DNA from: an uncultured Gammaproteobacteria bacterium | GTDB lineage: Bacteria > Patescibacteriota > Patescibacteriia > 2-01-FULL-39-33 | DNA: 64,000 nucleotides | Assembly: GCA_964573235.1 (NCBI GenBank) | Contig: CAZNIV010000002.1 | Coordinates: 6,102-70,101 of the forward strand | Reading direction: 5' to 3' | Shown: in pieces, positions 1 through 64,000 of the stretch | Layout of the letters: each line of letters begins with the position of its first letter | Position numbering within the stretch: the stretch's first letter is position 1 | Translations under genes and position numbers: made by a program | The notes under the pieces: model-generated | Databases searched by the model: none | Told to the model about the DNA's origin: nothing | What the model saw: the letters and a program-made list of their open reading frames with translations, nothing else

Positions 1-1329
1 ACCAAAAGAATCTTTTTCTAGTAAATTAAGTTTTTCCATTATCTTGGCAGTGGCCAATTTAGGATCATCATTTAAACGACGAAAATCAATTAAGGTCATA
101 TTACCCAATTCTTCTACTGGACCAACTAATTTTTTAACAAATTTAACATCATCCAATTTAGGACGCCTCGCTTCAATATTAATTGGGGGAATAATAGTAT
201 TAGGCGAGAGGCGCGGAGCAGGATAGGGCGCTAAACTTTCGTATTTAATCACTGGCTGTGGTTTTACTGTAACTGACTGAGTCTCAATTACTGCTACCTT
301 TTTTTCTTCCGGCAAACTCTTTAATTCAGGCAATTCCACCTTCTTTTCTTCTTTTGGCATTTTAATCACCGGCAAGCCATTTTCATAGCCAATTTTTGGC
401 ACCGATTTTTCATCGATAGGTGAAATGTCTTTTTTAACTTTATCTTTACCAGTTAGTAAATCATTAATTTTGGATTGCAAGTCTAAAATCTTAGCCCCAG
501 CTGGTTTTTCAGCCACTGGCGCAATTTCTTTTGGTTCAATTAACTCCTTAGGCTCAGTCAACTCTTTTGGTTCCGTCAATGCCTTGAATTCTACCGTCGA
601 TTTCTTTTCAGCCAACATTTTTTCTTTTAAATCCATTGGCATTTTTGGCACAAACGGCAATGACTTTTCTGGCGCTAACAAAACCTTATTAACTACCGCC
701 TCTTTTTTCACAACAACAGCAGGGGGGCAAATACCATCCGAGCATTTTTTAATCAAAGTTAATAATTTATCCACTTGAGCATCATCAAACTCTAAACCGC
801 CAATTTTTTTAGCTTTTTGTAAGATATTTCTAGTTTCTAAATCATCACGAACACCCTTAATTGAAGCGATGATTGTATTTTCTAAGCGCTTTAAAACCAC
901 CAAATCATCAGTAAAATAACCAAAAGCTTTAATAATATCCTGCGCCAACTGCTGAAAGTGATTAGAGGATGGCATTTCGGATGCTATTTTTCTAAACTGA
1001 TCAATTTCATTTTCATCTTCCATCGAAACATTAAAATTAGCCTTATTTTTATCAACCTTAACCAATTGCTGATATCTTTTAAACAACGCTAAAAAATTAA
1101 ATAGCACATCATGATTAATCCCACCCGCTACGCCCACTTCATTCATTAAATAATTACCAATATTTTCCTCAGTCACATCACCAACTACTAATTTAACAAA
1201 AGCCATAGTTAAATCAACACCGTATTTTGTCTCTAATGCTTCAATCACGCCAAAAAAATCTGAACCAGATAATTTGTTTCTAATATCAAGCGGTAATTGA
1301 TTAAACTTTTGTAAACTGGTTAATTCCAT
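1..1329 (-). CDS. Hypothetical protein, 5' part (start ATG at 1329, runs off the left edge); Lys/Glu/Pro-rich with short KELTEPKE-like repeats in the C-terminal half
   Basis: Manual reverse-complement translation from 1329 gives MELTSLQKFNQLPLDIRNKL... with no stop before position 1. It is absent from the ORF track because it is open-ended. AT-rich host-like codons, first gene of the minus-strand cluster. Confidence 0.5.
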   Translation of the reverse strand, partial: MELTSLQKFNQLPLDIRNKLSGSDFFGVIEALETKYGVDLTMAFVKLVVGDVTEENIGNYLMNEVGVAGGINHDVLFNFLALFKRYQQLVKVDKNKANFNVSMEDENEIDQFRKIASEMPSSNHFQQLAQDIIKAFGYFTDDLVVLKRLENTIIASIKGVRDDLETRNILQKAKKIGGLEFDDAQVDKLLTLIKKCSDGICPPAVVVKKEAVVNKVLLAPEKSLPFVPKMPMDLKEKMLAEKKSTVEFKALTEPKELTEPKELIEPKEIAPVAEKPAGAKILDLQSKINDLLTGKDKVKKDISPIDEKSVPKIGYENGLPVIKMPKEEKKVELPELKSLPEEKKVAVIETQSVTVKPQPVIKYESLAPYPAPRLSPNTIIPPINIEARRPKLDDVKFVKKLVGPVEELGNMTLIDFRRLNDDPKLATAKIMEKLNLLEKDSFG

Positions 1330-1331
1330 AT

Positions 1332-2402
1332 TTATTTATTTTTTCTTTTTTGTTCGGCTAACGCCCTTAACTCTAATGGTGTGGCATTATCCAAAATAAT
1401 CTCTTCCGATTTATTTTTTTGATCGCTAGACTGGTCTGTGTTATCAATGATTTGATCCTCCACGGGAATAATCATCCATTGTTCAACTGGAATGCGATCA
1501 AATGCTTGGGGAAAAAATTTAATATTACGATAAACATTAAGCATTTTTTTAAGTTTCATTCTATCGGTTGAATCTAATCTCTTGGCGTTCTCTGAGCTGA
1601 TTAAATATTGAGTTAAAGCAATATTTTCAAAAAAACTAGAACCATTTTTTTCAATAAAATCTTGAATATAATTAGCCACAGTAGCTGAAACCATTTTACC
1701 TTTCAAATAAATTTGACCACTAGTTAGTAATTGCTGATTACTATAAAGCGCCGATTCTAAGCTATGCTTAAATTTTGGGTCTTCAATTAATAATTTTAAT
1801 AATACAAGATTATAATCCGTTAAAACTATAGCCATTGCTTCATCAGGAGTAAAAAATTGCACCAAACTTTCTTGAAATAATTTAGGTGCCCATTTTTTTT
1901 CTTCGGCATCATCACTCTCCACGTAAGTCAATTCGCTTTGAGCATCTTCCACTATATCTTCTGGGGTTGGTTCTTCTGCCTTTTTAGCCTCTTCCGCCTC
2001 GCGTTCACGCTCTGCTTCGGCTTCTTGGATAATCTGCTGTTGCCTTTCTACATATTCGCGATAATCAACTACATCACCACCATTATCGGCAATAAATTGA
2101 CTAACTCCACCGTTAAAATAGTTATCGAAGGTTAATAATCGCTTGCCAGCAATTTCTAAAGCTTTAGCCGTAGCCTCTTTGGGCTTAAGTTGCCAATTAT
2201 CTTGAAGATATTTTATCAAATCAGATACTTTTAAATCTTTAGCAAACAAATCAACACTAAGATCAGCAATTTTAGCATAACGATTTTCATCACTAATCAT
2301 AAAAACGGTTAATTCCCCATTTAAATCACCAAAAGATTCAGAAAAAATAACATCTTGAATGTTTAGTGGTAAATTTTTAATTTTAGGTATTAAATTACCC
2401 AT
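1332..2402 (-). CDS. Hypothetical protein with strongly acidic central stretch (EAEAEREREAEEAKKAEE)
   Basis: 356-aa ORF; only a 2-nt gap to the next gene, so it reads as an operon with the flanking minus-strand genes. Confidence 0.5.
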   Translation of the reverse strand: MGNLIPKIKNLPLNIQDVIFSESFGDLNGELTVFMISDENRYAKIADLSVDLFAKDLKVSDLIKYLQDNWQLKPKEATAKALEIAGKRLLTFDNYFNGGVSQFIADNGGDVVDYREYVERQQQIIQEAEAEREREAEEAKKAEEPTPEDIVEDAQSELTYVESDDAEEKKWAPKLFQESLVQFFTPDEAMAIVLTDYNLVLLKLLIEDPKFKHSLESALYSNQQLLTSGQIYLKGKMVSATVANYIQDFIEKNGSSFFENIALTQYLISSENAKRLDSTDRMKLKKMLNVYRNIKFFPQAFDRIPVEQWMIIPVEDQIIDNTDQSSDQKNKSEEIILDNATPLELRALAEQKRKNK

Positions 2403-2425
2403 AACTTACTTTAGAAAAACTTAAT

Positions 2426-5400
2426 TTAACTTATATAACTCTGCTTTCTTAGAGCATTTAAAATATCATCAGAACTCGTATCTCCGGCCGCAGCCCTAGC
2501 CTTTAATGCTTGCAAAAGAATATTAAATTTTTCTTCATTTCCGGTTTTAGCTAAACCATTAACCTGATTTGCTTTTAATGCATCAAGTAATTCAGGCGAT
2601 TGCAATGCGAGATCATCAAGATGTTCTAATGTAGCACCATTAATTGATTTATAAAATTCTTCCCTTCTACCTGGATTAGAAAAAATATTATTTACATTAA
2701 CACCCAAAGATACGCCACGGGCTGCCCAATCATTATCCTTTTTCTTACCATTAGCATCCGTTCTGTCGAGCGCATTCAATTTAATATAAGATTCAAAAGC
2801 TTTAATTGCCTTGGCCGTATGTTTATTAGATTCCTTAATGGTATCAAAAAATCTCTTATTATCAGCATCCGAAGCGTTATCCTTCATAGCTTTAATCATA
2901 TTCTCAGTAATGGAATTTTCATCCATTTTATTAAATTCAAATTTACCACTTCTGATTCCCTTATAAAAATCCAAACGACCGGCAATAGTGGTAAGATCAT
3001 TGGCCCAATCAGGGCGATTTTTATTCATTTCGTCATCAAACTTATCAACAGTAATATCATTACTAATTGAATCTCTAGCGCGCTCCATTGAAGCTTTGCT
3101 ATTAAAGCCATTTTTAATGGCTAATTGCAGAGCAATAGCTTGTCTCTTGGTGGCATCTTTTTCCATGTCAAATAAATTTTGAAGCATCTCCTTATTCAAG
3201 CCTTTAAGCTCTTTCATGGCATCACTAATATTCTTATCCTCCGCTTCTTCGGTAATGTTTTTAGTTTTATTTGTTGATGCTTGATAAGCGCTAACAAATC
3301 GTTTGCCCGCTCCACCTATGGTAGTAATTTCATTGCCAAGCAATGTGCCTTTGGCAATTTCCGACTTAAACTTATCATCCACTCCCGGATCCGCAACTCC
3401 TTTAACTTTGTCTCCTCTTTCGTTTATTAAGGTTCCATCATTAGTTAATATTAATCCCGGATCTCCAGCATCATTCTTTAACTGCAACACGCCTCTTTCA
3501 TCAATCTGCTTATACTGTTGATCTTTTTTGCCACGAGCAAAACGATTACCTTTTTCATCGGTATATTCATTATAACGCTGTACTACCTTACCATCCTTTT
3601 GATAAACCTTACCATCATCATCAATAAAGGCTCTGGCACTATCATTCCATTTATATGCACTTCTTACTGCTGCCGCATCAATTGGCCCACTACCATCTTC
3701 CTTCATGGCAATAGCCTGACCATTTTTATCAACCATTCCACCACGATCACCAGCCTCAACCGTAATATTACGCTTTAACTTATCTTCTTCTGGAATTTCA
3801 CCGGCAGCGTTAGCTTCCATTGACTGACCATTTTTATCTAACATATACTTTTTTCCGCCGGCATCAGCAAAAACATACCCACCCAGTTTTTCATTATAAG
3901 TGTGCTCCTTATCCTTTCCAGGTCCACCAGCATTAGCTTTAATACTCTCTTGTCTGGTTTGCGTTCCCTCATTAGAAGCGGCCAATAACCTTTCATCTTG
4001 CGCTCGCTTACTCTTTAATCTTTCGCCAAGCTTTAATTTATCAAGACCCAATCTAGTAAATGGATTTCCAAACGCACCAACAAGAAGACCGGCAGTCGTA
4101 CCCAGTCCAGGAATTACCGAGCCAGCCGCCGCACCTAGGGCAGCGCCCTTAGCCATGCTTTTAGCGGCACCAAAAGTTCCACTGATATGTCCACCAGCCA
4201 TTTTATCTATTCCAACGCCCACACCTTTAGTAACACCCCAAGTAGATGAAGCTACGCCCTTAGCCCTATCCAAATATTTCTTACGTTGATTATCTACAAA
4301 CTCCCTACCCTTATTCAGTACTGATTTAGCCACGCCAGCCCCGGCCGCACCCAAATCTTGACCCATCTTTAAGCTCATAATAAGCATACCAATAACAACC
4401 ATAGAACTAAGAATCCCTTCGGGAGAAGCTAGTTTTGACAATGCCACATTGGTTGTTGCTGTTCCTGTACTACCTATGGCCTCCGCATCTCCTTCGGCCC
4501 CATTTTTTAACTTATCGCCCTTAGAACACATTATTGAAGAAGTATTTTCGGTCTTTGCACAAAAAGCAGGTTTTTGCTCTTCCGTAGTGGCATTATATTG
4601 TGCCATGCCACTTAAGGTGGCAAAAGATAAATACACAAAAAACATCATTATCGGACCAGTGATTAAATTGGCTCTTAATTTGCTAGACCAATCTTTAGAA
4701 ATAGTGCTTAATTGCGGAATCATTTGACTCAAAAAATACAGCGGAGAGAGAATAACCAAAAACCATAATGTTATTAATCTGGCCAACAGCATAATAGCAA
4801 TAACACCAATAACCACAAAAGAAACTGTGCCCACCAATAATCCAACAATCAAAGCGACCACCATTCCCCAACCACCGGCGACAAAATCTTTAGTCAAACT
4901 AAGACTATTAGATAACCCCAAAGCCATCAATAATATATTTTGCCCTGATGTTTGCGCCAAAGGAGCAGCAAAGGTAAGCAATAATATTTGCGAGAAATCA
5001 ATCGCTATGCCCGTGATCATTTTAGAAAAATTAACCAAAATAGCCGTCATAATTACTTTTGGCAAAATGCTCTTGTAGTGATAAGCTTTTTGATCTAAAA
5101 CAGTACTCAAAGCCATTAGCAACATAACAATGATAAAAGCATTGTTACATAAATCCCTCACAATTACCCAACCACTTTCTACTACAGGAACATTAAGAAA
5201 ATTATTATAGGTGGCGATCCAGAGCATAACTTTTACCATTATGCCCACCATAAAACCGGCAAAATAAACAAATGGATAAATCAACCAAGAAACAATCATG
5301 GCTAACTTTGAACTACTATCCGTTGAAGCCGCGTCTTCGGCGCCAACCTCTCGACCCCAAAAAGCAATTACCACCATCAAAGACACTGCTAAAAATGTAG

Positions 5401-5443
5401 CTAATGCTTTTTTCTTATTTAACCGGTCAAATATCTTTATCAT
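2426..5443 (-). CDS. Polytopic membrane protein: N-terminal multi-TM domain resembling VirB6/TrbL-type proteins, followed by a ~650-aa hydrophilic, Lys/Asp/Gly-rich repetitive extension
   Basis: 1005-aa ORF with at least 7 hydrophobic helices in the first ~330 aa, then low-complexity charged sequence (KDGK, NDAGD, GDKVKG-like repeats). Confidence 0.5.
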   Translation of the reverse strand: MIKIFDRLNKKKALATFLAVSLMVVIAFWGREVGAEDAASTDSSSKLAMIVSWLIYPFVYFAGFMVGIMVKVMLWIATYNNFLNVPVVESGWVIVRDLCNNAFIIVMLLMALSTVLDQKAYHYKSILPKVIMTAILVNFSKMITGIAIDFSQILLLTFAAPLAQTSGQNILLMALGLSNSLSLTKDFVAGGWGMVVALIVGLLVGTVSFVVIGVIAIMLLARLITLWFLVILSPLYFLSQMIPQLSTISKDWSSKLRANLITGPIMMFFVYLSFATLSGMAQYNATTEEQKPAFCAKTENTSSIMCSKGDKLKNGAEGDAEAIGSTGTATTNVALSKLASPEGILSSMVVIGMLIMSLKMGQDLGAAGAGVAKSVLNKGREFVDNQRKKYLDRAKGVASSTWGVTKGVGVGIDKMAGGHISGTFGAAKSMAKGAALGAAAGSVIPGLGTTAGLLVGAFGNPFTRLGLDKLKLGERLKSKRAQDERLLAASNEGTQTRQESIKANAGGPGKDKEHTYNEKLGGYVFADAGGKKYMLDKNGQSMEANAAGEIPEEDKLKRNITVEAGDRGGMVDKNGQAIAMKEDGSGPIDAAAVRSAYKWNDSARAFIDDDGKVYQKDGKVVQRYNEYTDEKGNRFARGKKDQQYKQIDERGVLQLKNDAGDPGLILTNDGTLINERGDKVKGVADPGVDDKFKSEIAKGTLLGNEITTIGGAGKRFVSAYQASTNKTKNITEEAEDKNISDAMKELKGLNKEMLQNLFDMEKDATKRQAIALQLAIKNGFNSKASMERARDSISNDITVDKFDDEMNKNRPDWANDLTTIAGRLDFYKGIRSGKFEFNKMDENSITENMIKAMKDNASDADNKRFFDTIKESNKHTAKAIKAFESYIKLNALDRTDANGKKKDNDWAARGVSLGVNVNNIFSNPGRREEFYKSINGATLEHLDDLALQSPELLDALKANQVNGLAKTGNEEKFNILLQALKARAAAGDTSSDDILNALRKQSYIS

Positions 5444-5460
5444 TTTAACTTGATTAGGTT

Positions 5461-8400
5461 TTATTGTTTGATAACATAAACACCCTTAGTCTGCTCTGCC
5501 GTTCTTTCCCAATTATCAGTTACGGATATATTAATTTTAACACAACACCACGACTCATTACTAGAGATAGGTTTAATTGTTTTATTGCCACAAATAGATT
5601 CCGCTAAAGCATCTTGGCCATCACCACTACAAATAATATTATTTGCTGTTGAAGCTTCTTTAGAGTTTTCTGCCTTAATCTTCCAATAATCATAAGCATG
5701 ATACATTAAATAAGGCGCATCAGGATTAGCTCGATTATCTTTCATAGAAACATTAGAAACAGAGCTGGAATTGCTGTCACCCCAATTAATATTATAATTT
5801 TGAATTGGCAACTGATTAGAGTCAACCGAAACAGTAAAGCCTAATTTAACCGCTTGCTTTTCATAAGCCCAATTTTTATTTGAACCATCTAGAGTAATAT
5901 TAGTAGAAGTAACCACAGGGTCAATATAGCAGTAACTAGAATCATTAGCTCTCACATTTCCCACACAATTAAGGGTAGGTAAATCCCAAACAAATTTATT
6001 TAATGAATCTGTGCTCTCGCCATAGTGATACCAAGACCCTGCTACGTTAGAACAAGAATTGCCCTTATAATCACATGCGGTTGAAATTGTTCTAGAGCAA
6101 TGACCACTAATTATAATACTACTATCACAATCATTACTGTCTGAGCATGGTAATCCTGAATCAAAAATAGTACCACTTGGATCTGTTTTATAGCGACAAT
6201 TTTTATCTACCGTTTTTACTTCAGCGTATTCTAATAAACAAAAATTATTTTTTTCTATATCCGTACTCCCTAAACATTCACGGCCATCAAACTTACCACC
6301 ATCACAAACACCATTATCGCATTTAACATTACTATCACAAGAAACTAAACTATTTAATACAGACGAAGGTGTTGTGGTGCATCCAATTCCATCATTAGGA
6401 CCACCAACACATACATAATTTTTAACCGGATTATATGGGTCCTCCATACAAATACCATCCCTAATATCAATAAATGCGCCATAGCAATCCTTATTAGCCT
6501 CTGCCTGACTCAATCCGAAGCACTCACTAGAAGTACCATAAAATAAACTTGAGAAATCAGTGAAATCAGCACAAATACCCTTACCCGTTGTCGTCTTCCA
6601 ATTTTCGCAACTATTCGATACTGAATTAACACTTAAACAAGTAGTTGAAGCGAATGCGGTTGATGAACTAAACCCATCATTAAACCCGCCCACGCAAGTC
6701 CATTTTGTTATTTTGTTAGTAACTATTGGCCAAGTACATGAGTCACGAGTTGCGGTTTTATCAGAACCCTCATCTTTAACACACATATTTTCTCGATCAA
6801 TTTTTTTATACTCCCATTCACCATAACTTCTAGCAAATATACTCTTTAATAATTCTCTTGATTCACCAATAGAGTTAGTAGTCGCTACGATTTTACAAGT
6901 TGTTCCATTATCAAGACAAGTATCTGGACTAAGCGCTGCAAAAGGATAACACTCTTCACCAGTAGGGCAACCCAAATCACCAAGACCAATTGAAGATCTA
7001 GGTATAGTATTGGTAGAATTTCCTAATTGTAATTGAACACCGCTAAGAATAATAGAATTAACCACACCATATGCTAAACAATTTGTATGAGAAATACTAC
7101 ATAAACCAAAACGCTTACAATTATCCCCATCGCAACCAAAGGTAACACCCTTGCCCATTCCCATAGTATAAGGCTTCCCTCCATCCCACATATAAGGATC
7201 ATAGTCTGACTGTGGCGTAACCAATGAACCAAAGGGATATTTACCTGAGTTAATAGTTATGGGCACTAAGTCATTTCGCAATAAACGCACATTTAATACC
7301 CCACCTGGGTTAGTCAACCAAAAATTATCACCAGCGGAAAGCCTACTATACCAAGCCTTGCTATTGCCCGCATCGTCAACCACTTGCTCTACATACTTAC
7401 AGTAACCAACATTATTAGAACTAACCGCCTTATTATAATCCATTATCGTACCACCATCAACATCTTTCAGATAAACCTGAACACCTTTTTCTTTTTCATC
7501 AAAATAGGAATTATCATTCTTTTTAATTTGTTGCAAATCACCATTATACTCATACCATCCACTAGTATTTGCATCAGTATAAATCGAATCTCTCTTCACT
7601 AAATCTGCCAATACCGGCTTACAATAATCCCATGTTTTAACGCTACCATTTTTAAATAAACCGGCTTTTTTTATTTCATCATCATGATGATAAAAATAAC
7701 CAAATGGACATTCACCACAGCCAGAACCACGACACTGTTGTCTTAGCGTGCCACTTGGATTATAATTTTTATCTTCAATTTCAAAATTATTTATAGGTGA
7801 TCCCAAAACGGCATCCAATAAGTTTCCAGTTAACGCCGTAACCTTAGGAAAGGTATAGCTAGGATGCCAAAAGAAAACAGTATTAACGCCAGCATAAATA
7901 AGACCAGGAGGGCCAAGCCACTTATACCAAGCGGCGCTATTCCAAGCCGATTTTATTGTTTTACTGGTATAATTAAACAAAACCACTTCGCGATGCTCCA
8001 CCAAATGCATATCACCCTCAAGAGCGGCACAATAATAAAGTGGGAAACTCTTAGAGAAATAATAAGGTTCGCCATCACCCTTAATTTTATCAACTGGCCA
8101 CCACTGCAAACAAATCTGTGGGTTATTAGGATCGGAAACCATACAAAAACCTTGCCAGCCATTATACATGTCACCATTTTTAACATAATTACAAGCCTGG
8201 GAATCACCTTCGGGATATAAACGACAACTACGAGAAATATAAATATTGCTATTATTTACATCCTTTCCGGCCTCTAAAATTGGCTTTAAACTAATTAGGT
8301 CAAACAAAGAATAACCACTAACATCACATTGTCCATCAAGATTGGAATCCAAGCACCCAGTTGTTACCGTAGTACTAGCCTGCTGAATTGTCATACACTT

Positions 8401-11400
8401 AGTATTTTGACCAGAGCCAACGGTAGCAAAACAATTTTGCACACTTACATATAAAGCGCCACCATTTTGATAAACCTCAGGTGGTAATGGCTTACTAATT
8501 CGTTGCCAAGGCAAACCAGCAGAAACGGTATCAATGACACGACCATTAACCGAAATCAAAACTTTAGCCTGAGGTGACGGATAAAGGTAGCTAGTATTAA
8601 TCCAGGCGGAGAAAGAATATGCATTATCGCCATCAACACTTATAGGATTAGAACGAACAGTTCCATCAGCATTAACTTTTAAATAACCAATTCCTTCTTT
8701 TCTATCTGTTTTACTAGTTGCAACCGAAAATTTATCTATTGTCCAGGCAGTATCAACTCCTGGTTTCCAACCAATTGGTTTTGGCTGATCGGCATTATAA
8801 ATATATTCAAAATCAGAGTTAGCAATGTTAGCATCCTCACCAACTTGCGACATTAAATGATAAGGATAATAACCCAATACCGTAGAACTACTCTTGCCGG
8901 ATGCATTAGGTATTTGTTTCCCTAACATTGAGTAACCAGTCTTGTTAATATCTAACCCTTTATCATAAACCGAAATTTTATTCTGATTATTAACAAACAA
9001 AGAACAATTACCCATACCATCTAAGGCGGAACATAACGCTAGACCTAAGCACTGGTCACTAGATCCAAGCACCGGATTAGGATCGTTAACATTTCCTTTC
9101 TCAAAGGTATTACAATATAACCAAGAAGCACACTGTCTATCTGGTTGAACTTTAATCACGGCATTAGCGCTAACATTAGACTTTAAGCCACTACTATCGT
9201 CATTCGCCTTATTAACAGCTATTGCCTGACTAGTGCCTACATTCTTATTTTCAATATAGTCCGCATCATAAATCAAATAAGAGCGATCTCTAGTACTAGG
9301 GTTATCGGCATAATTAACAGCACCGCGATCATTTAATAAAACACACCCCTTACGATAATCCACCATACCCTGACAACTAGCTCTACTATCAGTCATCTGA
9401 TCTGATAAATTATAATAAACTCCTGATTCTGTTAATTTTACATCAGTAACACTACCACTGGCGCCAACTAATAGGGTGCAATTTTTAGTGTCCCTTGCAT
9501 ACAAGCGACCACTGACCGAAGATGATGCTATTAAATTATAATTCAAAGATGCTGAACTGCCATCACTAGAAATAACCATGGAACCATCTGGCGACCGCAT
9601 TGAACCTTCACTACACTTAACATCAATGGCCACTTGACCATCTGCTAACATTGATAAGGAGTATAACCTATCATCTATCAAGTTAACATCCTGACTTACT
9701 ATTCCAGTCACAAAAGAATGAGTGACCTCTTTTTTATAATTAAACCCAATACTATTAATCTCCCAACCGTCTGGACGATTTATATCTCCTAAGTTTTGAC
9801 TAAAATCACCATTATATAATAAGCTGGCATAATTATTAGTTAATGGATCAATGAATTCCGTACAAGAGCTTTGTGAACTAGGGCAAACACCAGCCCATTT
9901 CATATTCTGATCTGGTTGTAACTTTTCAGAAACCACACCCAAACCAATAGTTTGATAAGGCGAAGTATCACACAAACCATCTTCGCCCATTCTGTACCAA
10001 GCCGGAGTCGAACTAGTCGTTAAAGATTTAAACTCACATACTTGCTGGCGAGGATCTTTAAAATAATTATAAGTATTATTAGTTGCGTATTCACCACACC
10101 ATAAATTTTCCGCTCGACATAAAGATCTAGAATATGTTTGCGGATCATTCTTAATATAGACCGTACTATAACCCATTACCTCGTTGCGATTATTAATAAC
10201 TGGCTGACCATAGGCCGAGCAACCCTTGTTCTCTGCTAAACAACTAAACTTTTTATCATTTACAATAAACGCTAAATTATCTTTTACCACTGAAACCGAA
10301 TCGGCTGTGGCCACAGTTCCGCCAAAACTTTCAGAAGAAGTAGCATTAGAATTATGGGTATCAATCATCGCTTCACAACCAACCGCCTCAGCGCGACATA
10401 GACTAGTAAATGATCTCAAATAAATAGGGTCAACATTATCAGTTTTATTATTATATGCTTGGCAACCTAACATTTCACCGGGATTGCAACGACCATTAGC
10501 GCAAGCCGTGCCAGTTGGATCGTCTAATTTATTATCACAACTATTGGGAGTGAACCAAGAATTTTCAATAACATAAACATTACCCTTCACCTCTTTGAGG
10601 GTTATATTGTCTATATACAAGTCATTGCCAATACTATTAGTAGCTCCTGGATTAATTGTTAAATCCTGCCAACCATCATCAGCAAAAGTAACAAAAACTG
10701 GACCCAAATCATAGCGTTGCCATTCATTGCCAATATGCACTTTAGGCACATTCAACGAAATGTTTTGCAACTGACTCTTAGCAAAATAATCACTCTGCTC
10801 TGAAGCGCTACTAAATTTAATACTCTCTAAGTCAAATCCAGCGCTACTGGCATGATCATTGTCGCCACCCGGATACCCCTTAGCCCAAAAACTTAAAGTA
10901 TAGGTATGATTTCTTTTAACATAAACCTGCTTAGAGGTAGTGGCCTTAGTGAACCAAGAAAAACCACCCACGGCAGTAGAAACAATACTTAAATTACTAT
11001 TACTACCACTCCAATTACTATAGCTATTATCAAAATTATCATTAACTAAGAAATTAATATCATTACTCAAATTGCCCGTATATTCTCGGCAACCCACAAA
11101 AGAAGCTGAGCAAGATTGCCCCATTTTTGGAACCGCCATATACACGCACTCCTTTTCATCACTCCAAAAACCATTATTACTAACACAATCACATTGCGTA
11201 ACAGAAACATTTTCATTATTCAACTCTGCGCATTGCGTAGTTAGACTTGGGTCTTGAGTTAGCGTACGACGATATGGATGACAATCATCCGTAACATAAA
11301 TAACCTTAGACAATAAGCGATAATAAACATCGCCATTGGAATCATAAAATTCTCGACAATCGGCATTAGGCGCAATATCAACACCATTAGCGTTATACCC

Positions 11401-14400
11401 ATGGGTTTCTAATTTTAAACAAATACCATATTCATGAAGCTTATCGGCCACAGACTGAGAAACAGCTCCGGTAGGAATCTGAGTGGCATCGGTGGTAGAG
11501 GAAATGTACGCTAGATAGGAAACTAAATTGTGATTTGTAATTGGCGCTAAATCAACCGCAGTCTGAATTAACTCGTCAGTAATATTAGACGCATCGCCAC
11601 ATTGGGCATCTTTATCGCTAGCACCATTATACTGCATTTTAGTACAAGGAGATCCAGACTCTACTCCAGTACTATTAGACTGTTTTAATTTAAAAGTAAC
11701 CAACTGATAACCTGTAGTTTCTGCGCCCTCCCAAGTATAATAAGTCTTAGCATCACTTGGCCCAATCGGTGCATTCTTTTGGCAAATACGCAAATTTGTA
11801 TAATATTCTTTAGATTCACCGCCAGCAACTAATTCATCAAGATTAGTAAATTCATCGCAACCAGCGTAGCTAGCAGAACAATATTTAGCTTTATTGTTAG
11901 CAATAAATTGAGTATAACGAGGGGATGAAAAAGCTGTTTGGCTTTGACGATAAACCTGATAACCATCACACTCCGAAGGACAAGAATCTATAGGCTTAAC
12001 TACTCCCGGAACTTCTGGATCACCATTTTTTGGTTCATAAAGCTTACAACCAACTTCACTTGGAATACAAACACCAGCATAATTCGAGCATTCGCTATTG
12101 CGCTTAATTAAGACATCATCCAACTCACCTTGAGTAGCCGGCCAAGAACCATTTGCACTGGCACTATAACAATTATAATACCAAGGCGCTTTTTTAAGAT
12201 AAGCTATGTCATTAGCCACAATAGTGGAAGGATCATAATCCTGATTAGTGATTGCTAATTTATACCCATCAGTGGTGGTGGTGACTAAACCACTCTGATG
12301 ACCATCGCCAACTCTAATAAACTGACTACAACCAGCCTGATTACTAGCACAAGTTTGAGCATCGCGATCAAAAAATTTGGTATTAGAAGTACTAGTAGTT
12401 ACTCCCAAATTTAAATAAATCTCATAACCACGACTAGTCCATTCCGCTATTTTAGAAGAAGTGGCGACCTTACAAGCAGAACCATTGTAGGGTATTCGAC
12501 ATTCTACTGTACCAATATTACAATCACCCTGCTGATCACATATTTTATTTAATGAATACCCTTGACTAGCCCCAAAATTAGAAGCATTCCATCGATCAAC
12601 ATTCACCTGGACCGAGGCCGTACAACCGCCAGAAATATTACACTTATTCAAAATATTATTAGTATCCGTATTCATCCAAGTAGCCACGCCCGACAAAATG
12701 CCTGTAGTAGTTGCTATGTTGTTATAATAATCACTATACCACTTACAACCAACATTATCAGCTGAACAATTTTGATAATCAAGGGTATTTTTCAAATAAG
12801 AAACGGCCACATCGCTACCTATCTGATAAGTTTGACAGGTATTATAAACTGGCTCGCACTTTGGCGCATCAAACTTCCAAACGCGCTTTTCGTTAGTACA
12901 ATAACCATAGGCTTGGCAACTACCATTAATATCTTCTTTAATACACTGTTGCTCATCACCACAATAATTATCACGACTAACGTTACCGCCCTGACTATTA
13001 GACATATCTGGGCCAAAGCCCTCACGACGACAAAATAGCTCTGGCGCCTTTAAGACCCAATACTGATCAATTAAACCAGAAAATTCCGATCCATCCTCAA
13101 ATTTATTTAATAAGTCACCCAAGGTATATGATTTACCAGTACCACCTTGTTCTACAATATATCTAGCCGCAATCTCCCAACCCACTGGAACAATGCGATA
13201 TTTACGAAGAATAATAATATTACGAAGAGTGAAAGCGGTTTGCGGATTAGTAACCTGATTAACATTTGGGGCAAAAATACGATTCTTAATAGAGTCAGGC
13301 AAATCGAAAAGTTGTTTTTTATCTCTAATCGCCTGAGCAAATTCCTGATCAATCACACAACCATCATAAGATGGGCGAGCTGGATCTATACAGCTTGCTA
13401 AGCGATTTAATAAATCATAAGGACCACCAACAGTAAAGGCTCCTTGTTTTAAATTTTGAAATTTAACTTCTGCATCGGCCTGACCACTAACGGCAGGCGC
13501 AGACTGAGAATTATATAATGGATTAGCGCTATAATTATAACTACGACCATAATCGGCATTTTTACTAAAAAAACCAGAAATTAAAGTCTTCACTAATTCT
13601 GATGTCAAAGTGTTTAAAAATGTTTCCACAAAATCAGCTGCCGTTCCACCAAGATACTGTGGTAAGGTCTGAGCCTTATCTATGCTCTGGCCCCACTGCT
13701 CTTTAATAAAACTTCCAGGGGTTAAGATGTTTTTAGCAACATCAGTAATACTCTTCCATCTACCATCCGTTATTGCGGTTAAAAAAACTTTCTTTTCCGC
13801 CGCCACCTGCCTATCGGCTACGCTGGTTTGAACAGTTAAGATAGAACCGATATCATTTTGATTTGGCTGAAAATATTCATAATAGCCCAAAGAAAAATTA
13901 GCATTATTAATGGCCGTGTCCCAATTTTTAATTGCCGTCGATAAAGAACATCTTGGTTTAGGTGGTTCTTTTACACCCAATATTGGCAAAAGATTCAACT
14001 TAATATTAAAATCTGGTTGACAAATATTAAAACCAGCGGCGCTCATAAATTTATCTACCATTTCACCCAAGGCATTATCAACAGCGTCTTGCATAATTTT
14101 ACTAGCATCTCTAGTATCATATTGTGCCTGCTGACCCTTACCACCAGATGCTACCCACTTGGCTGATTCATAAGCAATGGTTTTGGTTAACATGGATAAA
14201 CCAGACTTAAAAGCGCTCGCTATAGCATTTTTCCAAGCTTCATCTCTTGCTTTTTTTTGCAACTCCTTAGCCCAAACATTCAACTGCTCTTCATTAACCT
14301 CACCAGAGGAGTACATACTATTAGCCTTTAAACACTCCGCCTGAACGTCTAAATTGACCGAGTCCTTAACTACATTATACTTAGTAAGATTAATTAATCC

Positions 14401-14661
14401 CCCCGTACCTAATAGAAAAAAATCAGGGGCAAGATTAGATGTAATTACCCCCTTAGCAGCAGCGCCACCGGTGAGACAAGTCGCATAGGCAGCCGCCGCT
14501 TTTGCCTGTTCTGCTGAAGCTTCGGCTAATGTTATGGTGGATTCAATAGTATCCGCCCCACCATCTGCTCTAACTAGAAGGGAAAAAGAAAAGTTTAAAC
14601 CTAACAATAAAATAAAAATTAAACTTGGCCACCCACGCAAAAACCATTTTTTATTAACCAT
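5461..14661 (-). CDS. Giant secreted/cell-surface protein (3066 aa), very cysteine-rich, Asn/Ser/Thr/Gly-rich, no recognisable catalytic motif
   Basis: N-terminal signal peptide (MVNKKWFLRGWPSLIFILLLGLNFSFSLLVRA), several hundred Cys spaced as in disulfide-rich extracellular modules, single uninterrupted 9.2-kb ORF. Confidence 0.7.
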   Translation of the reverse strand: MVNKKWFLRGWPSLIFILLLGLNFSFSLLVRADGGADTIESTITLAEASAEQAKAAAAYATCLTGGAAAKGVITSNLAPDFFLLGTGGLINLTKYNVVKDSVNLDVQAECLKANSMYSSGEVNEEQLNVWAKELQKKARDEAWKNAIASAFKSGLSMLTKTIAYESAKWVASGGKGQQAQYDTRDASKIMQDAVDNALGEMVDKFMSAAGFNICQPDFNIKLNLLPILGVKEPPKPRCSLSTAIKNWDTAINNANFSLGYYEYFQPNQNDIGSILTVQTSVADRQVAAEKKVFLTAITDGRWKSITDVAKNILTPGSFIKEQWGQSIDKAQTLPQYLGGTAADFVETFLNTLTSELVKTLISGFFSKNADYGRSYNYSANPLYNSQSAPAVSGQADAEVKFQNLKQGAFTVGGPYDLLNRLASCIDPARPSYDGCVIDQEFAQAIRDKKQLFDLPDSIKNRIFAPNVNQVTNPQTAFTLRNIIILRKYRIVPVGWEIAARYIVEQGGTGKSYTLGDLLNKFEDGSEFSGLIDQYWVLKAPELFCRREGFGPDMSNSQGGNVSRDNYCGDEQQCIKEDINGSCQAYGYCTNEKRVWKFDAPKCEPVYNTCQTYQIGSDVAVSYLKNTLDYQNCSADNVGCKWYSDYYNNIATTTGILSGVATWMNTDTNNILNKCNISGGCTASVQVNVDRWNASNFGASQGYSLNKICDQQGDCNIGTVECRIPYNGSACKVATSSKIAEWTSRGYEIYLNLGVTTSTSNTKFFDRDAQTCASNQAGCSQFIRVGDGHQSGLVTTTTDGYKLAITNQDYDPSTIVANDIAYLKKAPWYYNCYSASANGSWPATQGELDDVLIKRNSECSNYAGVCIPSEVGCKLYEPKNGDPEVPGVVKPIDSCPSECDGYQVYRQSQTAFSSPRYTQFIANNKAKYCSASYAGCDEFTNLDELVAGGESKEYYTNLRICQKNAPIGPSDAKTYYTWEGAETTGYQLVTFKLKQSNSTGVESGSPCTKMQYNGASDKDAQCGDASNITDELIQTAVDLAPITNHNLVSYLAYISSTTDATQIPTGAVSQSVADKLHEYGICLKLETHGYNANGVDIAPNADCREFYDSNGDVYYRLLSKVIYVTDDCHPYRRTLTQDPSLTTQCAELNNENVSVTQCDCVSNNGFWSDEKECVYMAVPKMGQSCSASFVGCREYTGNLSNDINFLVNDNFDNSYSNWSGSNSNLSIVSTAVGGFSWFTKATTSKQVYVKRNHTYTLSFWAKGYPGGDNDHASSAGFDLESIKFSSASEQSDYFAKSQLQNISLNVPKVHIGNEWQRYDLGPVFVTFADDGWQDLTINPGATNSIGNDLYIDNITLKEVKGNVYVIENSWFTPNSCDNKLDDPTGTACANGRCNPGEMLGCQAYNNKTDNVDPIYLRSFTSLCRAEAVGCEAMIDTHNSNATSSESFGGTVATADSVSVVKDNLAFIVNDKKFSCLAENKGCSAYGQPVINNRNEVMGYSTVYIKNDPQTYSRSLCRAENLWCGEYATNNTYNYFKDPRQQVCEFKSLTTSSTPAWYRMGEDGLCDTSPYQTIGLGVVSEKLQPDQNMKWAGVCPSSQSSCTEFIDPLTNNYASLLYNGDFSQNLGDINRPDGWEINSIGFNYKKEVTHSFVTGIVSQDVNLIDDRLYSLSMLADGQVAIDVKCSEGSMRSPDGSMVISSDGSSASLNYNLIASSSVSGRLYARDTKNCTLLVGASGSVTDVKLTESGVYYNLSDQMTDSRASCQGMVDYRKGCVLLNDRGAVNYADNPSTRDRSYLIYDADYIENKNVGTSQAIAVNKANDDSSGLKSNVSANAVIKVQPDRQCASWLYCNTFEKGNVNDPNPVLGSSDQCLGLALCSALDGMGNCSLFVNNQNKISVYDKGLDINKTGYSMLGKQIPNASGKSSSTVLGYYPYHLMSQVGEDANIANSDFEYIYNADQPKPIGWKPGVDTAWTIDKFSVATSKTDRKEGIGYLKVNADGTVRSNPISVDGDNAYSFSAWINTSYLYPSPQAKVLISVNGRVIDTVSAGLPWQRISKPLPPEVYQNGGALYVSVQNCFATVGSGQNTKCMTIQQASTTVTTGCLDSNLDGQCDVSGYSLFDLISLKPILEAGKDVNNSNIYISRSCRLYPEGDSQACNYVKNGDMYNGWQGFCMVSDPNNPQICLQWWPVDKIKGDGEPYYFSKSFPLYYCAALEGDMHLVEHREVVLFNYTSKTIKSAWNSAAWYKWLGPPGLIYAGVNTVFFWHPSYTFPKVTALTGNLLDAVLGSPINNFEIEDKNYNPSGTLRQQCRGSGCGECPFGYFYHHDDEIKKAGLFKNGSVKTWDYCKPVLADLVKRDSIYTDANTSGWYEYNGDLQQIKKNDNSYFDEKEKGVQVYLKDVDGGTIMDYNKAVSSNNVGYCKYVEQVVDDAGNSKAWYSRLSAGDNFWLTNPGGVLNVRLLRNDLVPITINSGKYPFGSLVTPQSDYDPYMWDGGKPYTMGMGKGVTFGCDGDNCKRFGLCSISHTNCLAYGVVNSIILSGVQLQLGNSTNTIPRSSIGLGDLGCPTGEECYPFAALSPDTCLDNGTTCKIVATTNSIGESRELLKSIFARSYGEWEYKKIDRENMCVKDEGSDKTATRDSCTWPIVTNKITKWTCVGGFNDGFSSSTAFASTTCLSVNSVSNSCENWKTTTGKGICADFTDFSSLFYGTSSECFGLSQAEANKDCYGAFIDIRDGICMEDPYNPVKNYVCVGGPNDGIGCTTTPSSVLNSLVSCDSNVKCDNGVCDGGKFDGRECLGSTDIEKNNFCLLEYAEVKTVDKNCRYKTDPSGTIFDSGLPCSDSNDCDSSIIISGHCSRTISTACDYKGNSCSNVAGSWYHYGESTDSLNKFVWDLPTLNCVGNVRANDSSYCYIDPVVTSTNITLDGSNKNWAYEKQAVKLGFTVSVDSNQLPIQNYNINWGDSNSSSVSNVSMKDNRANPDAPYLMYHAYDYWKIKAENSKEASTANNIICSGDGQDALAESICGNKTIKPISSNESWCCVKINISVTDNWERTAEQTKGVYVIKQ

Positions 14662-14669
14662 ATATATAA

Positions 14670-15590
14670 TTACTGTTGATAATTCGCTTTATTTTTTTCT
14701 AACTGCTGAGTAAAGATTGTTTTTATATCAGCGTCAGAAATTTGCGATAACATATTGGCGTCGGCGCCTTGACTCAACATTAACTGGCGAATTTGCGGGC
14801 CAGTTAATTTAGCTAAATCATCAATGGATTTAATAGCGCTTAAATCAACAGAACTACCATTAAAGCTGGTTGAACTTGAAACATTAACCGAACTAGTACT
14901 TGAGCTATTTTGCATCTGCTTATTTGCTTCGATCATATTTTGATAAGTGGTCATTAGGTCAGTATCAGAAATTTGCGCCAAAACCTCAACCGAAGCGCCA
15001 CCCTGTTGCAATAATTGCCTTAACATACTAGGAGTAGCTTGACCAGAAGTAATTTGTTCTGGACTAAAGCCTAAGCTATTTGTTGGAGCATCTTGCAATG
15101 TTGGCACCGAAACCGATTGGGCAACATCAGCCCCAGAAACTACCACGCCTTTGCAATTTTCACCCAAACAATTTGGATCAACACCCAAGGCAATAGATTT
15201 TTTATCATCAATACCATCACCATTACTATCTTTTAAGTAAGGGCTAGTTTTATAAACATTAATTTCATCATAATCATTTAAGCCATCCATGTCAGTATCT
15301 TTACCCTGTTGCTCAACATTAACCGCTAGTTGATTTTTCAACTGTTCACTAGTGATTTCTTTTTGCACCATAGGGGTAACTCGGGACCAAGTTGGCTTGC
15401 TAATATTGTAATATGAAGAAAAAAAGCCATAAAAAATTGCTACCACACCCACTAGCATCAAAGTAATTGTAGCTAATTTTTCACCCTTTGGTTTGTGCGC
15501 CAAAAAACCCCTTTTGACCCTTTGGTCAACCGAGTTTTGTTCATTAGAATCTTCGACAAACTTAGAATCTAAATTGTTCTCACCTTCCAT
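14670..15590 (-). CDS. Membrane-anchored protein with thrombospondin-type-3/dockerin-like calcium-binding motifs and two copies of a ~55-aa C-terminal repeat
   Basis: One TM helix (LATITLMLVGVVAIFYGFF); DTDMDGLNDYDE and DSNGDGIDD motifs; repeated LAQISDTDLMTTYQNMIE / LSQISDADIKTIFTQQLE modules. Sits 8 nt upstream of the giant gene. Confidence 0.55.
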   Translation of the reverse strand: MEGENNLDSKFVEDSNEQNSVDQRVKRGFLAHKPKGEKLATITLMLVGVVAIFYGFFSSYYNISKPTWSRVTPMVQKEITSEQLKNQLAVNVEQQGKDTDMDGLNDYDEINVYKTSPYLKDSNGDGIDDKKSIALGVDPNCLGENCKGVVVSGADVAQSVSVPTLQDAPTNSLGFSPEQITSGQATPSMLRQLLQQGGASVEVLAQISDTDLMTTYQNMIEANKQMQNSSSTSSVNVSSSTSFNGSSVDLSAIKSIDDLAKLTGPQIRQLMLSQGADANMLSQISDADIKTIFTQQLEKNKANYQQ

Positions 15591-15709
15591 AGGCTTTGAT
15601 AGACAATTTTGCTAATCAATTTATTACCTTAATTATATCACAAATAAAAAAAGATGGCTAGTATATTAAACCATAAATCGCCATCTCTTTTCTACTACTA
15701 AATTTTAAA

Positions 15710-16534
15710 TTAACTCTTAATTTTTTGCGCTAATTGAATCCAATTATCTAAAGACAAATCTTGAGCTCTAATTTTTTCATTTAAGCCTAGCCCCAATAGA
15801 AGAACCTTCACTTCTTCGTTGCTTATTTTTAATCCGCCCGACAAATTATTCTGCAACTGCTTACGCTTGGCCGCAAAACCAATATTCACTAGACGAAAAA
15901 AAGTTTTTAAATCTACTTTTGGCAAATCAGTTTTAATCTTAAAACTAACCACTGCCGAATCAACCTCAGGAGCTGGCCAAAACTTTTCTCGACCAACTTT
16001 AAATAAAATTTTTGGCTCACTATAAAATTGTGCCATTACCCCCAAACGACTCAGCTCTCCCGGTTTGGCCACAATACGCTCGGCTACTTCTTTTTGCACC
16101 ATTAAAATCATTTCACTTGGCTTAATAGCTACCACCTCTAAAAACATGCGTAAAAAAAACGAGGTAATATTATATGGCAAATTAGCCACTACCTTATATT
16201 TGCCGGTTTCTAGCTTTAAATCAGTTAATTTAACCCGCAAAATATCGCCATCGATAATTTCTAAGTTTTTAGCGCTAATAAACTCAACGCGCAAATATTC
16301 CAAAACTTTGCGATCTAATTCTACAGCAATTACTCGACCAGAAGCGTCAATTAATTTATTAGTTAAAACCCCCAAGCCCGGCCCAACCTCTAAAACGGTG
16401 CTATTTTTATCTAATTTTGACTCTTTTATAATATTATCAATTACTCCGTCATCCACTAAAAAATTCTGTCCGCGGTTTTTACTCGGATAAATACCATACT
16501 TTTGGCAAACTAATTTGATTTCTGTCGCTTTCAT
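15710..16534 (-). CDS. rsmA: 16S rRNA (adenine1518/1519-N6)-dimethyltransferase
   Basis: RGQNFL motif, SAM-binding VLEVGPGLGVLT, typical KsgA length. Confidence 0.9.
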   Translation of the reverse strand: MKATEIKLVCQKYGIYPSKNRGQNFLVDDGVIDNIIKESKLDKNSTVLEVGPGLGVLTNKLIDASGRVIAVELDRKVLEYLRVEFISAKNLEIIDGDILRVKLTDLKLETGKYKVVANLPYNITSFFLRMFLEVVAIKPSEMILMVQKEVAERIVAKPGELSRLGVMAQFYSEPKILFKVGREKFWPAPEVDSAVVSFKIKTDLPKVDLKTFFRLVNIGFAAKRKQLQNNLSGGLKISNEEVKVLLLGLGLNEKIRAQDLSLDNWIQLAQKIKS

Positions 16535-16537
16535 AAT

Positions 16538-17722
16538 TTAGAGTAATAAATATAAGGTAGTAAATAAGCCCGCTAAAATAAACACCGCATTCCAACCCGG
16601 TTCAATAAATTGAAATATCACTAACGATAAAATCAAGGCTAAAATCTTACCAAAAACCAAAGCCATTTCAAAAAACACCACCGCCCGCATCACATGATGG
16701 CCATCGTTCGCTTTTTGATAAGTAAAGGCTACAAATGGTATGGCGATTACCTGCTTAGCTACGCGAGACAGGGTATCGACGGCAAAAACAGGATAAATAG
16801 TGCGCGACAATAATCTAAAAAACCAAGCTAAGACATAAAAAAATACACCGTATCGCATCACGCTTTGTTTATCGCGACCATCAATAATCTTGCCCACATA
16901 TAAAGAAACGATCGTGGTAATTAATACCGCAACAGCCGCCAAGGTACCTAACTTTAAAAAATCAGCCACTACGATATAAATAAAAATTGGCCACACCACT
17001 AAAACAATCAACTCTTCACCAAAACCCAAGTGAGCAAAAAAACGACGACGATGTTTTTTATCAAACAAAGTAGAAAACGCCTCCCGATACGAAAACTCTG
17101 ACGGGGTGAATTGCTCTTTAGTGAGCAACATCGGCACATTAGATAATAAAATAATAATTGAAGCGATCAAAAATAATACATTAAAACCAAAATAGTTTAA
17201 GACTAAACCGCCAAATAACGGCCCGAGCACAAACACAATCGCATCTAACACGCTTAAGTTACTAATCTGCTTGCCCTGAGCGCCATCGGTGGCAAAATAA
17301 GCAAAATCCGCATGATAAGCAGGCCAAAAAAAAGATTTAGAGGCAATATAACACAAAACCGAAATACCCAAAAACCAGAAATTTTGTTGAGAGGCAAACA
17401 AAGTTAAATACAACAAAACCGTAAACACTGAACCCAAAGCAATAGAATGCTCAAAACCAAAGCGCTTGGCAAATTTTGCTCCCAACGGCACTACAAAAAA
17501 ATAAATGAGGTACACAGACAAATAATAGAGCAATACACCCTGCACCGCCTGTGCCACTGACCAAGATTTAGCAAATAACAAATAGATAAAAACCGGCTCA
17601 AACAGATTAACCGCCGATAAAGCAAAGTTTAAAATAAAAATTGAAGCATAAAGTTCTTTAATCTCGCGTTTGAGATTCAAGCAAAAAAAACTAGAACCTA
17701 ATTGTTTAATTTTATCTAGCAT
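16538..17722 (-). CDS. MFS-type transporter (about 12 TM helices)
   Basis: 394 aa, hydrophobic throughout with a basic central loop (KKHRRRFF). Confidence 0.6.
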   Translation of the reverse strand: MLDKIKQLGSSFFCLNLKREIKELYASIFILNFALSAVNLFEPVFIYLLFAKSWSVAQAVQGVLLYYLSVYLIYFFVVPLGAKFAKRFGFEHSIALGSVFTVLLYLTLFASQQNFWFLGISVLCYIASKSFFWPAYHADFAYFATDGAQGKQISNLSVLDAIVFVLGPLFGGLVLNYFGFNVLFLIASIIILLSNVPMLLTKEQFTPSEFSYREAFSTLFDKKHRRRFFAHLGFGEELIVLVVWPIFIYIVVADFLKLGTLAAVAVLITTIVSLYVGKIIDGRDKQSVMRYGVFFYVLAWFFRLLSRTIYPVFAVDTLSRVAKQVIAIPFVAFTYQKANDGHHVMRAVVFFEMALVFGKILALILSLVIFQFIEPGWNAVFILAGLFTTLYLLL

Positions 17723-18724
17723 TTATTTTTTTATCTTTTTAACTAACTGATATAAATTATACCAAAAAATTCCATAACCTGTCTCATACGCACCAACATA
17801 ATCAGTAAATTTGGCATTTTCCGCAAAGCCCTGTTTAAATCTAGTTACGCCCGGCCACTTAACTTCATCCACGCCCCAAAAATCATAATATTTTTTACCT
17901 TGGGCTTTAGCTTTTAAAATTGTTTGCCATTGCAACAAATAAGGCGCCATTTTTTGGCGATATTCATAATCAGAAGCCCCGTGTAAATACACACACCAAT
18001 CATTTAAATTAATCACCAAATTGGCCGTCACTACTTTATTATCAATTTTGGCCACTACTACTTCTAAAATATTTTTAACGGATAAAACAGCTACCATTTT
18101 TTGATAATATTCTCCGCCATGGGCCATAAATTCATCACGCTCAGCTGTTAATTTAATCAAGCGTAAAAAATCAGCCAAATATTCAGCGCCGGAATGAATA
18201 GTTACGCCACTCTTTTGCGCCACTTTAATATTGTAGCGGGTCTTAGCTTTCATTTGAGATAGAAGCGCCTCTTCGTTTAGCGTCAAATCCAAAATCAAAG
18301 TTTGTTTCGGTTGAATCATATTGATTTTTTTATAACCAAAATCAGTCAACTCTATGGCGTCTATAAACCAAGCCGGATCCAACCGCGTTAAGATAGCTTT
18401 TTCTTTTACTGCCAAAGATTTTAATTCCGCCAAAAAAAATTTTAGCACTTCCTTTTGTTTTTCTATTTCCAACCCCGCCAATAAGATTGGTCCGCGAGGA
18501 ATGTAAAAATAAGTTTTGCCAAAAACCAATGGATTAACTATTGCCTGAGCGACTAATACTATTTTATCTCCGTCCATCACGCCAATTCTAAAAACTTTTC
18601 GCCCTAAAGCGATTTGTAAATCTCCCCATGACGCATTTTGTAACAAACCAAAATCTCCAGCCTGAGTTTTTACAAACTCCTGCCACTGATTAAGCTCAGC
18701 ATCATTAAAATATTTAATCGTCAT
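17723..18724 (-). CDS. FemAB-family peptidoglycan interpeptide-bridge aminoacyltransferase-like protein
   Basis: YLHGASD...APYLLQWQTILKAKAQGKKYYDFWGV region matches the conserved FemAB/GNAT-like C-terminal motif. Confidence 0.6.
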   Translation of the reverse strand: MTIKYFNDAELNQWQEFVKTQAGDFGLLQNASWGDLQIALGRKVFRIGVMDGDKIVLVAQAIVNPLVFGKTYFYIPRGPILLAGLEIEKQKEVLKFFLAELKSLAVKEKAILTRLDPAWFIDAIELTDFGYKKINMIQPKQTLILDLTLNEEALLSQMKAKTRYNIKVAQKSGVTIHSGAEYLADFLRLIKLTAERDEFMAHGGEYYQKMVAVLSVKNILEVVVAKIDNKVVTANLVINLNDWCVYLHGASDYEYRQKMAPYLLQWQTILKAKAQGKKYYDFWGVDEVKWPGVTRFKQGFAENAKFTDYVGAYETGYGIFWYNLYQLVKKIKK

Positions 18725-21700
18725 TAAATTACAAAACTAATCAAACGCCCCGGTACAAAAATAATTTTCTTAATTTCCGCTCCAGCTAAATACTGTTTAA
18801 TCCGCTCATCTTTTTTAGCTGCTACCACCGCCTCTGCTTCAGAGATTTCTACCGGCAATTCTAACTTAGCACGCACCTTACCATTAACTTGAATGGCAAA
18901 TTGAGCCGTTTTCTTGCTTACCTTATTAACATCATAAACTGGCCACTTTTCTTGATTAATACTGGCCTTGTAGCCTAAATTCTGCCACAACTCTTCGGAT
19001 AAATGAGGCGCAAATGGCGACAACATCACCGCCTCTGCTTCAGAGATTTCTACCGGCAATTCTAACTTAGCACGCACCTTACCATTAACTTGAATGGCAA
19101 ATTGAGCCGTTTTCTTGCTTACCTTATTAACATCATAAACTGGCCACTTTTCTTGATTAATACTGGCCTTGTAGCCTAAATTCTGCCACAACTCTTCGGA
19201 TAAATGAGGCGCAAATGGCGACAACATCACCAAAAATTGTTCCGACATGTCTTTGGTAAACGCTTTTACCTCTTGAATGCGATTAACTAAAATCATCATC
19301 GTAGAAATAGCGGTATTAAAACCCATTGTTTCAACATCACTACCCACTTTCATCACGGTTTGATTAAACAAGATTTCTGTTTCTTCATCAACTTGTTCCA
19401 CGATTTTTATTTCACCACTAGTATACACCGCCCAAACTTTTTCTAAAAATCTCTTTAAACCTACCATGCCTTTAGTGCTCCAAGGCTTAGCATCTTCTAA
19501 TGGACCCATGAACATTTCATACAATCTAAAAACATCCGCGCCATATTCACGCAAAATATCATCAGGATTAACCACATTGCCACGCGACTTACTCATCTTC
19601 TCGCCATCTTCACCTAAAATCAAACCTTGATTAACTAATTTTACAAACGGTTCTTCTTGAGGTACATAACCTAAGTCAAATAACACCATGTTCCAGAATC
19701 TGGCATACAATAAATGTAACACCGCATGCTCGGCACCGCCCAAATAAACATCTACCGGCAACCAATATTTTAATTTTTCCGCCGAAGCAAATTCATTCGG
19801 ATTTTTAGAATCAATATAGCGCAACCAATACCAAGAAGATCCGGCCCATTGAGGCATAGTATTGGTTTCGCGCTGGGCCTTGCCACCACAAACTGGGCAT
19901 TTTACTTCTACCCATTCTTTAATGTTCACCAATGGTGATTCACCGGTACCTGATGGTTCATATTTTTCTACCATCGGCAAAGTTAATGGCAATTCGGATT
20001 CTGGTACTGGCACAATACCGGTATTTTTGCTACGCAAAACTAGCTCCAATAATTCTGGGGTAACTGGATTATTAAAATGACCAAAACCATGCCAAACTTT
20101 AAACATCCAACCAGCTGGAATATTCTCATGCGTCTTACGACTAATCCACGGATCATCGTCAGACAAAATAATATTTTTATCCTCCACTAAATTGCTCACT
20201 TTTTCCCAACTAAAATCTGTTTCCCAAATTTTCTTCAATGATTCAACGTCGGAATTTGGCCATTGCTCTTTAAGCCACTGCCAATCGCGCTCGTTACGCT
20301 CACCAATTGCCGAGGCAATCAAATAAACATGGCCGATTTTTTTATTCGCCTGCTCAATTAAATGTAACGCCGCCTTACTACCCAGACTGTGGCCAATAAC
20401 CACATCATTAGCGCCCATTTTTTGCATATAAGGCTCAAGCGCCTTTAACCAATCAGCTAAAACCGGGTGCTCGCTATTTGGCATATCAGGCGCAAATACC
20501 TCATAGCCATTCTTTTCTAATTCCTGCTTTAAATATGGAAACCAGTTATTACTACCATTGCCCTCAAAACCATGAATCAACAACGCTTTTTGTTTTTGTT
20601 TTTTGCAATAATCACAATGAATTAACGGCATCGGTTCACCCCAATAACGCTGGCGAGAAAATACCCAGTCACGCAATTTATAGTTAACTGCCATCTTGCC
20701 TAAGTTATTAGCTTCTAGCCAGGTAATCATTTTTTTGATGGCATCTTTAGGCAATAACCCATTTAAAAAATCAGAATTAACCATTTTACCAGAGTCAATA
20801 TCCGTAAAGGCTTCGTTGGTAATATCGCCACCGCTAATTACCTCAATAATTGGCAAATCAAATTTCTTCGCAAAAGCATAATCGCGTTCATCATGCGCCG
20901 GCACTGCCATAATCGCGCCCGTACCGTAAGTACTCAAAACATAATCCGAAATCCAAATAGGAATCTCGGTATCATTGACCGGATTAATCGCTTTTATACC
21001 CTCAAGTTCTACGCCAGTCTTATCTTTATTTAATTCTGTACGCTCTAAATCAGATTTATTTTTAGCTTCCGTCGCATACCTAGTTACTTCGGCAAAATTA
21101 GTAATTTTATCTTTTAATTTTTGCACTAATTCATGCTCTGGTGATAACACCATATAAGTCGCACCAAACAAAGTATCTGGGCGAGTGGTATAAACCACGA
21201 TATCAGCCAACTCATCACCATCTTGCGCTACTTTAAAAGTCACTTCGGCGCCTTCACTGCGACCAATCCAATTACGTTGCAAGGTTTTGATTGATTCCGG
21301 CCAATTCATTTGCTCTAAACCACTCAATAAGCGATCGGCATAAGCAGTAATGCGTAACATCCATTGGCGCAAGTTCTTTCTTTCTACGACCGTGCCACAA
21401 CGCTCACATTTGCCATTAACCACCTCTTCGTTGGCCAAGCCAGTTTTACAAGATGGGCAGAAATTAATTGGCACAAAAGCTTCATATGCCAAACCTTTTT
21501 TAAATAACTGTAAAAAAATCCATTGCGTCCATTTATAATATTCCGGATCGGTCGTATCTACTTCACGCTCCCAATCATAAGAAAAACCCAAACTCTTAAT
21601 TTGCTTTCTGAAAGTATTAACATTGCTTTGAGTAGTCACACTCGGATGTGTACCAGTTTTAATCGCATAATTTTCTGCTGGTAAACCAAAAGCGTCCCAA

Positions 21701-21936
21701 CCCATCGGATGTAAAACATTAAACCCCTTTAATCTCCAATAACGAGAAAAAATATCGGTCGCTGTATAACCTTCTGGATGACCAACATGCAAACCCATAC
21801 CTGATGGATAAGGAAACATATCCAAAATATATTTCTTGGGTTTGGTGGAAAAATCTTCAGCTTTAAAAGTTTTATTATCTTCCCAGAACTTCTGCCATTT
21901 TGGCTCAATTTCACTAGGGTTATACTTAGCGTTCAT
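18724..21936 (-). CDS. leuS: Leucine--tRNA ligase carrying a ~195-aa YdeN/RBBP9-like serine-hydrolase insertion and a duplicated 67-aa C-terminal segment
   Basis: HVGHPEGY (HIGH) motif, CP1 editing domain, KMSKS, C-terminal domain. Insert runs from about 20020 to 20604; tandem duplication at 18826..19227. Confidence 0.9.
18826..19227. repeat. Perfect tandem duplication, 2 x 201 bp, in frame inside the leuS 3' region
   Basis: Unit 18826-19026 is identical to 19027-19227 in the displayed sequence; the protein shows [67 protein letters not shown] twice. Confidence 0.85.
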
Positions 21937-22022
21937 AAACGGGCGATAAATATGATTTAAACAAGGTTAATTTAACATAAAATTGGGTTTTTTTCAATTA
22001 AAACGAAACGAAAGCGCTAGTA

Positions 22023-22051
22023 TTGACAATTTAGCCAAATTAAACTAAGAT
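22023..22051 (+). promoter_or_regulatory. Sigma70-type promoter for island A gene 1 (TTGACA-17-TAAGAT)
   Basis: -35 at 22023-22028, 17-nt spacer, -10 at 22046-22051. Confidence 0.5.
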
Positions 22052-22110
22052 ATTCCTCACGTACATTACAGCGAATTAACGCCAACCAACCGGAAAGGAT
22101 ACATGAGTGT

Positions 22111-22491
22111 ATGTGTAAAAACGCACTTTTGTTTCTCTTTTCCCTGATTCTGATTTTTTCGTGGTTTTCTGCGGTAATTGCGACAAAAGTGATTCCGAGC
22201 CAATCCGGCACTGTCACTTTCGTTCAATCCAGCGACCACGAGCTGAAATTTACCCCGTATTTTCCCAAATCGGAGCGTGACCCTCAACCGTCACTCGCCG
22301 TTTTGCCAGAAGAACCGGTAAAAATCAACAAAATCAGACACCTTCCACCAAGCAAAATCGCGTACAAAGCGAAAACTTGGGCGGATGAAAACAGGGAAAT
22401 TCCAGGGTTTTTGACTCTGCCGGGCCCGGCACGCAACAAAGATCCGTGTTGCCAAGAGGCACGGAAACTTGTAGTCTCGACACGGACCTAG
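22111..22491 (+). CDS. Island A gene 1: secreted 126-aa protein of unknown function (GC-rich, foreign codon usage)
   Basis: Signal-peptide-like N-terminus MCKNALLFLFSLILIFSWFSAVIA; GGAAAGGA SD at 22092-22099; CTG/CCG/GCG-rich codons unlike flanking host genes; terminator follows. Confidence 0.5.
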   Translation: MCKNALLFLFSLILIFSWFSAVIATKVIPSQSGTVTFVQSSDHELKFTPYFPKSERDPQPSLAVLPEEPVKINKIRHLPPSKIAYKAKTWADENREIPGFLTLPGPARNKDPCCQEARKLVVSTRT

Positions 22492-22520
22492 CAGAGAAAA
22501 ACAAGAGTCTGTGCCTCTCC

Positions 22521-22546
22521 AGCGCCATAACATGGCGCTTTTTTAT
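22521..22546 (+). terminator. Intrinsic terminator after island A gene 1
   Basis: 8-bp stem agcgccat/atggcgct with 3-nt loop, followed by TTTTTTATTT. Confidence 0.6.
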
Positions 22547-22591
22547 TTGTCTAAATTTAAACAATTTAATTGATTTTAAAACCAAAATATA

Positions 22592-22620
22592 TTGACAACA
22601 TAACTTTTATGTGGTATAAT
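22592..22620 (+). promoter_or_regulatory. Perfect-consensus sigma70 promoter for island A gene 2 (TTGACA-17-TATAAT)
   Basis: -35 at 22592-22597, -10 at 22615-22620. Confidence 0.65.
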
Positions 22621-22663
22621 ACAGAAGTCGTACATTTAACCGCAACCTCAACTGGAGGATCTC

Positions 22664-22768
22664 ATGAAAGACCTCGTCTTTGTGCTGGCCGTCGGAGTGA
22701 TCTTCGTTTTCATCAAAATCATGAAAGTGCTCCTTGGTGAAAACAAGCAGGCGAAAAAACCCGCTTGA
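22664..22768 (+). CDS. Island A gene 2: 34-aa hydrophobic single-helix peptide MKDLVFVLAVGVIFVFIKIMKVLLGENKQAKKPA (type-I-toxin-like or small membrane peptide)
   Basis: GGAGGA SD at 22654-22659, 4 nt before the ATG; GC-rich codons; sits between the consensus promoter and the terminator. Confidence 0.55.
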   Translation: MKDLVFVLAVGVIFVFIKIMKVLLGENKQAKKPA

Positions 22769-22794
22769 ACACCTCAACCGCCACCACAACCAAA

Positions 22795-22823
22795 AGGCCC
22801 CCGCTGATCACGGAGGCCTTTTA
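22795..22823 (+). terminator. Intrinsic terminator after island A gene 2
   Basis: ggcccccg / cggaggcc stem with palindromic loop tgatca, then a T-run. Confidence 0.6.
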
Positions 22824-22867
22824 ACTTTTATCCTATTTTATAATGTAATATATAAAATTTAGCAAAA

Positions 22868-23266
22868 CTATTTAACAATATAACTACATTTATTCTCGCT
22901 GCAAATAGCACTCAACTTATCCGATGCATCATCTAAATAATATTGGCACACACCACACGCGATACCATTTTCACATTTCTTTCTCTCTAAAGAATCCCAA
23001 TAAGTAACATACTTTTTATTTATTACCTCCAGACAACCACAGCACTCTTTAGAATCAGCGAATGCGCAATCTTCCTTAGTAACACAAGAAAGCAACTCTT
23101 CGCGATCTTTTGGTATCAAATAACCCACGGGCACTTTAGATGAATCTATTTGCTTGCCAGTCATTTGAGTGGGGATACCATTATTTATTATTAAAAAATA
23201 AGTAATCACACCGACTAAAACAATAATAATAGCGCTCAAAATTAAAACTAAACTTTTTTGCTTCAT
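22868..23266 (-). CDS. Small membrane-anchored cysteine-rich protein (host)
   Basis: 132 aa; N-terminal TM (LVLILSAIIIVLVGVITYFLII) then about 10 Cys; AT-rich codons. Confidence 0.5.
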   Translation of the reverse strand: MKQKSLVLILSAIIIVLVGVITYFLIINNGIPTQMTGKQIDSSKVPVGYLIPKDREELLSCVTKEDCAFADSKECCGCLEVINKKYVTYWDSLERKKCENGIACGVCQYYLDDASDKLSAICSENKCSYIVK

Positions 23267-23334
23267 ATTTTTATTGATTTATAAATTATTATGTTCTCTT
23301 TATTTGAACTATTTTGATATCCAAATTTTATTCC

Positions 23335-26187
23335 CTACTTTATACTCAATAATTTCTTTAAATACTGACCGGTATAACTATCCTTAACTTTCGCCACATC
23401 CATTGGTGTACCCGAAGCTACTAACTTACCACCAGCCACGCCACCTTCGGGACCTAAATCAATAATCCAATCCGCCGCCTTAATCACATCTAAATTATGT
23501 TCGATCACTAAAATTGAATTACCTTTATCCACCAAGCGATGTAACACTTGCAACAAACGACTAATATCATCAAAATGTAAACCGGTCGTTGGCTCATCCA
23601 AAATATATAAGGTCTTACCTGTTGGACGACGAGATAACTCGGTCGCCAACTTAACTCTTTGCGCTTCACCACCAGATAAAGTAGTCGCACTTTGGCCTAA
23701 ACGCAAGTAACCCAAGCCCACCTCTTCTAAAATCGATAATTTATCAATTACCTGAGGCTCATCAGCAAAAAACTTCTTCGCTTCCGCCACCGACATATCC
23801 AAAACATCGGCAATATTTTTATCTTTATAATGAATTTCTAAGGCATCCTGATTATAGCGCTTGCCATGACATGCTTCACACTCGACAAATACATCAGGCA
23901 AAAATTGCATTTCAATTTTTACATAACCATCGCCGGAACAATTTTCACAACGGCCACCACCTTTAACATTAAAGCTAAAATGACCTTGTTTAAAACCACG
24001 CATTTTACTTTCTGGTAACTCAGCATACAAATCACGAATGTAAGTGAATACACCAGTATAAGTGGCAGGATTAGAGCGAGGAGTGCGACCAATTGGCGAC
24101 TGATCAATGTCAATTACCTTGTCTAAATTTTCTAAACCACGCACTTCTTTATGTTTGCCTGGCAAATCACGAGTACGATAAAACCTATTAGACAAAACTT
24201 TAGTTAAAATTTCACTCATTAAGGTAGATTTACCAGAGCCAGAAACGCCCGTGACGCAAACCAATTTACCTAACGGAATTTTAACATCAATATTCTTTAA
24301 ATTATGTTCCGTGGCACCAATAATTTCAATGTTTTTACCATTACCTTGGCGATAAGACTTGGGCAAAGGAATACATTTTTTGCCGGATAAATATTGACCA
24401 GTTAAAGATTTTTTATCATTTTTTACTTCTTCAAAAGTGCCTTCAGAAACTACTTCGCCACCTAAGCTGCCCGCCCCTGGGCCAATATCAATTACATGAT
24501 CAGCTGATTGCATCATTTGTTCATCGTGCTCTACCACAATTACCGAATTGCCCTTATCTCGCAAGCGTTTTAACGCTTCAATTAACTTAGCAGTATCGCG
24601 CGCATGCAAGCCGATTGAAGGTTCATCAAGCACATAAGTAACTGATTCCAAACCGGAACCAATTTGCGTGGCTAATCTAATTCTTTGCGATTCACCACCG
24701 GCTAAAGTATTAGCACTGCGAGACAAAGTTAAATAATTCAAACCGACTTGTTGTAAAAAGATTAAACGCTTATCTACTTCTTTAATAATTTGTTTAGCAA
24801 TCTTGCCTTCACGCGATTCGCTCTTCCACTTTCTAGATAATTCATCAAATAATTTAGCCAAACTATCAATATCCAAATCAGTCATATCAGCAATCGACAA
24901 ATTATTGATTTTAATCGCCAAACTTTCTGGACGCAATTTGCGACCTTGGCAAGTGGGACAGGTAGAAACACGCATGTATTCCTCAAGAGTTTTCTGCATG
25001 TATTCACTCTTGGCTTCTAAATATTTTTCATTCAAAAATTCAATCACGCCCGGAAATTTTACCGTTGTACCTTCAACCACATATTCTTCTTGACCAGTAC
25101 CTTTCATAATCAATTCAAAAACTTTGTCGGATAATTCCGCCACCGGCACATTCAAACTAAATTTATATTTTTTCGCCACCACCTCTAACAACTTCATGTT
25201 GCTATTTTGAGAAGAAAAATTTCTGGACCAAGGCTTAATCGCGCCTTCGGCTAAAGTTAAACGCTTATTGGGAATAATTAATTCCGGATCCGGAATTAAA
25301 CGCGTACCTAAACCACGGCAAGCCGGACAAGCGCCAAAAGAAGAATTAAAAGAAAAAGAATGCGGTTCAATCTCCGGCAAGCTTATGCCACAATTGCGAC
25401 AAACATAATATAAATTAAAATTATGTTCTTGATTAGTTTCTGGCAAAAAGATATTAATAAATCCGTTACCAAAATCCAATGCTAAGTTAATCGTTTTTTC
25501 TAAGCGTTGCCAATTAACATCTTCTACTTTTTTGGCTTTAGTTTCTGAAGTCAGCGTAACAGTATCCACTAAAATTTCAATAGTATGACTAATATTTTTA
25601 TCAATCTCTAATTTTTTTGCTTCCGTAATATTATAAAAATTGCCATCGATGCGTAACAGTTCGTAATTAGCTTTATCGATCGCTTCAATTTGTTTAGTGT
25701 GAGAACCTTTTTTATTCATGACTACTGGCGCCAAGATTTGCATTTTCACGCCTTCCTTCCAGGTAGTAATCGTATCTAAAATTTGCTTTGGAGTTTGACG
25801 CTCTACTTTTTGCCCACATTTATGACAAAATACTTCGCCGATGCGCGCATAAAGCAAGCGCAAATAATCATAAATTTCTGTGACTGTACCCACAGTAGAG
25901 CGTGGATTAACCGAAGATGATTTTTGATCAATGGCAATGGTTGGCGATAAACCATCGATACTATCGACATCTGGCTTATCCATCAAATCTAAAAATTGCT
26001 TAGCATAAGAAGATAAGCTTTCGGCGTAGCGTCTTTGCCCTTCAGCATACAGCGTATCAAAAGCTAACGAAGACTTGCCAGAACCAGACAAACCAGTGAT
26101 AACCACCAATTTATTTTTGGGGATTTCTAGCGAAACATTTTTTAAATTATTAACTCGCGCACCCTTGATCGTGATCTTATCGGTCAT
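23335..26187 (-). CDS. uvrA: Excinuclease ABC subunit A
   Basis: Two ABC ATPase modules ([14 protein letters not shown]; [10 protein letters not shown]), zinc-finger Cys clusters, 950 aa. Confidence 0.95.
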
Positions 26188-26283
26188 GGGAATAAATTAT
26201 TTATCGCTAATAAAAAAGATAACCCCCATTTTACAATAATAAAGCCACCGTGTCAAATACCCGTAAAGGTTATTTTGAAAATT

Positions 26284-26322
26284 AAAAAAGGTGCCCCATC
26301 GACTTGTGGTCGACGAGCACCC
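26284..26322 (-). terminator. Intrinsic terminator after island B gene
   Basis: Minus-strand hairpin ggtgctcgtcgac...gtcgatggggcacc followed by TTTTTT; a second smaller hairpin lies at 26331-26357. Confidence 0.5.
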
Positions 26323-26369
26323 GTAAACAAGAACTGAGTGGGGAGGAACTCAGCCCCTGCTTCGATATT

Positions 26370-26930
26370 TTATCTGGATTTAACGAGCAATTCTCCGGCT
26401 TTGATGGGTGGGTCTTCTTTGAGCCCTGCATCATGCCGAAAACGCCCATAAATATCAGTGACTTTGGCATCAGTGATATCACTCTGCCCACAACGCTGAC
26501 AGCGACTACTGGCATTTGCTAAATTAATAGCCATTTGCCAATAGCGCTCTTTACTTGCCTCCTCTTGTGCCGTTACCGCCCAAACCTTTTGGCGATTATA
26601 AACAACACAAGCAACAACCACGGCCAACATCATAGCGGTAAACGTCATGCCCACTAAGTGACGATGATGTCGCACCCAGCGCTTGGCTAACACCCAAGTG
26701 ACAACCGTCGGGTAAGCCACCATCAGAGTTAAGACTACCGGCCAAGCCAATAAGTCTTTAAACCGAATCAACGACTGGTTGCACTGAAGCTTTTTTTCGT
26801 TTTGCCGATGATTGCCCCAGCATTTTTGCATGTAATCCAGCTGAGTCGCGCTAACAATATGGTTATCTACGCGATCAGTTGGCACTGTGTCACTGCTCCA
26901 CGGGACAAAGGGGTGACAGATTTTCATCAT
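26370..26930 (-). CDS. Island B: 186-aa protein with two TM helices and a Cys/His-containing C-terminal domain, unknown function
   Basis: AAGGAGGA SD at 26945..26938, 7 nt before the ATG; GC-rich E. coli-like codons; TM segments WPVVLTLMVAYPTVVTWVL and LVGMTFTAMMLAVVVACVV. Confidence 0.55.
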   Translation of the reverse strand: MMKICHPFVPWSSDTVPTDRVDNHIVSATQLDYMQKCWGNHRQNEKKLQCNQSLIRFKDLLAWPVVLTLMVAYPTVVTWVLAKRWVRHHRHLVGMTFTAMMLAVVVACVVYNRQKVWAVTAQEEASKERYWQMAINLANASSRCQRCGQSDITDAKVTDIYGRFRHDAGLKEDPPIKAGELLVKSR

Positions 26931-27022
26931 AGAAACATCCTCCTTGGGTTGTGGTTGACTGATAAATTATCATTATATAAACAGCTCTAAGCTGATTGAT
27001 AAGGTACGATAAATAACTCATT

Positions 27023-27051
27023 AGTATTTCATATTTTACCACTTTTGTCAA
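27023..27051 (-). promoter_or_regulatory. Promoter for island B gene (TTGACA-17-AATACT), -35 overlapping the divergent truD -35
   Basis: Minus-strand TTGACA at 27051..27046; -10 at 27028..27023. Confidence 0.4.
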
Positions 27052-27073
27052 CCCAACTCAAATTTGATATAAT
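27045..27073 (+). promoter_or_regulatory. truD promoter TTGTCA-17-TATAAT; the transcript would be essentially leaderless
   Basis: -10 ends at 27073 and the ATG is at 27083; there is no SD. Confidence 0.45.
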
Positions 27074-27082
27074 AAATATATT

Positions 27083-28462
27083 ATGGAAGATTTTTTAACT
27101 ATCTTAGCGAAACAAAAAAGTTTTTTAGATAAACTGCAAAAAGAGCAGCCGTCTTTATTTACTATTGAACAAATTTTAGATGAAGAAACAACTTTAAAAA
27201 ATATTGGCATCACCACCTTAAGCAATAATCGCCCTGATGGCTATATTAAATTATATCCCCAAGATTTTATTGTGGAAGAGGTTCGTCAAAATGGCACTAT
27301 TAGTGTCATTGAACCAAAAGATGATTTTCCCCTGGCACAAGACGGCAAAAAAACTTTATATTGCAATTTAGTTAAAGCTAATGTTTCTACTATTGATGCC
27401 ATTGCTCGGTTAGCCAAAGCACTTAATCTGGCGCCAGAAAAAATTGGCTATGCTGGTATTAAAGATAATCAAGCTATTACTAGCCAACTAATCGCCTTAC
27501 CTAATATTAACGCTGGTCAAATCACCAGACTAAAAACGGAAAGCTTTTTTTTAACCAACTTTTATTATGGCACCGGCTCACTAAATGTGGCTGATTTAAC
27601 TGGTAATTCATTTACTATTCTAGTGCGTACCAAAGAAAAAATTGATCAGGAGCATTTAAAGCGGGAATTCAAAAAAATAAAAGATAACGGCTTTTTAAAT
27701 TTTTACCAAACTCAACGCTTTGGCACTCCGCGCTTAATTGGCCACCACTTAGGTAAAATGATTTTGCAAGGCAACTATGAGCACGCCATTAAAGCTTTTT
27801 TACTTTACTCCAGTATTCATGATTTAAAATTAGTGCGCATGATTCGCACCGAAGCGCAACAACTTTACGGTTATTGGGATAAAATGAAAAAAGTTTTTGC
27901 TTCTATGCCTGTTACTTTTCAACATGAACTAAAAATCTTATCTCACCTAGAGCAACACCCCCAAGATTTTATTGGTGCTTTACACGCCGTAAAAGATCAA
28001 AGCACTTTATGGATTTATGCTTACCCCAGTTATTTATTTAATTTATTACTTTCCGAGAATCAAAATAATTTACCACCAGAACTGCCTTTACTATTAAATG
28101 ACAATGAAAAAGATATAGCCTTATATCAAAATTATTTAACGCGTGATGGTATTACTAATTTTGCTAAAGCATTAAAACCATTTAAGTTCATTCAGCTTAA
28201 GCGTCGTTTAACGCCAACCCGTGTATATCCTAAAAATATTATGTTTATGTCGACGGATGAGGGTGTGATTTGTCATTTTGATTTGGATAAAGGTTCTTAC
28301 GCTACTTCATTTTTGATGAACTTATTTAAATTATCTAACGGGTTACCTTATCCGGCTTGGACTAAAAAAACACCTTGTGATATTAAAAAATATCTACAAT
28401 TAGGCACTAATGCCGAGGTAGTTAAGAGATTGGGTGATTATATAAAAAGAGAGCAAGTTTAA
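27083..28462 (+). CDS. truD: tRNA pseudouridine(13) synthase TruD-family protein
   Basis: GYAGIKDNQAITSQ and FGTPRLIGHH motifs typical of TruD/Pus7; 459 aa. Confidence 0.7.
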   Translation: MEDFLTILAKQKSFLDKLQKEQPSLFTIEQILDEETTLKNIGITTLSNNRPDGYIKLYPQDFIVEEVRQNGTISVIEPKDDFPLAQDGKKTLYCNLVKANVSTIDAIARLAKALNLAPEKIGYAGIKDNQAITSQLIALPNINAGQITRLKTESFFLTNFYYGTGSLNVADLTGNSFTILVRTKEKIDQEHLKREFKKIKDNGFLNFYQTQRFGTPRLIGHHLGKMILQGNYEHAIKAFLLYSSIHDLKLVRMIRTEAQQLYGYWDKMKKVFASMPVTFQHELKILSHLEQHPQDFIGALHAVKDQSTLWIYAYPSYLFNLLLSENQNNLPPELPLLLNDNEKDIALYQNYLTRDGITNFAKALKPFKFIQLKRRLTPTRVYPKNIMFMSTDEGVICHFDLDKGSYATSFLMNLFKLSNGLPYPAWTKKTPCDIKKYLQLGTNAEVVKRLGDYIKREQV

Positions 28463-28478
28463 TTTTAAAATACCATAT

Positions 28479-28523
28479 AAAAAGTTTTAGAGCTCCAAAT
28501 CGACATAGTCGACGCGGAGCTCT
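28479..28523 (-). terminator. Hairpin terminator downstream of island C gene 1 (nested SacI-SalI-SacI palindrome)
   Basis: 8-bp stem agagctcc/ggagctct around a 19-nt loop; a T5 run follows on the minus strand. Confidence 0.4.
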
Positions 28524-28550
28524 TGGTTTGTGAGGCTGGGCTTACCTCAG

Positions 28551-29135
28551 TTATTTGACGCAGGAGAAATGAACACTGCCCGCGGTGTCCATGGAGATAC
28601 CCATGTGGTTGATCTCCTCCAACTTGTAGCAATCAGCCGTCCGGGAATGGGACGGGTTAATGGTGATCGAGCGATCCGGGTTGTCGAAAACATGGACAAA
28701 CTCGAACACTCGCTCCATGATCGCCTGGATGGCAACTTCCGCCTCCTTGCTCAGCTGAACGGGTTCACCGTCAGCAAAGTTCAGATACAGAAAGCTCATG
28801 TGATCTCCGGCCTTCTTGATGATGTTGGTGCCAATCAGGTTGAACCCGATCGCCTTCATCTCGGCCATAATGCGATCGAACGAAATCATCGTCCAACCCG
28901 TGGGCCCCCAACCAGTGCGGGGCTTGCCGGAATCAGCCTGGCGATTGCCGGCCGCGTCCGTGCGATTGCCACGGAACGCATCCTTGCCAAGCTGCTCGGC
29001 CTGAAACGCGTGATTCTCGATGATCTCGCGCTGTTTGGCCTGACTCAGCACGGCCTTGGCGATACCACCAACCTTGCGAAGCTCTTCAGCGGCGGAGTCG
29101 GCAATACGGACACGAATCAGAATTTTGGTAACCAT
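28551..29135 (-). CDS. Island C gene 1 (194 aa), unknown function
   Basis: AGGAGA SD; its own consensus promoter; strongly GC3-biased codons (ctg, cgt, gcc, ggc, atc, aag). The overlapping plus-strand 225-aa ORF is rejected. Confidence 0.65.
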   Translation of the reverse strand: MVTKILIRVRIADSAAEELRKVGGIAKAVLSQAKQREIIENHAFQAEQLGKDAFRGNRTDAAGNRQADSGKPRTGWGPTGWTMISFDRIMAEMKAIGFNLIGTNIIKKAGDHMSFLYLNFADGEPVQLSKEAEVAIQAIMERVFEFVHVFDNPDRSITINPSHSRTADCYKLEEINHMGISMDTAGSVHFSCVK

Positions 29136-29213
29136 TTTTTTCTATCTCCTGTTTGTTGGGCATTATTGCCCGTTGTTGATGTACGATACACTTACTTGTA
29201 CAAGTGACCCATT

Positions 29214-29242
29214 ATTATAGCACACATCGCCAAAAATGTCAA
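29214..29242 (-). promoter_or_regulatory. Perfect-consensus sigma70 promoter (TTGACA-17-TATAAT) for island C gene 1
   Basis: Minus-strand -35 at 29242..29237 and -10 at 29219..29214; the 5'UTR carries the palindrome GGGCAttatTGCCC at 29158-29171. Confidence 0.65.
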
Positions 29243-29334
29243 TACATTTGACCTTATTTTACCCTATTTTAGCTATTTTAAACCAAATTTAGCCAAAATA
29301 AAAAGCCCCACTTATTGCAGGGCGTAAAGATTAC

Positions 29335-29820
29335 TTAGCCTCGATGACTCAGAACAATCTGGCCATCGATAACGTGCATATCCAAGTAAGCACGCTTTTT
29401 GACCGGGCAATCCAAGCGATTGCTCGAGCCAGTTAAACGCAACACGGTTAGTTCGGGCTGTTCCTTGACGGCAAACACCTCAGCCAGGTGGCGATATTCC
29501 ACTAATTGCCGACGCAATACATAACCCACCATCTCGGGAATGCCACTGCTTTTCTCTTCGCTTATATCCACGGCCAGCCAAAGACTTTTGCCATCGGCTC
29601 CCTTCCAGAACCAAAAAGTCTGGAGTTTTAGGTTACAACTATTAAGGGCGCTGATAGCTTCCCCAATAAAGATATTTTTCCGTCCGCCCATCTCCCAACC
29701 CTTGACCAAAACGCGGGTCTGAGTGGGAATGGGATTGACCGATTGTGGCACCAGACCAGAATCCAGCAACTTTCTTGCCAAGTCTGGTAACAGACACACT
29801 CTGATTTGAATTGTTTGCAT
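29335..29820 (-). CDS. Island C gene 2 (161 aa), unknown function
   Basis: AAGGAG SD 6 nt before the ATG; GC-rich codons; no dedicated promoter, sits downstream of an attenuator hairpin. Confidence 0.6.
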   Translation of the reverse strand: MQTIQIRVCLLPDLARKLLDSGLVPQSVNPIPTQTRVLVKGWEMGGRKNIFIGEAISALNSCNLKLQTFWFWKGADGKSLWLAVDISEEKSSGIPEMVGYVLRRQLVEYRHLAEVFAVKEQPELTVLRLTGSSNRLDCPVKKRAYLDMHVIDGQIVLSHRG

Positions 29821-29844
29821 TACTACTCCTTACGATTGAGTGTT

Positions 29845-29867
29845 AAAAAGGCTCGCGAGTGCGAGCC
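29845..29867 (-). terminator. Intrinsic terminator or attenuator between island C gene 3 and gene 2
   Basis: ggctcgc-actc-gcgagcc hairpin followed by TTTTT on the minus strand, only 12 nt before the gene 2 SD. Confidence 0.55.
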
Positions 29868-29888
29868 AAAATTGTCACCATCGCAATG

Positions 29889-30395
29889 CTAGCGACAGAT
29901 TATCTCCAACAGACCAGATGTATCGTCGCGACTGACCACAAAGGTGAACAAGTGGCCATCAAACTTGTGATCGGGAATGGGATTAGCCGCCTTGATTTGC
30001 ATTACCATGTCCGGATTTTCCGAATCATTCGCATTGCTAAAGGCGATAACACTTTCAAACACATGATCATTCAGCCAGTTGCGAATGAACTCCATCTGCA
30101 GGGGGCGTTTCGAGTTGCGACGAGTGAACTCCAACCGCAGATAACGCCGATGCGCTTCTTCGGTTAGTCCCACTTCGGTCAAGCGAAGCGCAACCGAGTC
30201 AACATCTTCCAGTAACCCCGCCAAACTGACACCATGGACGGTGTTCTTGGCGCCATTGATGCCGTGCTGGGTACCGACGAGACGCATCTTCGCCTTGTCG
30301 ACCGTAATGCCAATCTCTTGACAGCGATCATGCGCCGCCAAAGTAAGACCAACAAAGATAGTCAACACCTCTTCCTGCTCTCTTCTCTTTGGCAT
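29889..30395 (-). CDS. Island C gene 3 (168 aa), unknown function
   Basis: AAAGGGAGGAA SD 7 nt before the ATG; GC-rich codons. Confidence 0.6.
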   Translation of the reverse strand: MPKRREQEEVLTIFVGLTLAAHDRCQEIGITVDKAKMRLVGTQHGINGAKNTVHGVSLAGLLEDVDSVALRLTEVGLTEEAHRRYLRLEFTRRNSKRPLQMEFIRNWLNDHVFESVIAFSNANDSENPDMVMQIKAANPIPDHKFDGHLFTFVVSRDDTSGLLEIICR

Positions 30396-30457
30396 GGTTC
30401 TTTCCTCCCTTTATTGCTTGGTTGAACACTTATCAAACTAATTAAACGTACAAAAAA

Positions 30458-30496
30458 CTTAGTTATTGGTTTACCACATAACTAAGCTTCTGTCAA
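30458..30496 (-). promoter_or_regulatory. Island C operon promoter (TTGACA-17-TAAACC) overlapped by a perfect 9-bp inverted repeat, a candidate operator
   Basis: IR arms cttagttat (30458-30466) and ataactaag (30478-30486) with an 11-nt spacer cover the -10 region; -35 at 30496..30491. Confidence 0.45.
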
Positions 30497-30510
30497 TGCT
30501 TTAAATATTT

Positions 30511-31407
30511 TTAAACTAAGCCGTATTTTTTGATATTTTCATCAGCAATAACTTGAATTTTAGCCAATTCTTGCTGACTAGACTCCTTTTTAAATAAATG
30601 TTTAAAACGCTTTTGTATTTTTAAATACTCTTCCGCCGGAACGCGCTGGGTAATCTTTTGTACTTTTACCAATTGACCATTAACATACTCGACAATTGGA
30701 TAAATACCCGACTGCACCGCCAACTGACCAACTTTAATTGTTTGATTAGGCTCAATACCCCAACCCGGAACGCATGGCACATGAATCTGTAAATATTTTG
30801 GGCCTTTTATTGATAAAGCCTTTTTGATTTTTAATTCTACATCAATTGGATAAGCAATTGAAGCCGTAGCCACATAAGGCAAATGATGTGCCAAAGCAAT
30901 GCCGATCATATCTTTTTTCAACTGTTGCGCGCCATTAGAATCTTTGCCCGGTGGAGTGGTGGTAGTATTAGCATCAAATGGTGTAGAGCTACTGGATTGA
31001 TAACCAGTATTCTGATAAGCCTCGTTATCATAACAAACATACAAAATATTATCTCCACGCTCCCACATGCCAGACAAATGAATTAAACCAATATCAAAAG
31101 TGGCACCATCGCCACCAACAGCAATTATATTAGTATTATTATCCGCCTTCTTATACCTTAAGGCCGCCTGAATACCCGTGGCTACCGGAGCCGCATTTTC
31201 AAATAAAGAATGAATCCAAGGCATTTTAAAGGAACTCATCGGAAATTGTGTAGTAGTCACCTCACTACAACCAGTAGCATTAGAAACAATAGTATTTTTA
31301 CCAGCGATATCCATTAATATGCGTGCCGCAATAATCATACCGCAACCAGCGCAAGCGCTATGACCGGGATTTAATTGATGATGTAATGGCGCTTTATATT
31401 TACCCAT
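30511..31407 (-). CDS. porB: Pyruvate/2-oxoacid:ferredoxin oxidoreductase beta subunit (TPP-binding)
   Basis: CAGCG Cys motif, GDG thiamine-PP binding region, 298 aa. Confidence 0.85.
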   Translation of the reverse strand: MGKYKAPLHHQLNPGHSACAGCGMIIAARILMDIAGKNTIVSNATGCSEVTTTQFPMSSFKMPWIHSLFENAAPVATGIQAALRYKKADNNTNIIAVGGDGATFDIGLIHLSGMWERGDNILYVCYDNEAYQNTGYQSSSSTPFDANTTTTPPGKDSNGAQQLKKDMIGIALAHHLPYVATASIAYPIDVELKIKKALSIKGPKYLQIHVPCVPGWGIEPNQTIKVGQLAVQSGIYPIVEYVNGQLVKVQKITQRVPAEEYLKIQKRFKHLFKKESSQQELAKIQVIADENIKKYGLV

Positions 31408-31415
31408 ATCTTAAT

Positions 31416-32219
31416 CTAAAATTTCTTAATTAACTTTTTATAATTCTCGCAAAATTCTTTAGTGGCTTCTTCCATAATGGGATGAAACTTTTTAGAAATT
31501 CCTCTTTCCCGAACCATCATGCTGGAATCTAATAATGAATCATGCGTTCCAGCGTCAAGCCAGGCGCCATCAAAAATCTTAGCTTGCAATTCACCATTTT
31601 TTAAATAAAAATTTTGTACATCAACAATTTCTAACTCGCCGCGAGAAGATGGTTTTAAGTTTTTAGCCACCTCAACGGCGCGATGATCAAATAAATAAAA
31701 ACCAGCTACGGCCAAATCACTCACAAACTCCTGTGGTTTTTCGACAATTGCTTCTGGCTCACCTTGAGCATTTAATTTAATTACACCAAATCGTTCTGGA
31801 TCAGAAACTTTTTTAGCAAAAATACGACAACCAGACTCAAAACTCTTAATCTCTTCGGCAAAATTGTATTCAAAAATATTATCGCCAAAAATCAAAGCGA
31901 CATTATTTTCATCAACATGATTTTCACCCAAAATCAAAGCATCGGCCGTGCCACGCGCTACGCGCTGAACTTTAAAAGATATTTTAATGCCATATTTATC
32001 AAACATAGAACCAAGCAGATTAATAAAAGCACCACTATGATCTGGCGGTACGATTACTAAAATATCGGTAATACCACCGGAAATTAAAATATTAAGCGGA
32101 TAAAAAATCATGGGGCGATCATAAACCGGTAACAGCGGTTTAGCTATTACAGAAGTTGAGGGAAACAAACGCGTGGACATGCCACCGGCCAAAATAATTC
32201 CTTTTATTTCTTTTTTCAT
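31416..32219 (-). CDS. Sugar-phosphate nucleotidyltransferase (glucose-1-phosphate thymidylyltransferase-like)
   Basis: N-terminal GIILAGGMSTRLFP nucleotidyltransferase signature. Confidence 0.7.
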   Translation of the reverse strand: MKKEIKGIILAGGMSTRLFPSTSVIAKPLLPVYDRPMIFYPLNILISGGITDILVIVPPDHSGAFINLLGSMFDKYGIKISFKVQRVARGTADALILGENHVDENNVALIFGDNIFEYNFAEEIKSFESGCRIFAKKVSDPERFGVIKLNAQGEPEAIVEKPQEFVSDLAVAGFYLFDHRAVEVAKNLKPSSRGELEIVDVQNFYLKNGELQAKIFDGAWLDAGTHDSLLDSSMMVRERGISKKFHPIMEEATKEFCENYKKLIKKF

Positions 32220-32227
32220 AAATAAGT

Positions 32228-33358
32228 TTATTTACCAACAAACACGACCGACTCTTTAGTAGTGGCCGCGGTTTTATAAACTATCTTAATCATTTCTTTA
32301 GTAATATCACGCCCACCTAAACCCATTATAAAGCTAGTAATTTTTTGCTCACTGCCCAAAACGCGACGCATCTCGGAAGCCAAAATACCTTCGGCGCCAA
32401 GCGAAATTGATTTATCAATGACAGCAATATTTTTTGCCTTAACTAACTTCTTTTTAATTTCTTCTCCAGGGAATGGCCGTAAAGCTACTACTTTTAAAAT
32501 ACCTACTTTTTGACCGGATTGTTTTAATTCCGCTACCGTTTCTTTAATCGTACCCAACACCGAACCCATAGCTACAATCACCGTTTCAGCATCTTTATCA
32601 CCAGAATATTCTACTAAATTTAATTCGCGATCAAAAATTTCACCAAACTTTTTCATCTCTTCTTTAATCACTTCTTTTGAGGCTACTAAATCATCATGAA
32701 GCTCTTTACGAATTTCAAAATAATGCGCCGGGGTAGCAAAGGCGCCAAAAGTCACTGGATTATTAACATCTAAAAATTCTTTCGGGGAAAAGGCAGGCAA
32801 ATATTTTTTAATTTTAGTGGCGCTTTCAATTTCTACGGGCTCTACCACATGAGTTAAAATAAAACCATCCAAATTAACTATTACTGGAATAGCTAATTGT
32901 TCTGCAATTTTAAAAGCTAAAATGTGTAAATCACAAACTTCTTGATTATGTTCACCATACAACATAATCCAACCGGAATCACGCACCGTCATCGCATCTT
33001 GCTGATCGTTCCAAATATTAATTGGACCGGAAATAGCGCGATTAGCGCAAGTCATCACTACCGGTAAGCGCATGCCACCGATACAAAAAACCACTTCCGT
33101 CATTAACATTAAGCCTTGAGCACAAGTAGCCGTATAGGTACGAACGCCCGCCGCTGAAGCCCCTTGAACAATAGAGGCGGCAGCAAATTCACTTTCCGCG
33201 CGAATGTATTCAAAATCACCCTCGCCGTCAGCTTTAATTTGCGCCAACTCTTCTACGATATGTGTTTGGGGCGTAATTGGATAGGCACTAATTACCGCCG
33301 GTAAACAGGCATTTACCGTTTCGGCAATAGCGCGACTACCTTCTAATATCTTTTTCAT
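32228..33358 (-). CDS. porA: Pyruvate/2-oxoacid:ferredoxin oxidoreductase alpha subunit
   Basis: PFOR domain I/II sequence; 376 aa. Confidence 0.85.
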   Translation of the reverse strand: MKKILEGSRAIAETVNACLPAVISAYPITPQTHIVEELAQIKADGEGDFEYIRAESEFAAASIVQGASAAGVRTYTATCAQGLMLMTEVVFCIGGMRLPVVMTCANRAISGPINIWNDQQDAMTVRDSGWIMLYGEHNQEVCDLHILAFKIAEQLAIPVIVNLDGFILTHVVEPVEIESATKIKKYLPAFSPKEFLDVNNPVTFGAFATPAHYFEIRKELHDDLVASKEVIKEEMKKFGEIFDRELNLVEYSGDKDAETVIVAMGSVLGTIKETVAELKQSGQKVGILKVVALRPFPGEEIKKKLVKAKNIAVIDKSISLGAEGILASEMRRVLGSEQKITSFIMGLGGRDITKEMIKIVYKTAATTKESVVFVGK

Positions 33359-33369
33359 AATAAATTATT

Positions 33370-34116
33370 TTACTTCAACTCAATACTGGTTACTACTACA
33401 TCTTTAATTGGGCGATCGGCGCCCTCAGTAGTAACGGCTTGAATTTTCATTACAATATCTAAACCTTTAATTACTTCACCAAAGTTAGTATGACGACCAT
33501 CCAACCAAGGAGTGCTTTCGGCCGTCACAATAAAAAATTGACTGCCGTTTGTATTAGGGCCGGCATTGGCCATAGCCAATGATCCTTGAACTAATTTATG
33601 CGCATTAAACTCATCAGCAAATTTATAATCCGGACCACCAGTTCCCCAAGCGTTTTTCATACTATCTTCTTTTGAAAGCGGGTCACCACCTTGAATCATA
33701 AAATCTTTAATTACACGATGAAATTTAGTGCCATTATAAAAACCGGTCGAAGCTAATTTTAAAAAATTATAAACCGTTTTTGGAGAGTCAGCACCATAAA
33801 GTTTAACCGTAATATCGCCGTAATTAGTTTTAAATGTCGCCTGAGTGATGTTTTTAAATTCTTCCATCATATTATTTTGATTATTATTAATAGTAGTAGT
33901 AACTTTACTAGTTGCCATTGAAGAAGAGGCAACCGGATCTGTGTTATCTAATATAGTAGCATTCTCAGAAGATGTGATTGAAGATTGATTACTACTACCC
34001 AGTTCCGCCACTATCCCCGAAGGAACATTAGATGTTTCTTCAGAAATTTCTTGATTCATACAGCCACTAAGTGTTAAAAGTGTCATTGGTAAAACTAACA
34101 AAAATATTTTTTTCAT
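33370..34116 (-). CDS. Cyclophilin-type peptidyl-prolyl cis-trans isomerase with N-terminal lipoprotein-like signal and a Ser/Thr-rich linker
   Basis: FHRVIKDFMIQGGDP ... NGSQFFI core; signal peptide ending LSGC. Confidence 0.85.
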   Translation of the reverse strand: MKKIFLLVLPMTLLTLSGCMNQEISEETSNVPSGIVAELGSSNQSSITSSENATILDNTDPVASSSMATSKVTTTINNNQNNMMEEFKNITQATFKTNYGDITVKLYGADSPKTVYNFLKLASTGFYNGTKFHRVIKDFMIQGGDPLSKEDSMKNAWGTGGPDYKFADEFNAHKLVQGSLAMANAGPNTNGSQFFIVTAESTPWLDGRHTNFGEVIKGLDIVMKIQAVTTEGADRPIKDVVVTSIELK

Positions 34117-34121
34117 AATAT

Positions 34122-34397
34122 TTATTTTATTTCTTTTTTCATCATAATCGCCTTAACCGGACAAATTTCGGCACACAAGCCACAACCCTTGCAATAATCT
34201 AAATCAGCTTCAAAAAATATCTTGCCCTTACTATTTTTTTCACCCGTAGGAAAGCAAATACCCTCGGGACAAATGCGCTCACACATCCCACAAGAAATGC
34301 ATTTTTCATGATCAATTTCAGGATAATTTAATTCACGCCAATTACCCGTTTTAACTTGACTAGTTGATCCCGGTTGCGCTGTTAACTTTATCTTCAT
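34122..34397 (-). CDS. porD: 4Fe-4S ferredoxin, PFOR delta subunit
   Basis: Two CxxCxxCxxxCP clusters in 91 aa. Confidence 0.8.
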   Translation of the reverse strand: MKIKLTAQPGSTSQVKTGNWRELNYPEIDHEKCISCGMCERICPEGICFPTGEKNSKGKIFFEADLDYCKGCGLCAEICPVKAIMMKKEIK

Positions 34398-34399
34398 AA

Positions 34400-34939
34400 C
34401 TATTTGGTTAATAATTCAAAACCGCGACGAGCCGCTAAAACATTTTTTTCCGCAATCTCAGAAGTAAAGCGTTCGCGAATCGCTTTTTCTACGGAAGCCA
34501 TCTTAATTAATCCAGTTAAGCCCGCAAACGCGCCAAGTAAAATAGTATTAATAATTGGCCGACCAATAATTTCTAAACCAATCTTAGTGGCCGAAAGCGT
34601 TTTAACTATTACCCCCTTTGGCACTTCGATTTCCGAAGCGTCTTTTTCAGTGTTAATTAAAACCACCGTGCCCGCCTTAGCGCCAGCAAACACATTGGTA
34701 CCACTAATTAAGGTAGCATCTTGTACTAGAATATAATTGGGTTCATAAATTTGACTGCGCAATTGAATGAAACGATCATCCAAGCGGGCAAAAGCCACCA
34801 CCGGAGCCCCTCGTCGTTCAACGCCAAAATTAGGAAAAGCTTGAGAAAACTTACCATCAAAAAAAGCGGCTTCCGCAATTAATTCTGCCGCGGTTACTGA
34901 ACCCTGTCCTCCGCGACCATGTATTCTGATTTCTACCAT
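34400..34939 (-). CDS. porG: PFOR gamma subunit
   Basis: IHGRGGQGSVTAAELIAEAA motif; 179 aa. Confidence 0.8.
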   Translation of the reverse strand: MVEIRIHGRGGQGSVTAAELIAEAAFFDGKFSQAFPNFGVERRGAPVVAFARLDDRFIQLRSQIYEPNYILVQDATLISGTNVFAGAKAGTVVLINTEKDASEIEVPKGVIVKTLSATKIGLEIIGRPIINTILLGAFAGLTGLIKMASVEKAIRERFTSEIAEKNVLAARRGFELLTK

Positions 34940-34941
34940 AA

Positions 34942-35703
34942 TTATTTTAAATTTTTTATTCCTTCAATTACGCTAATCCAATTTTCCTTAGATATTTCAC
35001 CAGTTGCCTCATAACCATTAATGAAGAAAGTTGGCGTCCCTTGTAATCCCAAGCTAGTGGCATCAGTATTATCTTGTAAAATTTTAGCTTTTTCTTCTTC
35101 GGAGCTCATGCAACTTTGATACTTAACCAAATCCAATCCAGACTGCTTAGCTACTGCCTCTAGTTGGGTCATTTGAAAATTACCGGCCCCAATTGTGGTA
35201 AATAAGCGATCATGCATTTGCCAGAATTTACCCTGTTCATCAGCACAATAAGCCGATTGCGCAACAACGACTGAATTTTCATCTATTGTCGGATAAGAAC
35301 GGAAAATAAATCTTACCTCATTTTGGTATTTATTCATAATTTCACGAATAATCGGAAATTCTATTTGGCAATGAGCACACTGAAAATCGGCAAATTCTAC
35401 TATTACAATAGAAGAACTCGCACTACCCCAACTTGGACGATCACCTCTTTCGACGATAGAACGAATTTGACCTATATCTAAGGTTTGAGCGGTTTTAACT
35501 GGAACTTGACTATAGCCATCTTTCATAATCAAATAAAAACCATAAGCCAAAAACCCCGATAAAATTAATAATATAGTAACCAAAATAATCAAAAAAATCC
35601 CCCAAGATTTTTTATACCAACGCTTGACCGGCGTCTGATTAATCTCGCCTTCAGGCTTTTCTGGGCTTGAATTATTAATAATAATGTATTGGGGTTCGGT
35701 CAT
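34942..35703 (-). CDS. Membrane-anchored DsbA-like thiol:disulfide oxidoreductase
   Basis: N-terminal TM, thioredoxin fold with a CAHC active site. Confidence 0.7.
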   Translation of the reverse strand: MTEPQYIIINNSSPEKPEGEINQTPVKRWYKKSWGIFLIILVTILLILSGFLAYGFYLIMKDGYSQVPVKTAQTLDIGQIRSIVERGDRPSWGSASSSIVIVEFADFQCAHCQIEFPIIREIMNKYQNEVRFIFRSYPTIDENSVVVAQSAYCADEQGKFWQMHDRLFTTIGAGNFQMTQLEAVAKQSGLDLVKYQSCMSSEEEKAKILQDNTDATSLGLQGTPTFFINGYEATGEISKENWISVIEGIKNLK

Positions 35704-35786
35704 GTTTTTGTTAATTTATAACTTATTTTACAACGAAATTAAAAATACTTTTTAAGTATAACACAATTATTAAAAACGCAAAATAG

Positions 35787-35815
35787 TTGACTTATACCTA
35801 AAAAAGTGCTAGAAT
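35787..35815 (+). promoter_or_regulatory. Host promoter for secG (TTGACT-17-TAGAAT)
   Basis: Read directly from the sequence. Confidence 0.45.
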
Positions 35816-35842
35816 TATTTTACTTTAGTAAGTGAATTTTTT

Positions 35843-36058
35843 TTGTTTATGATTATTGATATCATTCAAATTATCGCCTCAATCTTGTTAGTGATCGCTA
35901 TTATTATGCAAAATCGCAGTGCCGGCTTGGGTTCTACTTTCGGTGGCGATGGCAATGTCTATTCTACTAGACGCCACATGGAAAAGTCTTTGTTTAATTT
36001 TACCATCATTTTGGCCGCTATATTTTTAGTGACCGCTCTCATTAACACGATACTGTAG
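35843..36058 (+). CDS. secG: Preprotein translocase subunit SecG
   Basis: 71 aa, two TM helices, conserved LGSTFGG-like glycine-rich loop. Confidence 0.8.
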   Translation: MFMIIDIIQIIASILLVIAIIMQNRSAGLGSTFGGDGNVYSTRRHMEKSLFNFTIILAAIFLVTALINTIL

Positions 36059-36099
36059 TCGATTTTCAATTGAGAAAATCCTCTAAAAACAGCTAAAAC

Positions 36100-37935
36100 G
36101 TGAATCTTATATCCAATTGGGGAAAAAAGTTATCCGACTATTTTTCTCCGCAACAACGCAAGCTAAAGAAACTTCAAAAACAACACCAAGCTGATAAGCG
36201 GTTGGTTAGTTCTTTGAATAAATCTAAATGGCCTAATTGGGCTCAATTTAGGCTTTTACCTAAGGTTTTAACTAAAACTGAAAAAAAAATAGTTAAAATT
36301 TTATCAAGTGCTATCTTTTTAGCTTTAATTGCTCTTTTTACTAATATTTACTTTCAGCAAACCGTTGCCGTACCTATGGTTGGTGGCATTTATACCGAGG
36401 GCTTGATTGGAGCTCCTCGCTTTATTAACCCCATCTTAGCACCCACTAACGATGCTGACACCGATTTATCTTCTTTGATTTTTTCTGGCTTATTAAAATA
36501 CGACAAGAATAATCAATTAGCTCCTGATTTAGCAATTAGCTTACCGATTATGTCAGCTGATCAGCTAACTTATACCTTTAATCTAAAGCCCAATGTCCAA
36601 TGGCAAGACGGCCAACCACTAACGGCCGACGATATTATTTACACTATTGCTTCAATTCAGGATTTGGAATTTAAATCCCCCCTATGGCGTAGTTTTCAAA
36701 ATATTATTGCTGAAAAGATTGATGATCAAACTTTAACTTTCACCCTCAAAGAGCCTTATGCGCCTTTCTTGGATTTAATGACAGTGGGAATTTTGCCCCA
36801 ACACTTATGGAGTGATATTCCAGCCGGTACTGCCGACTTAGCCGAATTAAATAAGCGCCCAGTTGGTACCGGGCCATGGAAATTTGATAGCTTCAAAAAA
36901 GATAAGATCGGCAATATTAAGTCATACACTCTGGCCGTCAATGAAAGCTATTATGGCGATAAACCGTATTTAAGCAAATTAGTTTTTAAATTCTACGGTG
37001 ATTTTATTTCAGCTGTAGAGGGTTTAAAAAATAAAGAAGTTGAAGGCATCGCCTCTTTACCAAAAGAGTTGCGCGATTCGTTAAAAAAATATAACAACAT
37101 TAACTATCACGAACTAGATCTTTCCCAATACACTGCGATTTTTTTCAATCCTAAGAAAAATGAATTATTAAGTTCCGAGTACATTCGCCAGGCTTTGGCT
37201 ATGGCCTTAGATAAACAATCTATCGCCAACGATCCTAATAATTTTGGCAGTCATGTAATTGACGCCCCTATCTTACCTAATATCAAAACCAGTCCCGACA
37301 TTCAAAAATATGGCTATAACCAACAAGAGGCTATTAACCTATTAGAAAAAAATAATTGGAAACTAATTTCTTCTACTACCGCTGATGGCACCACAATTCA
37401 ATACCGCAAAAAGGGTCAGTATGATTTATCTATTACTATTACTACCGTTGATAAGCCAGAAAATAATAAAGTAGTAGGATTGATTAAAACAGCCTGGGAA
37501 AAAATCGGTTTTAAAGTAACAATTAACACGATAGATAAAAATCGCATTCGCCAAGATGTAATTAACAGTCGCGATTATGAAGCTTTGTTATTTGGTGAAA
37601 ATTTGGGCTCCGATCCTGATCCTTATCCATTCTGGCATTCTTCACAAGTTGACCCTCCAGGGCTAAACCTAGCCATGTACGCATCAAAGGATGTAGACAA
37701 ATTAATTGGAGATGCTCGCAAAACCGCCGATTGGCAAGAGCGCCAAACAAAATACTGGTCATTTCAAACACAAATAACCAAAGATTTACCAGCTATATTT
37801 TTATATGCTCCCACTTATACTTATCCTCAAGATGAGCAAGTTAAGGGCTTTAATGTAATAAATATAACTCAGCCTTCGGATCGCTTCAACAATCTATCCG
37901 ATTGGTATATTAAAACTAAACGAGTCTGGAAATAA
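36100..37935 (+). CDS. ABC transporter substrate-binding protein, family 5 (Opp/Dpp-like), membrane-anchored
   Basis: 611 aa, N-terminal TM anchor, SBP_bac_5-like sequence. Confidence 0.8.
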   Translation: MNLISNWGKKLSDYFSPQQRKLKKLQKQHQADKRLVSSLNKSKWPNWAQFRLLPKVLTKTEKKIVKILSSAIFLALIALFTNIYFQQTVAVPMVGGIYTEGLIGAPRFINPILAPTNDADTDLSSLIFSGLLKYDKNNQLAPDLAISLPIMSADQLTYTFNLKPNVQWQDGQPLTADDIIYTIASIQDLEFKSPLWRSFQNIIAEKIDDQTLTFTLKEPYAPFLDLMTVGILPQHLWSDIPAGTADLAELNKRPVGTGPWKFDSFKKDKIGNIKSYTLAVNESYYGDKPYLSKLVFKFYGDFISAVEGLKNKEVEGIASLPKELRDSLKKYNNINYHELDLSQYTAIFFNPKKNELLSSEYIRQALAMALDKQSIANDPNNFGSHVIDAPILPNIKTSPDIQKYGYNQQEAINLLEKNNWKLISSTTADGTTIQYRKKGQYDLSITITTVDKPENNKVVGLIKTAWEKIGFKVTINTIDKNRIRQDVINSRDYEALLFGENLGSDPDPYPFWHSSQVDPPGLNLAMYASKDVDKLIGDARKTADWQERQTKYWSFQTQITKDLPAIFLYAPTYTYPQDEQVKGFNVINITQPSDRFNNLSDWYIKTKRVWK

Positions 37936-37955
37936 TCCTATCTTTTAGGATTTAA

Positions 37956-38039
37956 GCCGAAATGGTGAAATTGGCAGACACGCAACGTTCAGGTCGTTGT
38001 GGGCTCACGCTCGTGAGGGTTCAACTCCCTCTTTCGGCA
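37956..38039 (+). tRNA. tRNA-Leu (anticodon CAG), no encoded CCA
   Basis: 7-bp acceptor stem gccgaaa/tttcggc, anticodon loop ttCAGgt, long variable arm, T-arm agggTTCAACTccct. Confidence 0.8.
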
Positions 38040-38104
38040 ATAAAAATAAAAAATATTTATCCCCAAATTTGGGGAACGATTTAAATAAAACTTAATTAAA
38101 AGTA

Positions 38105-40192
38105 ATGAACTCGAACAATCCGATTCGTAATCATCATTTTGGTGACACTCATCAAAATAATCAAAAACCACGAATCAACCCAGAACCGAATACTCGGCCC
38201 AACCGCCAGTCTTTCACAAGACCGTTGGCAAACAAAACGACTCCAAATAATAAAGGTAACGACCTTAATTTAATGGATCCATTAAATTTGGATTTGGCTT
38301 CTTTGCAGGCCACCAAAATTACCCCTAGACCAATCAATGCCCAGCCACTTAAACCAGCCATGCCGGCAATGCACATGACTAAAATTGTGCAATCAATGCA
38401 CAATGCTGCTAAAATTAATTTACCGTCACTTACTAGCGATCAAAAACAAAAGACTCGTTTTAAACCAACTCCGACCATCATGAAAGTAACTCCGGCCCAA
38501 CAACCTGCAACTCATCAAGATAGTCGCGATGTTTTAAAAATTATTCCTTTAGGTGGTTGCGAAGAAGTTGGCCGAAATATGACCGTTTATGAATACAAAA
38601 ACGATATCATTATTCTGGATATGGGTATTCAATTTCCCGAAGAAGATATGCCAGGTATTGATTATATTATTCCTAATATCGATTACCTCAAAGGTAAAGA
38701 AAAAAATATCCGTGGTGTAATTTTATCCCATGGTCATTTAGATCACATCGGAGCGGCGCCAATCTTATTGGAAAAATTAGGCAACCCAACGGTGATTGCC
38801 CGTAATTTAACTTTGGCCATGGTTAAGCATCGCTTAGAAGACTACAAATCTGGGAGTTCCAAGCAATTGAAAACCATCATGATTAACCGCATCGAAGATA
38901 CCATCAAACTTGGCGCCTTTACTGTCAATTTTTTTCAAATTGAACATTCCATTATGGATGCGGTCGGCACCATTATCCACACTCCGCATGGCACCATTAT
39001 TCACCCTGGTGACTGGACAATGGAAAAAGATGCCAACAATCAACCTATTTTAGATTACTCTTACTTATCAGATTTACCTCGTCCTACTATTCTAATGTTA
39101 GAAAGCTTAGGCGCTATTGATGTCAGAAAGAGTGCGTCTTCTGAAGAAATGAAAAAGAATCTAGAAGGCTTAATTACCAATGCCCCAGGTCGGGTTATTA
39201 TTGGCACCTTTTCTTCTCAAATCGAAAGAATTGGTTGGATTTTACAAACTTGCCAAACTATGGGCAAAAAAGTAGCCCTTATCGGATATAGCATGAAGAT
39301 GAATGTGGAAATCGCTCAAGAATTGGGTTATATTAAAGTCAAAAAAGATACTCTGATTGATATTAACAAGGTTGAAGATTATCCAGAAAACAAAACCGTA
39401 ATTATTTGTACCGGCGCTCAAGGCGAAGACAACGCCGCGCTTTCTCGCATCATTGAAGGAAGCGACCGCAACATTAAAATTCGCAAAAACGATACTATTA
39501 TTCTTTCTTCTTCAATTATCCCTGGCAATGAACGCACCATTCAAAGACTAAAAGATAATTTATATCGCCAATGCGATAACGTTATTCATGGTCACATTAT
39601 GGACATTCACGTTTCTGGTCATGGTAACCGTGAAGACATCGCCCACATGTTAAGAATGATTCAGCCTGATTACTTTATTCCAGTTTATGCCAATCATTAC
39701 ATGCTTAAAGAAGCGGCCAAGTTAGCCGAATCGATTGGCTTCTTTAAAGAACGTATTATTGTTCCGGACAATGGTTCTATTATGGAATTCGACCGTAATG
39801 GCGCCAGCGTATCCAGCAAAAAAGCTAACACTGACTACATCTTTGTTGATGGATTAGGTATTACCGATAGTAATAATGTCGTATTGCGTGATCGTAAAAT
39901 GATGGCTGAGGATGGTATGATTGTGGTTATCGCCACTGTCAATTCCAAAACTGGCCGACTGATTCATAATCCTGACATTATTTCTCGTGGCTTTGTTTAT
40001 ATGAAAGAAAATAAAACATTAATTGAAACCACCAGACAAAAAGTAAAGAAAATTATTGAATCTTCTGATATGGCGCATACCGCTCCGGACGACAAATTAT
40101 TAAAAGACAATATCCGTAACGAAATTGGTAAATTCTTATTTCAAAAAACCGAGAAACGCCCGATGGTTTTGCCCGTAATCATTCCTGTCTAA
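38105..40192 (+). CDS. rnj: Ribonuclease J (metallo-beta-lactamase/beta-CASP) with an N-terminal low-complexity extension of about 140 aa
   Basis: ILSHGHLDHIGA motif, beta-CASP and C-terminal domain; the true start may lie downstream. Confidence 0.85.
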   Translation: MNSNNPIRNHHFGDTHQNNQKPRINPEPNTRPNRQSFTRPLANKTTPNNKGNDLNLMDPLNLDLASLQATKITPRPINAQPLKPAMPAMHMTKIVQSMHNAAKINLPSLTSDQKQKTRFKPTPTIMKVTPAQQPATHQDSRDVLKIIPLGGCEEVGRNMTVYEYKNDIIILDMGIQFPEEDMPGIDYIIPNIDYLKGKEKNIRGVILSHGHLDHIGAAPILLEKLGNPTVIARNLTLAMVKHRLEDYKSGSSKQLKTIMINRIEDTIKLGAFTVNFFQIEHSIMDAVGTIIHTPHGTIIHPGDWTMEKDANNQPILDYSYLSDLPRPTILMLESLGAIDVRKSASSEEMKKNLEGLITNAPGRVIIGTFSSQIERIGWILQTCQTMGKKVALIGYSMKMNVEIAQELGYIKVKKDTLIDINKVEDYPENKTVIICTGAQGEDNAALSRIIEGSDRNIKIRKNDTIILSSSIIPGNERTIQRLKDNLYRQCDNVIHGHIMDIHVSGHGNREDIAHMLRMIQPDYFIPVYANHYMLKEAAKLAESIGFFKERIIVPDNGSIMEFDRNGASVSSKKANTDYIFVDGLGITDSNNVVLRDRKMMAEDGMIVVIATVNSKTGRLIHNPDIISRGFVYMKENKTLIETTRQKVKKIIESSDMAHTAPDDKLLKDNIRNEIGKFLFQKTEKRPMVLPVIIPV

Positions 40193-40282
40193 AAAACATC
40201 TCAATACCTAAACCGCCTACCTTTTAGTAAGTTAGGCGGTTTTGTTATATAATTAAGTGGTAATTAATAATAATTATTAAAA

Positions 40283-40963
40283 ATGGAGCAACCAATAAAC
40301 ATCCCCAGTTCTGGCTGGAAAAACTACACCCTACTTAATTTTAGCCCCGTCGTGCGCTGGTTAATTATTAGCGACTTTTTACTTCTTGGTGGCTTTGGTT
40401 TAATTGGTCCAATTTTTGCTATTTTTATCACTAACAATGTTACTGGCGCCAACCTACAAACCGCCGGTATTGCCGCCTCAATTTATTTATTAACCAAAAG
40501 CTTAGGACAAATTCCGGTCGCCAGCCTACTAGACAAAATAAAGGGTGAGATTGACGATTTTTGGGCGCTATTTCTCGGTATGTTTATGATGTCAATAATT
40601 CCATTAGCCTACATATTCGCCTCTACGCCAGGCTGGCTCTATTTAATCCAATTCATCTATGGCCTAGCAGCTGCTTTTGTTTTTCCGGCTTATATGGCCA
40701 TTTTTACCAGACACGTAGACAAGGACAAAGAAGGTTTAGCTTGGGGCACTTATTTTACCTTTACTGACTTAGGCGCGGCTGGAGCAGGAGCTATTGGTGG
40801 CACATTAGCTCAATATATTGGCTTTCAATCATTGTTTATTGTTGTAAGTGGTTTTTCTTTATTAAGCACTCTTTGCTTGTTGGCTATTAAAAGTCATCTC
40901 CGTCATCACTTGCGTCATGAGATTATTAACGAAAAATTAACCATTAAAAAAACCGCTAACTAG
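40283..40963 (+). CDS. Six-TM membrane protein resembling one half of an MFS transporter
   Basis: 226 aa, hydrophobic, MFS-like loop motifs; may be a split or truncated transporter. Confidence 0.45.
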   Translation: MEQPINIPSSGWKNYTLLNFSPVVRWLIISDFLLLGGFGLIGPIFAIFITNNVTGANLQTAGIAASIYLLTKSLGQIPVASLLDKIKGEIDDFWALFLGMFMMSIIPLAYIFASTPGWLYLIQFIYGLAAAFVFPAYMAIFTRHVDKDKEGLAWGTYFTFTDLGAAGAGAIGGTLAQYIGFQSLFIVVSGFSLLSTLCLLAIKSHLRHHLRHEIINEKLTIKKTAN

Positions 40964-40987
40964 CGGTTTTTTTAAAGCCAAAATGTT

Positions 40988-43531
40988 TTAATCAAATCCA
41001 TACTTTCTAATAAACCACCCCTTAATTAATTGCGTTAACAATAAATAAATTAAAGCAATAATTAATAATAAGCCAAAATAGATTAATGGTAACGGTACAA
41101 AACCCAAGGAAGCACCCAATCTAGTATATGGCAATAGACAACCTAAAACCACAATAAATATGGCGGACCAACCAAGAGCCTTGCTTGGCCAACTCTGAAG
41201 AAATGGAACCTTATTAGTTCGAATAATAAAAATAATTAGCGTTTGAGTAAATAGCGACTCCACAAACCAACCAGTTCTAAACATTTCTGGCGACGCCTGA
41301 AAAACATACCACATCAAACCAAAAGTGGCGAAATCAAAAATAGAAGAAATCGGCCCAAAAATCAAAACGAAGCGCTGAATAAAATTAATTTTCCATGGAC
41401 GCGGTTTAAGCAAGTATTCCTCATCCACATTGTCAGTTGGAATTGCCGCCTGAGAAGCGTCATATAAAAAATTATTCAACAAAATTTGCGCTGGCAACAT
41501 TGGCAAGAAAGGCAAAATCATACTAGCACCGGTCATCGATAACATATTGCCAAAATTAGAACTCGCCCCCATTTTAATATACTTTAAAGTATTAGCAAAA
41601 GTTCGACGACCCTCTTTAACGCAATCCGCTAAAACGTTTAAATCTTTTTCCAATAAAATAATATCCGCTGTTTCTTTCGCAATATCAAAAGCCGTATCTA
41701 CCGATATTCCCACATCCGCCGCCTTAATTGCCGGCGCATCATTAATACCATCTCCCAAATAACCAACAATATGACCATTGCGCTGTAACATGGCAATAAT
41801 TCTTTCTTTTTGTAATGGATTGGTGCGGGCAAAAATATTATTCAACTCTACGGCCTTAGCCAATTCCACATCATTCATTTCTTCAATTTGCATGCCCGTT
41901 AAAACACCAGTACCGTTAACCGCCACATCGTGACAAATTTTTTCGGTTACGAGCGCATTATCACCAGAAATAACTTTTAAAGTAATACCCAGGGCCTCTA
42001 GGTTGTCTACCGCTTGCTGGGCGGTTGGTTTTGGTGGATCTAAGAAGGCTACAAAACCCTTAAATATCAAATCAGACTCATCTTGCTTACTAAAAATTTT
42101 ACTAGCATCATCAATTTCTTTGTAAGCCACGGCTAAAACCCTAAAGCCTTCCTTAGATAAACGATCATAACCATCCTGCAAATCAACTAATTTTTGTTTT
42201 GTGACTTTAATATTTTTACCACCAACTTCAATTAAAGAAATTCTAGAAAAAATACCTTCTGGGGCACCCTTGGTAATTAGGCGTAACTTTTTATTTTCTT
42301 TAATCACTACCGACATCAAACGTCGTTCAAAATCAAAAGGAATTTCGGTTATCTTTTTTACACCATCTTGGCACAATTGTTTATAATTAATAATTGCGTC
42401 ATCCAAAACATTTTTAGCACCTCCTTGTAAGGCACTGGTGATACAAGCTTCGCGCCAAACATCATCACTATCTTTTAAATTAGCATCACAATGTCTTACT
42501 AAAGCAATTTCATCCAAGGTTAAGGTGCCAGTTTTATCAGTACATAAAACATCCATGGCGCCGAAATTTTGAATCGCATCTAATCGTTTAATAATCACTT
42601 TCTTTTTCGACATCGCCATCGCGCCCTTAGATAAAGTGAGCGTTACAATCATTGGCAACATTTCTGGCGTTAAACCCACCGCTACCGCTAAAGAAAAAAG
42701 TAAAGATGCAATAAAATCCCCTTTTAATAATGTATTAATTAAAAAGATAAAAATTACCAAACCGGTAATTAAACGAATCATCAACCAAGTAAATTGCTTA
42801 AGACCCTGATCAAATGGGGTGTCTGGAGCAGACTCGGCTATATCTTTAGCCATACGGCCAAATTCTGTTTTTAAGCCCGTAGCAATGACCAACCCTTTGC
42901 CCATGCCACTAACTACACTTGAACCCATTAAGGCAATAGAAGATAATTCATAAATATTATTAATACCAACTTTACCCTGATCATTTTTTTCTACCGGGAA
43001 AGACTCCCCATTAAGCGTAGCTTGATTAAAGGTTAATCCATTACCACTAATAATTTTTATATCTGCCGGAGTCATACCACCGGGAACCAGCTCTACAATA
43101 TCACCCGGCACAATTTCACGAATTGGCACTTTAATTATTTTACCGTCACGCATTACTTCTATTTGCACGTGCACCATGGCTTTTAGTTTTTTGGCGCTAT
43201 TACTTGCCTTTAATTCTTGAACCGAAGATAAAACCACACTCACGCCCGCCATAGCAATGACAATTATGGCACTAATATTTTGCCCAAAATAAAAAGAAAA
43301 GCCAGCCACCACAAACAACATCACTGAAAGTGGGCTAGTTAATTTAGCAAAAAATTCTCTAACAAACTTCCCTTGTTTTTCATGAACCGTTTCATTGGCA
43401 CCATAAACCAAGCGCCGATTAAGCACCTCGGTTTTTGTTAATCCAGAAATACGCGTTTTAAAACGATCCAGAACCACTTGGGGGCTGGAAATATTTAGAT
43501 CAAATAATTCTTGATATTTTTCATTACTCAT
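40988..43531 (-). CDS. Cation-transporting P-type ATPase (MgtA/Ca-ATPase-like)
   Basis: DKTGTLT phosphorylation site and the GDGINDAPAIKAADVGI hinge. The start is placed at MSNEKYQ (43531) to avoid overlap with the upstream methyltransferase; the track ORF extends to 43561. Confidence 0.85.
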   Translation of the reverse strand: MSNEKYQELFDLNISSPQVVLDRFKTRISGLTKTEVLNRRLVYGANETVHEKQGKFVREFFAKLTSPLSVMLFVVAGFSFYFGQNISAIIVIAMAGVSVVLSSVQELKASNSAKKLKAMVHVQIEVMRDGKIIKVPIREIVPGDIVELVPGGMTPADIKIISGNGLTFNQATLNGESFPVEKNDQGKVGINNIYELSSIALMGSSVVSGMGKGLVIATGLKTEFGRMAKDIAESAPDTPFDQGLKQFTWLMIRLITGLVIFIFLINTLLKGDFIASLLFSLAVAVGLTPEMLPMIVTLTLSKGAMAMSKKKVIIKRLDAIQNFGAMDVLCTDKTGTLTLDEIALVRHCDANLKDSDDVWREACITSALQGGAKNVLDDAIINYKQLCQDGVKKITEIPFDFERRLMSVVIKENKKLRLITKGAPEGIFSRISLIEVGGKNIKVTKQKLVDLQDGYDRLSKEGFRVLAVAYKEIDDASKIFSKQDESDLIFKGFVAFLDPPKPTAQQAVDNLEALGITLKVISGDNALVTEKICHDVAVNGTGVLTGMQIEEMNDVELAKAVELNNIFARTNPLQKERIIAMLQRNGHIVGYLGDGINDAPAIKAADVGISVDTAFDIAKETADIILLEKDLNVLADCVKEGRRTFANTLKYIKMGASSNFGNMLSMTGASMILPFLPMLPAQILLNNFLYDASQAAIPTDNVDEEYLLKPRPWKINFIQRFVLIFGPISSIFDFATFGLMWYVFQASPEMFRTGWFVESLFTQTLIIFIIRTNKVPFLQSWPSKALGWSAIFIVVLGCLLPYTRLGASLGFVPLPLIYFGLLLIIALIYLLLTQLIKGWFIRKYGFD

Positions 43532-43538
43532 AATGATA

Positions 43539-44276
43539 TTATACCATTTTTTTACTCGCAATGACTACTGTATTATAACCAAATATAAAATTTGTGCGCT
43601 TACCTCTCGTATCATAATAAATATCTTCAATAAAAAACCCCGCTTGTTTTAATAACTGACGCAATTCCCTCTTAGTAAAAGAATGCACATAGCGTTTATC
43701 GGTTTTATTAAGTGGCTTCCAAGGAATTAGAGCATCGCGCCAATCGGTTAGCCCATATTCTTTTTTCTCTTTGAAGTTAAGCAAACTAGACCAATAGCGT
43801 TTACGATAAGACCAAGACCACAAATGCCAATTATACATTACAAATTTAGCTCCTGGTTTCAATAATTTAAATACGCTTTGCAAAGCCTTCAAACGCAACT
43901 CTTTAGTTGGCAAATGATGCAAGGCAGCAATCATAATAATCAAATCGAACTGGCCAGTGGTTTTTAAATCCACCATATCATCAACGGCAAATTTGATTTT
44001 TTTGTCGCTCGCATATTTTTGTTGAGCAATTTTAATCAACTCTTCGCTATTATCAACGCCTAGATAATCCACATTCTTAATTTTAAACACTTCTGCCATA
44101 CGACCATTACCACAGCCAACATCTAAAACCTTTCCACCTTCTAGCGCTAAATCAGCCAACTTTTCTAGCCCCGTCCACCATTTATTGCGGGTATTAGAAA
44201 AATCAGGGGCAATCGCATTGTAAATTGCCTTAGTTTGGTGTAATATTTGATTAACCTGTTTGTTTGAAATATTCAT
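43539..44276 (-). CDS. Class I SAM-dependent methyltransferase
   Basis: VLDVGCGNGRM SAM motif I. Confidence 0.7.
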   Translation of the reverse strand: MNISNKQVNQILHQTKAIYNAIAPDFSNTRNKWWTGLEKLADLALEGGKVLDVGCGNGRMAEVFKIKNVDYLGVDNSEELIKIAQQKYASDKKIKFAVDDMVDLKTTGQFDLIIMIAALHHLPTKELRLKALQSVFKLLKPGAKFVMYNWHLWSWSYRKRYWSSLLNFKEKKEYGLTDWRDALIPWKPLNKTDKRYVHSFTKRELRQLLKQAGFFIEDIYYDTRGKRTNFIFGYNTVVIASKKMV

Positions 44277-44279
44277 ATT

Positions 44280-45848
44280 ATGACCGATAAAATTTTAGCT
44301 CAAATTATTATTTCTATCACTACCAACACGCCTAGTAATGACGTGGATCTTTATAATTTGATTCGTAAAACATCTGGCGCTTTAAAAATGGCACCACCGC
44401 AAAAATCAGCGTTATTAAAAGCTTACCATAAATTAGTAAAAAGTAAAAAAATTACTCCTAATGAAATCTTAGAAAGATTATTACGCAAACGCGCCGTGCG
44501 CACCCTAAGCGGAGTGGCTGTTGTTTCCGTTTTAACCAAGCCATACCCTTGCCCCGGAAACTGCTTATACTGCCCGAGCGAAAAAGAAATGCCTAAAAGC
44601 TACCTTTCCAACGAACCGGCGGTAATGCGCGCTATCATGAATCAATTTGATCCATTCAAACAAGTAACGGTACGCCTTAAAGCACTTAAAGAAACTGGCC
44701 ATGATACTTCTAAAATTGAATTAATCGTGATGGGTGGCACGTGGTCATACTTTTCTAAGCAATATCAAAGTTGGTTTATTAAGCGTTGCTTTGAGGCTTT
44801 AAATGGCAAATCATCATCCGGCTTAGCTGTTGCCCAAAAGAAAAATGAAACCGCTAAGCATCGTTGCATCGGTTTAACATTAGAAACGCGTCCTGATTAT
44901 GTTGATGAAAAAGAAATCAAACAAATGCGCAAATTAGGTTGTACTCGCGTCGAGTTGGGCATTCAACATATTGATGATCAAATATTAAAAATGAATCGCC
45001 GTGGTCACAACACCGCTCAAAGCATTAAAGCGATCGAGCTATTGCGTCGTGCCGGTTTTAAATTAAATTTTCATCTCATGCCAGCACTTTACGGCTCTAC
45101 GCCAAAAAAAGATTTGCTCATGTTTGAAATATTATACAATGCACCAGAATGGTTGCCAGATATGATTAAAATTTATCCGTGTGTAGTTACTGATAATTCT
45201 GATTTATATAAATTGTGGAAACAAAAAAAATATCGCCCCTATTCTGATAAAAACTTATTAGAACTTTTGATTGCGATTAAAAAAATTACTCCGCCTTATG
45301 TGCGCATTGCCCGCTTAATTCGTGATATTCCTGAAGAAAGTATTAAGGCCGGCAATAAAATTACCAACTTACGCCAACTCATTCAAAATGACGCTAAAGT
45401 AAATGGCTGGGCGTGCCAATGCATTCGCTGTCGCGAAGCAGGTCATCAACTTTATGACATTGAAACACCAAAATTAAATACCTTAGTTATGCCAGCGTTA
45501 GGTGGCACAGAATATTTTATTTCTTTCGACTCACCAAATAAAAAAGTGCTATACGCTTTTACCCGCTTGCGTATTAATAATTCGGATGTTAAACAATTTA
45601 TTCCCGAGTTGCGAGGCGCTGGCTTAATCAGAGAATTACACACCTACGGTGAAGTAACCGCTATGGGCCAAAAAGGCGATGTACAGCATTCTGGTTTTGG
45701 CCGAAAATTATTAACTGAAGCCGAAACTATTTGTCGCGAACAAGGCTTAAAAAAGATTGCCGTTATCGCGGGCATTGGGGTCAGAACTTACTACCAAAAA
45801 ATGGGTTACTCTCTGCAAGGAACTTACATGGTAAAAAATTTAAAATAA
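44280..45848 (+). CDS. elp3: Elp3-family radical SAM/GNAT tRNA uridine(34) modification protein
   Basis: Cys cluster KPYPCPGNCLYCP, about 520 aa, C-terminal GNAT-like region. Confidence 0.75.
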   Translation: MTDKILAQIIISITTNTPSNDVDLYNLIRKTSGALKMAPPQKSALLKAYHKLVKSKKITPNEILERLLRKRAVRTLSGVAVVSVLTKPYPCPGNCLYCPSEKEMPKSYLSNEPAVMRAIMNQFDPFKQVTVRLKALKETGHDTSKIELIVMGGTWSYFSKQYQSWFIKRCFEALNGKSSSGLAVAQKKNETAKHRCIGLTLETRPDYVDEKEIKQMRKLGCTRVELGIQHIDDQILKMNRRGHNTAQSIKAIELLRRAGFKLNFHLMPALYGSTPKKDLLMFEILYNAPEWLPDMIKIYPCVVTDNSDLYKLWKQKKYRPYSDKNLLELLIAIKKITPPYVRIARLIRDIPEESIKAGNKITNLRQLIQNDAKVNGWACQCIRCREAGHQLYDIETPKLNTLVMPALGGTEYFISFDSPNKKVLYAFTRLRINNSDVKQFIPELRGAGLIRELHTYGEVTAMGQKGDVQHSGFGRKLLTEAETICREQGLKKIAVIAGIGVRTYYQKMGYSLQGTYMVKNLK

Positions 45849-45873
45849 AAAAGCTGAGCACATGGCCCAGCTG
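45841..45873 (-). terminator. Weak hairpin plus T-run downstream of island D gene
   Basis: agctg...cagct stem and the ccagctgg palindrome; TTTTTTATTTTA on the minus strand. Confidence 0.3.
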
Positions 45874-45913
45874 GTTGCTTGTTAATCGTTAGTCTCGTTA
45901 GTCGTGATGGCGA

Positions 45914-46201
45914 TCAGATATGGACCGCTACGGAGCGACCGTGAAGATGCTCCTCGCGCTTCTTGAACTCTTTGGCACACTTGTCATTGCAAACATGGCC
46001 GATATGCACGTCGATTGACCGCACCGGAATGCGGTAATGACCATGCGGATCCTTGTCGCTCAGCGGATTCAAGCACAGCAGACACTGTTCGGGGATCTCG
46101 ACCTGCGGCCGGTGATGCTCAGCCGAAATTTCCGGCGGAATCATCGTCGCAACATCGTCACCTTGAACACCCGCACCGCCCGTCCCTGTTGATCCTCCCA
46201 T
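45914..46201 (-). CDS. Island D: 95-aa Gly-rich N-terminus plus Cys/His-rich putative zinc-ribbon protein, unknown function
   Basis: AGGAGG SD 7 nt before the ATG; CxxC...HxH...HIGHVCNDKC pattern; GC-rich codons. Confidence 0.55.
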   Translation of the reverse strand: MGGSTGTGGAGVQGDDVATMIPPEISAEHHRPQVEIPEQCLLCLNPLSDKDPHGHYRIPVRSIDVHIGHVCNDKCAKEFKKREEHLHGRSVAVHI

Positions 46202-46285
46202 GGCTGTTCCTCCTCTTGCTTGGTTGGTTTAGGCACTACTCACACAAATTTTAAAAATAAAAGAACGATTTTACACGGTCTTCTG

Positions 46286-46314
46286 ATTATAGGATAAAAT
46301 CGCCTTTATGTCAA
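46286..46314 (-). promoter_or_regulatory. Perfect-consensus promoter TTGACA-17-TATAAT for island D, abutting the rsmE stop codon
   Basis: -35 at 46314..46309 sits directly next to the rsmE TAG at 46315-46317. Confidence 0.65.
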
Positions 46315-47025
46315 CTACTTAATCATCACCACGCTAGCAACGGCCAACACAGCCGTTTCAGCCCGTAAAATGCGTCGCCCCAAAGAAACTATTTGCCATT
46401 TAGCCTTCTTAGCTGATTCCGCTTCGTTTTTACTTAATCCACCCTCTGGGCCAATCAAAATTGCTACCGAACCGCTAATATTTTTTAATTCTTTCGCTAA
46501 AGATAAATCCGTCGCCTCCTCCCAAGCAAAAAACTTATTTTTCTCCGCACTATTTTTTAAGACAAAATTTAAATCTACTTCTGGCGCCAATTCCAATAAC
46601 TTATTAGCTCCACATTGTTCCGCCGCTTCCTTAATAATTTCTTGATAACGCTTTAATTTCTGCTCTGAGATACTTCTGACAATACAGCGCTCCGTTATTA
46701 CTGGCACCACTCTTTTCACTCCTAATTCCGCGCATTTTTGCAAAACCAATTCAAACTTATCCGCTTTAAGCAAACCGATATACATCGTTAAATCTACTTC
46801 GGGATCAGGTTTGGCAAATTGCTTATCGATCAATAAAAAAACAGCTTGCTTATCATCCACCTCAACTAATTGCCCAATATATTCAAAGCCATCACCATTG
46901 AATAAACCAAAGCGATCGCCCAACTGAACGCGCAACACCTTTTTTAACTGATGGCAAAACTCCCTATCCACTACATTGATATAATCGGATTTAAACAAAT
47001 CGGCTGATAAATAAAATCTTTGCAT
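46315..47025 (-). CDS. rsmE: 16S rRNA (uracil1498-N3)-methyltransferase RsmE-like
   Basis: PUA-like N-terminus plus SPOUT C-terminal domain (GPEGGLS). Confidence 0.75.
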   Translation of the reverse strand: MQRFYLSADLFKSDYINVVDREFCHQLKKVLRVQLGDRFGLFNGDGFEYIGQLVEVDDKQAVFLLIDKQFAKPDPEVDLTMYIGLLKADKFELVLQKCAELGVKRVVPVITERCIVRSISEQKLKRYQEIIKEAAEQCGANKLLELAPEVDLNFVLKNSAEKNKFFAWEEATDLSLAKELKNISGSVAILIGPEGGLSKNEAESAKKAKWQIVSLGRRILRAETAVLAVASVVMIK

Positions 47026-47087
47026 AATATTGAGAAAAAAAGCATTATTTGCTAATATAGATCTATTACTCCTTTACCCATTATACT

Positions 47088-48338
47088 ATGGAAAACAACA
47101 TCAAGACAATCCTTGGCCTAATTGACCAAGAAACCAAGAGGCAACAAGACGGTTTGGTGATGATTGCTTCGGAAAATTACGCTTCCGAACAAGTGCTTCA
47201 GGCCATGGGCACCCCACTTTCCAATAAGTATAGTGAGGGCTACCCAGGAAAACGCTATTACACCGGTAATCAGTTTGTCGATCAAATTGAATCCATGGCG
47301 CAAAAATTAGCGTTGCAAATGTTTAATATCAGTGAAAATAATTGGCACGCCAATGTTCAGCCTCATTCCGGCTCTTCGGCCAATATTGCCGTTTACATGG
47401 CTACTCTTAAGCCGGGTGATAAAATTTTAGGCTTAGATCTAGGCGCTGGCGGTCATTTAACTCATGGCTCTCCGGTTAACTTCTCTGGAAAATTATTTCA
47501 TTTCATTCATTACACCGTTAATCCTAAAACTCATGTTTTTGATTATGATGAAATTGAAGCCATCGCTAAACGCGAACAACCAAAAATGATTGTTTGTGGT
47601 GCTACCGCTTACACTCAAATCATTGATTTCAAGCGGTTTGCGCAAATCGCTAAAAGTGTTAACGCTTTATTATTAGCTGACATTTCTCATATCGCCGGAT
47701 TAATTATTGGCGATGTCCATCCAACCCCATTTCCTGATGCCGATATTATCACCACCACCACTCACAAGACTCTAGGTGGCCCACGTAGTGCCATTATTAT
47801 TTGTCGCAAATCTTTGGCGCCCGCTATTGATAAAGCGGTTTTCCCGGGTATGCAGGGCGGTCCTCAAGATCATGTCACCGCTGCTAAGGCGATTTGTTTT
47901 GCTGAAGCCATGACCCCAGAATTTAAACAACGCCAAAAACAAACCGTGCTTAATGCGGAAGTGATGGCTAAAACTTTAAAAGATAATGGCATTAAGCTAG
48001 TGGCCGATAGCACCCAAAATCATTTGGTTTTATTAGATTGCCAAAATTTAGGTATTAGTGGTAAAGAAGGCGCGAACATTATGGCCGAAGCGGAAATTTA
48101 TACTAACGCTAACATGATTCCATTTGACCCCGCTACTCCAATGAACCCTTCCGGTATTCGCTTGGGTACTCCGGCTTTAACCGCTCGTGGCATGAAAGAA
48201 GCCGAGATGGTTATTATTGGCAATTGGATCGCGCAAATTTTAAAAGCACCAACCGATAAAGCGCTTCGTGATAAAATTAAAACCGAAGTATTGGCTTTGA
48301 CTAAAAAATTTCCTATTTACCAACATGGCGAAAAGTAA
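47088..48338 (+). CDS. glyA: Serine hydroxymethyltransferase
   Basis: Conserved TTTTHKTL(G)GPR PLP-lysine region. Confidence 0.95.
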   Translation: MENNIKTILGLIDQETKRQQDGLVMIASENYASEQVLQAMGTPLSNKYSEGYPGKRYYTGNQFVDQIESMAQKLALQMFNISENNWHANVQPHSGSSANIAVYMATLKPGDKILGLDLGAGGHLTHGSPVNFSGKLFHFIHYTVNPKTHVFDYDEIEAIAKREQPKMIVCGATAYTQIIDFKRFAQIAKSVNALLLADISHIAGLIIGDVHPTPFPDADIITTTTHKTLGGPRSAIIICRKSLAPAIDKAVFPGMQGGPQDHVTAAKAICFAEAMTPEFKQRQKQTVLNAEVMAKTLKDNGIKLVADSTQNHLVLLDCQNLGISGKEGANIMAEAEIYTNANMIPFDPATPMNPSGIRLGTPALTARGMKEAEMVIIGNWIAQILKAPTDKALRDKIKTEVLALTKKFPIYQHGEK

Positions 48339-49149
48339 AGTCGGCACTTATCTAGACGGAAAGGAATTAGCCGAAAAATTAAAATTAGATTTACGCAAAA
48401 AAATTGTCGCTAGCAATAAAGAATTTGGTTTAGCTGCCATCTTAATTGGTGATGACCCCGCTTCCCATTTGTATGTTAAGCTCAAAGAAAAAGCGTGCCA
48501 AGATTTAGGTATTAATTTTCATCGTTATTTATTTGACCCTAAATTAACTAGCGAAAAAGAAGTTTTAGAAGCGATCGCTTTTTTAAATAAAGACGAAGAT
48601 ACGACTGGTATTTTAGTGCAGTTACCTTTACCGGAAGGCTTTGATGCTAATAAAATTGTTGGTACTATTACTAAAGAAAAAGATGTAGATGGTTTTATTA
48701 CTGACAACAGTAAAATTCAATCCCCAGTCTCCGTAGCGGTTACTGAATTACTAAATGCCGCTGGTGATTTTGCAAAAAACAAATCTAAACTTAACGCCTT
48801 AATTATTGCTAAAGATGGCGTACTGGCTAATGATTTAAAAAAGCAACTTCAGCAATTAAATTTAAAAACTGTTACTCACGAAACTAATATTCCAAAAAAC
48901 AGTACTGATTATGATGTAATTGTAATTGCTTTGGGTAAACCACAAGCATTGAATAAAACTATGATTAAAAAGGATGCGATTATTATCGATATTGGCATCA
49001 ATAAACTTAAAGATAAAACCGTTGGTGATGTAGCTGAAGATGCCATTAAACAAGCCTCTTTTATCTCTCCCGTTCCTGGTGGGGTTGGCCCACTAACCGT
49101 AGCCGGGCTCATGAAAAATCTTTGCATTCTAGCAGAAGTAGAAAAATAG
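48325..49149 (+). CDS. folD: Bifunctional methylenetetrahydrofolate dehydrogenase/cyclohydrolase
   Basis: Typical FolD N-terminus and GGVGP motif. Confidence 0.9.
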   Translation: MAKSKVGTYLDGKELAEKLKLDLRKKIVASNKEFGLAAILIGDDPASHLYVKLKEKACQDLGINFHRYLFDPKLTSEKEVLEAIAFLNKDEDTTGILVQLPLPEGFDANKIVGTITKEKDVDGFITDNSKIQSPVSVAVTELLNAAGDFAKNKSKLNALIIAKDGVLANDLKKQLQQLNLKTVTHETNIPKNSTDYDVIVIALGKPQALNKTMIKKDAIIIDIGINKLKDKTVGDVAEDAIKQASFISPVPGGVGPLTVAGLMKNLCILAEVEK

Positions 49150-49154
49150 AAATT

Positions 49155-49193
49155 AAAAAGCCGCCTCCGTTTCCCGGGGGCGGCGTTGTTTTT
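49155..49193. terminator. Bidirectional GC-rich terminator shared by folD (+) and island E gene 1 (-)
   Basis: gccgcc...ggcggc stem containing cccggg, with an A-run before and a T-run after. Confidence 0.6.
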
Positions 49194-49201
49194 ATCATTG
49201 A

Positions 49202-50155
49202 TCAATTCACACCGACCAAATCCTCTTTGTTTATCACAGCAATTTGCCAATTGTGACAAAACTTAAATTGAATGTCATTAGAGCAACAATTAAACTCCTC
49301 CATAATCAGGCGAATTACCACATTATGCGTTAACCGCATCAACGCATCCAAGCGGTTATTGCGACTGGAAAAAATATCCCAGTCTGTCGTCATCTGTTGA
49401 CGTCGCCAAATCTTCACTCCCTCCGCGCTATCCTCAACATTATCCGGCCAGTAATCCTGACGGACCTGATCGAAAAAATGTGTCAATGAATAGAGTTGCT
49501 TAATCGGCTCAGAAATAACCACTCCCAAAACCGAGTCACGCGAACTGGCCGCCGGAAACCGATCACCCAAAGAGCTTTTGATTTTTGAGCGACCGGTAAT
49601 GATTTCTTCTACACAACGGAAGTAATCATTTAGGAAATGATAGCCCGACCTAAACATCAGTGGCAATTGCTCATCGAAATCAGCGGCCACAATAACATGC
49701 CAGCCGTAGCAGATGTCCCACTCGCTGGCCGGATAAGCCAACAATGGGTGCTGAGAAATAATCGACTCATCAAACATGTCGGCAATGATATTCAAGCACT
49801 CATCTTCCGCCTTCAAAAAACTGAGAAACTCAAGCTTTTTTTCGGGCGGCAGAATAGCTGCGTGAGCGATATCAATCGGGCCACTGGGAACAATTCCCGC
49901 ATTCAAGCCATAATCGGCCACCATACAATCCTTCATGAAAAGCCGTTTTTGCCTTTCATAATATTTCTCCGCCAACTGGTAAAGATACCACCAGCGCTTT
50001 GGCCCATCGCCATTAACCACACCCCAAACTCGGCTATTTTCTTCCACCTCGTCTTCATTCGGCTCAATACCGGAAAACTTTCTGAGCGGAACCTTATCCT
50101 TAAAACCTAAGCGTAAAACTTCGCTCAAACGAAGGGGTTTCATTTTGTAGCTCAT
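49202..50155 (-). CDS. Island E gene 1 (317 aa), unknown function
   Basis: Start MSYKMKPLRL with AAGGAGGA SD 5 nt upstream; the track ORF is over-extended to 50212. GC-rich codons. Confidence 0.6.
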   Translation of the reverse strand: MSYKMKPLRLSEVLRLGFKDKVPLRKFSGIEPNEDEVEENSRVWGVVNGDGPKRWWYLYQLAEKYYERQKRLFMKDCMVADYGLNAGIVPSGPIDIAHAAILPPEKKLEFLSFLKAEDECLNIIADMFDESIISQHPLLAYPASEWDICYGWHVIVAADFDEQLPLMFRSGYHFLNDYFRCVEEIITGRSKIKSSLGDRFPAASSRDSVLGVVISEPIKQLYSLTHFFDQVRQDYWPDNVEDSAEGVKIWRRQQMTTDWDIFSSRNNRLDALMRLTHNVVIRLIMEEFNCCSNDIQFKFCHNWQIAVINKEDLVGVN

Positions 50156-50218
50156 AACTTCCTCCTTGGGTTGTTTGGTTGCTATTTTTACTGACTTTTT
50201 TATAAAGAACACCCCTTT

Positions 50219-50247
50219 CTTTTACTCCAATGGGCTTATTTTGTCAA
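50219..50247 (-). promoter_or_regulatory. Promoter TTGACA-17-TAAAAG for island E gene 1
   Basis: Lies immediately downstream of the E2 terminator T-run. Confidence 0.45.
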
Positions 50248-50249
50248 TT

Positions 50250-50286
50250 AAAAAACCCGCCGCAGTTTTAGACAAACTTTGGCGGG
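50250..50286 (-). terminator. Intrinsic terminator after island E gene 2
   Basis: cccgcc...ggcggg stem then TTTTTT on the minus strand. Confidence 0.65.
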
Positions 50287-50307
50287 TAACACGATAACCC
50301 TGGCGAT

Positions 50308-51273
50308 TTAGTGGGCGAACTTTTTGATGGTAACCACTTGCCACCCTTGACGCAACCCAATAACTCTGGGGCAATTGGCACCGACGGCATCGCGCATCGC
50401 GATTTCGTTCAGGCCATTAACAAGATTGATCATCTCGTTGACTCTGGCAAACTGATCATCCAGAAACCGCGCCCGATCAACCGTTTGCTTGCCCATCCAA
50501 ACATCGAAGGCAAGTTTATTGTTTATGTTGTCGGGAACAATCCCGCTGGCATATTCTCCGATGCGCTCCAGCAACAGACACAGCCGCGGAATAATCGGAT
50601 CATCAACTTCGCAAAGCACCGTTTCTTCGTCGCCAACTGGCGGGAGATTAAAACCATGGGCTTTGGCGACAATCAGGTCGGAGCTATCAGAGAAAATCTC
50701 CGTCAGTCGAGCGAACAAATCGCCGACATACTCGCTCTTGGGAATGGGCTCATAATCCATTTTCCTGGCAACGGCAACACACCAGCCGTTAGTGATTTGC
50801 GGTATGGCTTCCTGGCAAGCCGTGATCGGGAATTCCGAGTGCACCGCCTCCCAAAAAAGAGCGCGCCACAATGAAGCCTGAGACCTGGCATGGATAACCG
50901 CCTCGTAAAGCTGTTTGGCCTTTGGATCGGTTTCAACGACACTCTTAACCTTGCCCGCCCCTTGACTCACCTCTTCCAGGTCAATCGCGAGCATCATCTG
51001 GTCTTGGGAAAATTGACACATCGTGATACCCTGACCAAAACCAGGAGCACCCGACATGTTCCGGCGGAGAAGCTCCACCAGTTCCTTGTGACCGTTATTC
51101 GCTTCGTCGATTTTCTTATCAACCAGCGCCAAAATGGCCTGGCCGATCGGATTTTTCATCGTACCGATCACGACACGACCATCTTCCAGTTCTCCATTCG
51201 GCTCAAAGCCAGAAACCGGTACTTGGCCAGAAAAAATCCGGCACAACAATTCACTCGTTCCGCGACGATTCAT
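50308..51273 (-). CDS. Island E gene 2 (321 aa), unknown function
   Basis: Start MNRRGTSELL with AAGGAGA SD 7 nt upstream; the track start at 51279 is a GTG. GC-rich codons. Confidence 0.6.
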   Translation of the reverse strand: MNRRGTSELLCRIFSGQVPVSGFEPNGELEDGRVVIGTMKNPIGQAILALVDKKIDEANNGHKELVELLRRNMSGAPGFGQGITMCQFSQDQMMLAIDLEEVSQGAGKVKSVVETDPKAKQLYEAVIHARSQASLWRALFWEAVHSEFPITACQEAIPQITNGWCVAVARKMDYEPIPKSEYVGDLFARLTEIFSDSSDLIVAKAHGFNLPPVGDEETVLCEVDDPIIPRLCLLLERIGEYASGIVPDNINNKLAFDVWMGKQTVDRARFLDDQFARVNEMINLVNGLNEIAMRDAVGANCPRVIGLRQGWQVVTIKKFAH

Positions 51274-51332
51274 GGTCACTTCTCCTTATGCTTTCTTGGT
51301 TGACTAACATTTTATACAAAGAACGACTCATA

Positions 51333-51361
51333 TTATTAACATATTAAAGCTAATTTGTCAA
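51333..51361 (-). promoter_or_regulatory. Promoter TTGACA-17-TAATAA for island E gene 2
   Basis: Read directly from the sequence; follows the host exonuclease terminator at 51373-51408. Confidence 0.4.
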
Positions 51362-51419
51362 AGGCTCAAATTAAAAAACCGCCAAGTAATAATTATACTT
51401 GACGACCGATAATTTAATT

Positions 51420-51974
51420 TTAATTAGTGCTTTCGGAATTTAATAACAATTCCATCAACTTTACAAATACTAACGCATTAGTTTCTACGTCCGCCATGGC
51501 TCGATGTGCCACCTTCGGCTCATACCCAAAATATTTAGCCACTTCCCCTAAATTATTTTTTGGCAAACGCAATAATTTTCTAGTTAATTCTAGCGTATCA
51601 ATCATTTTATTTTGCATTATACCTAGCGATAAGCGCTTTAAATGATTTGTTACAAACAGCCAATCAAAATCACGAATATTATGCCCAACCACAATATTAT
51701 CGCCCACAAATTTTACAAAATTAGTCATCGCTTTACGCGCCTCTTGACCGTTAACTAATAAAAAAATTTCATTCAAGCCATGGATTTTTTCTACCTCCCT
51801 TGGAACACCTTTAGTTGGCGCGATTAAGGCTTCAAAGCGCTCTACAATTTCGCCATTACGCACTCGGCAAGCAGCAATTTCTACAATTTCATGATTAACC
51901 GGATCTAGCCCAGTCGTTTCAATATCAAACACTACAAAATCCGTAATTAAAAATTTTTGGTATTTCTCATGCAT
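51420..51974 (-). CDS. DEDDh 3'-5' exonuclease (DnaQ/epsilon-like)
   Basis: FDIETTGL exo I motif, H-x4-D exo III. Confidence 0.75.
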   Translation of the reverse strand: MHEKYQKFLITDFVVFDIETTGLDPVNHEIVEIAACRVRNGEIVERFEALIAPTKGVPREVEKIHGLNEIFLLVNGQEARKAMTNFVKFVGDNIVVGHNIRDFDWLFVTNHLKRLSLGIMQNKMIDTLELTRKLLRLPKNNLGEVAKYFGYEPKVAHRAMADVETNALVFVKLMELLLNSESTN

Positions 51975-52064
51975 ACCACTATCTTAAAGCAAAAACCGCC
52001 TAGTGGCAAGACCTTGAAAAAATAGTGCTTTTCGGCTATACTAAATGGGAAATAAATAAACCCT

Positions 52065-53114
52065 ATGTCATTTTCTATCGGCATCGTCGGCTTACCAAAT
52101 GTGGGCAAATCCACTCTTTTTAAAGCTTTGACCAAAAAACAAGTAGACGCAGCTAATTATCCGTTCTGTACCATCGACCCAAACGTTGGCGTGGTAGCTG
52201 TACCCGATGAAAGATTGCGCCAATTATCCGAAATGGCTCATAGCGCTCGAACCATCCCGACCATTATTAATTTTGTGGATATTGCCGGATTGGTTAAAGG
52301 TGCTAGCGAGGGTCAAGGATTAGGAAATAAATTTTTATCTCATATCCGTGAAACTGATGCCATCGTTCAAGTCTTGCGTCATTTTTCTGATAAAAATATC
52401 ATTCATGTAGAAAATCGCGTTGACCCAGAAGCTGATAAAGATATTATCAACTTAGAGTTAATTTTAGCTGACATGCAAACTCTAGAAAAACGCATGAGCA
52501 CCAATGAAAAAATGGTACGCGCCAAAGATAAAGATGCTGTTAAACTACAAGGCATTTATGAAAAATTAAAAGCCGGTTTTGATGCTGGCAAACCGGGTCG
52601 CGAAATAATTACCGACGAAGAAGAAAAATTTCTATTAAAAGACTTAGCCCTTTTGACCATGAAGCCAATGATGTACGTACTAAATGTTGATGAAGATAAT
52701 GTTTTTCAAGAAACTGATTATATCGCTATTTCTGCCAAAATAGAATCTGAATTAGCTGAATTAAATGAAGCAGAAGCAAAAGAATATTTATCCGCCTTAC
52801 AATTAAAAGAATCTGGCTTAGATAAATTAATTCGCAAGGCTTATGAAACCCTAGGGCTCATTACTTATTTCACTACCGGCGAAGATGAAACTAAGGCTTG
52901 GACAATCAAAGTGGGTACTAAGGCACCTCAAGCTGCCGGTGTTATCCATACTGATTTTGAAAAAGGTTTTATTCGCGCAGAAACTATTTTCTGGAAAGAT
53001 TTAGTCGATGCTGGTGGCGAAGCCAAGGCTCGTGAAAAAGGCTTATTACGCTTAGAGGGTAAAGAATACGTTATGAAAGATGGCGACTGTTGTAATTTTA
53101 AGTTTAGCAATTAA
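52065..53114 (+). CDS. ychF: Ribosome-binding ATPase YchF
   Basis: GLPNVGKSTLF P-loop, TGS domain. Confidence 0.9.
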   Translation: MSFSIGIVGLPNVGKSTLFKALTKKQVDAANYPFCTIDPNVGVVAVPDERLRQLSEMAHSARTIPTIINFVDIAGLVKGASEGQGLGNKFLSHIRETDAIVQVLRHFSDKNIIHVENRVDPEADKDIINLELILADMQTLEKRMSTNEKMVRAKDKDAVKLQGIYEKLKAGFDAGKPGREIITDEEEKFLLKDLALLTMKPMMYVLNVDEDNVFQETDYIAISAKIESELAELNEAEAKEYLSALQLKESGLDKLIRKAYETLGLITYFTTGEDETKAWTIKVGTKAPQAAGVIHTDFEKGFIRAETIFWKDLVDAGGEAKAREKGLLRLEGKEYVMKDGDCCNFKFSN

Positions 53115-53151
53115 AATTTTTGTGCTATAATAAAAGCATAATAAAACTTAT

Positions 53152-53304
53152 ATGCTATTTCAAGACGACACAAAGTTAAAAATGCTTTTTTGGCTCATTG
53201 TAGTAATGGCTATCACTATTGTAATTGGTGTTTGGGAGTTAGGACTAAAGCCCCTATACTATTTAATTATCAGTGTTGTTCAATTAAAATTTGGCGTTTA
53301 ATTT
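53152..53304 (+). CDS. Small 50-aa membrane protein (host, below the ORF-track threshold)
   Basis: MLFQDDTKLKMLFWLIVVMAITIVIGVWELGLKPLYYLIISVVQLKFGV; extended -10 tgcTATAAT upstream; host-type terminator at 53319-53345. Confidence 0.35.
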
Positions 53305-53377
53305 AAATTTTTATCTCCATCCCGCCCTACTGGCGGGATTTTTTGTGCCTAATTTAGATAAATTATACCTAAAGCTA

Positions 53378-53406
53378 TTGACAAATAGGCAAATATGTGC
53401 TATACT
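53378..53406 (+). promoter_or_regulatory. Promoter TTGACA-17-TATACT for island F, followed by a perfect 7-bp inverted repeat at the predicted +1 (53413-53427)
   Basis: TCGTCAC-a-GTGACGA lies right at the transcription start; about 148-nt 5'UTR with a GGCC-caaaa-GGCC hairpin before the SD. Confidence 0.55.
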
Positions 53407-53560
53407 CCAGAGTCGTCACAGTGACGATTTTAGATATAATTGTTCCTTTCATTTTTATTTGAAATTAACAAGCCGGGTGGTTTGTTGATGATAGGATAGG
53501 GGCATGTCGCCCGCAGTATCTGGAAAAGTAGGCCCAAAAGGCCAAAGGAGGAGAGTTCCC

Positions 53561-54343
53561 ATGAATACGACAAACACAAACCCCGCCACCGTCACCGTCG
53601 CCAAGGGATTGATCGAGTTCAACTCGACAGTCTTGGCAGGAATCGTTTTCCGCAAGGAAGACAAGCCGGCCATCAAAGAAGCAACCGAGAAAGTCGCCAA
53701 CGGGCAGTTTCTGGTTCCGCCGGACAACTCCGACGAGCTCCAGCAAATCGGCATCAGTGATGCCAGCCAGAGCGAGAATCTGCTCGAGTTGCAGAAGGAA
53801 CTCATCAAGCTGGTGAAAACTGGCAAAATGGGTCCGATATGCTTGACTCCGGCTGTTCCCCAGACCACCGTGACCGATGTTCGCATGGAAAACGGCGTAG
53901 TCAAGCGCGAGTTCCCCTCGCACTTGGGTCTGCCGGTTATCGTGGCACAGAACGGCCGCAAGGAGTTTCTCCAGCCCCGCTGGTGGTACATTGGTGCTGA
54001 GATCGGTACCGATCTCGTTCCCAGGTTCACCTGCTGGCAGTACGTCGCCACCCTCGACCGGGAAACTGGTCAGTGGTGCTGGAAGCCGGTTCTGGATGAT
54101 CGTGGCGAACATCGTTGCGCCATGGCAACCGGCGATCGGGTAAAACATTTGGTCGGAGCGAGCTGGAGCCATATGGACCACTTCGTGGTTCCGTTGGTGA
54201 ACAAAGCACGCGAATTGGCCAAGAAGGAAGCTAAGGCGAGCACCATTGTCGCCGCTGCCTTCACCCCGCCCAAGCCCCGGCCCCTCGGCACCATCGGCGA
54301 CGCCATGGCCGCCAAGTCCAAAGGCGCCCACCAGGCCGCCTAA
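53561..54343 (+). CDS. Island F (260 aa), unknown function
   Basis: AAGGAGGAGAG SD before ATG 53561 (the track start 53504 is in frame upstream); GC-rich codons; Ala/Lys/Pro-rich C-terminal tail. Confidence 0.6.
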   Translation: MNTTNTNPATVTVAKGLIEFNSTVLAGIVFRKEDKPAIKEATEKVANGQFLVPPDNSDELQQIGISDASQSENLLELQKELIKLVKTGKMGPICLTPAVPQTTVTDVRMENGVVKREFPSHLGLPVIVAQNGRKEFLQPRWWYIGAEIGTDLVPRFTCWQYVATLDRETGQWCWKPVLDDRGEHRCAMATGDRVKHLVGASWSHMDHFVVPLVNKARELAKKEAKASTIVAAAFTPPKPRPLGTIGDAMAAKSKGAHQAA

Positions 54344-54364
54344 ACCAAACAAACCACCCAAACC

Positions 54365-54442
54365 CAGCCGGGCCTACGAAAGTACGCCCGGCTGTTCAAT
54401 TTTTAAGCGAAACAAAAAACGGGCTTTCACCCGTTTTTTATA
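54365..54442 (+). terminator. Tandem double terminator after island F
   Basis: cagccggg...cccggctg (8-bp stem) followed by aaaacgggc-tttca-cccgtttttt. Confidence 0.65.
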
Positions 54443-54452
54443 TTTAGAACAA

Positions 54453-55586
54453 TTAAACTTTTTCAAAAATATGAATGCGTCTTTGCACTTTCTGCCCTTC
54501 ACGCTTATACAATAAAGTATTGTCATCAATACGCCTAAAACCCATTTCTTGCACTTCTTCGTCAATTTTAATGGCTACGCGACCTTCAGTTACTTGCCAT
54601 TCAGGAAACACCATCACCACTTTGCCACCCGGATTTAAAATTTTAATAAATTCCTTAAATGCATCAACATAAAGCTTTAATAAATCATGAGCAATCTTTT
54701 GCGCTTCACGCAACTGAGGTACGCCACGCATTGGTGGCCCTAAAAATGGCTCAGTCACAATCGCCTGAATATTTTGCACCCGACTGCTAATCTGACGCAC
54801 ATCAGCGCTCAAAACTTCGTAATTAGCATCGGTTAAACCAAACTCATCTTTAACCCAAGCCAAATTAGTTAAAGTGTCTTTATAAGCGCGATCAGAAATA
54901 TCAGCACCAATCACTTTGCGATAACCCATAGCCATCGCTTCCATTAAAACTGTACCAGAACCGCAAAACGGATCCAAAATTGTATCATCATCATCTTCTA
55001 AGCAAGCTAAGTTGATCATCATCTTACAAAGTTTTGGTGGTAACATGCCGCTTTTAGCATCGGCCGCTGGGCGACCAAAATCTTTAAAACCATATTCTTC
55101 AAAATCCTGTACTGCCTCAGTTACCCCAAGGTAACCAGGGAACACCAAAAAGTCAGTCACTTTTTCTTTAGTTACAATAACTGAAGATAAAGTTTTTTGT
55201 TTACTCACTACTAAACGACTAGAAATATCTTTTTCTTTTAAAGCGTTTTTTACTTCCATACCAATCTTGCGATTTTCTGGCACACCGTAAAAACTAAAAC
55301 CAAATTTAGCCTTACCACCAATATTGCGCGTCATAATTTCTTCAACAATCACCGGCACCTCTAGGGTTTCGCCCAAAACTCGGCCAATCTTAATCGTGCC
55401 ACCTAATTGCTGAATTAAGCCTTTAGGTTCGATATTTTCAGTTTCTACCACTAAAAAATCTTTGCCCTCCGCTAATGACTTAACATTTGTTAAAACAGAA
55501 TAAATTTCGGCCTTAGATAACTCTGGATTATTGCCCAAAATAAAGATAAATTTCATAGTCTTACTTATTTCTAATGGCTTTATCAT
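54453..55586 (-). CDS. SAM-dependent RNA (m2G-type) methyltransferase, Trm11/RlmL-like
   Basis: DPFCGSGT motif I and EPFLGPP motif IV; N-terminal substrate-binding domain. Confidence 0.6.
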   Translation of the reverse strand: MIKPLEISKTMKFIFILGNNPELSKAEIYSVLTNVKSLAEGKDFLVVETENIEPKGLIQQLGGTIKIGRVLGETLEVPVIVEEIMTRNIGGKAKFGFSFYGVPENRKIGMEVKNALKEKDISSRLVVSKQKTLSSVIVTKEKVTDFLVFPGYLGVTEAVQDFEEYGFKDFGRPAADAKSGMLPPKLCKMMINLACLEDDDDTILDPFCGSGTVLMEAMAMGYRKVIGADISDRAYKDTLTNLAWVKDEFGLTDANYEVLSADVRQISSRVQNIQAIVTEPFLGPPMRGVPQLREAQKIAHDLLKLYVDAFKEFIKILNPGGKVVMVFPEWQVTEGRVAIKIDEEVQEMGFRRIDDNTLLYKREGQKVQRRIHIFEKV

Positions 55587-55821
55587 AGCAAAAATAAGCT
55601 AAAAGCGCCACCCTTGATCTTTTTGTTTATTTATGCTATCATTATCTCACTTTAAAAACACCTTTCCCACCTGCGCTAGTCGCGGGAGTATCTTCCGGAA
55701 AACGGAAGAAAAGGCAATTTTCTCAAAAGTCATTTTTGGCCGGATCACGCTTTCGGCGAAAAATATAAAACCTTGAGGCTTGCCTTGAGGTTTTTTAAGT
55801 TTTAATTAACTATACCCGAGT

Positions 55822-56337
55822 ATGAACAATTATGAATTGCTCTACATCGTCTCCAACCAATACACCGAAAAGGAATTGGTAACCATCCAGGAGAAAGTCA
55901 ACGCTTTGATTACCAAGCTTGGCGGCCAAGTGCACTACAAAGATTTCATGGGCAAGAAAAAACTTGCTTATCCAATCGATAAAATGTTACATGGCTATTA
56001 CACTGTTTGTGAATTTGAAATCACCGACAACAACAATGTCAAAGAATTAAGTGAAAACTTAAGATTAGACAAAGAAGTCTTACGCCATATCATCATTGCT
56101 AAGGCTAAAATCACCCCTGATGAAATTAAGAAAAAAGAAGAAATGAAAAAGCGCGAAGAAGCTGATGAAAGAGAAGCTTCCCGCCCAGTTGCTCGTGAAC
56201 GCCGTTTTGAAGATAAAGAAACTCCAACACCTACTCCAGTAACTGAAGAAAAAGTTGAAGAAAAGAAAGCTAAAGTTAAAACTAAAGCTTTAGATGAGAA
56301 ACTTGATGAAATTTTAAAGGAAGACACTGTCGTCTAA
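55822..56337 (+). CDS. rpsF: 30S ribosomal protein S6 with an acidic/lysine-rich C-terminal extension
   Basis: MNNYELLYIV... S6 fold; extension of about 70 aa. Confidence 0.9.
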   Translation: MNNYELLYIVSNQYTEKELVTIQEKVNALITKLGGQVHYKDFMGKKKLAYPIDKMLHGYYTVCEFEITDNNNVKELSENLRLDKEVLRHIIIAKAKITPDEIKKKEEMKKREEADEREASRPVARERRFEDKETPTPTPVTEEKVEEKKAKVKTKALDEKLDEILKEDTVV

Positions 56338-56365
56338 CTAAATTCAGTCACTCATAACCAAAAAT

Positions 56366-56800
56366 ATGAACTTAAACAAAGTGATCATTATCGGCAACTT
56401 GACTCAAGCGCCAGAAATGAGAACTACCACTAATGGTAATAATGTCGCCTCATTCGCCATTGCAACTAATCGCGTTTGGAAAGATCAGGCTGGGCAAAAA
56501 CAACAGAAGGCAGAATTCCACAGCATTGTCGCTTGGGGTAAACTAGCCGAAATTGCCGGTCAATACCTAACCAAAGGCCAGCTTTGCATGGTAGAAGGAC
56601 GATTAGAAACCCGCAGTTGGGATGACCAGGAAAGCAAGCGCCACTGGAAAACAGAAATTATCGCTGAAAACTTTCAGATGGGCCCTAAAACTGGAGAAAA
56701 GATGGGCGACGAACCAGTTATGACTGCCGTTTCCAGTTCTAAACCCGCTTCCCGCAAAAACGATGAGGAAGAAATAAAAATTGAAGACATCCCATTTTAA
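56366..56800 (+). CDS. ssb: Single-stranded DNA-binding protein
   Basis: OB fold and the C-terminal DIPF tail. Confidence 0.9.
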   Translation: MNLNKVIIIGNLTQAPEMRTTTNGNNVASFAIATNRVWKDQAGQKQQKAEFHSIVAWGKLAEIAGQYLTKGQLCMVEGRLETRSWDDQESKRHWKTEIIAENFQMGPKTGEKMGDEPVMTAVSSSKPASRKNDEEEIKIEDIPF

Positions 56801-56818
56801 TTAATTTGAATCGCATTT

Positions 56819-57046
56819 ATGGAAAAGAATAAATTGAACCAAAAAGAGCGTTATTGCTTTTTCTGTGTCAACGGCATTGACCAAATCGATTACAAGAACA
56901 CCAATTTATTAAGAAGATTTATCTCTTCTTATTCTAAAATTGTTTCTCGTAAGAGAAGCGGCGTTTGCTCTTTGCACCAGAGAAAATTGGCTATGGCCAT
57001 CAAGCGCGCTAGAATTATGGCTTTCTTGCCATTTATTACCCGTTAA
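56819..57046 (+). CDS. rpsR: 30S ribosomal protein S18
   Basis: CFFC...YKNTNLLRRFIS... conserved S18 core. Confidence 0.9.
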   Translation: MEKNKLNQKERYCFFCVNGIDQIDYKNTNLLRRFISSYSKIVSRKRSGVCSLHQRKLAMAIKRARIMAFLPFITR

Positions 57047-57067
57047 TAAATAAGTCAGCCAAGATAT

Positions 57068-57637
57068 ATGATGCTCGGTACTCTTAATGATATTAAAAAA
57101 GGCGTTAAGCTTTTACACGAAAACGAGCCATACGTAGTGATGGAATCTAATTTTGTGAAAATGTCGATGCGCAAGCCGGTGATGCAAACCAAAATGAAAA
57201 ATTTGCTCAACGGTAAGGTGGTAGAAATCAATTATCACCAAGGTGATAAAATGGAAGAAGCCGATATGATGAAAAAGAAAGTTGATTACCTTTATAATGA
57301 TGGTGACAATTATTTTTTCATGAGCCAAGATGATTTTGAGCAATTTTCTTTGCCAAAAGAAAACTTAGGCGCCGTTACCGGCTACATCAAAGATGGTGAT
57401 AAAGTTGATGCTTTATATTTCAACAATGTCGCTGTTTCTATTTCCGCCGCTCCAAAAGTAGAATTGAAAGTGATTTCCGCCCCAGAAGCTGTCAAAGGCA
57501 ACTCGGCTAGCGGTCGTACTACTAAAATGGTTACCATGGAAACTGGATTAGAATTGGCGGTGCCAATTTTCATCAAAGAAGGTGAAATTCTTCGCGTCAA
57601 CACCGAAACCGGTGAATATGTAGAAAGAGCGCAGTAA
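57068..57637 (+). CDS. efp: Elongation factor P
   Basis: KPGKG-type loop region; 189 aa. Confidence 0.9.
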   Translation: MMLGTLNDIKKGVKLLHENEPYVVMESNFVKMSMRKPVMQTKMKNLLNGKVVEINYHQGDKMEEADMMKKKVDYLYNDGDNYFFMSQDDFEQFSLPKENLGAVTGYIKDGDKVDALYFNNVAVSISAAPKVELKVISAPEAVKGNSASGRTTKMVTMETGLELAVPIFIKEGEILRVNTETGEYVERAQ

Positions 57638-57703
57638 AAAACTTTTTACTAGCTAATAACAAAAACCGCCCTAGTGGCGGTTTTTGTATTGACTAAATTT
57701 ATT

Positions 57704-58801
57704 TTACTCACTTAAATCAGCTGCTTCTCCGGCTTCGAGCGGTTGCTCGGCGGGATTAGAACTATTTAATTCCGCCATAGTAGCGGCTTTCTGTTTTTTA
57801 AATTCTTCCCAAACCTTTTCTTTAATTGAATCAATTAAATGACGATTAGCCCGCAAATGATTTTTAGCATTTTCTCGGCCAACGCCCAATTTTTCTTCAC
57901 CAAAAACATAACTATTACCTTGCTTTTTAACAATACCAGCAATTACGCCTGTATCCAAAGCATCACCAGCAATAGAAATACCTTCATTGTACATGATATC
58001 AAATTCGCAAGTGGTAAATGGCGGAGCCACTTTATTTTTAACCACTTTAACCTTAACGCGATTACCAATAATCTTTTCACCTTGCTTAATTTGAGCGCTA
58101 CGTCTAACCTCAATACGCACTGAAGAATAAAATTTTAACGCAGTACCACCGGTAGTAGTTTCTGGATTACCAAAAACAATACCAATTTTCATACGAGTCT
58201 GGTTAATAAAAACCAAAACTACATGACTCTTAGAAATAGCTGAAGTTAACTTTCTAAGTGCTTGACTCATCAACCTAGCTTGCAAGCCCATGTGCTGATC
58301 ACCCATATCGCCCTCAATTTCTGCTTTTGGCACCAAGGCAGCCACGGAATCGACAACAACCACATCCACTGCATTAGAACGCACTAAAGTTTCTACGATT
58401 TCTAAAGCTTGCTCACCGGTGTCTGGCTGGGAAATAAACAAATCCCTAATATTAACACCGATTTTTTGAGCATACTCTGGATCTAAGGCATGTTCTGCAT
58501 CCACAAACGCCGCTACACCACCCATTTTTTGCACTTCGGCCACAATATGCTGAGCCAAAGTAGTTTTACCAGAAGCTTCAGGTCCAAAAATCTCTACGAT
58601 TCTACCTCGTGGAACACCACCAGCTCCTAACGCAAGATCGAGGGACAAACAACCAGTCGGCACAACCTCTACCTGCATTGTTTTTGCTTCCCCTAAGCGC
58701 ATAATAGCTCCATCACCAAAACGCTCTTTAATTTGGTCAATAGCGGCATTTACGGCTTTCATCCTTTCGGCCAAAGCCTCATTTTCTCCTTTTTTCCCCA
58801 T
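57704..58801 (-). CDS. recA: Recombinase RecA
   Basis: GPEASGKTT Walker A, L1/L2 loops. Confidence 0.95.
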
Positions 58802-58816
58802 ACTTTATTAAAATTA

Positions 58817-59464
58817 TTAATCGGTGTATAAAACTCGAAGATTAACTTCATTTTCTCTACCGTGTCTCTTCTTCGCAGTTATTTTAATTAAATTCAAACC
58901 TTTTTGCAAGTCAAACTTAGTACCAAAGTTTCCATCATTATCTACAAAAATTAAGCGATTATTAATAAAAATTTCTGCCTCCTTTTCTGACTGACCAACT
59001 AAATCCATTTCTTTAACGCTAGTTTTAAAGCCGTCGGGCGGAAAACTGATTTTTAATTCTGGGGGCGTAAAAATATTTACCACCTTAACCACTAAAAAAA
59101 CAGCCACCGCTACTGCCAATAAACTAATTAAAAAATAACGAATCAATTTGGGCCAAGGTAAAAAATATTTATGATCCACTTTTGCAAAAGAATGTTTTTC
59201 GTTACAACCAATGTGTTTAGCTTCTTCCCAAAACTCATTACACGACAAACCCAAATACTGACAATAAATAGTTAAGTAATTACGCAAATATGCCTGACCA
59301 GGCAAATCACTAAAACGATCATTTTCTAAGGCTTCTAAATATTTGAAAGCCACGCTCAATTCGCGAGAAGCCTGTTCTAAGCCAACACCTAAGTCAGAAC
59401 GAGCCGCCTGTAGGCGTTCACCAATACTAAGCGGCCTGATATTTTTAGAATTATTTACTGACAT
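58817..59464 (-). CDS. RodZ-like HTH/transmembrane protein
   Basis: N-terminal XRE-type HTH, single TM, C-terminal beta-rich domain. Confidence 0.55.
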   Translation of the reverse strand: MSVNNSKNIRPLSIGERLQAARSDLGVGLEQASRELSVAFKYLEALENDRFSDLPGQAYLRNYLTIYCQYLGLSCNEFWEEAKHIGCNEKHSFAKVDHKYFLPWPKLIRYFLISLLAVAVAVFLVVKVVNIFTPPELKISFPPDGFKTSVKEMDLVGQSEKEAEIFINNRLIFVDNDGNFGTKFDLQKGLNLIKITAKKRHGRENEVNLRVLYTD

Positions 59465-59467
59465 GAA

Positions 59468-62236
59468 TTAAGTCCATTCATCATCATCAAATTTAGATTT
59501 TTTACTTTCTTTTTTAACCGTATTGTCATCATGATCATCTGTTACTGCTTTAATTTCTCTTGATGGTAATTTAATACCCTTTTTAATAATCGCCTCTTCT
59601 AAGATTTTATCGGCTTCAGTCTCTTCCATGTCACCTTCTTCTTTTTCATCTTCTGCTTCTTCTGTTTTTAATTCCTCTTCTGCCTCTGATGCATCTGCTA
59701 TTTTTTCAACCTCTTCTTCTACGATTTCTTCGGCTTCTTCTTGAACCTCCTCTTCTTCTTGCGCTAACTCATCCGTAATAACGCCGGCTTCTTCATTTTG
59801 TTCTTTATCAAATACCCTCATATCTAAGCGACCACTACCAATGTTTTCATCATTATCCTCTTCAGCTATTTCTTCAAAATTATTGCCCGAATTAATAATA
59901 GTGGCTTCTATTGGCTCAGCCCTTTTAAATATGGTTGGCGTAGGAATTTCTTTTAACTCACCGGTTAAATTATGTTCTTTGGCGGCAAATTCTAACGCAT
60001 CCACACCACCTAGCGCATCTAAAAATACTTCGCGTGGCTTAGCCCCATCAGATGCCCCAATTATTCCTTTTTCTTCTAATAAATCCAAAATACGAGCCGC
60101 TCTTGAATAGCCAATCTTTAATCTTCTCTGCAATAACGAAGCTGAGGCCTTGCCGGCTTCTCTAATTACTTGCTTTGCCTCACTCAATAAATCATCACCG
60201 TCATCAGCACTAGAAAAATCAGCAATCCCCAAACCACCAGATGCCTGTTTATCAACCATTAAAGAATCAACAAAATCACTGCCGACTTGCTTTTTAATAC
60301 AATCAACAACATTTTTAATTTCTTCATCCGCCAAAAACACACCTTGAATGCGTTTAGGCTTAGCCGTTTCTGGACCGATATATAACATATCACCACGACC
60401 CACTAATTTCTCAGCACCAGAAGCATCTAAGATAGTACGGGAATCCATTAAGGATACAACGGAAAAAGCAATACGAGCCGGAATATTTGCTTTAATCAAG
60501 CCGGTAATTACTTCTACCGATGGGCGCTGGGTAGCTAAAATCAAATGAATACCCACTGCGCGCGCCATCTGCGCGATACGCACAATCAGCGCTTCCAAAT
60601 CTGCTCCAGCCGAACCCATTAAATCGGCTAACTCATCAATCACATAAACGATGTATGGCAATTTATCATTTGGCTCGGCCTGATTAAATGTTTCTATGTT
60701 ACGATAACCCTTTTTGGATAATAATTCAAAACGACGCTCCATTTCAGAAATACCCCACTTTAAAGAATTGATGGTTTTTTTAACATCCGTAATAACCGGG
60801 GTAAGCAAATAAGGCAAACCATTATAAATTGGCAACTCCACACGTTTAGGATCAACCAAAATAAATTTTAATTCATCTGGAGAATTTTCATACATCAAAG
60901 AAACAATGATCGAATTAATACAAACCGATTTACCAGAACCAGTTGCACCGGCAATCAAACAATGAGGCATGCGATCTAGGCGAGCAAAAATACAATTACC
61001 ACTGACATCCTTACCCAATGCCATTTGTAAATTATTGGAACGATTTTTATATTCTTTACTCATCAATAAATCACGCATTGTTACTTTGGCTTGAATCTGG
61101 TTAGGAATTTCGATACCCACTAATGCCTTACCCGGAATAGGCGCCTCAATGCGCAATGGATAAGCTGCTAACGCCAAAGATAAATCATTATTTAAAGTAA
61201 CAATTTTTGATAACTTAACACCATCAGCCGGACGGAAAGTATATTGCGTAACCGTTGGGCCAACATGAACATCACTCATCTCTAAGGGGATGCCAAAATT
61301 ACTTAAAGTCTTTTTGATAATTTCCTGATTGCGTGCAATGTCTCCAGAAGTTGGCTTGCCTGATTTACTAGTCAAAACATCAAACGGAATATTAATTTTT
61401 TTACCAAATTTTTTTGGCTTAGCAATTTCTTCTACTTTTTCAGTCACTACTACTTGCTCTTTTACTTCTGGCTTAGCGTTGGCCAATGGCATTGCCTTGA
61501 ATTGCGACATTTCTTCTTCCTCTTCTTCGGCCGCCTCTTCTAATTCTGCTTCAACCTCTTCTGCATTTTCTTCTTCATAATCCTCATCATCTACTTCTTT
61601 TAATTTTTCTTTAGCATGACTAAAAAAATGATTAGCCTTATCGACTAAATACTTAAATAAACGAACTGGCCACATTAAGCCGTATATAGAAGTTTCAAAA
61701 GTTAACAAAACACCAACCAAAAAGATAGCGATTGCCACTACTAACGCACCCCAAAAACCCATGTACTTTAATAACAATAAGGAATTAAGCCAAGCACCTA
61801 TGTAGCCACCGCCTTGACTAGCCCAAGCCGCCGCATCAGCACCATCAATACCATATTGTAGATGAGATAATGAACCCAAGCCTAGAATCAACATCAGGCC
61901 ACCAATATAATTTACAATTTTAACTTCATATTTTCCTAACCACAAAAAATAAACCAAGGTGGCGATTAAAATCGGAAACAACCATTTCATCCAGCCAAAG
62001 GTAATACCCAAAAACCAAGCAATAGCTCGGCCAAATTCACCCGACAAATCAAATAGACCCAAAAAACTCAACAAACCAATAACCACTAAAAAAATAATAA
62101 AAATTCCTTTCTTAGTTTCTGCGCTTAGGTTATGAATTTTTTCGGAAATCTTTTCTACTGGCCCCTCTTTGCCCCCGTGATTATTTCCATTATTAAAAAA
62201 ACTTAAAATACCTCCCTTTTTCTTCCCCTTTGACAT
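59468..62236 (-). CDS. ftsK: DNA translocase FtsK/SpoIIIE
   Basis: N-terminal TM domain, acidic linker, AGATGSGKS Walker A, gamma domain. Confidence 0.9.
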   Translation of the reverse strand: MSKGKKKGGILSFFNNGNNHGGKEGPVEKISEKIHNLSAETKKGIFIIFLVVIGLLSFLGLFDLSGEFGRAIAWFLGITFGWMKWLFPILIATLVYFLWLGKYEVKIVNYIGGLMLILGLGSLSHLQYGIDGADAAAWASQGGGYIGAWLNSLLLLKYMGFWGALVVAIAIFLVGVLLTFETSIYGLMWPVRLFKYLVDKANHFFSHAKEKLKEVDDEDYEEENAEEVEAELEEAAEEEEEEMSQFKAMPLANAKPEVKEQVVVTEKVEEIAKPKKFGKKINIPFDVLTSKSGKPTSGDIARNQEIIKKTLSNFGIPLEMSDVHVGPTVTQYTFRPADGVKLSKIVTLNNDLSLALAAYPLRIEAPIPGKALVGIEIPNQIQAKVTMRDLLMSKEYKNRSNNLQMALGKDVSGNCIFARLDRMPHCLIAGATGSGKSVCINSIIVSLMYENSPDELKFILVDPKRVELPIYNGLPYLLTPVITDVKKTINSLKWGISEMERRFELLSKKGYRNIETFNQAEPNDKLPYIVYVIDELADLMGSAGADLEALIVRIAQMARAVGIHLILATQRPSVEVITGLIKANIPARIAFSVVSLMDSRTILDASGAEKLVGRGDMLYIGPETAKPKRIQGVFLADEEIKNVVDCIKKQVGSDFVDSLMVDKQASGGLGIADFSSADDGDDLLSEAKQVIREAGKASASLLQRRLKIGYSRAARILDLLEEKGIIGASDGAKPREVFLDALGGVDALEFAAKEHNLTGELKEIPTPTIFKRAEPIEATIINSGNNFEEIAEEDNDENIGSGRLDMRVFDKEQNEEAGVITDELAQEEEEVQEEAEEIVEEEVEKIADASEAEEELKTEEAEDEKEEGDMEETEADKILEEAIIKKGIKLPSREIKAVTDDHDDNTVKKESKKSKFDDDEWT

Positions 62237-62304
62237 ATAAAATTAATTGAGAAAATAGTACATTAATAACTTAATTTTAACACCTTTAGGTAAGAAAATC
62301 AAAA

Positions 62305-62331
62305 TTAAAAAAGCGAGGGTGATTCCTCGCT
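62305..62331 (-). terminator. Intrinsic terminator after island G gene
   Basis: agcgagg-gtgattc-cctcgct followed by TTTTTT on the minus strand. Confidence 0.6.
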
Positions 62332-62349
62332 TGATAAAACTGCCAAACC

Positions 62350-62559
62350 CTATCGGTTCAAATGGGTTTTGATCGGCGCTGACTCGTGCTTCTTCTGAAT
62401 GTTCTTGTCTAAGCCGTAATATTCAGAAGCCAAAATCATACAAATAGTTACTATCACCACTGCCGGCAAAGCCAAGAACTGAAACCAAAGCTCAAACCTG
62501 GTCATTTTGCTGGTGTTTTTCATCCAACCAACCCTTGCTCTCCTGAAAAAAGTACACAT
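62350..62559 (-). CDS. Island G: 69-aa small single-TM membrane protein, unknown function
   Basis: GGGGGAGGA SD 7 nt before ATG 62559 (MCTFFRRARVGWMKNTS...); TM FLALPAVVIVTICMILA; codons more GC-rich than host. Confidence 0.5.
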   Translation of the reverse strand: MCTFFRRARVGWMKNTSKMTRFELWFQFLALPAVVIVTICMILASEYYGLDKNIQKKHESAPIKTHLNR

Positions 62560-62624
62560 AAAAGAATCCTCCCCCACTTACCGTTTTGTTTAGCACTATA
62601 AAGAACACAACTTAATGACTAAAA

Positions 62625-62653
62625 AATATATCATATTTTAGCGATATTGTCAA
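62625..62653 (-). promoter_or_regulatory. Promoter TTGACA-17-TATATT for island G
   Basis: Read directly from the sequence. Confidence 0.5.
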
Positions 62654-62755
62654 TAATCATAACAATTTAATAAAGTATATCATAATTATCTTTACCAAAA
62701 AAGCTTTTTAGGAGTAAAATGATTATATCAACTAATCAACCCCCCAATATAACAT

Positions 62756-63220
62756 ATGAAAAAACCGATTGGCCAGCTCATTATTACCAGTGAAGCGTTC
62801 AAAAACGGAGCAGTCATTCCTATGACCTATGGTTGCCAAGGAAAAAATATTCACCCACCACTTAATATAGATGGGGTACCTACTGGCACTAAAAGCTTAG
62901 TTATCATAGTTGACGACCCCGATTCTCCTAGTGGCAACTGGGTGCATTGGCTAGTTTGGGACATTGCCCCCAACACCACTCGACTTGAAGCGGGTATCGT
63001 TCCACCCAACGTCACTCAAGGTCCAAACGATTATTCTCACCGTCAATATGACGGCCCCTGCCCAATATCCGGTATTCATCATTATCTATTCAAAGTTTAC
63101 GCCATAAACACCACTCTACATGTTAAATCAAAATACCCAACCAAACCTGATTTAGAGCGCGCCATGGACGGACACATTTTAGCTCAGGGTCAACTAATGG
63201 GAACTTGCTCTCACAAATAA
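62756..63220 (+). CDS. YbhB/YbcL-family PEBP (Raf-kinase-inhibitor-like) protein
   Basis: DPDSPSG...HWLVWDI and GxHHY motifs; no SD; host-type terminator at 63236-63262. Confidence 0.8.
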   Translation: MKKPIGQLIITSEAFKNGAVIPMTYGCQGKNIHPPLNIDGVPTGTKSLVIIVDDPDSPSGNWVHWLVWDIAPNTTRLEAGIVPPNVTQGPNDYSHRQYDGPCPISGIHHYLFKVYAINTTLHVKSKYPTKPDLERAMDGHILAQGQLMGTCSHK

Positions 63221-63269
63221 TTTATCACAACATAAAAACCGCCCAGTGGGCGGTTTTTATTATGAAATT

Positions 63270-64000
63270 TTAAGCAACTATTTCTTTAGCCTTAGCTTCA
63301 ATTATTTCATCTTTCTTTTTGCGCTTACCTTGGGTGATGTCTCTTACCGGAATCAAACGACCAACAATAATATTTTCTTTCAAGCCGACTAAATTATCCA
63401 CCTTACCGGTGCAAGCAGCGTTAATTAAGACTCTAGAAGTTTCTTGGAAAGAAGCAGCCGCTAACCAACTTTGAGTAGATAAAGACACCTTTGTAATACC
63501 TAATAACATTTGTTCATATTCACAAAGCTTCTTCTCCTCTTTCTTTAAGTCACGGTTAGCTAACATCACATCGCTATATTCAGATACTTCACCAGCAGCA
63601 AATTCACTATCTCCAGATTCTTTAATATAAACCTTGGAGAACATCTGACGAGCAATAATTTCTACATGCTTATCAGAAATCTTTTGACCCTGAGAAGAAT
63701 AAATTCTCTGAATATCTCTCATGATATAGCGCTGAGTAATTTCACGACCCTTATACATATACAATTGATGTAAGTCGATAGAGCCCTCAGTGATCTGATC
63801 ACCCATTTCTACATGGGAACCATCTTTAACTAAAACTGTTCTAGAAAGCGGAACAATATATTCTTTAGTTGCCATTTCTTGACCAATCAATAATACTTGT
63901 TTCTTTTCAATTTTGATTTTGCCAACAACTGGAGAAATAATTTGTTCGCCATTGTCTACAAATAATATCTGACCAACCGTAATAGCATCGCCATCTTTAA
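63270..64000 (-). CDS. rpoC: DNA-directed RNA polymerase subunit beta-prime, C-terminal part (continues beyond the right edge)
   Basis: GITKVSLSTQSWLAAASFQETSRVL...LKENIIVGRLIP matches the RpoC C-terminus; the frame stays open upstream of the track start. Confidence 0.85.
   Translation of the reverse strand, partial: KDGDAITVGQILFVDNGEQIISPVVGKIKIEKKQVLLIGQEMATKEYIVPLSRTVLVKDGSHVEMGDQITEGSIDLHQLYMYKGREITQRYIMRDIQRIYSSQGQKISDKHVEIIARQMFSKVYIKESGDSEFAAGEVSEYSDVMLANRDLKKEEKKLCEYEQMLLGITKVSLSTQSWLAAASFQETSRVLINAACTGKVDNLVGLKENIIVGRLIPVRDITQGKRKKKDEIIEAKAKEIVA

Follow-up and report, generated by a model that had tools for sequence, protein, structure and literature searches.

A predicted 34-residue membrane peptide encoded by a self-contained, compositionally foreign gene between leuS and uvrA of an uncultured bacterium

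The locus between leuS and uvrA was concluded to be a genuine small gene, predicted to encode a single-pass membrane peptide of 34 residues, because its expression signals co-occur far beyond chance and codon statistics single out its reading frame. It lies in a stretch of bacterial DNA of 64,000 nucleotides (hereafter the window), where the 1.4-kb gap between both genes holds three small ORFs: that of gene 1 of Island A, that of the peptide and a convergent one of 132 aa. According to the proposed mechanism, the locus would constitute a self-contained monocistronic gene of ~200 nt, in which a consensus sigma-70 promoter with an extended -10 would start the transcript near 22627, a strong SD sequence at optimal spacing would drive translation of the peptide, and a hairpin common with the convergent gene would end the transcript. 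The peptide would then be inserted in the cytoplasmic membrane as one alpha-helix, where it would bind or modulate another membrane component, although no partner protein was identifiable. Overall, we lean towards a strongly, and probably constitutively, made accessory membrane protein with a single pass (a modulator or a protective factor), belonging to a moron-like class of acquired cassettes, while a suicide toxin held by an antisense RNA is not thought to be encoded here.

Expression signals and reading frame of the peptide gene

To begin with, the features of the locus and its surroundings were collected (Table 1). The perfect TTGACA-17-TATAAT promoter and the GGAGGA SD sequence at 4-nt spacing, both claimed in a preliminary description made from the sequence, were found as claimed. 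Moreover, the promoter has an extended -10 (TG at 22612-22613), the end of the spacer being TGTGG (-16 region). The 12/12 pattern appeared three times in the 64 kb, while 0.05 occurrences were expected from shuffled sequences. In contrast, promoter-like sites matching at least 9 of the 12 positions numbered 11 in the local 3.5 kb and 10.1 in shuffles, i.e. without excess, so that only the perfect match is informative. The leader of the peptide gene resembled that of gene 1, both presenting TATTGACAA at the -35, CGTACATT exactly 8 nt past the -10 and a C/A-rich CAACC tract ahead of the SD sequence. In the MFE fold of the peptide transcript, the C/A-rich tract of the 3' UTR (ACCTCAACCGCCACCACAAC) was paired with codons 7-13.

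Table 1. Coordinates of the features considered, numbered from the first nucleotide of the window
Feature	Position	Strand	Details
leuS	18724-21936	-	Flank of the 1.4-kb gap
Island A gene 1 cassette	22023-22539	+	Promoter 22023-51 (10/12), 126-aa ORF 22111-22491 (island ORF), strong terminator 22521-39
Sigma-70 promoter	22592-22620	+	-35 TTGACA 22592-22597, 17-nt spacer, -10 TATAAT 22615-22620; 12/12 match
5' UTR (inferred)	22627-22663	+	~37 nt; TSS near 22627 inferred from the -10 position
CGTACAT in the peptide 5' UTR	22629-35	+	
C/A-rich tract in the peptide 5' UTR	22638-52	+	AACCGCAACCTCAAC
SD sequence	22654-59	+	GGAGGA; 4 nt (tctc) to ATG 22664
Peptide ORF (island ORF)	22664-22768	+	34 codons + TGA (22766-68); encodes MKDLVFVLAVGVIFVFIKIMKVLLGENKQAKKPA
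C/A-rich tract in the 3' UTR	22771-22790	+	ACCTCAACCGCCACCACAAC; direct repeat of the 5'-UTR tract AACCGCAACCTCAAC
Bidirectional intrinsic terminator	22792-22822	both	A4, 8-bp GC stem, 7-nt loop, return stem, T4; GGCCCCCG 22796-22803, loop ctgatca, CGGAGGCC 22811-22818, TTTT 22819-22822
Weak promoter-like site	22865-22835	-	9/12, beyond the terminator
Weak promoter-like site	22905-22877	-	9/12, beyond the terminator
Convergent 132-aa ORF	22868-23266	-	N-terminal TM segment, Cys-rich domain, core-type composition, no SD
uvrA	23335-26187	-	Other flank of the 1.4-kb gap
Island ORF	26370-26930		
Island ORF	28551-29135		
Island ORF	29335-29820		
Island ORF	29889-30395		
Island ORF	45914-46201		
Island ORF	49202-50155		
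Island ORF	50308-51273		
Island ORF	53561-54343		
Island ORF	62350-62559		69 aa

Among 476 ORFs of 20-70 aa starting with ATG in the six frames, four had an SD sequence and 14 reached a 19-residue hydropathy of at least 2.5, while the peptide ORF (maximum 2.64) was the only one with both. Furthermore, its GC contents at the three codon positions were 0.54, 0.20 and 0.63, with T at position 2 in most codons, which is the pattern expected of a hydrophobic protein in a GC3-rich gene. A codon table was compiled from the remaining GC-rich ORFs in the window, and with it the 34-aa frame scored best of the six with log-odds of +12.4 bits, the other frames giving -36.6 and -10.0 on the + strand and +8.7, -19.9 and -52.1 on the - strand, and the codon usage of the island genes was preferred in it over that of the core genes by +23 bits. 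However, the public gene calls on identical contigs place at this locus an ORF of 43 aa (22609-22740) that is in another frame and starts inside the promoter; the 34-aa peptide was absent from these calls, and an exact-sequence look-up returned no record. The GC1, GC2 and GC3 of the called frame were 0.57, 0.57 and 0.18, and composition decides for the 34-aa frame, the called one being disfavoured. The locus presents a case of a gene caller choosing the wrong frame.

These results also bear on whether the locus encodes a protein at all, as an alternative would be a non-coding sRNA of ~200 nt with a fortuitous ORF, where the strong promoter and the terminator would delimit a structured regulatory RNA. 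In AT-rich genomes, islands of high GC often correspond to RNA genes, and the GC content here was 46% compared to 38.6% for the window. The transcript gave a better fold than its shuffles did (z = -3.3), although the terminator accounts for a large part of this energy, and no Rfam match was obtained even at E = 1 beyond terminator-driven, sub-threshold noise. On the other hand, the lack of a protein homologue and the disagreement of gene callers on the ORF would be in line with an RNA gene, against which stand the period-3 composition (T at position 2, GC3 of 0.63), the six-frame codon test favouring the SD-led frame, the ORF filling the space from the SD sequence to the terminator, and the coincidence of SD and TM segment that is unique in the window. 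A non-coding RNA was consequently regarded as quite improbable.

The hydrophobic peptide of 34 aa with one TM helix and a Lys-rich tail that had been described was recovered in the structure prediction, where AlphaFold2, run without an alignment, gave a single helix covering residues 2-31 (pLDDT 84). Residues 4-24 are hydrophobic, with K18 and K21 near the C-terminal end of this segment, and the tail (residues 25-34, GENKQAKKPA) has a charge of +2 and includes E26, K28, K31 and K32. The positive-inside rule is established for membrane proteins, and from it the topology is probably N-out/C-in, with the short N-terminus outside and the Lys-rich tail (K18, K21, K28, K31 and K32) in the cytoplasm. 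Moreover, the best 15-residue window of the peptide contains 13 hydrophobic residues, at least 10 being the published criterion (PMC2887945).

Searches for homologues of the peptide gave no relative. A single match, restricted to the tail, was obtained with phmmer among 1.84 billion representatives (P0002), and it was judged a repeat-driven coincidence, four copies of IFIGEHKQVKKPA inflating its score. A padded 40-aa query against a word-indexed set of 5.8 billion sequences gave no match, nor did tblastn against phage and plasmid records, while the only sequence recovered by pattern scans with the back-translated peptide, run on GTDB genomes, IMG/VR and JGI metagenomes, was the identical contig. 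No second copy of the gene was found either in the window or in the GTDB, IMG/VR and JGI collections searched. Regarding the host, a scan with the N-terminus of LeuRS found matches 55-66% identical in many phyla and no close relative. The contigs carrying the locus represent one population (MAG GCA_037133135.1), which judging from the sample identifiers is probably from a boreal lake, being 99.8-100% identical in the aligned regions and identical across the island. Such identity, together with the lack of homologues, places purifying selection, dN/dS and covariation beyond assessment, which is the main weakness of the functional claims.

The shared terminator and the type I toxin reading

The hairpin terminator claimed downstream of the ORF was confirmed at 22796-22818, followed by TTTT, its folding energies being -15.6 (+ strand) and -23.4 kcal/mol (- strand). 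It was not listed by the scan for consensus terminators; a single C.A mismatch is present on the + strand, and its A-tract can pair with the T-tract. The palindrome had also been proposed to serve either strand, which holds in that the hairpin, lying between convergent ORFs and being more stable on the - strand, is explained more simply as a terminator common to the peptide gene and the convergent 132-aa gene, whose transcript should end there judging from the layout. The spacing from the peptide ORF was 172 nt to the stop codon of gene 1 and 99 nt to that of the 132-aa ORF.

This convergent arrangement, with 99 nt between the ORFs and a terminator whose + strand form, having the C.A mismatch, is the weaker one (-15.6 as opposed to -23.4 for the - strand), could suit a cis-regulatory role, in which the promoter would fire at the 132-aa gene and tune it, either by transcriptional interference or by antisense RNA arising from read-through, the peptide being a by-product. 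However, the optimal SD sequence, the codon bias and the TM-grade ORF would be left unexplained, and the other cassettes of the class are not similarly convergent with a neighbour, so that this role has a very slim chance of being the correct one.

Antisense control of the peptide itself was also considered, in the form of a type I toxin-antitoxin module with a par/Fst or txpA/RatA layout, where a membrane-damaging peptide would be controlled by a convergent RNA overlapping the 3' end of its gene at the terminator. The antitoxin role would fall either to a short sRNA with its start near 22870 or to the 132-aa mRNA through its 3' end. As for the product, type I toxins are generically shorter than 70 aa, with a TM segment and a polar C-terminus (PMC2887945), and the peptide has this architecture (34 aa, with one TM helix between a charged N-terminus, MKD, and a charged tail), so that its description as type-I-toxin-like stands at the generic level, while it lacks the support of a toxin family, of repeats or of gene spacing. 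In particular, the suggested profile search gave no match to Hok/Gef, TisB, Ibs, Ldr or other curated toxin families in Pfam and NCBIfam at E up to 10, where DUF7789, below its own cutoff, was the only Pfam entry reported. No match for the peptide was found in PDB, PADLOC or PHROGs, and BLASTP against Fst gave no alignment. A resemblance to Fst in the start (MKDL...), the IFV stretch and M20 was considered and discarded, being unsupported by BLASTP or phmmer. The signature of the Fst/Ldr family consists of a Trp after the TM helix and a P/D/S/T-xxx-G(C) motif (PMC7472228); it is missing from the peptide, which has no Trp and presents Val four residues before G11.

With regard to the RNA, a bidirectional terminator facing a convergent transcription unit is also the arrangement of par (PMC7472228). 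Nevertheless, the search for an antisense promoter, which covered sigma-70-type sites of at least 9/12, found none of them on the minus strand over the ORF, where a weaker or non-sigma-70 promoter could be present. Two sites of 9/12 were located beyond the terminator; these candidates for the antitoxin promoter are weak and lie inside or beside the protein gene. A hypothetical sRNA starting from them would overlap the peptide mRNA at the terminator only, and its interaction with the 5' end of this mRNA was of -6.6 kcal/mol compared with a shuffle mean of -7.8. Direct repeats of the par type (DRa/DRb), linking the sequence beyond the terminator (22826-22872) to the translation start (22627-22700), were not found, and Rfam gave no sRNA match at E = 1 save the terminator-driven noise mentioned above. 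The complement of the 3' UTR pairs with the 5' UTR beside the SD sequence at -27.3 kcal/mol, compared with -17.4 +/- 3.2 for shuffles, a value in favour of a module that counts only if transcription reads through the -23 kcal/mol terminator. Similarly, the core of the SD sequence was paired in 99% of the folding ensemble with either of two flanking CCUC motifs, which would be a toxin hallmark. This sequestration is real, but the pairing of SD sequences in other island genes ranged from 0.02 to 0.98 and it is therefore not distinctive.

The position of the gene within a compositionally foreign island would also fit a toxin module. However, the published search for type I loci used a spacing of at least 400 nt upstream and at least 250 nt downstream, and/or tandem duplication (PMC2887945), of which the single-copy peptide locus falls short with its flanks of 172 and 99 nt, these being too short for a separate antitoxin gene. 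A further argument comes from the expression signals of the peptide gene, where both promoter and SD sequence are perfect. The expression of known toxin mRNAs is typically low, being gated or restrained. A maximal and apparently unregulated promoter and SD sequence would be the opposite of that, which argues against a type I toxin. Overall, the sequence evidence does not support the toxin reading, and a type I module was considered unlikely at this locus. A point against the strongly made accessory protein preferred here is that so hydrophobic a peptide may do harm when it is highly expressed, and a trans-acting RNA or protein that escaped recognition could control it. The locus may serve as a useful negative example for the discovery of type I toxins, where peptide architecture and a bidirectional terminator are insufficient for a toxin call.

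Two classes of genes in the window

The genes of the window fell into two classes. The core class comprised 37 ORFs with a GC3 of 0.23-0.44, none of which (0/37) had a GGAG-type motif within 20 nt before the start. It includes leuS, uvrA, rsmA (ksgA), truD, a femAB-like gene, RNase J, a P-type ATPase, rsmE and subunits of an oxoacid:ferredoxin oxidoreductase, which were named by family scan, while recA was placed in it from its N-terminal sequence. The island class comprised ~11 ORFs preceded by AAGGAGG, AGGAGG or GGAGG at 4-10 nt, with a GC3 of 0.49-0.71 in the 10 ORFs computed. None of the 10 island ORFs scanned had a match in Pfam (all except that of 69 aa), and no significant match to PADLOC or PHROGs was found among the nine scanned. 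Moreover, the island proteins, that of the other small TM ORF among them, showed no paralogy to one another, and the island ORFs tested had no relatives in IMG/VR or phage records.

All three 12/12 promoters of the window drive island ORFs, and so do two promoters of 11/12. The CAACC motif was found in 6 of 9 island leaders and in 2 of 37 core leaders, and the leader motifs common to many island ORFs were CGTACAT near +3 and a C/A tract of the CAACC type before the SD sequence. At least six island units, that of the peptide among them, were complete as cassettes, each with a promoter and a terminator to itself. The peptide ORF, with a GC content of 46% and a GC3 of 0.63, contrasts with the flanking leuS, uvrA and 132-aa genes (34-39% and 0.30-0.36, respectively). 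On these sequence grounds, the peptide gene is assigned to a class of self-contained, compositionally foreign, moron-like cassettes, and its composition and signals, which place it in the SD-led orphan set lying among the core genes, make horizontal acquisition of the gene probable, or at the least a distinct mode of expression.

Two possible traces of insertion were examined and rejected. Repeats flanking the peptide cassette that could represent a target-site duplication or att-like sites (the 10-nt TAACTTTTAT and 23-nt repeats of 74% identity) were within chance (p = 0.16), and the repeats around most other cassettes were at chance level, none pointing to an insertion mode. An alternative junction in contig L004, where 43 nt differ upstream of 22568, was not taken as a sign that the cassette is mobile, given that the contig ends of these assemblies commonly have 18-43 nt that do not align. 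Contig breaks recur in the region 22450-22620.

The immediate neighbourhood consists of leuS, the femAB-like gene, uvrA and truD, besides the small ORFs. The cassette of gene 1 encodes a protein for which AlphaFold2 predicted an N-terminal helix (residues 3-27), which may be a signal peptide or an anchor, the remainder being of low confidence and coil-like. Both gene 1 and the 132-aa ORF were orphans in homologue searches. A protective or immunity role, either in the exclusion of superinfecting phages or against a membrane-active agent and perhaps paired with the product of gene 1, would agree with this setting in several respects: the cassette resembles a moron and the protein made by the prototype moron is a small one that acts in exclusion at the inner membrane, the adjacent gene 1 encodes a hydrophobic helix at the N-terminus and is preceded by a promoter and leader paralogous to those of the peptide gene, and a strong constitutive expression suits an always-on factor. 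However, gene 1 and the peptide gene are transcribed as separate units, a strong terminator lying in between, the peptide has no PADLOC or PHROG match and no phage or plasmid relative, and neither endolysin nor bacteriocin or phage genes were recognisable nearby. The architecture had likewise been compared to those of holins and bacteriocin immunity peptides, a comparison that found no backing in Pfam, PHROGs or PADLOC, nor in an adjacent lysis or bacteriocin gene. Therefore, a protective function in particular is rather unlikely; it would be a functional sub-case of the accessory membrane protein proposed here, leaving its anatomy unchanged.

Finally, the peptide gene may be one unit of a chromosome-wide, moron-like accessory set that exists outside phages and has its own regime of translation initiation, a reading held tentatively. 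The ~11 ORFs of this putative set are all SD-led and mostly GC3-rich, with several near-consensus promoters and at least six terminators of their own. Should the reading be true, acquired membrane or secreted factors might by this means be translated preferentially and at a high level. By itself, the locus contributes a single small membrane protein, unannotated and from a bacterium that has been poorly sampled, and its interest is modest; its greater value is as a sign of the surrounding two-class pattern, this genome architecture being the more surprising observation. If genome-wide, the pattern would provide a natural system for foreign-gene expression in a host that normally works without SD pairing, as well as a test of whether moron-type cassettes exist outside phages.

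Comparison with known systems

The peptide gene shares with the Fst/Ldr toxins and the par locus of pAD1 (PMC7472228) a product of ~33-34 residues in which a charged pair (K, D) at the N-terminus precedes a single TM helix and charges follow in the C-terminal tail, an mRNA of ~200-230 nt, a bidirectional intrinsic terminator with a convergent transcript, and a local stem-loop that can sequester the SD sequence. However, the peptide has no detectable similarity to Fst/Ldr, nor the Trp between TM helix and tail or the P/D/S/T-xxx-G motif. Moreover, its convergent partner is the gene of a 132-aa protein instead of a short sRNA with a strong promoter, the DRa/DRb repeats of par are lacking, and its promoter and SD sequence are maximal rather than restrained. 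Unlike the hosts of the Fst/Ldr family, that of the peptide had no close relative found among Bacillota or Enterobacteria.

Morons carry their own promoter and terminator and deviate in GC content, the prototype HK97 gp15 being a small inner-membrane protein (PMC3594210). The peptide gene is similar to gene 15 of HK97 in standing as a lone gene between a promoter and a terminator of its own, in a GC content unlike that of its neighbours and in a small membrane product. In contrast to phage morons, it lies between leuS and uvrA with no recognisable phage or prophage and no relative in phage collections, and ~11 such units are scattered over 64 kb of chromosome, with an SD use unlike that of the core genes. 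The moron analogy is weakened by this lack of phage surroundings, the neighbours being leuS and uvrA and PHROGs or phage records giving no match.

Concerning its action, AcrZ and KdpF are examples of small membrane proteins acting as regulators. Small proteins with a single TM helix commonly modulate membrane proteins, and MgrB and CydX, of the same kind, resemble the peptide in having less than 50 aa, a single TM helix and short tails, in being often unannotated and in binding larger membrane proteins (PMC12648545). However, MgrB, AcrZ, CydX and KdpF show conservation within the lineages that have them, and their genes are usually found in the partner's operon or next to it, or else respond to a known regulator, while the peptide is an orphan with no identifiable partner or regulator. 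By analogy with these systems, the peptide would most likely act as the small membrane protein regulators do, and the inner-membrane products of morons that block incoming phages would be its parallel.

Two gene classes across the window

Two classes of genes were distinguished in the window, namely the core genes (n = 37), which include leuS, uvrA and truD, and the island ORFs (n = about 11), which are preceded by strong Shine-Dalgarno (SD) sequences. The GC3 values ranged from 0.23 to 0.44 in the core genes, none of which had an SD motif (0/37), and from 0.49 to 0.71 in the ten island ORFs for which they were computed. Moreover, near-consensus promoters were found at several island ORFs, at least six of them had their own terminators, and several island leaders had in common a C/A tract of the CAACC type ahead of the SD. 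No family match was obtained for the ten island ORFs that were scanned.

Features of the two gene classes, with their coordinates in the window
Feature	Coordinates	Strand	Remark
Island ORF	22111-22491	+	Gene 1
Island ORF	22664-22768	+	34-aa peptide
Island ORF	26370-26930	-
Island ORF	28551-29135	-
Island ORF	29335-29820	-
Island ORF	29889-30395	-
Island ORF	45914-46201	-
Island ORF	49202-50155	-
Island ORF	50308-51273	-
Island ORF	53561-54343	+
Island ORF	62350-62559	-
Island A gene 1 cassette	22023-22548	+	Orphan ORF of 126 aa; own promoter, own terminator
Contigs with an end or start in the spacer	22502-22574		L002-L004, L006-L009, L011
Second self-contained small-membrane-protein cassette	62350-62653	-	Promoter, SD, ORF, terminator
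Cys/His-rich cassette	45850-46314	-	Perfect promoter, SD AGGAGG, hairpin terminator
LeuRS gene	18724-21936	-	Synthetase with inserted alpha/beta-hydrolase domain
truD-like gene promoter region	27045-27085	+	11/12 promoter
3066-aa ORF	5461-14661	-	Core composition

Membrane-peptide and Cys/His-rich cassettes

The second small-membrane-protein cassette sits upstream of a 922-aa gene. Its promoter (62653-62625) matches the consensus at 11/12 positions and includes a TG; the SD GGGGGAGGA follows, then a 69-aa ORF whose product has a single TM segment and a tail rich in K/Q, and a hairpin terminator closes the unit. The product of this ORF showed no similarity by BLASTP to the 34-aa peptide, the predicted single-pass membrane peptide. 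The Cys/His-rich cassette (57% GC) encodes 95 aa with a zinc-ribbon-like arrangement (CxxC ... HxC ... C), for which no family match was found.

The only phmmer match of the 34-aa peptide was P0002, a metagenomic protein of 146 aa (E = 1.8e-4), carrying four tandem copies of IFIGEHKQVKKPA, a repeat that resembles the peptide tail LLGENKQAKKPA. The repeats probably inflate the score of this match, which was not taken as evidence of homology.

Island A gene 1 and the adjacent spacer

The transcript of Island A gene 1, the upstream neighbour of the peptide unit, folds unusually well (z = -5.8), with a long hairpin across the stop codon, and had no match in Rfam. In the AF2 model of its product, an N-terminal helix (residues 3-27) was followed by a low-confidence, coil-like remainder. 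Gene 1 may code for a protein, act as a structured RNA, or do both.

At least seven independently assembled contigs from several samples start or stop inside the AT-rich spacer of 70 nt that separates the gene-1 terminator from the peptide promoter; in one of them (L004), 43 nt of unrelated sequence were found upstream of 22568. These ends could reflect population variation at the cassette boundary, or could be mere contig-end noise, which is frequent in these assemblies.

Core genes

Neither the 1005-aa nor the 356-aa ORF downstream of the 3066-aa ORF had a Pfam match. The domain inserted in LeuRS was assigned by Pfam to Abhydrolase_1 / Ser_hydrolase. Furthermore, LeuRS is 1070 aa long in the window versus 1003 aa on contig L001/L005. 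The extra length is a stretch of about 67 residues, close to the C-terminus, that is duplicated exactly and in tandem; either genuine variation or an artefact of assembly could account for it. Finally, in the truD-like gene only 9 nt separate the end of the promoter -10 from the ATG. This spacing implies that the mRNA is leaderless or nearly so, in keeping with the lack of SDs among the core genes.

What the first reader, a model, noticed from the sequence alone, without database searches (positions are those of the whole stretch)
26284..27051. Island B: two-TM protein with Cys/His C-terminal domain, sharing a divergent promoter region with truD
A 186-aa GC-rich ORF has an AAGGAGGA SD and a terminator and belongs to no family I recognise. 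Its promoter -35 on the minus strand is TTGACA at 27051..27046. This overlaps by 5 of 6 nt the -35 of the host truD promoter on the plus strand, TTGTCA at 27045..27050. The insertion sits precisely inside the uvrA-truD divergent region and reuses the host -35 element.
Basis: seen in the sequence. Interest (0 to 1): 0.55.

Follow-up and report, generated by a model that had tools for sequence, protein, structure and literature searches.

The report
Orphan membrane-protein gene cassette between uvrA and truD
A self-contained gene for a small two-helix membrane protein with no known relatives was gained between two housekeeping genes of an uncultured Parcubacteria-type bacterium; alone it is ordinary, but it is one of about ten look-alike GC-rich cassettes that carry a ribosome-binding site which the core genes lack.

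Summary
Window 26284-27051 (minus strand) carries a perfect -35 TTGACA, a 17-bp spacer, a TG-extended -10, an ~86-nt AT-rich leader, a strong SD (AAGGAGGA, 7 nt before ATG), a 186-codon ORF and a double-hairpin terminator. The protein has two hydrophobic helices. It has no homologue in 5.8 or 1.84 billion proteins, Pfam, NCBIfam, PHROGs, PADLOC or PDB.

The two closest sampled relatives have uvrA and truD directly adjacent and divergent, so the gene is a lineage-specific gain.

"Reuses the host -35" is probably backwards:
- Nine other GC-rich cassettes in the window also carry a perfect TTGACA 72-126 nt upstream of the start.
- truD has a TG-extended -10 in the window and in a relative, a promoter type that generally needs no -35.

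The "Cys/His C-terminal domain" is only one CxxC plus one His.

Wider pattern: 0 of 37 AT-rich core genes have an SD. The GC-rich orphan ORFs do, and they share a C/A-rich box (CAACCAAG-like) next to it. One such "island" gene is conserved downstream of truD in relatives, so GC-richness alone does not prove foreign origin.

Function is unknown; I infer an envelope accessory protein. Interest is modest for the gene and higher for the class.

The parts
27046..27051 (-). -35 hexamer TTGACA of the cassette promoter. It overlaps TTGTCA 27045..27050 on the + strand.
   Evidence: Intergenic TTGACA enrichment and the constant distance to cassette starts.
27023..27028 (-). -10 hexamer AATACT with an upstream TG (extended -10), 17 bp from the -35. 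The inferred TSS is near 27016.
   Evidence: The TSS is inferred, not measured. Alternatives: TTGAGT-17-TAAAAT (27061..27033, 9/12), and a lone TATAAT at 26977..26972 read.
26931..27016 (-). AT-rich 5' leader of about 86 nt, inferred from the promoter position.
   Evidence: (GC ~0.29). No Rfam match. No inverted repeats with a seed of 6 or more.
26946..26957 (-). C/A-rich box CAACCACAACCC directly 5' of the SD. Related boxes occur in 8 of 10 cassettes.
   Evidence: 8/10 cassettes against 3/37 core genes, Fisher p 2e-5. Nearly identical to CAACCAAACAACCC before the ORF that starts at 50155.
26938..26945 (-). Shine-Dalgarno AAGGAGGA, 7 nt before the ATG.
   Evidence: dG -11.2 kcal/mol; 0 of 37 core genes reach -6.
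26370..26930 (-). ORF186: a 186-aa orphan protein. N tail 1-60, TM1, basic loop KRWVRHHRHL, TM2, C tail 112-186.
26685..26750 (-). Codons of TM helix 1 (residues 61-82).
   Evidence: Kyte-Doolittle 19-residue windows up to 1.82.
26598..26654 (-). Codons of TM helix 2 (residues 93-111).
   Evidence: Kyte-Doolittle up to 2.49.
26322..26364 (-). First 3' hairpin (17-bp stem). Its loop UCCUCCCC resembles an anti-SD.
26284..26321 (-). Intrinsic terminator: a 13-bp GC-rich stem plus U6.
26228..26256 (-). uvrA's own promoter TTGACA-17-TAAAAT (11/12), 27 bp downstream of the cassette terminator. This is a flank, not part of the cassette.
   Evidence: The same promoter is 12/12 in L007 and L013.
27045..27073 (+). 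truD promoter: TTGTCA-17-TGaTATAAT (extended -10). The ATG lies 9 nt after the -10, so the mRNA is leaderless or nearly so. This is a flank.
   Evidence: L007 has TATAAT, then 6 nt, then ATG, also TG-extended.
23335..26187 (-). uvrA (flanking core gene).
   Evidence: 75% and 72% identical to the uvrA of L007 and L013.
27083..28462 (+). truD (flanking core gene).

Best explanation
Window 26284-27051 is a monocistronic expression cassette on the minus strand. It was gained in this Parcubacteria-like lineage between the uvrA promoter and the truD promoter.

Shown from sequence:
- A sigma-70-type promoter with a perfect -35.
- A long AT-rich leader ending in a C/A-rich box and a strong SD.
- A GC-rich 186-codon ORF.
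- A tandem-hairpin terminator that insulates uvrA, which keeps its own conserved promoter.

The product is a helical-hairpin membrane protein with two TM helices joined by a 10-residue basic loop. Both soluble tails, of about 60 and 75 aa, therefore lie on the same side of the membrane. It has no detectable homologue.

The cassette is one of about ten in this 64-kb window with the same design: perfect TTGACA, a leader of roughly 35-90 nt, a CAACC-type box plus SD, a GC-rich ORF without Pfam match (three of them not in the protein collection as called), and in most a terminator. The AT-rich core genes have no SD at all.

Inferred:
- The TTGACA belongs to the cassette.
- Because it overlaps the -35 position of truD's extended -10 promoter, the two RNA polymerases probably cannot bind at once. 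ORF186 and truD would then compete for initiation.
- Translation of ORF186 depends on SD/anti-SD pairing, unlike the core genes.
- The protein is an accessory envelope protein. The K+R count (21 in the tails, 4 in the loop) favours cytoplasmic tails, where the CxxC and the N-tail Cys/His could bind a metal. The biochemical role is unknown.
For: Anatomy.

Coding:
- ORF-length probability 0.002.
- SD at 7 nt from the ATG.
- GC1 > GC3 > GC2.
- The gene is called in NCBI, JGI and ENA records.

Orphan status.

Lineage-specific gain:
- L007 and L013 have uvrA and truD adjacent with no ORF between them.
- UvrA identity is 75% and 72%; TruD identity is 55% and 51%.
- uvrA keeps its own promoter in all three genomes.

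Class membership:
- SD dichotomy: 6 of 9 GC-rich ORFs against 0 of 37 core genes, p 9e-6.
- Perfect TTGACA upstream of every cassette.
- C/A box in 8 of 10 against 3 of 37, p 2e-5.
- The ORF186 ribosome-binding module nearly equals that of the ORF starting at 50155, whose start matches the NCBI call.
- Codon usage lies 4.6 SD from the core mean, toward the cassette set.

The same dichotomy is seen in relatives L007-L014.
Against: - There are no expression data, so the promoter, the TSS and the competition with truD rest on consensus matches only. The -10 is only 4/6, and two alternative minus-strand promoters exist (and the sequence).
- The organism's 16S 3' end is not in the window. About half of Parcubacteria 16S sequences lack the anti-SD motif (PMC9297842), so the SD might not be functional.
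- There is no sequence variation for a selection test: six metagenome contigs are 100% identical, and one MAG differs by a single non-synonymous SNP, G162W.
- Topology is ambiguous, because the loop is the most densely basic segment.
- The AlphaFold model is unreliable (pLDDT 55.5).
- Function is pure inference.
Confidence: 0.6

Rival explanations
1. Recent horizontal transfer of a 'moron'-like gene from an SD-using donor of higher GC content (phage, plasmid or the symbiont's host). On this reading the SD, GC content and codon usage are unameliorated donor traits and need not function in this SD-less host.
For: - Atypical GC3 and codon usage.
- Absent from relatives at this site.
- Own promoter and terminator.
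- Core genes lack an SD.
- Some Parcubacteria lack the anti-SD (PMC9297842).
Against: - No homologue exists in any donor among 15 billion proteins or in IMG/VR.
- There is no integrase, transposase or flanking repeat.
- A GC-rich, SD-led ORF family sits downstream of truD in seven deeply diverged genomes and keeps its SD in six of them. GC-richness plus an SD can therefore persist long-term.
- The shared C/A box and perfect -35 across cassettes would require one common donor.
Confidence: 0.25
2. A promoter-less GC-rich gene landed beside truD's pre-existing -35 and is transcribed by co-opting that host hexamer in the opposite direction.
For: - The two hexamers overlap by 5 nt, and each lies 17 bp from a -10.
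- The region 26946-27044 is AT-rich like host spacer DNA.
Against: - Every other cassette brings its own perfect TTGACA at 72-126 nt from its start.
- truD's promoter is TG-extended, and in L007 its -35 is the poor TTTATA.
- A host -35 that happens to read as a perfect TTGACA on the opposite strand is improbable.
Confidence: 0.12
3. Not a protein gene. On this reading the GC-rich segment is a structured non-coding RNA or an inert remnant, and the ORF is fortuitous.
For: - The transcript folds better than shuffles (z = -4.8 with 20 shuffles).
- There is no homologue and no selection evidence.
- GC-rich islands in AT-rich genomes are often RNA genes (general knowledge).
Against: - About half of the excess folding energy comes from the two 3' hairpins.
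- No Rfam hit at E <= 1.
- ORF-length probability 0.002.
- An SD at ideal spacing.
- Two clean TM segments with a basic loop.
- Codon-position GC pattern typical of coding sequence.
Confidence: 0.05

Closest known systems
Phage 'morons': single genes with their own promoter and terminator, inserted between genes that are adjacent in related genomes (from my own knowledge of the phage literature)
   Same: An autonomous promoter-gene-terminator unit. Atypical base composition. Inserted between two genes that are adjacent in relatives. The product is a small membrane protein, as many moron products are.
   Different: The flanks are chromosomal housekeeping genes (uvrA, truD), not a prophage. No PHROG match and no IMG/VR match. 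About ten similar cassettes are scattered among core genes.
SD-led minority genes in SD-'blind' Bacteroidia, such as rpsU, translated by ribosomes lacking bS21 (PMC7797042, PMC9976891, PMC13000453)
   Same: A genome whose core genes lack SDs while a small subset carries strong SDs. This implies a separate translation-initiation regime.
   Different: In Flavobacterium the subset is essentially one autoregulated ribosomal gene. Here it is a set of GC-rich orphan genes. The phylum differs. The state of the anti-SD and of bS21 in this organism is unknown, and some Parcubacteria lack the anti-SD motif (PMC9297842).
Bidirectional promoters arising from DNA-sequence symmetry (PMC10268837, PMC12825309)
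   Same: Two divergent promoters share a pseudo-symmetric element, so one RNA polymerase binding event should exclude the other.
   Different: My understanding of that work, not checked here beyond the abstracts, is that the shared element is the -10 and the starts lie about 18 bp apart. Here the shared element is the -35 (TTGTCAA) and the inferred starts are about 64 bp apart. This is the classical back-to-back arrangement.
Zinc-binding anti-sigma factors (zf-HC2, PF13490) and other small Cys/His membrane-anchored regulators
   Same: A small membrane-anchored protein with Cys/His in its soluble parts.
   Different: No H-x3-C-x2-C motif, two TM helices instead of one, no adjacent sigma-factor gene, and no Pfam hit.

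Membership tests
Phage moron | The gene is flanked by its own promoter and intrinsic terminator. | tested here: met
   Consensus scans and folding only. There are no transcript data.
Phage moron | The gene is inserted between genes that are adjacent in related genomes. | tested here: met
   uvrA and truD are adjacent in L007 and L013.
Phage moron | The gene lies within a phage or prophage genome. | tested here: not met
   The flanks are uvrA and truD. No PHROG hits and no viral contig.
ZAS anti-sigma factor (zf-HC2) | An N-terminal H-x3-C-x2-C zinc motif. | tested here: not met
   Cys/His positions are 5, 6, 24, 37, 41, 50, 88, 89, 91, 108, 144, 147 and 166. The motif is absent and Pfam gives no hit.
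ZAS anti-sigma factor (zf-HC2) | Co-transcribed with, or adjacent to, an ECF sigma-factor gene. | tested here: not met
   The neighbours are uvrA and truD.
Class II holin | A small two-TM protein of about 65-95 aa next to an endolysin gene. | tested here: not met
   It has two TM helices but is 186 aa. There is no lysis gene nearby and no PHROG hit.
GntP permease, Wzy_C, DUF6594 (weak Pfam and NCBIfam hits) | A score at or above the curated family cut-off. | tested here: not met
   Scores are 13-16 bits against cut-offs of 22-524, over the TM segments only.
Known anti-phage defence proteins (PADLOC) | A match to a defence-system model. | tested here: not met
   No hit at E <= 0.1.
Symmetric bidirectional promoter (shared -10) | Divergent starts driven by one pseudo-symmetric -10 element. 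| tested here: not met
   The shared element is the -35. The two -10 elements lie at 27023-27028 and 27068-27073. The definition of this family is from my own knowledge; only abstracts were seen.
SD-dependent gene subset in an SD-less genome (Bacteroidia-type) | Core genes lack an SD while a subset has a strong one. | tested here: met
   0 of 37 against 6 of 9, p 9e-6. Relatives show the same.
SD-dependent gene subset in an SD-less genome (Bacteroidia-type) | The anti-SD is present in 16S rRNA but occluded or conditionally available. | not testable with these tools
   There is no rRNA gene in the window, and this genome was not recovered from genome contigs by a scan using its own TruD peptides.

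The most novel reading that the evidence does not exclude
ORF186 belongs to a previously undescribed, translationally distinct gene set in SD-less Parcubacteria. The set consists of monocistronic, GC-rich cassettes with a perfect -35, a long leader, a CAACC-type box and a strong SD. Their translation would be gated by availability of the 16S anti-SD or by a factor that binds the C/A box. That would be a regulon-scale analogue of the single-gene bS21/rpsU circuit of Flavobacteria, used here for fast-evolving accessory proteins, several of them membrane proteins.
Probability: 0.15. Interest if true: 0.7.

Novelty: new member of a known kind. Interest (0 to 1): 0.38.

Why it matters
Taken alone, the gene is one more orphan small membrane protein in an uncultured CPR bacterium.

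It matters as the clearest example of a pattern that is easy to test genome-wide. In this clade the housekeeping genes use no Shine-Dalgarno sequence and often have minimal leaders. A minority of GC-rich, mostly unannotated genes carries textbook promoters, long leaders, a shared C/A-rich box and strong SDs.

If that dichotomy holds across genomes, three things follow:
- It gives a sequence signature for picking out the accessory or fast-evolving gene pool of Parcubacteria.
- It bears on why the anti-SD is retained or lost in these reduced ribosomes.
- It warns against reading GC-rich islands in these genomes simply as foreign DNA.

Tried and rejected
Homology searches for ORF186 found only the sequence itself:
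- Word-indexed search of 5.8 billion proteins.
- Exhaustive phmmer of 1.84 billion representatives. Its one other hit, P0003, is a translated tandem repeat.
- Pfam, NCBIfam, PHROGs, PADLOC and PDB sequences gave nothing above threshold.
- IMG/VR gave nothing.
- No paralogue in the window and no relative in the fetched loci.

Structure: single-sequence AlphaFold gave pLDDT 55.5 and pTM 0.28. I did not run fold searches, because matches to such a model are meaningless.

RNA: no Rfam hit at gathering score over the whole window apart from one tRNA, and none at E <= 1 over 26000-27300.

Mobile-element signs: no flanking direct or inverted repeats. No integrase or transposase domain in the ORFs scanned.

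Selection test: impossible. Six contigs are 100% identical to the window, and the NCBI MAG differs by 2 SNPs in 4.4 kb. The divergent ends of contig L001 are Nextera adapter sequence, not a variant junction.

Relatives: a genome-contig scan with TruD found nothing. I found relatives through TruD homologues instead.

My third protein search went on ORF 50308..51279, which is not in the collection as called.

Rejected readings: ZAS anti-sigma factor, holin, GntP fragment, non-coding RNA, and 'promoter-less insert re-using truD's -35'. Reasons are given in the membership tests and rival explanations.

Full report
**What is there.** The window is AT-rich (38.6% GC). By its TruD and UvrA homologues it comes from an uncultured Patescibacteria/Parcubacteria-type bacterium.

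Between uvrA (23335..26187, minus) and truD (27083..28462, plus) lies a 186-codon ORF, 26370..26930 on the minus strand.
- Its GC is 0.48 and its GC3 0.49. Core genes have GC 0.33-0.45 and GC3 0.23-0.44.
- Its synonymous codon usage lies 4.6 SD outside the core distribution.
- AAGGAGGA sits 7 nt before the ATG.
- After the stop codon come a 17-bp hairpin and then a 13-bp stem with a U6 tract.
- An ORF of this length appears in only 0.2% of composition-matched simulations.

I treat it as a real gene. NCBI, JGI and ENA pipelines call it too.

**The protein.** Hydropathy gives two TM helices, at about residues 61-82 and 93-111. They are joined by KRWVRHHRHL, so the roughly 60-aa N tail and the roughly 75-aa C tail lie on the same side of the membrane.
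- The total K+R count (21 in the tails, 4 in the loop) favours cytoplasmic tails. The loop is the densest basic segment, however, so topology stays open.
- The 'Cys/His C-terminal domain' reduces to C144-x2-C147 plus H166. The N tail has C5, H6, H24, C37, H41 and C50.
- No homologue exists. Only the sequence itself, plus a G162W variant, turns up in 5.8 billion clustered proteins and 1.84 billion representatives. The sole other hit is a translated tandem repeat.
- Pfam, NCBIfam, PHROGs, PADLOC, PDB sequences and IMG/VR are negative.
- Single-sequence AlphaFold is unreliable (pLDDT 55.5), so I ran no fold search.

**Is it an insertion?** Yes, relative to the nearest sampled genomes.
- In L007 (TruD 55% identical, UvrA 75%) uvrA and truD are directly divergent with a 306-bp spacer and no ORF.
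- In L013 (TruD 51%, UvrA 72%) the spacer is 106 bp, again with no ORF.
- In all three genomes uvrA keeps a near-perfect promoter of its own just upstream.

These relatives are distant, so the timing is unconstrained. With no homologue anywhere, gain is more parsimonious than two losses. No repeats, integrase or transposase flank it.

**The promoter claim.** A 10/12 match in AT-rich spacer is not remarkable alone: the scan found 6 sites against 3.7 +/- 1.7 in shuffles.

The perfect TTGACA is remarkable, though.
- Only 27 TTGACA occur in the window on both strands, and 12 of them lie in the ~10% that is intergenic.
- 10 of those 12 lie 69-126 nt upstream of a same-strand start codon: uvrA, eight GC-rich orphan ORFs including ORF186, and a 34-codon ORF.
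- Two of the orphan promoters are 12/12 consensus.

By analogy the 27051 promoter is credible. The inferred start is near 27016, giving an ~86-nt leader.

The same analogy argues that the hexamer belongs to the cassette, not to truD.
- truD has a TG-extended -10 in the window and in L007, where its -35 is the poor TTTATA. From general knowledge of E. coli sigma-70 promoters, extended -10 promoters do not need a -35.
- The 5-of-6 overlap is largely automatic, because the complement of TTGACA is TGTCAA.
- truD's ATG lies 9 nt after its -10 (6 nt in L007), so its mRNA is leaderless or nearly so.

Inferred consequence: the two polymerases would compete for the shared segment.

**The wider pattern.** This is the most interesting result. 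None of 37 AT-rich core genes has an SD. Six of nine GC-rich ORFs reach -6 kcal/mol or better, and the other three reach -5.3 to -5.9 (Fisher p 9e-6).
- Eight of ten cassettes, against 3 of 37 core genes, have a CAAC(C/A) box just 5' of the SD (p 2e-5).
- ORF186's CAACCACAACCCAAGGAGGA is almost the same as CAACCAAACAACCCAAGGAGGA before the ORF that starts at 50155. That start agrees with NCBI's annotation.
- Most cassettes carry their own terminators.
- Products include ORF186 (two TM helices), a 126-aa protein with a hydrophobic N terminus, and a 34-aa single-TM peptide. None of those scanned has a Pfam match.

The same split appears in relatives L007-L014: SD-less core genes, and SD-led, often GC-richer small ORFs behind TTGACA promoters and long leaders.

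**GC-richness is not proof of foreign origin.** ORF 28551..29135 is GC 0.56, has an SD and a 12/12 promoter. It has a homologue in the same position downstream of truD in L012 (33% identity, E 4e-29). It shows weaker similarity to a conserved ~200-aa family in L007-L010. In those genomes too the gene is GC-enriched and mostly SD-led. Either the family is vertically conserved, or related elements repeatedly target that site.

Tsurumaki et al. report that the anti-SD motif is missing from about half of Parcubacteria 16S sequences (PMC9297842). Whether this organism has it cannot be tested here. Conservation of SDs across orthologues suggests that SDs are used.

**Non-coding alternative.** The transcript folds better than shuffles (z = -4.8), but about half of the excess comes from the terminator hairpins. 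There is no Rfam match. The coding evidence is stronger.

**Population data.** Six metagenome contigs and two MAG contigs are identical to the window, apart from 2 SNPs in 4.4 kb in one of the MAG contigs. No selection test is possible.

**Verdict.** It is probably wrong about whose -35 it is, and it is overstated about a Cys/His domain and about foreignness.

The gene is an ordinary lineage-specific orphan. Its membership in a uniform class of SD-dependent cassettes, in a genome that otherwise lacks SDs, deserves follow-up. The closest analogies are phage morons for the architecture and the SD-blind Bacteroidia ribosome system for the translation dichotomy (PMC7797042, PMC9976891, PMC13000453). 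It meets neither definition fully.

Noticed in passing
whole window; cassette start codons at 22111(+), 22664(+), 26930(-), 29135(-), 29820(-), 30395(-), 46201(-), 50155(-), 51279(-), 53504(+): There are two gene classes. About 37 AT-rich core genes have no SD. About 10 GC-rich orphan ORFs have a strong SD, a CAACC-type box, a leader of roughly 35-90 nt and, in most, their own terminator. All but 29820 (which follows directly after the 30395 ORF's terminator) also have a perfect TTGACA -35 72-126 nt upstream.
   Followed up: partly
window 28551..29135 (-); L012 3264..3857; L007 6988..7593; L008 4143..4754; L009 3836..4441; L010 7463..8089; L014 1728..2363: A ~200-aa family with no Pfam match always lies just downstream of truD on the opposite strand. 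It is GC-enriched relative to its genome and mostly SD-led. Four members share GQYRLDTIN and NTYR motifs. The window copy is divergent (E 4e-29 to L012; hhalign E 3e-4 to the four-member alignment).
   Followed up: partly
window 22592..22830 (+): An unannotated cassette: a 12/12 promoter (TTGACA-17-TATAAT), SD CTGGAGGA, a 34-codon ORF (MKDLVFVLAVGVIFVFIKIMKVLLGENKQAKKPA, one TM helix) at 22664..22768, then a hairpin with a T-rich tail. It resembles a type I toxin or another small membrane peptide.
   Followed up: no
window 27068..27085; L007 5443..5457: truD appears leaderless or nearly so. A TG-extended TATAAT lies 9 nt (window) or 6 nt (L007) before the ATG, with no SD.
   Followed up: partly
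window 26322..26364 (-): The first 3' hairpin of ORF186 has the loop UCCUCCCC, which is complementary to the gene's own SD (AAGGAGGA). Long-range 5'-3' pairing is conceivable but was not tested.
   Followed up: no
window 18826..19227: A perfect 201-nt tandem duplication (two copies, 100% identical) lies inside the 1070-aa ORF 18724..21936.
   Followed up: no
L007 8743..10839: The pyruvate:ferredoxin oxidoreductase alpha-type gene (POR_N) of relative L007 carries an intein (Hom_end_hint, Intein_splicing, LAGLIDADG). The window orthologue (32228..33358, 376 aa) does not.
   Followed up: no
L008 5119..6330 and L009 4714..5776: Near truD in these relatives lies a run of SD-led genes: a sigma-70/ECF-like protein (L008), an HTH_17 excisionase-like protein (L008) and a 91-aa ORF (both). 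In both loci the sequence just upstream of the 91-aa ORF looks like a tRNA 3' end (read by eye; not confirmed with a tRNA scan). This may be an integrated element.
   Followed up: no
window 26183-26231 and 26991-27007: Independent assemblies (ENA, JGI, NCBI MAG) repeatedly break contigs in the two AT-rich spacers flanking ORF186. One contig end is Nextera adapter. This is probably low coverage rather than a structural variant.
   Followed up: partly
window 50308..51279 (-) and 53465..54361 (-) / 53504..54343 (+): These GC-rich ORFs (GC up to 0.58, with long ORFs on both strands) are not in the protein collection as called. The strand and start of the real genes there are unresolved.
   Followed up: no
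L007 5262..5360: The uvrA-truD spacer of relative L007 contains two GC-rich hairpins (CCCTCCCCTTG...CAAGGGGAGGG and CTCCCCCTT...AAGGGGGAG) with no T-tract. Their nature is unknown.
   Followed up: no

Follow-up and report, generated by a model that had tools for sequence, protein, structure and literature searches.

A GC-rich gene tail-to-tail with truD across CPR/Patescibacteria and two lineage-specific ORFs between it and a por cluster

In Escherichia coli, truD belongs to the ispD-ispF-truD-surE-pcm operon. In the locus described here, as in that operon, truD has small soluble proteins of the stress or housekeeping type as conserved companions; however, the E. coli partners are co-directional with truD, co-transcribed and of known families, whereas the gene considered here (C1) is convergent with truD, has only a terminator in common with it and matches no family. 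The literature search turned up no account of a partner of this kind for truD, nor of GC-rich genes in CPR genomes.

C1 is the last of three minus-strand ORFs, C3, C2 and C1, that form island C of the window, the 64,000-nt stretch of DNA analyzed here (Table 1). An earlier reading made from the sequence alone had described the three as a stoichiometry-tuned, three-component operon, with a candidate repressor operator, an attenuator and an internal promoter, lying between the convergent 3' ends of truD and porB. The elements on which this was built are all present: the ORFs have the lengths and boundaries given, each with its Shine-Dalgarno (SD) site, and the 9-bp inverted repeat, the GC hairpin with T5, the consensus C1 promoter and the palindrome in the C1 leader were all found again. 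The orientation of porB had been misread: porB, which closes the upstream por cluster, has the same strand as the island and lies directly 5' of it; the hairpins after C2 and after C1 had been overlooked. Along the minus strand, the order is the porB stop, a stem-loop with U6, C3, a hairpin with T5, C2, a hairpin with a T-run, a sigma-70 consensus promoter, a leader of 72 nt that contains a stem-loop, C1 and the hairpin common with truD. A strong SD at the correct spacing precedes each of the three ORFs, and a T-run hairpin, a predicted terminator, closes each of them. The regulatory elements first flagged are ordinary, but the C1 gene is not, and island C is probably best described as an autonomous gene, C1, with the lineage-specific C3 and C2 wedged between it and the por cluster.

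Table 1. Features of island C and its flanks, in window coordinates
Feature	Position	Strand	Remarks
truD (tRNA pseudouridine-13 synthase)	27083-28462	+	convergent neighbour of C1
C1/truD shared bidirectional terminator hairpin, predicted	28489-28523	both	-24.6 kcal/mol minus strand, -22.6 plus strand
Antisense ORF across C1, 225 aa	28530-29207	+	not a gene
C1, 194 aa	28551-29135	-	ORF; SD AGGAG at 29150-29146
C1 5'UTR stem-loop GGGCA-uuau-UGCCC, GGGCAttatTGCCC	29157-29172	-	-8.3 kcal/mol; leader about 72 nt
C1 promoter TTGACA-17-(TG)TATAAT, predicted	29214-29242	-	12/12 consensus, extended TG
Hairpin with T-run 3' of C2, predicted terminator	29300-29323	-	-11.5 kcal/mol
C2, 161 aa	29335-29820	-	ORF; SD AAGGAG at 29831-29826; without own promoter
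GC hairpin (7 bp, 6 GC) with T5, predicted intercistronic intrinsic terminator	29845-29867	-	-16.4 kcal/mol, z -4.8
C3, 168 aa	29889-30395	-	ORF; SD GGGAGG at 30409-30404
Inverted repeat with U6	30452-30489	-	arms 30489-30478 and 30466-30455; U6 30457-30452
porB (TPP-dependent subunit, pyruvate:ferredoxin oxidoreductase)	30511-31407	-	PF02775 and NCBI name

The perfect repeat cttagttat-N11-ataactaag (30458-30486), which had been proposed as the operator, has arms that extend to 12 nt and forms a stem of about 16 pairs with a folding energy of -16.9 kcal/mol (z -3.8 relative to shuffled sequences). It starts 24 nt past the porB stop (30511) and is followed by U6, which together with its stability gives it the anatomy of an intrinsic terminator and not of an operator; most likely, it is the intrinsic terminator of porB or of the por operon, as judged from this placement and folding. 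As in known intrinsic terminators, the four hairpins of the island each lie just past a stop (porB, C3, C2 and C1) and run into a U- or T-run, and the porB hairpin is also preceded by an A-tract pairing with the U-tract, while the C1/truD hairpin resembles bidirectional terminators in being stable on either strand. The porB hairpin differs from typical terminators in its stem, which is AT-rich with 2-3 GC pairs where a G+C-rich stem is expected, and in the promoter-like -35/-10 that overlaps it; the consensus terminator scan, which requires a loop of 3-8 and no fewer than 3 GC pairs, did not report it. The overlapping site, TTGACA-17-(TGg)TAAACC, has a perfect -35 (30496-30491) and a -10 (30473-30468) that agrees at 3/6 positions and lacks the final T, and a weak promoter over the por-terminator stem is possible. 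The repeat occurs once in the window, with 0.1 chance matches expected at up to 3 mismatches, and is missing upstream of the C1 homologues, whose leaders are unrelated. The operator was not supported, and neither was its conservation at the loci of C1 homologues; C3 has no homologous locus.

The attenuator proposed between C3 and C2 corresponds to a hairpin that lies 21 nt past the C3 stop and trails a full-length ORF of 168 aa, which does not agree with the leader of an attenuator or riboswitch, and Rfam gave no family at E<=1 in 26000-31000, nor in the leaders of the homologues. The prediction that C2 would be reached by read-through alone holds, since there is no space for a promoter between the C3 hairpin and C2, and both C3 and C2 may be expressed weakly, by read-through of successive terminators. 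C1 was also correctly credited with its own strong promoter and structured leader, and both recur in its homologues. Near-consensus promoters are nevertheless common in this genome, including those of host genes, so that the C1 promoter is not exceptional, and the totals of promoter-like and terminator-like signals in the region showed no excess over shuffles.

With a predicted terminator behind every gene, the arrangement points to two or three transcription units and not to a tuned operon. It is very unlikely that C3, C2 and C1 make up one three-component system with ratios set by a repressor-controlled promoter, an attenuator and the internal C1 promoter. Such a system would agree with the common strand, close spacing, GC-richness and lack of family matches of the three ORFs, with the hairpin and T5 directly before the C2 SD, with the promoter-like site overlapping the repeat, and with a distant kinship between C3 and C1 that makes a hetero-oligomer of paralogues conceivable. 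However, the additional predicted terminator behind C2 and the separate C1 promoter do not suit it, the repeat resembles the porB terminator, is unique in the window and carries a -10 of 3/6, and the proteins of the island have no match in Pfam, DNA-binding families included. Also, the conserved neighbourhood that it implies was not found, as the 14 other loci with a C1 homologue are without C2 and C3; having no homologues, these two cannot co-occur with those of C1.

A word-indexed search of 5.8 billion proteins gave one C1 homologue, and with it the false impression of a near-orphan; a HMMER profile was needed, and the full profile search gave 132 homologues at E<=1e-3, 64 of which also pass E<=1e-10. 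The family comprises at least 130 sequence clusters in CPR/Patescibacteria, and C1 scores 201-202 bits, over its full length, against the family profile (alignment A3). A search of genomes, metagenomes and viral contigs with a two-sequence alignment found no C1-related locus, and a hand-built degenerate DNA motif found five CPR loci and one (L035) on a contig labelled Methylomirabilota. Nineteen further matches to the motif were rejected as false positives that share only a motif of the 'NPDGSxTVNAAH' type. Near-invariant positions of the family are D68-S-G70, N152, T158 and N160 (D68, G70, N152, T158 and N160 were checked, and all are in C1), with H148 (77%), R58 and D60 less conserved; the family has an H-x3-N-x7-N-x2-H beta-hairpin motif and an N-terminal RxD...DSG loop.

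The C1 family is truly protein-coding, as given by its homologues, the codon-position pattern of its substitutions and a confidently predicted fold (pLDDT 96). C1 and the homologue of locus L010 are 42% identical in amino acids, with nucleotide identities of 0.56/0.65/0.37 at the three codon positions. The same pattern fits the minus strand and excludes as a gene the 225-aa antisense ORF, which was called in place of C1 on two contigs and which results from the high GC3 in a codon-aligned reverse frame. That the GC-rich ORFs are not genes, but either a structured non-coding RNA or ORFs that occur by chance in GC-rich, non-coding DNA, is highly improbable: GC-rich DNA does hold long ORFs open on both strands, and the RNAs fold unusually stably, but C1 has all the above evidence of coding, all three ORFs have a strong SD, C3 fits a protein profile, and neither an Rfam match nor a conserved RNA structure was found. 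For C2 alone, a non-gene ORF is possible.

No match to C1-C3 or to 81 family members was found in Pfam, NCBIfam or PHROG (for C1-C3, Pfam and NCBIfam were searched at E<=1, including DNA-binding families), and PADLOC gave none for C1-C3 and one isolated weak match among the 81. An assignment to anti-phage defence or to a toxin-antitoxin system was accordingly not supported by these models. The PDB sequences contain no match to the family, and neither do phage records, plasmid records or a motif scan of viral contigs. Fused domains offered no clue, because the long matches P0058 and P0065 proved spurious, being TPR or other repeat proteins, and the other long members are without domains. The AlphaFold model of C1 made from 81 sequences, which replaced an earlier two-sequence model of pLDDT 53, has an alpha/beta fold with pLDDT 96.3 and pTM 0.91. 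No structural relative of this model was found among PDB and viral models, and HNH, GIY-YIG and other nuclease families gave no match by sequence or fold. A vicinal-oxygen-chelate fold (glyoxalase/bleomycin-resistance/extradiol dioxygenase) was discarded, with no significant superposition of its paired beta-alpha-beta-beta-beta modules. C1 thus represents a family of about 130 clusters with a confident predicted fold, without a solved or viral relative and absent from the domain libraries searched. CPR genomes are dominated by such dark-matter proteins, for which a strict genomic partner, as TruD is here, is a rare handle.

In the window, 88 nt separate C1 from the stop of the tail-to-tail truD, and the homologue is convergent with truD in 14/14 informative distinct loci of CPR/Patescibacteria (the window, L010, L011, L012, L013, L015, L025, L026, L037, L041, L044, L046, L049 and L051). 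In every one of these, the family gene is monocistronic and all neighbours other than truD differ; in L051, one small gene of the selfish type (23S_rRNA_IVP) is inserted between truD and the homologue. A promoter of the form TTGAC[A/T/G]-17-TAnnnT is present in 11/13 loci (10/12 excluding the window), preceded by TG in 9, and the leader hairpins of the homologues are unrelated in sequence. TruD is 33-51% identical across the lineages that have the C1-truD synteny, and synonymous sites are saturated, from which C1 is old and resident, yet GC-rich. The two Uhrbacteria loci, with homologues 67% identical and TruD 90% identical, speak for vertical inheritance and are the only pair for which, given the depths, the correlation of C1 and TruD identities is informative. 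All contexts of C1 homologues examined are CPR-like, and a TruD scan of JGI metagenomes returned this organism only. By association with its neighbour alone, the C1 protein may act in RNA or tRNA metabolism together with TruD, or may be coupled to it in regulation.

An invariant position beside conserved truD, with other neighbours that vary, would also be expected if the family were a selfish site-specific element, like a free-standing homing-endonuclease gene, that repeatedly inserts downstream of truD. The predicted autonomous unit of promoter, gene and terminator, its atypical composition, the H-x3-N-x7-N-x2-H beta-hairpin and the insertion of the selfish-type gene at the same site in L051 agree with this explanation. 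It is nonetheless decidedly unlikely, given that no nuclease family was matched, HNH and GIY-YIG included, that the GC excess recurs in hosts differing widely in GC and so does not reflect one donor composition, and that the homologue and TruD have co-diverged in the two Uhrbacteria loci.

The GC content of the island is 50-60% (0.49-0.56 in the test for atypical composition), with sharp boundaries, in a host of about 36%, and GC3 is 0.71 in C1, 0.59 in C3 and 0.53 in C2 compared with about 0.27-0.28 in the host. The same holds for the family, with GC3 far above that of the host in 12/14 loci; homologue and truD of the same locus have GC3 values of 0.71 and 0.27 (window), 0.69 and 0.31, 0.94 and 0.38, 0.87 and 0.48, 0.98 and 0.86, 0.83 and 0.49, 0.75 and 0.38, 0.84 and 0.32, 0.97 and 0.61, and 0.82 and 0.39, respectively. 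The anomaly is absent from L041 and L046 and is therefore not a defining property of the family. Several similar GC-rich orphan islands are present elsewhere in the window.

Like horizontally acquired islands, this one shows a GC step from 36% to 50-60% with sharp edges, orphan ORFs and the company of other islands, which would be explained by recently acquired foreign DNA, for example the remnant of a prophage or a mobile cassette whose donor was GC-rich. Unlike them, C1 is vertically inherited across CPR classes and is not accompanied by repeats or mobility genes: searches for integrase and transposase domains and for significant flanking direct repeats were negative, and the only tRNA is at 37956. 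In addition, the C1-truD synteny persists where TruD is only 33-51% identical and synonymous sites are saturated, phage, plasmid and viral-contig matches are lacking, and all homologue contexts are CPR-like. A recent transfer could apply to C2 and C3 only, yet C3 has the resident C1 as its paralogue, and the foreign origin of island C is considered unlikely. A GC3 of 0.7-0.98 in genomes of GC3 0.3-0.6, under vertical inheritance, contradicts the equation of a GC anomaly with recent transfer and, if general, would mean that island finders based on composition wrongly take such genes for foreign ones.

The coding RNA of the family also folds more stably than synonymous-codon shuffles (mean z -2.77, n=13, versus -0.85 for 25 neighbouring genes; Mann-Whitney p 2e-4), and dinucleotide shuffles gave mean z values of -3.0 for the family versus -0.8 for truD. 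L043 and L015 are GC-rich members without excess folding, and RNAalifold on the codon alignment gave a structure conservation index of 0, with no positionally conserved structure. The upkeep of GC3 together with the excess folding suggests selection on physical properties of the mRNA. Because GC-richness persists in 12/14 loci although synonymous sites are saturated, and because the coding RNA is stabler than its synonymous shuffles, C1 may be made abundantly from a long-lived mRNA.

C3 is the only other match to the C1-family profile among 317 ORFs of the window, at 20 bits and over the C-terminal half only, and hhalign of C3 against the family gave a probability of 80.6% (E 1.3e-5). It is without the N-terminal RxD...DSG loop and has M/Q and K/A aligned to T158 and N160, which makes it a degenerate relative and not a typical member; as judged from these comparisons, C3 is a lineage-specific, degenerate paralogue of the C-terminal half of C1. 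The claim that the ORFs belong to no known family stands as far as the libraries go, but C3 is not a distinct component. One PDB chain of the ribosomal protein eS24 (9e71_BV, E 0.0033) was matched by C3 and was judged a chance match, with no Pfam match at E<=1. C2 scores 2.3 bits against the C1-family profile, at noise level, and is an orphan ORF. The coding status of C2 and C3 is based on ORF length and SD sites, plus the 20-bit profile match for C3. Both probably arose locally by duplication and divergence, although for C2 a duplication is not demonstrable at 2.3 bits.

Here it is proposed that por transcripts would end at the repeat-based stem-loop and U6 downstream of porB, and that C1 would be an old autonomous unit with its own promoter, its leader and a terminator common with truD. 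C1 would have duplicated locally to give C3, and perhaps C2, with GC3 falling from 0.71 to 0.59 to 0.53, and read-through of successive terminators would feed C3 and C2 weakly. The locus would then be a clean case of local duplication and decay, from C1 to C3 and perhaps to C2. A broader and rather doubtful extension of this proposal is that the C1 family is a CPR-specific TruD partner, a small RNA- or tRNA-binding or catalytic protein of unseen fold, whose gene would be fixed in its convergent place beside truD by function or by regulation, for example through coupling by antisense transcription or by the terminator. Selection would favour extreme GC and global structure in its mRNA, by which reduced, AT-rich genomes would obtain a message that is very long-lived or translated conditionally; C3 and C2 would capture the birth and decay of new genes from this template, and the other GC-rich orphans of the window may follow the same rule. 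Among the 5.8 billion proteins, C3 and C2 have no homologue besides themselves, and both were found in one population, on nine contigs nearly identical to the window.

Island C, the 2-kb stretch between truD and porB, has a GC content of 50-60%, in a window whose genes have a GC content of ~36% and a GC3 of ~0.3. The sequence-only reading had its layout largely right: the three minus-strand ORFs have exactly the coordinates it gave, the inverted repeat, the GC hairpin with T5, the C1 promoter and the leader stem-loop are all present, and the unknown-family status of C1, C2 and C3 held, with no match in Pfam, NCBIfam, PHROGs or PADLOC. Two further hairpins, after C2 and after C1, were absent from it, and of the two neighbors it described as convergent, truD is so and porB is not, lying on the island strand directly upstream. 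The NCBI annotation of C2 (MEI6627032.1) has a later start and 154 aa; the start used here, giving 161 aa, has an AAGGAG SD site at proper spacing. Nine more contigs, drawn from several samples, also contain this locus and, being essentially identical to the window, add no comparative information.

Table. Coordinates of island C and of other features of the window
Feature	Position	Strand	Remark
Membrane protein	2426-5443	-	1005 aa; central segment ~3500-4700 GC-rich, Gly/Ala-rich
Giant ORF	5461-14661	-	3066 aa; adjoins the 1005-aa membrane protein
GC-rich ORF	22111-22491	+	
GC-rich ORF	26370-26930	-	186 aa, 5' side of truD
truD	27083-28462	+	Convergent with C1
Very stable hairpin	28489-28523		After C1
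Antisense ORF	28530-29207	+	225 aa, codon-aligned reverse frame of C1
C1	28551-29135	-	ORF with good Shine-Dalgarno (SD) site
C1 leader stem-loop	29172-29157	-	
C1 promoter	29242-29214	-	12/12 consensus match, extended TG
Terminator-like hairpin and T-run	29323-29300	-	After C2
C2	29335-29820	-	ORF with good SD site
Direct repeat, copy in C2	29720-29741		22 nt, 'VNPIPTQ'
GC hairpin and T5	29867-29845	-	Between C3 and C2
C3	29889-30395	-	ORF with good SD site
Direct repeat, copy in C3	29968-29989		22 nt, 'ANPIPDH'
Inverted repeat	30458-30486		Perfect, 9 bp
porB	30511-31407	-	Same strand as island C
GC-rich ORF	45914-46201	-	
GC-rich ORF	49202-50212	-	
GC-rich ORF	50308-51279	-	
GC-rich ORF	53504-54343	+	
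Near-consensus promoters	46314, 51361, 53378		Just upstream of other GC-rich ORFs

Searches with C3 and C2 against 5.8 billion proteins returned only the queries themselves; C1 had one relative there, at 41% identity. The locus of this relative (L010), which we regard as decisive on whether the island is one system, has a lone gene convergent with truD, GC-rich within an AT-rich contig, with its own TTGACG-17-TGcTATAAT promoter, leader hairpin, SD site and terminator, and neither C2 nor C3 is present beside it. The three-component operon with tuned stoichiometry, proposed from the layout, is contradicted by this lack of co-occurrence of C1 homologues with C2 or C3 elsewhere. The promoters, terminators and hairpins of the island are ordinary; this genome has many near-consensus sigma-70 promoters, with truD and uvrA among the genes preceded by one.

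The inverted repeat had been taken for a repressor operator. As minus-strand RNA, it starts 24 nt past the porB stop codon and folds into a stem-loop of ~16 pairs (-16.9 kcal/mol, z -3.8 versus shuffles), with its upstream A-tract pairing with a downstream U6. The promoter over it has a perfect -35 and a -10 (TAAACC) matching 3/6 positions, without the conserved final T. No second copy was found anywhere in the window, and no Pfam family, DNA-binding or other, matched C1, C2 or C3. Because of the stem-loop, the U6, the position after porB, the single copy and the lack of a DNA-binding match, the repeat is read, by anatomy and notwithstanding its AT-rich stem, as a putative intrinsic terminator of the por cluster. 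The operator and stoichiometry account is not supported. Transcription would then get to C3 mostly through read-through or from the weak overlapping promoter. Here it is proposed that por transcription would end at the repeat, that C3 and C2 would be young, weakly expressed read-through genes, each bounded by its own terminators, and that C1 would be an old and autonomous gene, monocistronic and under a strong promoter, having a bidirectional terminator in common with truD.

The C1-family profile aligns residues 53-146 of C3 to the family's C-terminal half (hhalign probability 80.6%, E 1.3e-5; HMMER, 20 bits), C3 being the sole match besides C1 among the 317 six-frame ORFs of the window (next best 2.7 bits), with C2 at noise level (2.3 bits). 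The conserved loop and most of the family's invariant residues are missing from C3, which makes it a degenerate or neofunctionalized paralogue of C1. The gradient of GC3 from C1 (0.71) through C3 (0.59) to C2 (0.53), in a host at 0.28, suggests that the genes duplicated locally and then diverged and ameliorated, weakly so for C2. The direct repeat shared by C2 and C3 (82% identical; the corresponding family motif in C1 reads 'INPSHSR') may be a remnant of shared ancestry or a coincidence. Residues 25-95 of C3 also have a borderline phmmer similarity (E 0.0033) to a single archaeal/eukaryotic-type eS24 chain (9e71_BV); the Pfam S24e model did not match C3, and this resemblance to a ribosomal protein is probably chance.

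The reading of the island ORFs as non-coding DNA is ruled out in the case of C1 and improbable in that of C3, and may hold for C2. Nucleotide identity between C1 and its L010 homologue is 0.56/0.65/0.37 by codon position, and the third base is shared in only 31 of 77 identical residues, which is the mark of purifying selection acting on the protein, synonymous sites being saturated. The same pattern marks the antisense ORF, annotated in place of C1 on two ENA contigs (L002, L003) and open in equivalent form in several homologous loci, as an artefact of high GC3, a by-product of rare A-ending codons that can mislead gene callers. The AlphaFold2 model of C1 (81-sequence alignment; pLDDT 96.3, pTM 0.91) predicts an N-terminal beta-alpha-beta, a long helix, the conserved loop (G-R-D-x-F-R-G-x-R-x-D-x-x-G-x4-D-S-G-x-P-x-F-G-W) and two beta-alpha-beta-beta(-beta) units ending in a hairpin, H-x-H-x-F-R-N-P-D-G-S-x-T-x-N-P-S-H; D68, G70, N152, T158 and N160 are nearly invariant. 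Foldseek gave no significant match in the PDB (best E 0.43) or among viral models (best E 0.26), and the family profile had no credible match in PDB sequences; glyoxalase/bleomycin-resistance-type beta-alpha-beta-beta-beta modules recur among the weak matches, far below significance. C1 is a real protein with a predicted fold not recognized in the PDB or viral models, and its family, with no match in Pfam, NCBIfam, PHROGs or PADLOC either, is rated as lying outside the families these hold.

A two-sequence profile searched against 1.84 billion cluster representatives recovered 132 proteins with E<=1e-3, of which 64 reach E<=1e-10; their lengths are mostly 170-250 aa, and their sources are named, where given, Patescibacteria, Parcubacteria, Uhrbacteria, Doudnabacteria or "bacterium". 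In all 14 distinct informative loci (profile E-values 1e-103 to 8e-7), the C1-family gene is tail-to-tail with truD across 50-350 nt, usually with one hairpin, and the genes on the other sides of the pair differ in every locus. Adjacency is not immediate only in L051, where a 122-aa 23S_rRNA_IVP-family gene (3770-4138) intervenes. TruD is only 33-51% identical between these organisms, so the linkage has outlasted extensive rearrangement. Promoters of the form TTGAC[A/T/G]-17-TAnnnT are found at 11/13 loci, nine with extended TG; the leaders, 17-150 nt long and in many cases rich in hairpins, have no common sequence and match no Rfam family.

GC3 of the C1-family gene is far above that of adjacent truD in 12/14 loci (for example, 0.94 versus 0.38, 0.87 versus 0.48, 0.97 versus 0.61 and 0.82 versus 0.39; 0.98 versus 0.86 in a 64% GC host), with GC1 and GC2 likewise raised. 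Island C looks foreign; recent horizontal transfer is, however, contradicted for C1 by its synteny with truD, no mobility genes and no phage, plasmid or viral matches were found, and C1 itself is not foreign. As synonymous sites are saturated, the GC excess must be actively maintained. Against 40 shuffles per gene keeping protein and codon usage, the family has a mean z of -2.77 (n=13; 9/13 beat all shuffles) and 25 neighboring genes -0.85 (Mann-Whitney p 2e-4); with dinucleotide shuffles, the means are -3.0 for the family and -0.8 for truD. Two distant members at host composition (L041, L046) likewise fold more stably than their shuffles; C3 and C2 have no excess folding (z -0.8 and -1.2). 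No positionally conserved structure was found in the family (RNAalifold structure conservation index 0), so the signal is global compactness and not a specific RNA element. The mRNA may be selected for high structure and would then probably be long-lived, which would fit the strong promoters. The family unites three unusual traits: a convergent pairing with truD that is invariant across CPR, a GC excess maintained despite vertical inheritance, and hyper-structured coding RNA; the support for this reading is entirely comparative.

The most economical guess, still rather doubtful, is a function related to RNA or tRNA, with or around TruD, suggested by the fixed pairing with a tRNA pseudouridine synthase gene, the tRNA genes or clusters just upstream in three loci (L026 1358-1915, L035 809-1157, L012 7204-7276), the mildly basic charge of most members (median pI 8.5) and the conserved polar residues; no signal peptide or transmembrane segment is evident in the family. 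A site-specific selfish element stays conceivable, against which stand the lack of a nuclease signature and the co-divergence with TruD in a close pair of Uhrbacteria loci (TruD 90% identical, C1 homologue 67%), which fits co-inheritance with C1 evolving faster. Within the tRNA cluster of L026, a group I intron occupies 1473-1702 (66.7 bits to Rfam RF00028). L035 (DATJFX010000024.1; a C1-family gene, ten tRNA genes, 41% GC), binned as 'Candidatus Methylomirabilota', looks like a CPR contig in the wrong bin.

The 186-aa ORF on the 5' side of truD has no Pfam match, and its hydrophobic segments suggest a membrane protein; L012 has a GC-rich 102-aa ORF (10212-10520, minus strand), also without Pfam match, on that side, so truD is flanked on both sides by GC-rich genes without Pfam match in at least two lineages. 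Large Acidimicrobiales ORFs (L029 1801-3951, L016, L023, L024, L028, L031, L032, L034, L036) carry one or two copies of 'NPDGS[IL]TVNAAH', identical to the family hairpin motif, and do not resemble the family beyond it. The window has at least six more GC-rich ORFs without Pfam domain (GC3 0.49-0.72 versus a host at ~0.3), two of which (336 and 323 aa) are tandem paralogues (21% identity over the full length, E 7e-6), and three of four tested were more stable than their synonymous shuffles (z -2.7 to -4.3). The local GC rise within the 1005-aa membrane protein is an effect of amino-acid composition, not an island.

Follow-up and report, generated by a model that had tools for sequence, protein, structure and literature searches.

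A GC-rich orphan gene between rsmE and elp3 in a Patescibacteria genome: a putative change of cargo behind a resident promoter

Closest described systems

Phage morons, a concept of Hendrix and colleagues, are reportedly single-gene units that have their own promoter and terminator, deviate in composition and are inserted between genes. Much of this layout is seen in the locus described here, island D, which is a lone gene that has a strong promoter on one side and an intrinsic terminator on the other, with a composition unlike that of its neighbours, a place at an intergenic junction of conserved order and an unknown or accessory function. In contrast to a moron, D lies in a housekeeping chromosome backbone (rsmE, elp3, glyA, folD, S6, S18, SSB, EF-P) and not in a prophage, and its promoter appears to be resident, not imported. 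The islands of this genome, D among them, also differ from the backbone in translation initiation; they lack a clear PHROG match, and relatives on viral contigs were not found for the four proteins tested. As apparently promoterless cargo behind a resident promoter, D further resembles an integron cassette. Yet neither an attC-like repeat nor shared end sequences were found and the sole 3′ hairpin of D is a plain 8-bp terminator; in these respects D is unlike an integron gene cassette.

Genomes of the Bacteroidota type, as seen in work on the Flavobacterium ribosome, use SD-independent translation, and few of their genes keep a Shine-Dalgarno (SD) sequence. In the window analyzed here (the whole 64-kb stretch of DNA), ordinary genes are likewise SD-less and a small subset has a strong SD, and therefore two initiation modes in one cell are implied. 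The subsets differ in kind: the Bacteroidota-type SD gene is a conserved autoregulated ribosomal gene, whereas the SD subset in the window consists entirely of GC-rich orphans at synteny junctions.

The island D transcription unit

The gap between rsmE and elp3 is wholly occupied by the D transcription unit (Table 1). The first-pass annotation had described a cassette in which a promoter and leader precede an SD and a small Cys/His-rich ORF, with a terminator behind. Every one of these parts was found, and the unit is anomalous in composition. The promoter matches the sigma-70 consensus at 12 of 12 positions and, as had been proposed, starts right next to the rsmE TAG (−35 TTGACA at 46314–46309, 17-nt spacer, −10 TATAAT at 46291–46286); only three perfect TTGACA-17-TATAAT sites occur within the window. 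The AGGAGG SD was also present as described (46214–46209), with the ATG at 46201 following 7 nt later. The leader measured about 78–84 nt, shorter than the roughly 90 nt given before, and its C/A-rich tract contains CAACCAAG (46226–46219). It did not fold better than shuffled sequence (z = +1.03) and, together with the island (45780–46380), had no Rfam match even at E ≤ 1; a riboswitch or other structured RNA in the leader was ruled out on these grounds.

The GC content of the CDS is 0.566, vs. 0.386 window-wide and 0.38–0.39 in the flanking genes. GC at codon positions 1, 2, and 3 was 0.67, 0.42, and 0.61, respectively, and this order (GC1 > GC3 > GC2) is coding-like. Scored with a model of codon usage in the other islands, the annotated frame came out best of the six (+0.195 bit/codon); the backbone codon model gave it −0.42 bit/codon. 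The length of the ORF by itself is weak evidence, because 4.9% of dinucleotide shuffles had a 95-codon open frame after that ATG, and when all six frames were considered 37% had 95 or more codons uninterrupted by a stop; it is the combination of signals that counts. Folding of the CDS was not better than that of shuffles (z = +0.96) and Rfam at the gathering threshold gave nothing at D; on these results, the island as a whole was rejected as a non-coding RNA.

Downstream of the CDS, a tandem 9-mer (TCGTTAGTC twice, 45886–45903, plus strand) lies in the 3′ UTR, followed by the terminator. The hairpin of the latter has an 8-bp stem with five G-C pairs and a 5-nt loop, with TTTTTATTTT behind it. 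A scan of 1.2 kb gave no other terminator-like site, and the hairpin forms in the minimum-free-energy fold, so that it looks normal and not weak as initially described. Its U-tract overlaps the stop codon (45846–45848) of elp3 (Pfam radical SAM + GNAT), which ends at 45848.

Table 1. Features of island D and of the other GC-rich islands in the window.
Feature	Position	Strand	Basis or remark
D intrinsic terminator	45842–45872	minus	hairpin 45872–45852 and U-tract 45851–45842
D 3′ UTR	45873–45913	minus	stops in all three frames; tandem 9-mer
D orphan CDS, 95 aa	45914–46201 (stop 45914–45916)	minus	ORF list
Candidate Cys4 zinc ribbon, residues 38–83	45953–46090	minus	C40, C43, C71, C75 and flanking His
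GC-rich cargo start (C/A-rich tract, SD, 7-nt spacer)	46202–46241	minus	layout common to sister islands
First leader part, AT-rich, unstructured	46242–46285	minus	predicted transcription start near 46279
Sigma-70 promoter TTGACA-17-TATAAT	46286–46314	minus	promoter scan, 12/12 matches
rsmE stop codon TAG	46315–46317	minus	−35 box begins at adjoining base
rsmE ORF	46315–47025	minus	Pfam Methyltrans_RNA, 1.6e-46
Island A, 126-aa protein, hydrophobic N-terminus	CDS 22111–22491, within 22023–22830	plus	
Island A′, 34-aa hydrophobic peptide	CDS 22665–22769, within 22023–22830	plus	perfect TTGACA-17-TATAAT at 22592
Island B, 186-aa orphan with hydrophobic stretches	CDS 26370–26930, within 26370–27051	minus	
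Island C, 194 aa	28551–29135, within 28551–30496	minus	perfect promoter at 29242
Island C, 161 aa	29335–29820	minus	
Island C, 168 aa	29889–30395	minus	
Islands E, 317 aa	49202–50155, within 49202–51361	minus	distant paralog of the 321-aa protein
Islands E, 321 aa	50308–51273, within 49202–51361	minus	distant paralog of the 317-aa protein
Island F, 260-aa orphan	CDS 53561–54343, within 53378–54400	plus	TTGACA-17-TATACT at 53378, own terminator

Sister islands and the slot after rsmE

Island D is not a one-off: by its sequence features it belongs to a set of at least ten orphan genes of like build, GC-rich and led by an SD, in this AT-rich CPR (Patescibacteria) genome, all within the window. 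A GGAGG-type SD precedes 10/10 of the GC-rich orphan genes vs. 0/40 of the backbone genes (Fisher p = 1e-10), usually with a C/A-rich tract ahead of it. The combination CAACCA-N5-20-GGAGG was seen five times, vs. 0.16 expected, and four of these sites are upstream of island genes. Synonymous codon choice in the islands is shifted toward GC for every amino acid, and a single codon usage is common to them. The islands lie at junctions of conserved order that involve EF-P, S18, SSB, S6, MTase, YchF, RNase T, folD, glyA, and rsmE; each of the two E paralogs, which are placed between RNase T and folD, has its own TTGACA promoter and CAACCA…GGAG translation-initiation region. Similar cassettes were detected in two relatives (L063:8106–8375 and L068:1078–1584). 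A description of such GC-rich SD-led orphans in CPR genomes was not found in the literature searches.

The gene after rsmE was compared in five related lineages. It is dksA/traR-like in three and encodes a beta-helix protein in two, and elp3 follows rsmE in none, so that direct adjacency of elp3 and rsmE is not the normal state. The dksA/traR-like gene of the relatives, whose RsmE is 45–49% identical to the one here, encodes a 125-aa DksA/TraR zinc finger (PF01258) and is AT-rich, host-like in composition and SD-less. In L065/L066 it is preceded by the rsmE stop TAA directly joined to TTGACA-17-TAAAAT, in L063 by TAAgaa joined to TTGACA-17-TATAAT, and in L068 by a TTGACG that overlaps the rsmE TGA stop. 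The −35 box thus lies at or over the rsmE stop in three lineages without D, where it drives dksA/traR instead, and this speaks against the earlier notion of a promoter brought in by a foreign cassette. Judged from these placements, the D promoter appears to be resident or ancestral and only the cargo (ribosome-binding site and coding sequence) to have been swapped. As an observation against a foreign cassette, it had been named that relatives have this gene here too, with host-like composition; the slot and promoter are indeed the same, but the gene is a different one and has no detectable similarity to D. Further searches around the locus returned little: a contig scan with RsmE found distant bacteria only (≤40% identity) and no close relative, the exact look-up of Elp3 gave no record and a metagenome scan for the exact elp3-end pattern had no match.

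The genomic-position feature of the clade's DksA/TraR gene, i.e., location after rsmE behind a stop-abutting promoter, is also seen for D, as are the strand, the small size and four C-terminal cysteines. Base composition and initiation signals are the opposite, and D has no coiled-coil N-terminus. BLASTP of D against the DksA/TraR proteins of the relatives gave nothing at E ≤ 100, hhalign returned a probability of 0.2%, there was no Pfam match and the Cys spacing is different; D as a divergent DksA/TraR was therefore ruled out.

Product and origin of island D

Homologs of D were sought widely. Both a word-indexed search of 5.8 billion clusters and an exhaustive phmmer search over 1.84 billion representative proteins recovered D itself only. 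Pfam, NCBIfam, PHROGs, and PADLOC had no match, tblastn gave none in phages and only a chance match (E = 6) in plasmids, and D was not found in scans of viral and JGI metagenome data. For the sister islands, a profile of the two E paralogs recovered itself only, E, F, and the 194-aa protein had no hits in viral scans and a single weak PHROG match was obtained, for the 168-aa protein (E = 0.014); cluster look-up of the islands returned same-organism members only, annotated as hypothetical proteins. The homology searches run did not reveal a donor of any of the islands, so that a foreign origin is argued from composition, SD use and synteny only. Neither terminal inverted repeats nor a target-site duplication of a transposon, IS or MITE flank D, and the longest word common to its two flanks is CAAGCAA (p about 0.11).

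The protein has a 37-residue Gly/acidic N-terminal extension, Gly/Pro-rich at its N-terminus, followed by the motifs C40-LL-C43, H53-G-H55, and H66-I-G-H69-V-C71-NDK-C75 and, after the last Cys, a basic KEFKKRE tail. The canonical Cys motif of TRASH, a treble-clef zinc ribbon, is C-x2-C-x(19–22)-C-x3-C. The spacing in D (C40-x2-C43-x27-C71-x3-C75) preserves both knuckles and exceeds the TRASH spacer maximum by five residues; the spacer of RLP24 is 22. In the weak alignments with eL24/RLP24, D matches at both Cys pairs (C-x2-C, C-x3-C), at the G-H that follows the first of them, at the V-R strand and at the basic F-K-K tail; it differs in the N-terminal extension, the extra His and the bacterial context. 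Matches of D to PDB RLP24 entries were weak in phmmer (E = 2.2 and 0.93). An hhalign comparison with a six-sequence eL24/RLP24 profile, which was chosen post hoc, aligned 40 columns at 40% identity with a weak score (P = 8.9e-4, probability 23%), and in it all four cysteines line up, weakly, with the ligand cysteines. No Pfam family, TRASH and eL24 included, matched D up to E ≤ 10. The AlphaFold check that had been suggested was run as AF2 on the single sequence and gave low-confidence models only (pLDDT 55.2 for the full length and 57.6 for residues 34–95), and with such a model Foldseek found nothing in the PDB at E ≤ 0.001. The zinc-binding module suggested at first pass is a reasonable reading, given the aligned cysteines, although the alignment behind it is weak. 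We suggest that D probably encodes a four-cysteine zinc-binding protein, the C-x2-C…C-x3-C half of which weakly resembles an eL24/RLP24 (TRASH-like) zinc ribbon.

On balance, we lean toward D being a real, independently transcribed accessory gene that arose by a swap of cargo under a resident promoter. The ancestral state in the Patescibacteria clade would be rsmE, a promoter at its stop codon and, driven by it, a small gene for a DksA/TraR zinc finger, AT-rich and without an SD. A GC-rich segment of ~370 bp (about 45873–46241) would now stand behind that promoter, having brought its own C/A-rich tract, AGGAGG ribosome-binding site and 95-codon orphan ORF; the site also appears to be a synteny breakpoint, beyond which elp3 now lies. 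Transcription is predicted to start near 46279 and to end at the hairpin and U-tract abutting the elp3 stop. The mRNA would thus be ~430 nt long, and read-through from rsmE would also cover D, because there is no terminator between the two genes. An unstructured leader and a strong SD point to SD-dependent translation of D, unlike that of the backbone genes of the window; the 16S 3′ end lies outside the window. The 95-aa product would be cytosolic and consist of a disordered Gly/acidic N-terminal part and a C-terminal Cys4 zinc ribbon with extra His and a basic tail, and it most likely binds nucleic acid, another protein or the metal itself. Together, the at least ten GC-rich SD-led orphans are best read as moron-like acquisitions, presumably from one unsampled gene pool. 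Of all this, the layout of D, its recurrence in several assemblies, its orphan status, the conserved promoter and the split into two gene classes are shown by the sequences, and expression, zinc binding, foreign origin and function are inferred.

Other explanations have to be weighed against this cargo swap. D might be a fully autonomous foreign cassette, whose promoter, leader, ribosome-binding site, gene and terminator came as one mobile unit. An exact TTGACA also opens the other islands and the L063 cassette, in many cases followed by a −10 box without mismatch; the three perfect TTGACA-17-TATAAT sites of the window all precede island genes, and GTTCTTTNTA is common to some island leaders, marginally above chance (3 sites vs. 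1.1 expected). We nevertheless regard the autonomous unit as unlikely, since the −35 box lies on or beside the rsmE stop in three lineages that have dksA/traR and not D, the D promoter and first leader part are AT-rich and backbone-like, and the ends typical of mobile units (inverted repeats, target-site duplications, attC-like) are missing. That the ORF is untranslated, with the 95-codon frame a high-GC by-product in an inert foreign remnant or a non-coding RNA, appears quite unlikely. The shuffle frequencies given above, the lack of homologs and the low AF2 confidence would fit such a remnant, but the AGGAGG stands 7 nt ahead of the ATG, the frame spans the GC-rich segment, from the ribosome-binding site to just short of the terminator, the codon-position GC order is coding-like and the island codon model favors the annotated frame. 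Moreover, nine sister islands have the same 5′ design with ORFs of up to 321 codons, and the folding and Rfam results give the RNA variant no support.

That D is a non-homologous functional substitute for the DksA/TraR regulator, a small zinc protein with RNA polymerase or some other core machine as its target and kept under the same promoter, is in our view very unlikely. It would account for the slot, strand and promoter position shared with the 125-aa PF01258 gene of three lineages, for the small size and four cysteines in the C-terminal half of both proteins and for the absence of a dksA/traR-like gene from the 64-kb window (tblastn). Against it, the two proteins lack any similarity, their Cys spacings differ (x2/x27/x3 in D vs. 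x2/x17/x2), the N-terminus of D is Gly/Pro-rich and not a coiled coil, and dksA/traR may simply lie elsewhere in the genome, outside the window. As for an assembly chimera or contaminant, in which foreign GC-rich reads were joined to an AT-rich contig, its probability is negligible. Composition does jump sharply at D, several short contigs stop in or near it and L001 ends in a Nextera adapter. However, seven contigs (L001, L056, L057, L058, L060, L061, and L062) from six assemblies/runs, with at least two assemblers behind them, match the window and are 99.9–100% identical over both D junctions; L062 bridges rsmE, D and elp3. The contig breaks are consistent with low coverage (cov 2.1 in the header of L057), and the D signals fit exactly between the rsmE and elp3 stop codons. 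The D locus is not an assembly artefact.

Taken by itself, D is a small orphan gene and its interest arises from the genomic context. It would illustrate the re-use of a strongly conserved resident promoter by incoming cargo equipped with no more than a ribosome-binding site of its own. Should the split into two gene classes hold genome-wide, it would provide a simple sequence rule by which the accessory/effector genes of an uncultivated CPR lineage could be recognized, and would indicate an unsampled donor pool; it also raises the question of whether two modes of translation initiation operate side by side in these organisms. A bolder proposal, to which we give little credence, is that the GC-rich SD-led orphans are not chance acquisitions and form a clade-wide class with its own initiation signals (C/A-rich tract and strong SD) in a genome otherwise devoid of SDs, one member of which would have displaced the DksA/TraR regulator under its resident promoter at D. 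If so, the cell could gate translation of accessory/effector genes apart from that of housekeeping genes, e.g., via availability of the 16S anti-SD tail, and in a more radical version the island genes would be adapted to being expressed in the cell that hosts the episymbiont, which uses SDs and has a higher GC content. Only two variants of D were seen: a non-synonymous SNP close to the end of a contig and, in the leader, a C>A change at 46222 (L062).

Anatomy and reproducibility of the rsmE–D–elp3 locus

Island D, a GC-rich 95-codon orphan ORF, lies between rsmE and the convergent elp3 (coordinates are collected in the table). As the first-pass annotation had stated, its promoter is placed directly against rsmE, with TTGACA beginning at the base after the TAG stop. 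The promoter is followed by an AT-rich stretch, CCAACCAAGCAAG and the AGGAGG Shine-Dalgarno-type site (SD) that had also been noted, 7 nt upstream of the ATG; the leader measured about 80 nt instead of the 90 nt first estimated. The terminator, previously described as weak, proved to be ordinary (8-bp stem with five G-C pairs, 5-nt loop, U-tract) and is present in the minimum-free-energy fold; its U-tract overlaps the elp3 stop codon. Because promoter, leader, ORF and terminator span it, one transcription unit fills the whole 466-bp stop-to-stop gap between rsmE and elp3. The GC content of the D CDS is 0.566 vs. 0.386 for the window and 0.38–0.39 for both neighbours. The 3′ UTR holds a tandem 9-nt duplication (TCGTTAGTC twice), and each of the three frames meets a stop within the first 40 nt after the ORF.

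Features of the rsmE–D–elp3 locus, of the GC-rich islands and of related contigs (window coordinates unless a contig is named)
Feature	Position	Strand	Remarks
rsmE	46315-47025	-	Pfam Methyltrans_RNA 1.6e-46; TAG stop 46315-46317
Sigma-70 promoter of D	-35 TTGACA 46314-46309; -10 TATAAT 46291-46286	-	12/12 consensus, 17-nt spacer
SD of D	46214-46209	-	AGGAGG
D ORF, island CDS	45914-46201 (ATG 46201, TGA 45914-45916)	-	95 aa
D 3′ UTR		-	41 nt between ORF end and hairpin
Tandem duplication	45886-45903		in D 3′ UTR
D terminator hairpin	45872-45852	-	followed by TTTTTATTTT
elp3	44280-45848		convergent with D; radical SAM + GNAT domains
Promoter on rsmE stop, L065/L066			TAA, then TTGACA-17-TAAAAT
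Promoter on rsmE stop, L063			TAAgaa, then TTGACA-17-TATAAT
Promoter on rsmE stop, L068			TTGACG overlapping TGA stop, 17 nt, TATAAT
Island CDS	22111-22491
Island CDS	22665-22769	+	34-aa hydrophobic peptide MKDLVFVLAVGVIFVFIKIMKVLLGENKQAKKPA
Island CDS	26370-26930
Island CDS	28551-29135
Island CDS	29335-29820		161 aa
Intergenic hairpin region	29821-29888	-	between 168-aa and 161-aa genes
Island CDS	29889-30395		168 aa
Island CDS, E genes	49202-50155, 50308-51273	-	317 and 321 aa, tandem; region 49202-51361
Island CDS, F	53561-54343	+	260 aa; island 53378-54400
PGA_cap slot, L067	4681-5799
Cassette, L063	8106-8375	-	89 aa; region 8040-8500
Cassette, L068	1078-1584	+	168 aa; region 940-1670
ADP-ribosylglycohydrolase gene, L068	7532-8611	+

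Seven further public contigs, drawn from six assemblies or runs, are 99.9–100% identical to the window (ERZ27300137, L001; GCA_037133135.1, L056; ERZ4201038, L057; ERZ27300065, L058 and L060; Logan SRR7053310, L061; ERZ27300082, L062), and L062 spans rsmE–D–elp3 in one piece, which rules out an assembly artefact as the source of island D. Several short contigs end within or close to island D, and the L057 header gives cov 2.1; the breaks fit low coverage. Since the end of L001 (4862-4904; ERZ27300137 k141_528431) is an untrimmed Nextera adapter (CTGTCTCTTATACACATCTGACGCTGCCGACGA) plus index, the C-terminus LSLIHI of the database protein P0001 is false. Only two variants were found across the seven contigs: T>C at 46167 (L056), close to a contig end and giving V12A in D, and C>A at 46222 (L062), within the CAACCAAG tract upstream of the D SD.

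The gene behind the rsmE stop codon in relatives

The nearest RsmE proteins in the database (42–49% identity) all come from Patescibacteria assemblies. In three lineages (P0003 on L065/L066, P0017 on L063/L064 and P0009 on L068) rsmE is followed directly, in the same orientation, by a gene for a 125-aa DksA/TraR C4 zinc-finger protein (PF01258). This gene is AT-rich and lacks an SD, and each of the three lineages has its promoter on the rsmE stop codon. Two further lineages (L059, L067) have a beta-helix protein there instead. The same gene as D thus occupies this position in none of them, and elp3, whose adjacency to rsmE had been singled out for comparison, is never the neighbour of rsmE. 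As three lineages have a promoter there, the perfect promoter touching the rsmE stop appears to be ancestral; the novelty at the D locus is everything past the -10 region. The rsmE–elp3 junction is also a synteny breakpoint. No dksA/traR-like gene was found elsewhere in the 64-kb window.

We propose that a GC-rich segment, bringing along a ribosome-binding site and an ORF, took the place of a dksA/traR-like gene behind the resident promoter, probably concurrently with the rearrangement that placed elp3 next to D. Transcripts from this promoter and read-through from rsmE would stop at the hairpin by the elp3 stop, and the open C/A-rich leader with its strong SD would allow SD-dependent initiation of D. 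Of known concepts, the phage moron comes nearest in function and layout, but the backbone here is housekeeping chromosome with no viral signal, and for D the promoter is resident. An integron cassette is likewise promoterless cargo behind a resident promoter, but D has no attC. The observation made in the first-pass annotation is confirmed and its interpretation supported in part. By itself D is a modest orphan gene; noteworthy are the putative exchange of the gene behind a conserved promoter and the clean split of the genes into two classes.

The backbone, that is, the AT-rich ordinary genes, follows an order common to the window and L067 (EF-P, S18, SSB, S6, UPF0020 methyltransferase, YchF, RNase T, folD, glyA, rsmE), and the islands are inserted at junctions of this order, D after rsmE. 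In L067, RNase T and folD are 68 nt apart; the window has the two E genes there. The orphan F is found between the UPF0020 methyltransferase and YchF, where L067 carries a PGA_cap gene; like D, it may have replaced a gene instead of being purely inserted. F and the PGA_cap gene have opposite orientations.

Coding potential and affinities of the D protein

ORF length by itself is weak coding evidence, given that an open frame of at least 95 codons follows the D ATG in 4.9% of dinucleotide shuffles, and occurs in any frame in 37%. Four other lines favour a protein-coding gene: the ideal AGGAGG-to-ATG spacing; GC of 0.67/0.42/0.61 at codon positions 1/2/3; the annotated frame, which is the best of six under a codon model from the window’s other GC-rich genes (+0.195 bit/codon, vs. 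-0.42 under the backbone model); and nine sister genes with a D-like 5′ design and ORFs of up to 321 codons. An RNA instead of a protein is not supported, as CDS (z = +0.96) and leader (z = +1.03) folded no better than shuffles; Rfam gave no match for D, whether at its gathering thresholds or with E ≤ 1.

A word-indexed search across 5.8 billion clusters, exhaustive phmmer against 1.84 billion representatives, and Pfam, NCBIfam, PHROGs and PADLOC returned D itself or nothing. Neither tblastn against phages and plasmids nor back-translated scanning of contigs from viruses and JGI metagenomes found a relative.

The Cys/His pattern previously read as a zinc-binding module is exact (C40-LL-C43, H53-G-H55, H66-I-G-H69-V-C71-NDK-C75). 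Residues 1–37 are rich in Gly/Asp/Pro and contain no hydrophobic segment, so D is probably cytosolic. With nine His, it may also handle metal directly. AF2 without an alignment (pLDDT 55 and 58) was uninformative, and so was Foldseek on such a model. One lead alone recurred: the zinc ribbon at the N-terminus of eL24/RLP24, frequently labelled TRASH domain by PDB depositors. By phmmer, D residues 38–83 align with RLP24 residues 4–44 with the four Cys, G-H, the V-R strand and the F-K-K tail all in register, at E of only 2.2 and 0.93. Comparison by hhalign with a six-sequence eL24/RLP24 profile taken from the PDB search output, picked post hoc once the hit was known, gave P = 8.9e-4, a probability of 23% and 40% identity over 40 columns. 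The spacer between the knuckles is 27 residues in D vs. 22 in RLP24. The likeness is weak, and a Cys4 eL24/TRASH-like zinc ribbon is our best structural guess, not a family membership; such a small protein would probably bind nucleic acid, protein or metal. D does not belong with DksA/TraR: the proteins of the relatives gave no BLASTP match at E ≤ 100 and an hhalign probability of 0.2%.

A class of GC-rich, SD-led orphan genes

The window holds ten GC-rich genes (GC 0.45–0.59, GC3 0.49–0.74). Nine were scanned without a noteworthy match in Pfam, NCBIfam or PADLOC, and one of these had a single weak PHROG match (E = 0.014). The six looked up are singletons, each a “hypothetical protein”, all from this one organism. 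A profile of the two E genes, distant paralogs (21% identity, E = 5e-6), matches only itself. GGAG, GAGG or AGGA was present in the 20 nt before the start in 10/10 island vs. 0/40 backbone genes (Fisher p = 1e-10). Upstream of the SD there is usually a C/A-rich tract: CAACCAAG was observed 7 times in the window vs. 1.9 expected, and CAACCA-N5-20-GGAGG 5 times vs. 0.16, four of the five upstream of island genes. An exact TTGACA box lies upstream of nine of the ten, with leaders of about 45–155 nt; the 161-aa gene, which follows the 168-aa gene, has none of its own. Folding of the tested leaders was not significantly better than that of shuffles.

Under a leave-one-out island codon model every island gene scored positive in its own frame, and under the backbone model all were negative with one marginal exception (+0.05); scores were reversed for backbone genes. 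Synonymous choice in islands is GC-shifted for every amino acid (Pro 0.82 vs. 0.29, Leu 0.75 vs. 0.33). The shared codon usage and initiation design point either to a single donor pool not yet sampled or to selection for a common expression design. No mobility signatures were found. The split into an SD-less core and SD-led orphans recalls the SD-independent translation of Bacteroidota, but in the window the SDs belong to an accessory pool of orphans. Our literature search found no paper describing this pattern in candidate phyla radiation (CPR) genomes.

Look-alike cassettes are present in two relatives. The L063 orphan (GC 0.56) has a perfect TTGACA-17-TATAAT and a GGAG SD; the L068 orphan (GC 0.62) has a signal-peptide-like N-terminus, and its initiation region (cccaaaacccaagcgtAAAGGAG) combines a C/A-rich tract with an AAAGGAG SD. 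All but one of the neighbouring genes lack an SD, and the cassette proteins have no sequence similarity to the window’s island proteins. The ADP-ribosylglycohydrolase gene in L068 has host-like GC (0.41) and a strong AGAGGAG SD, so an SD is not strictly tied to high GC in this clade.

Several minor observations were made. A -10-like box very near the ATG of many backbone genes suggests that they start with a short leader or none; the window does not include the 16S 3′ end. Each E gene sits behind a separate TTGACA promoter; its leader contains the word GTTCTTT..TA..AAAA and its initiation region reads CAACCA...GGAG. The 34-aa peptide gene (region 22592-22830) has a perfect TTGACA-17-TATAAT promoter with a TG extension, carries CAACCTCAAC-TGGAGGA as its initiation region and a terminator of its own, and has the look of a type-I-toxin-like gene or one for a small membrane peptide; the 60-aa ORF read on the other strand is probably spurious. 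A terminator-like hairpin (GGCTCGCactcGCGAGCC + TTTTT) separates the 168-aa gene from the 161-aa gene and is only ~20 nt upstream of the second gene’s SD, a hint that expression of the two may be attenuated or uncoupled.
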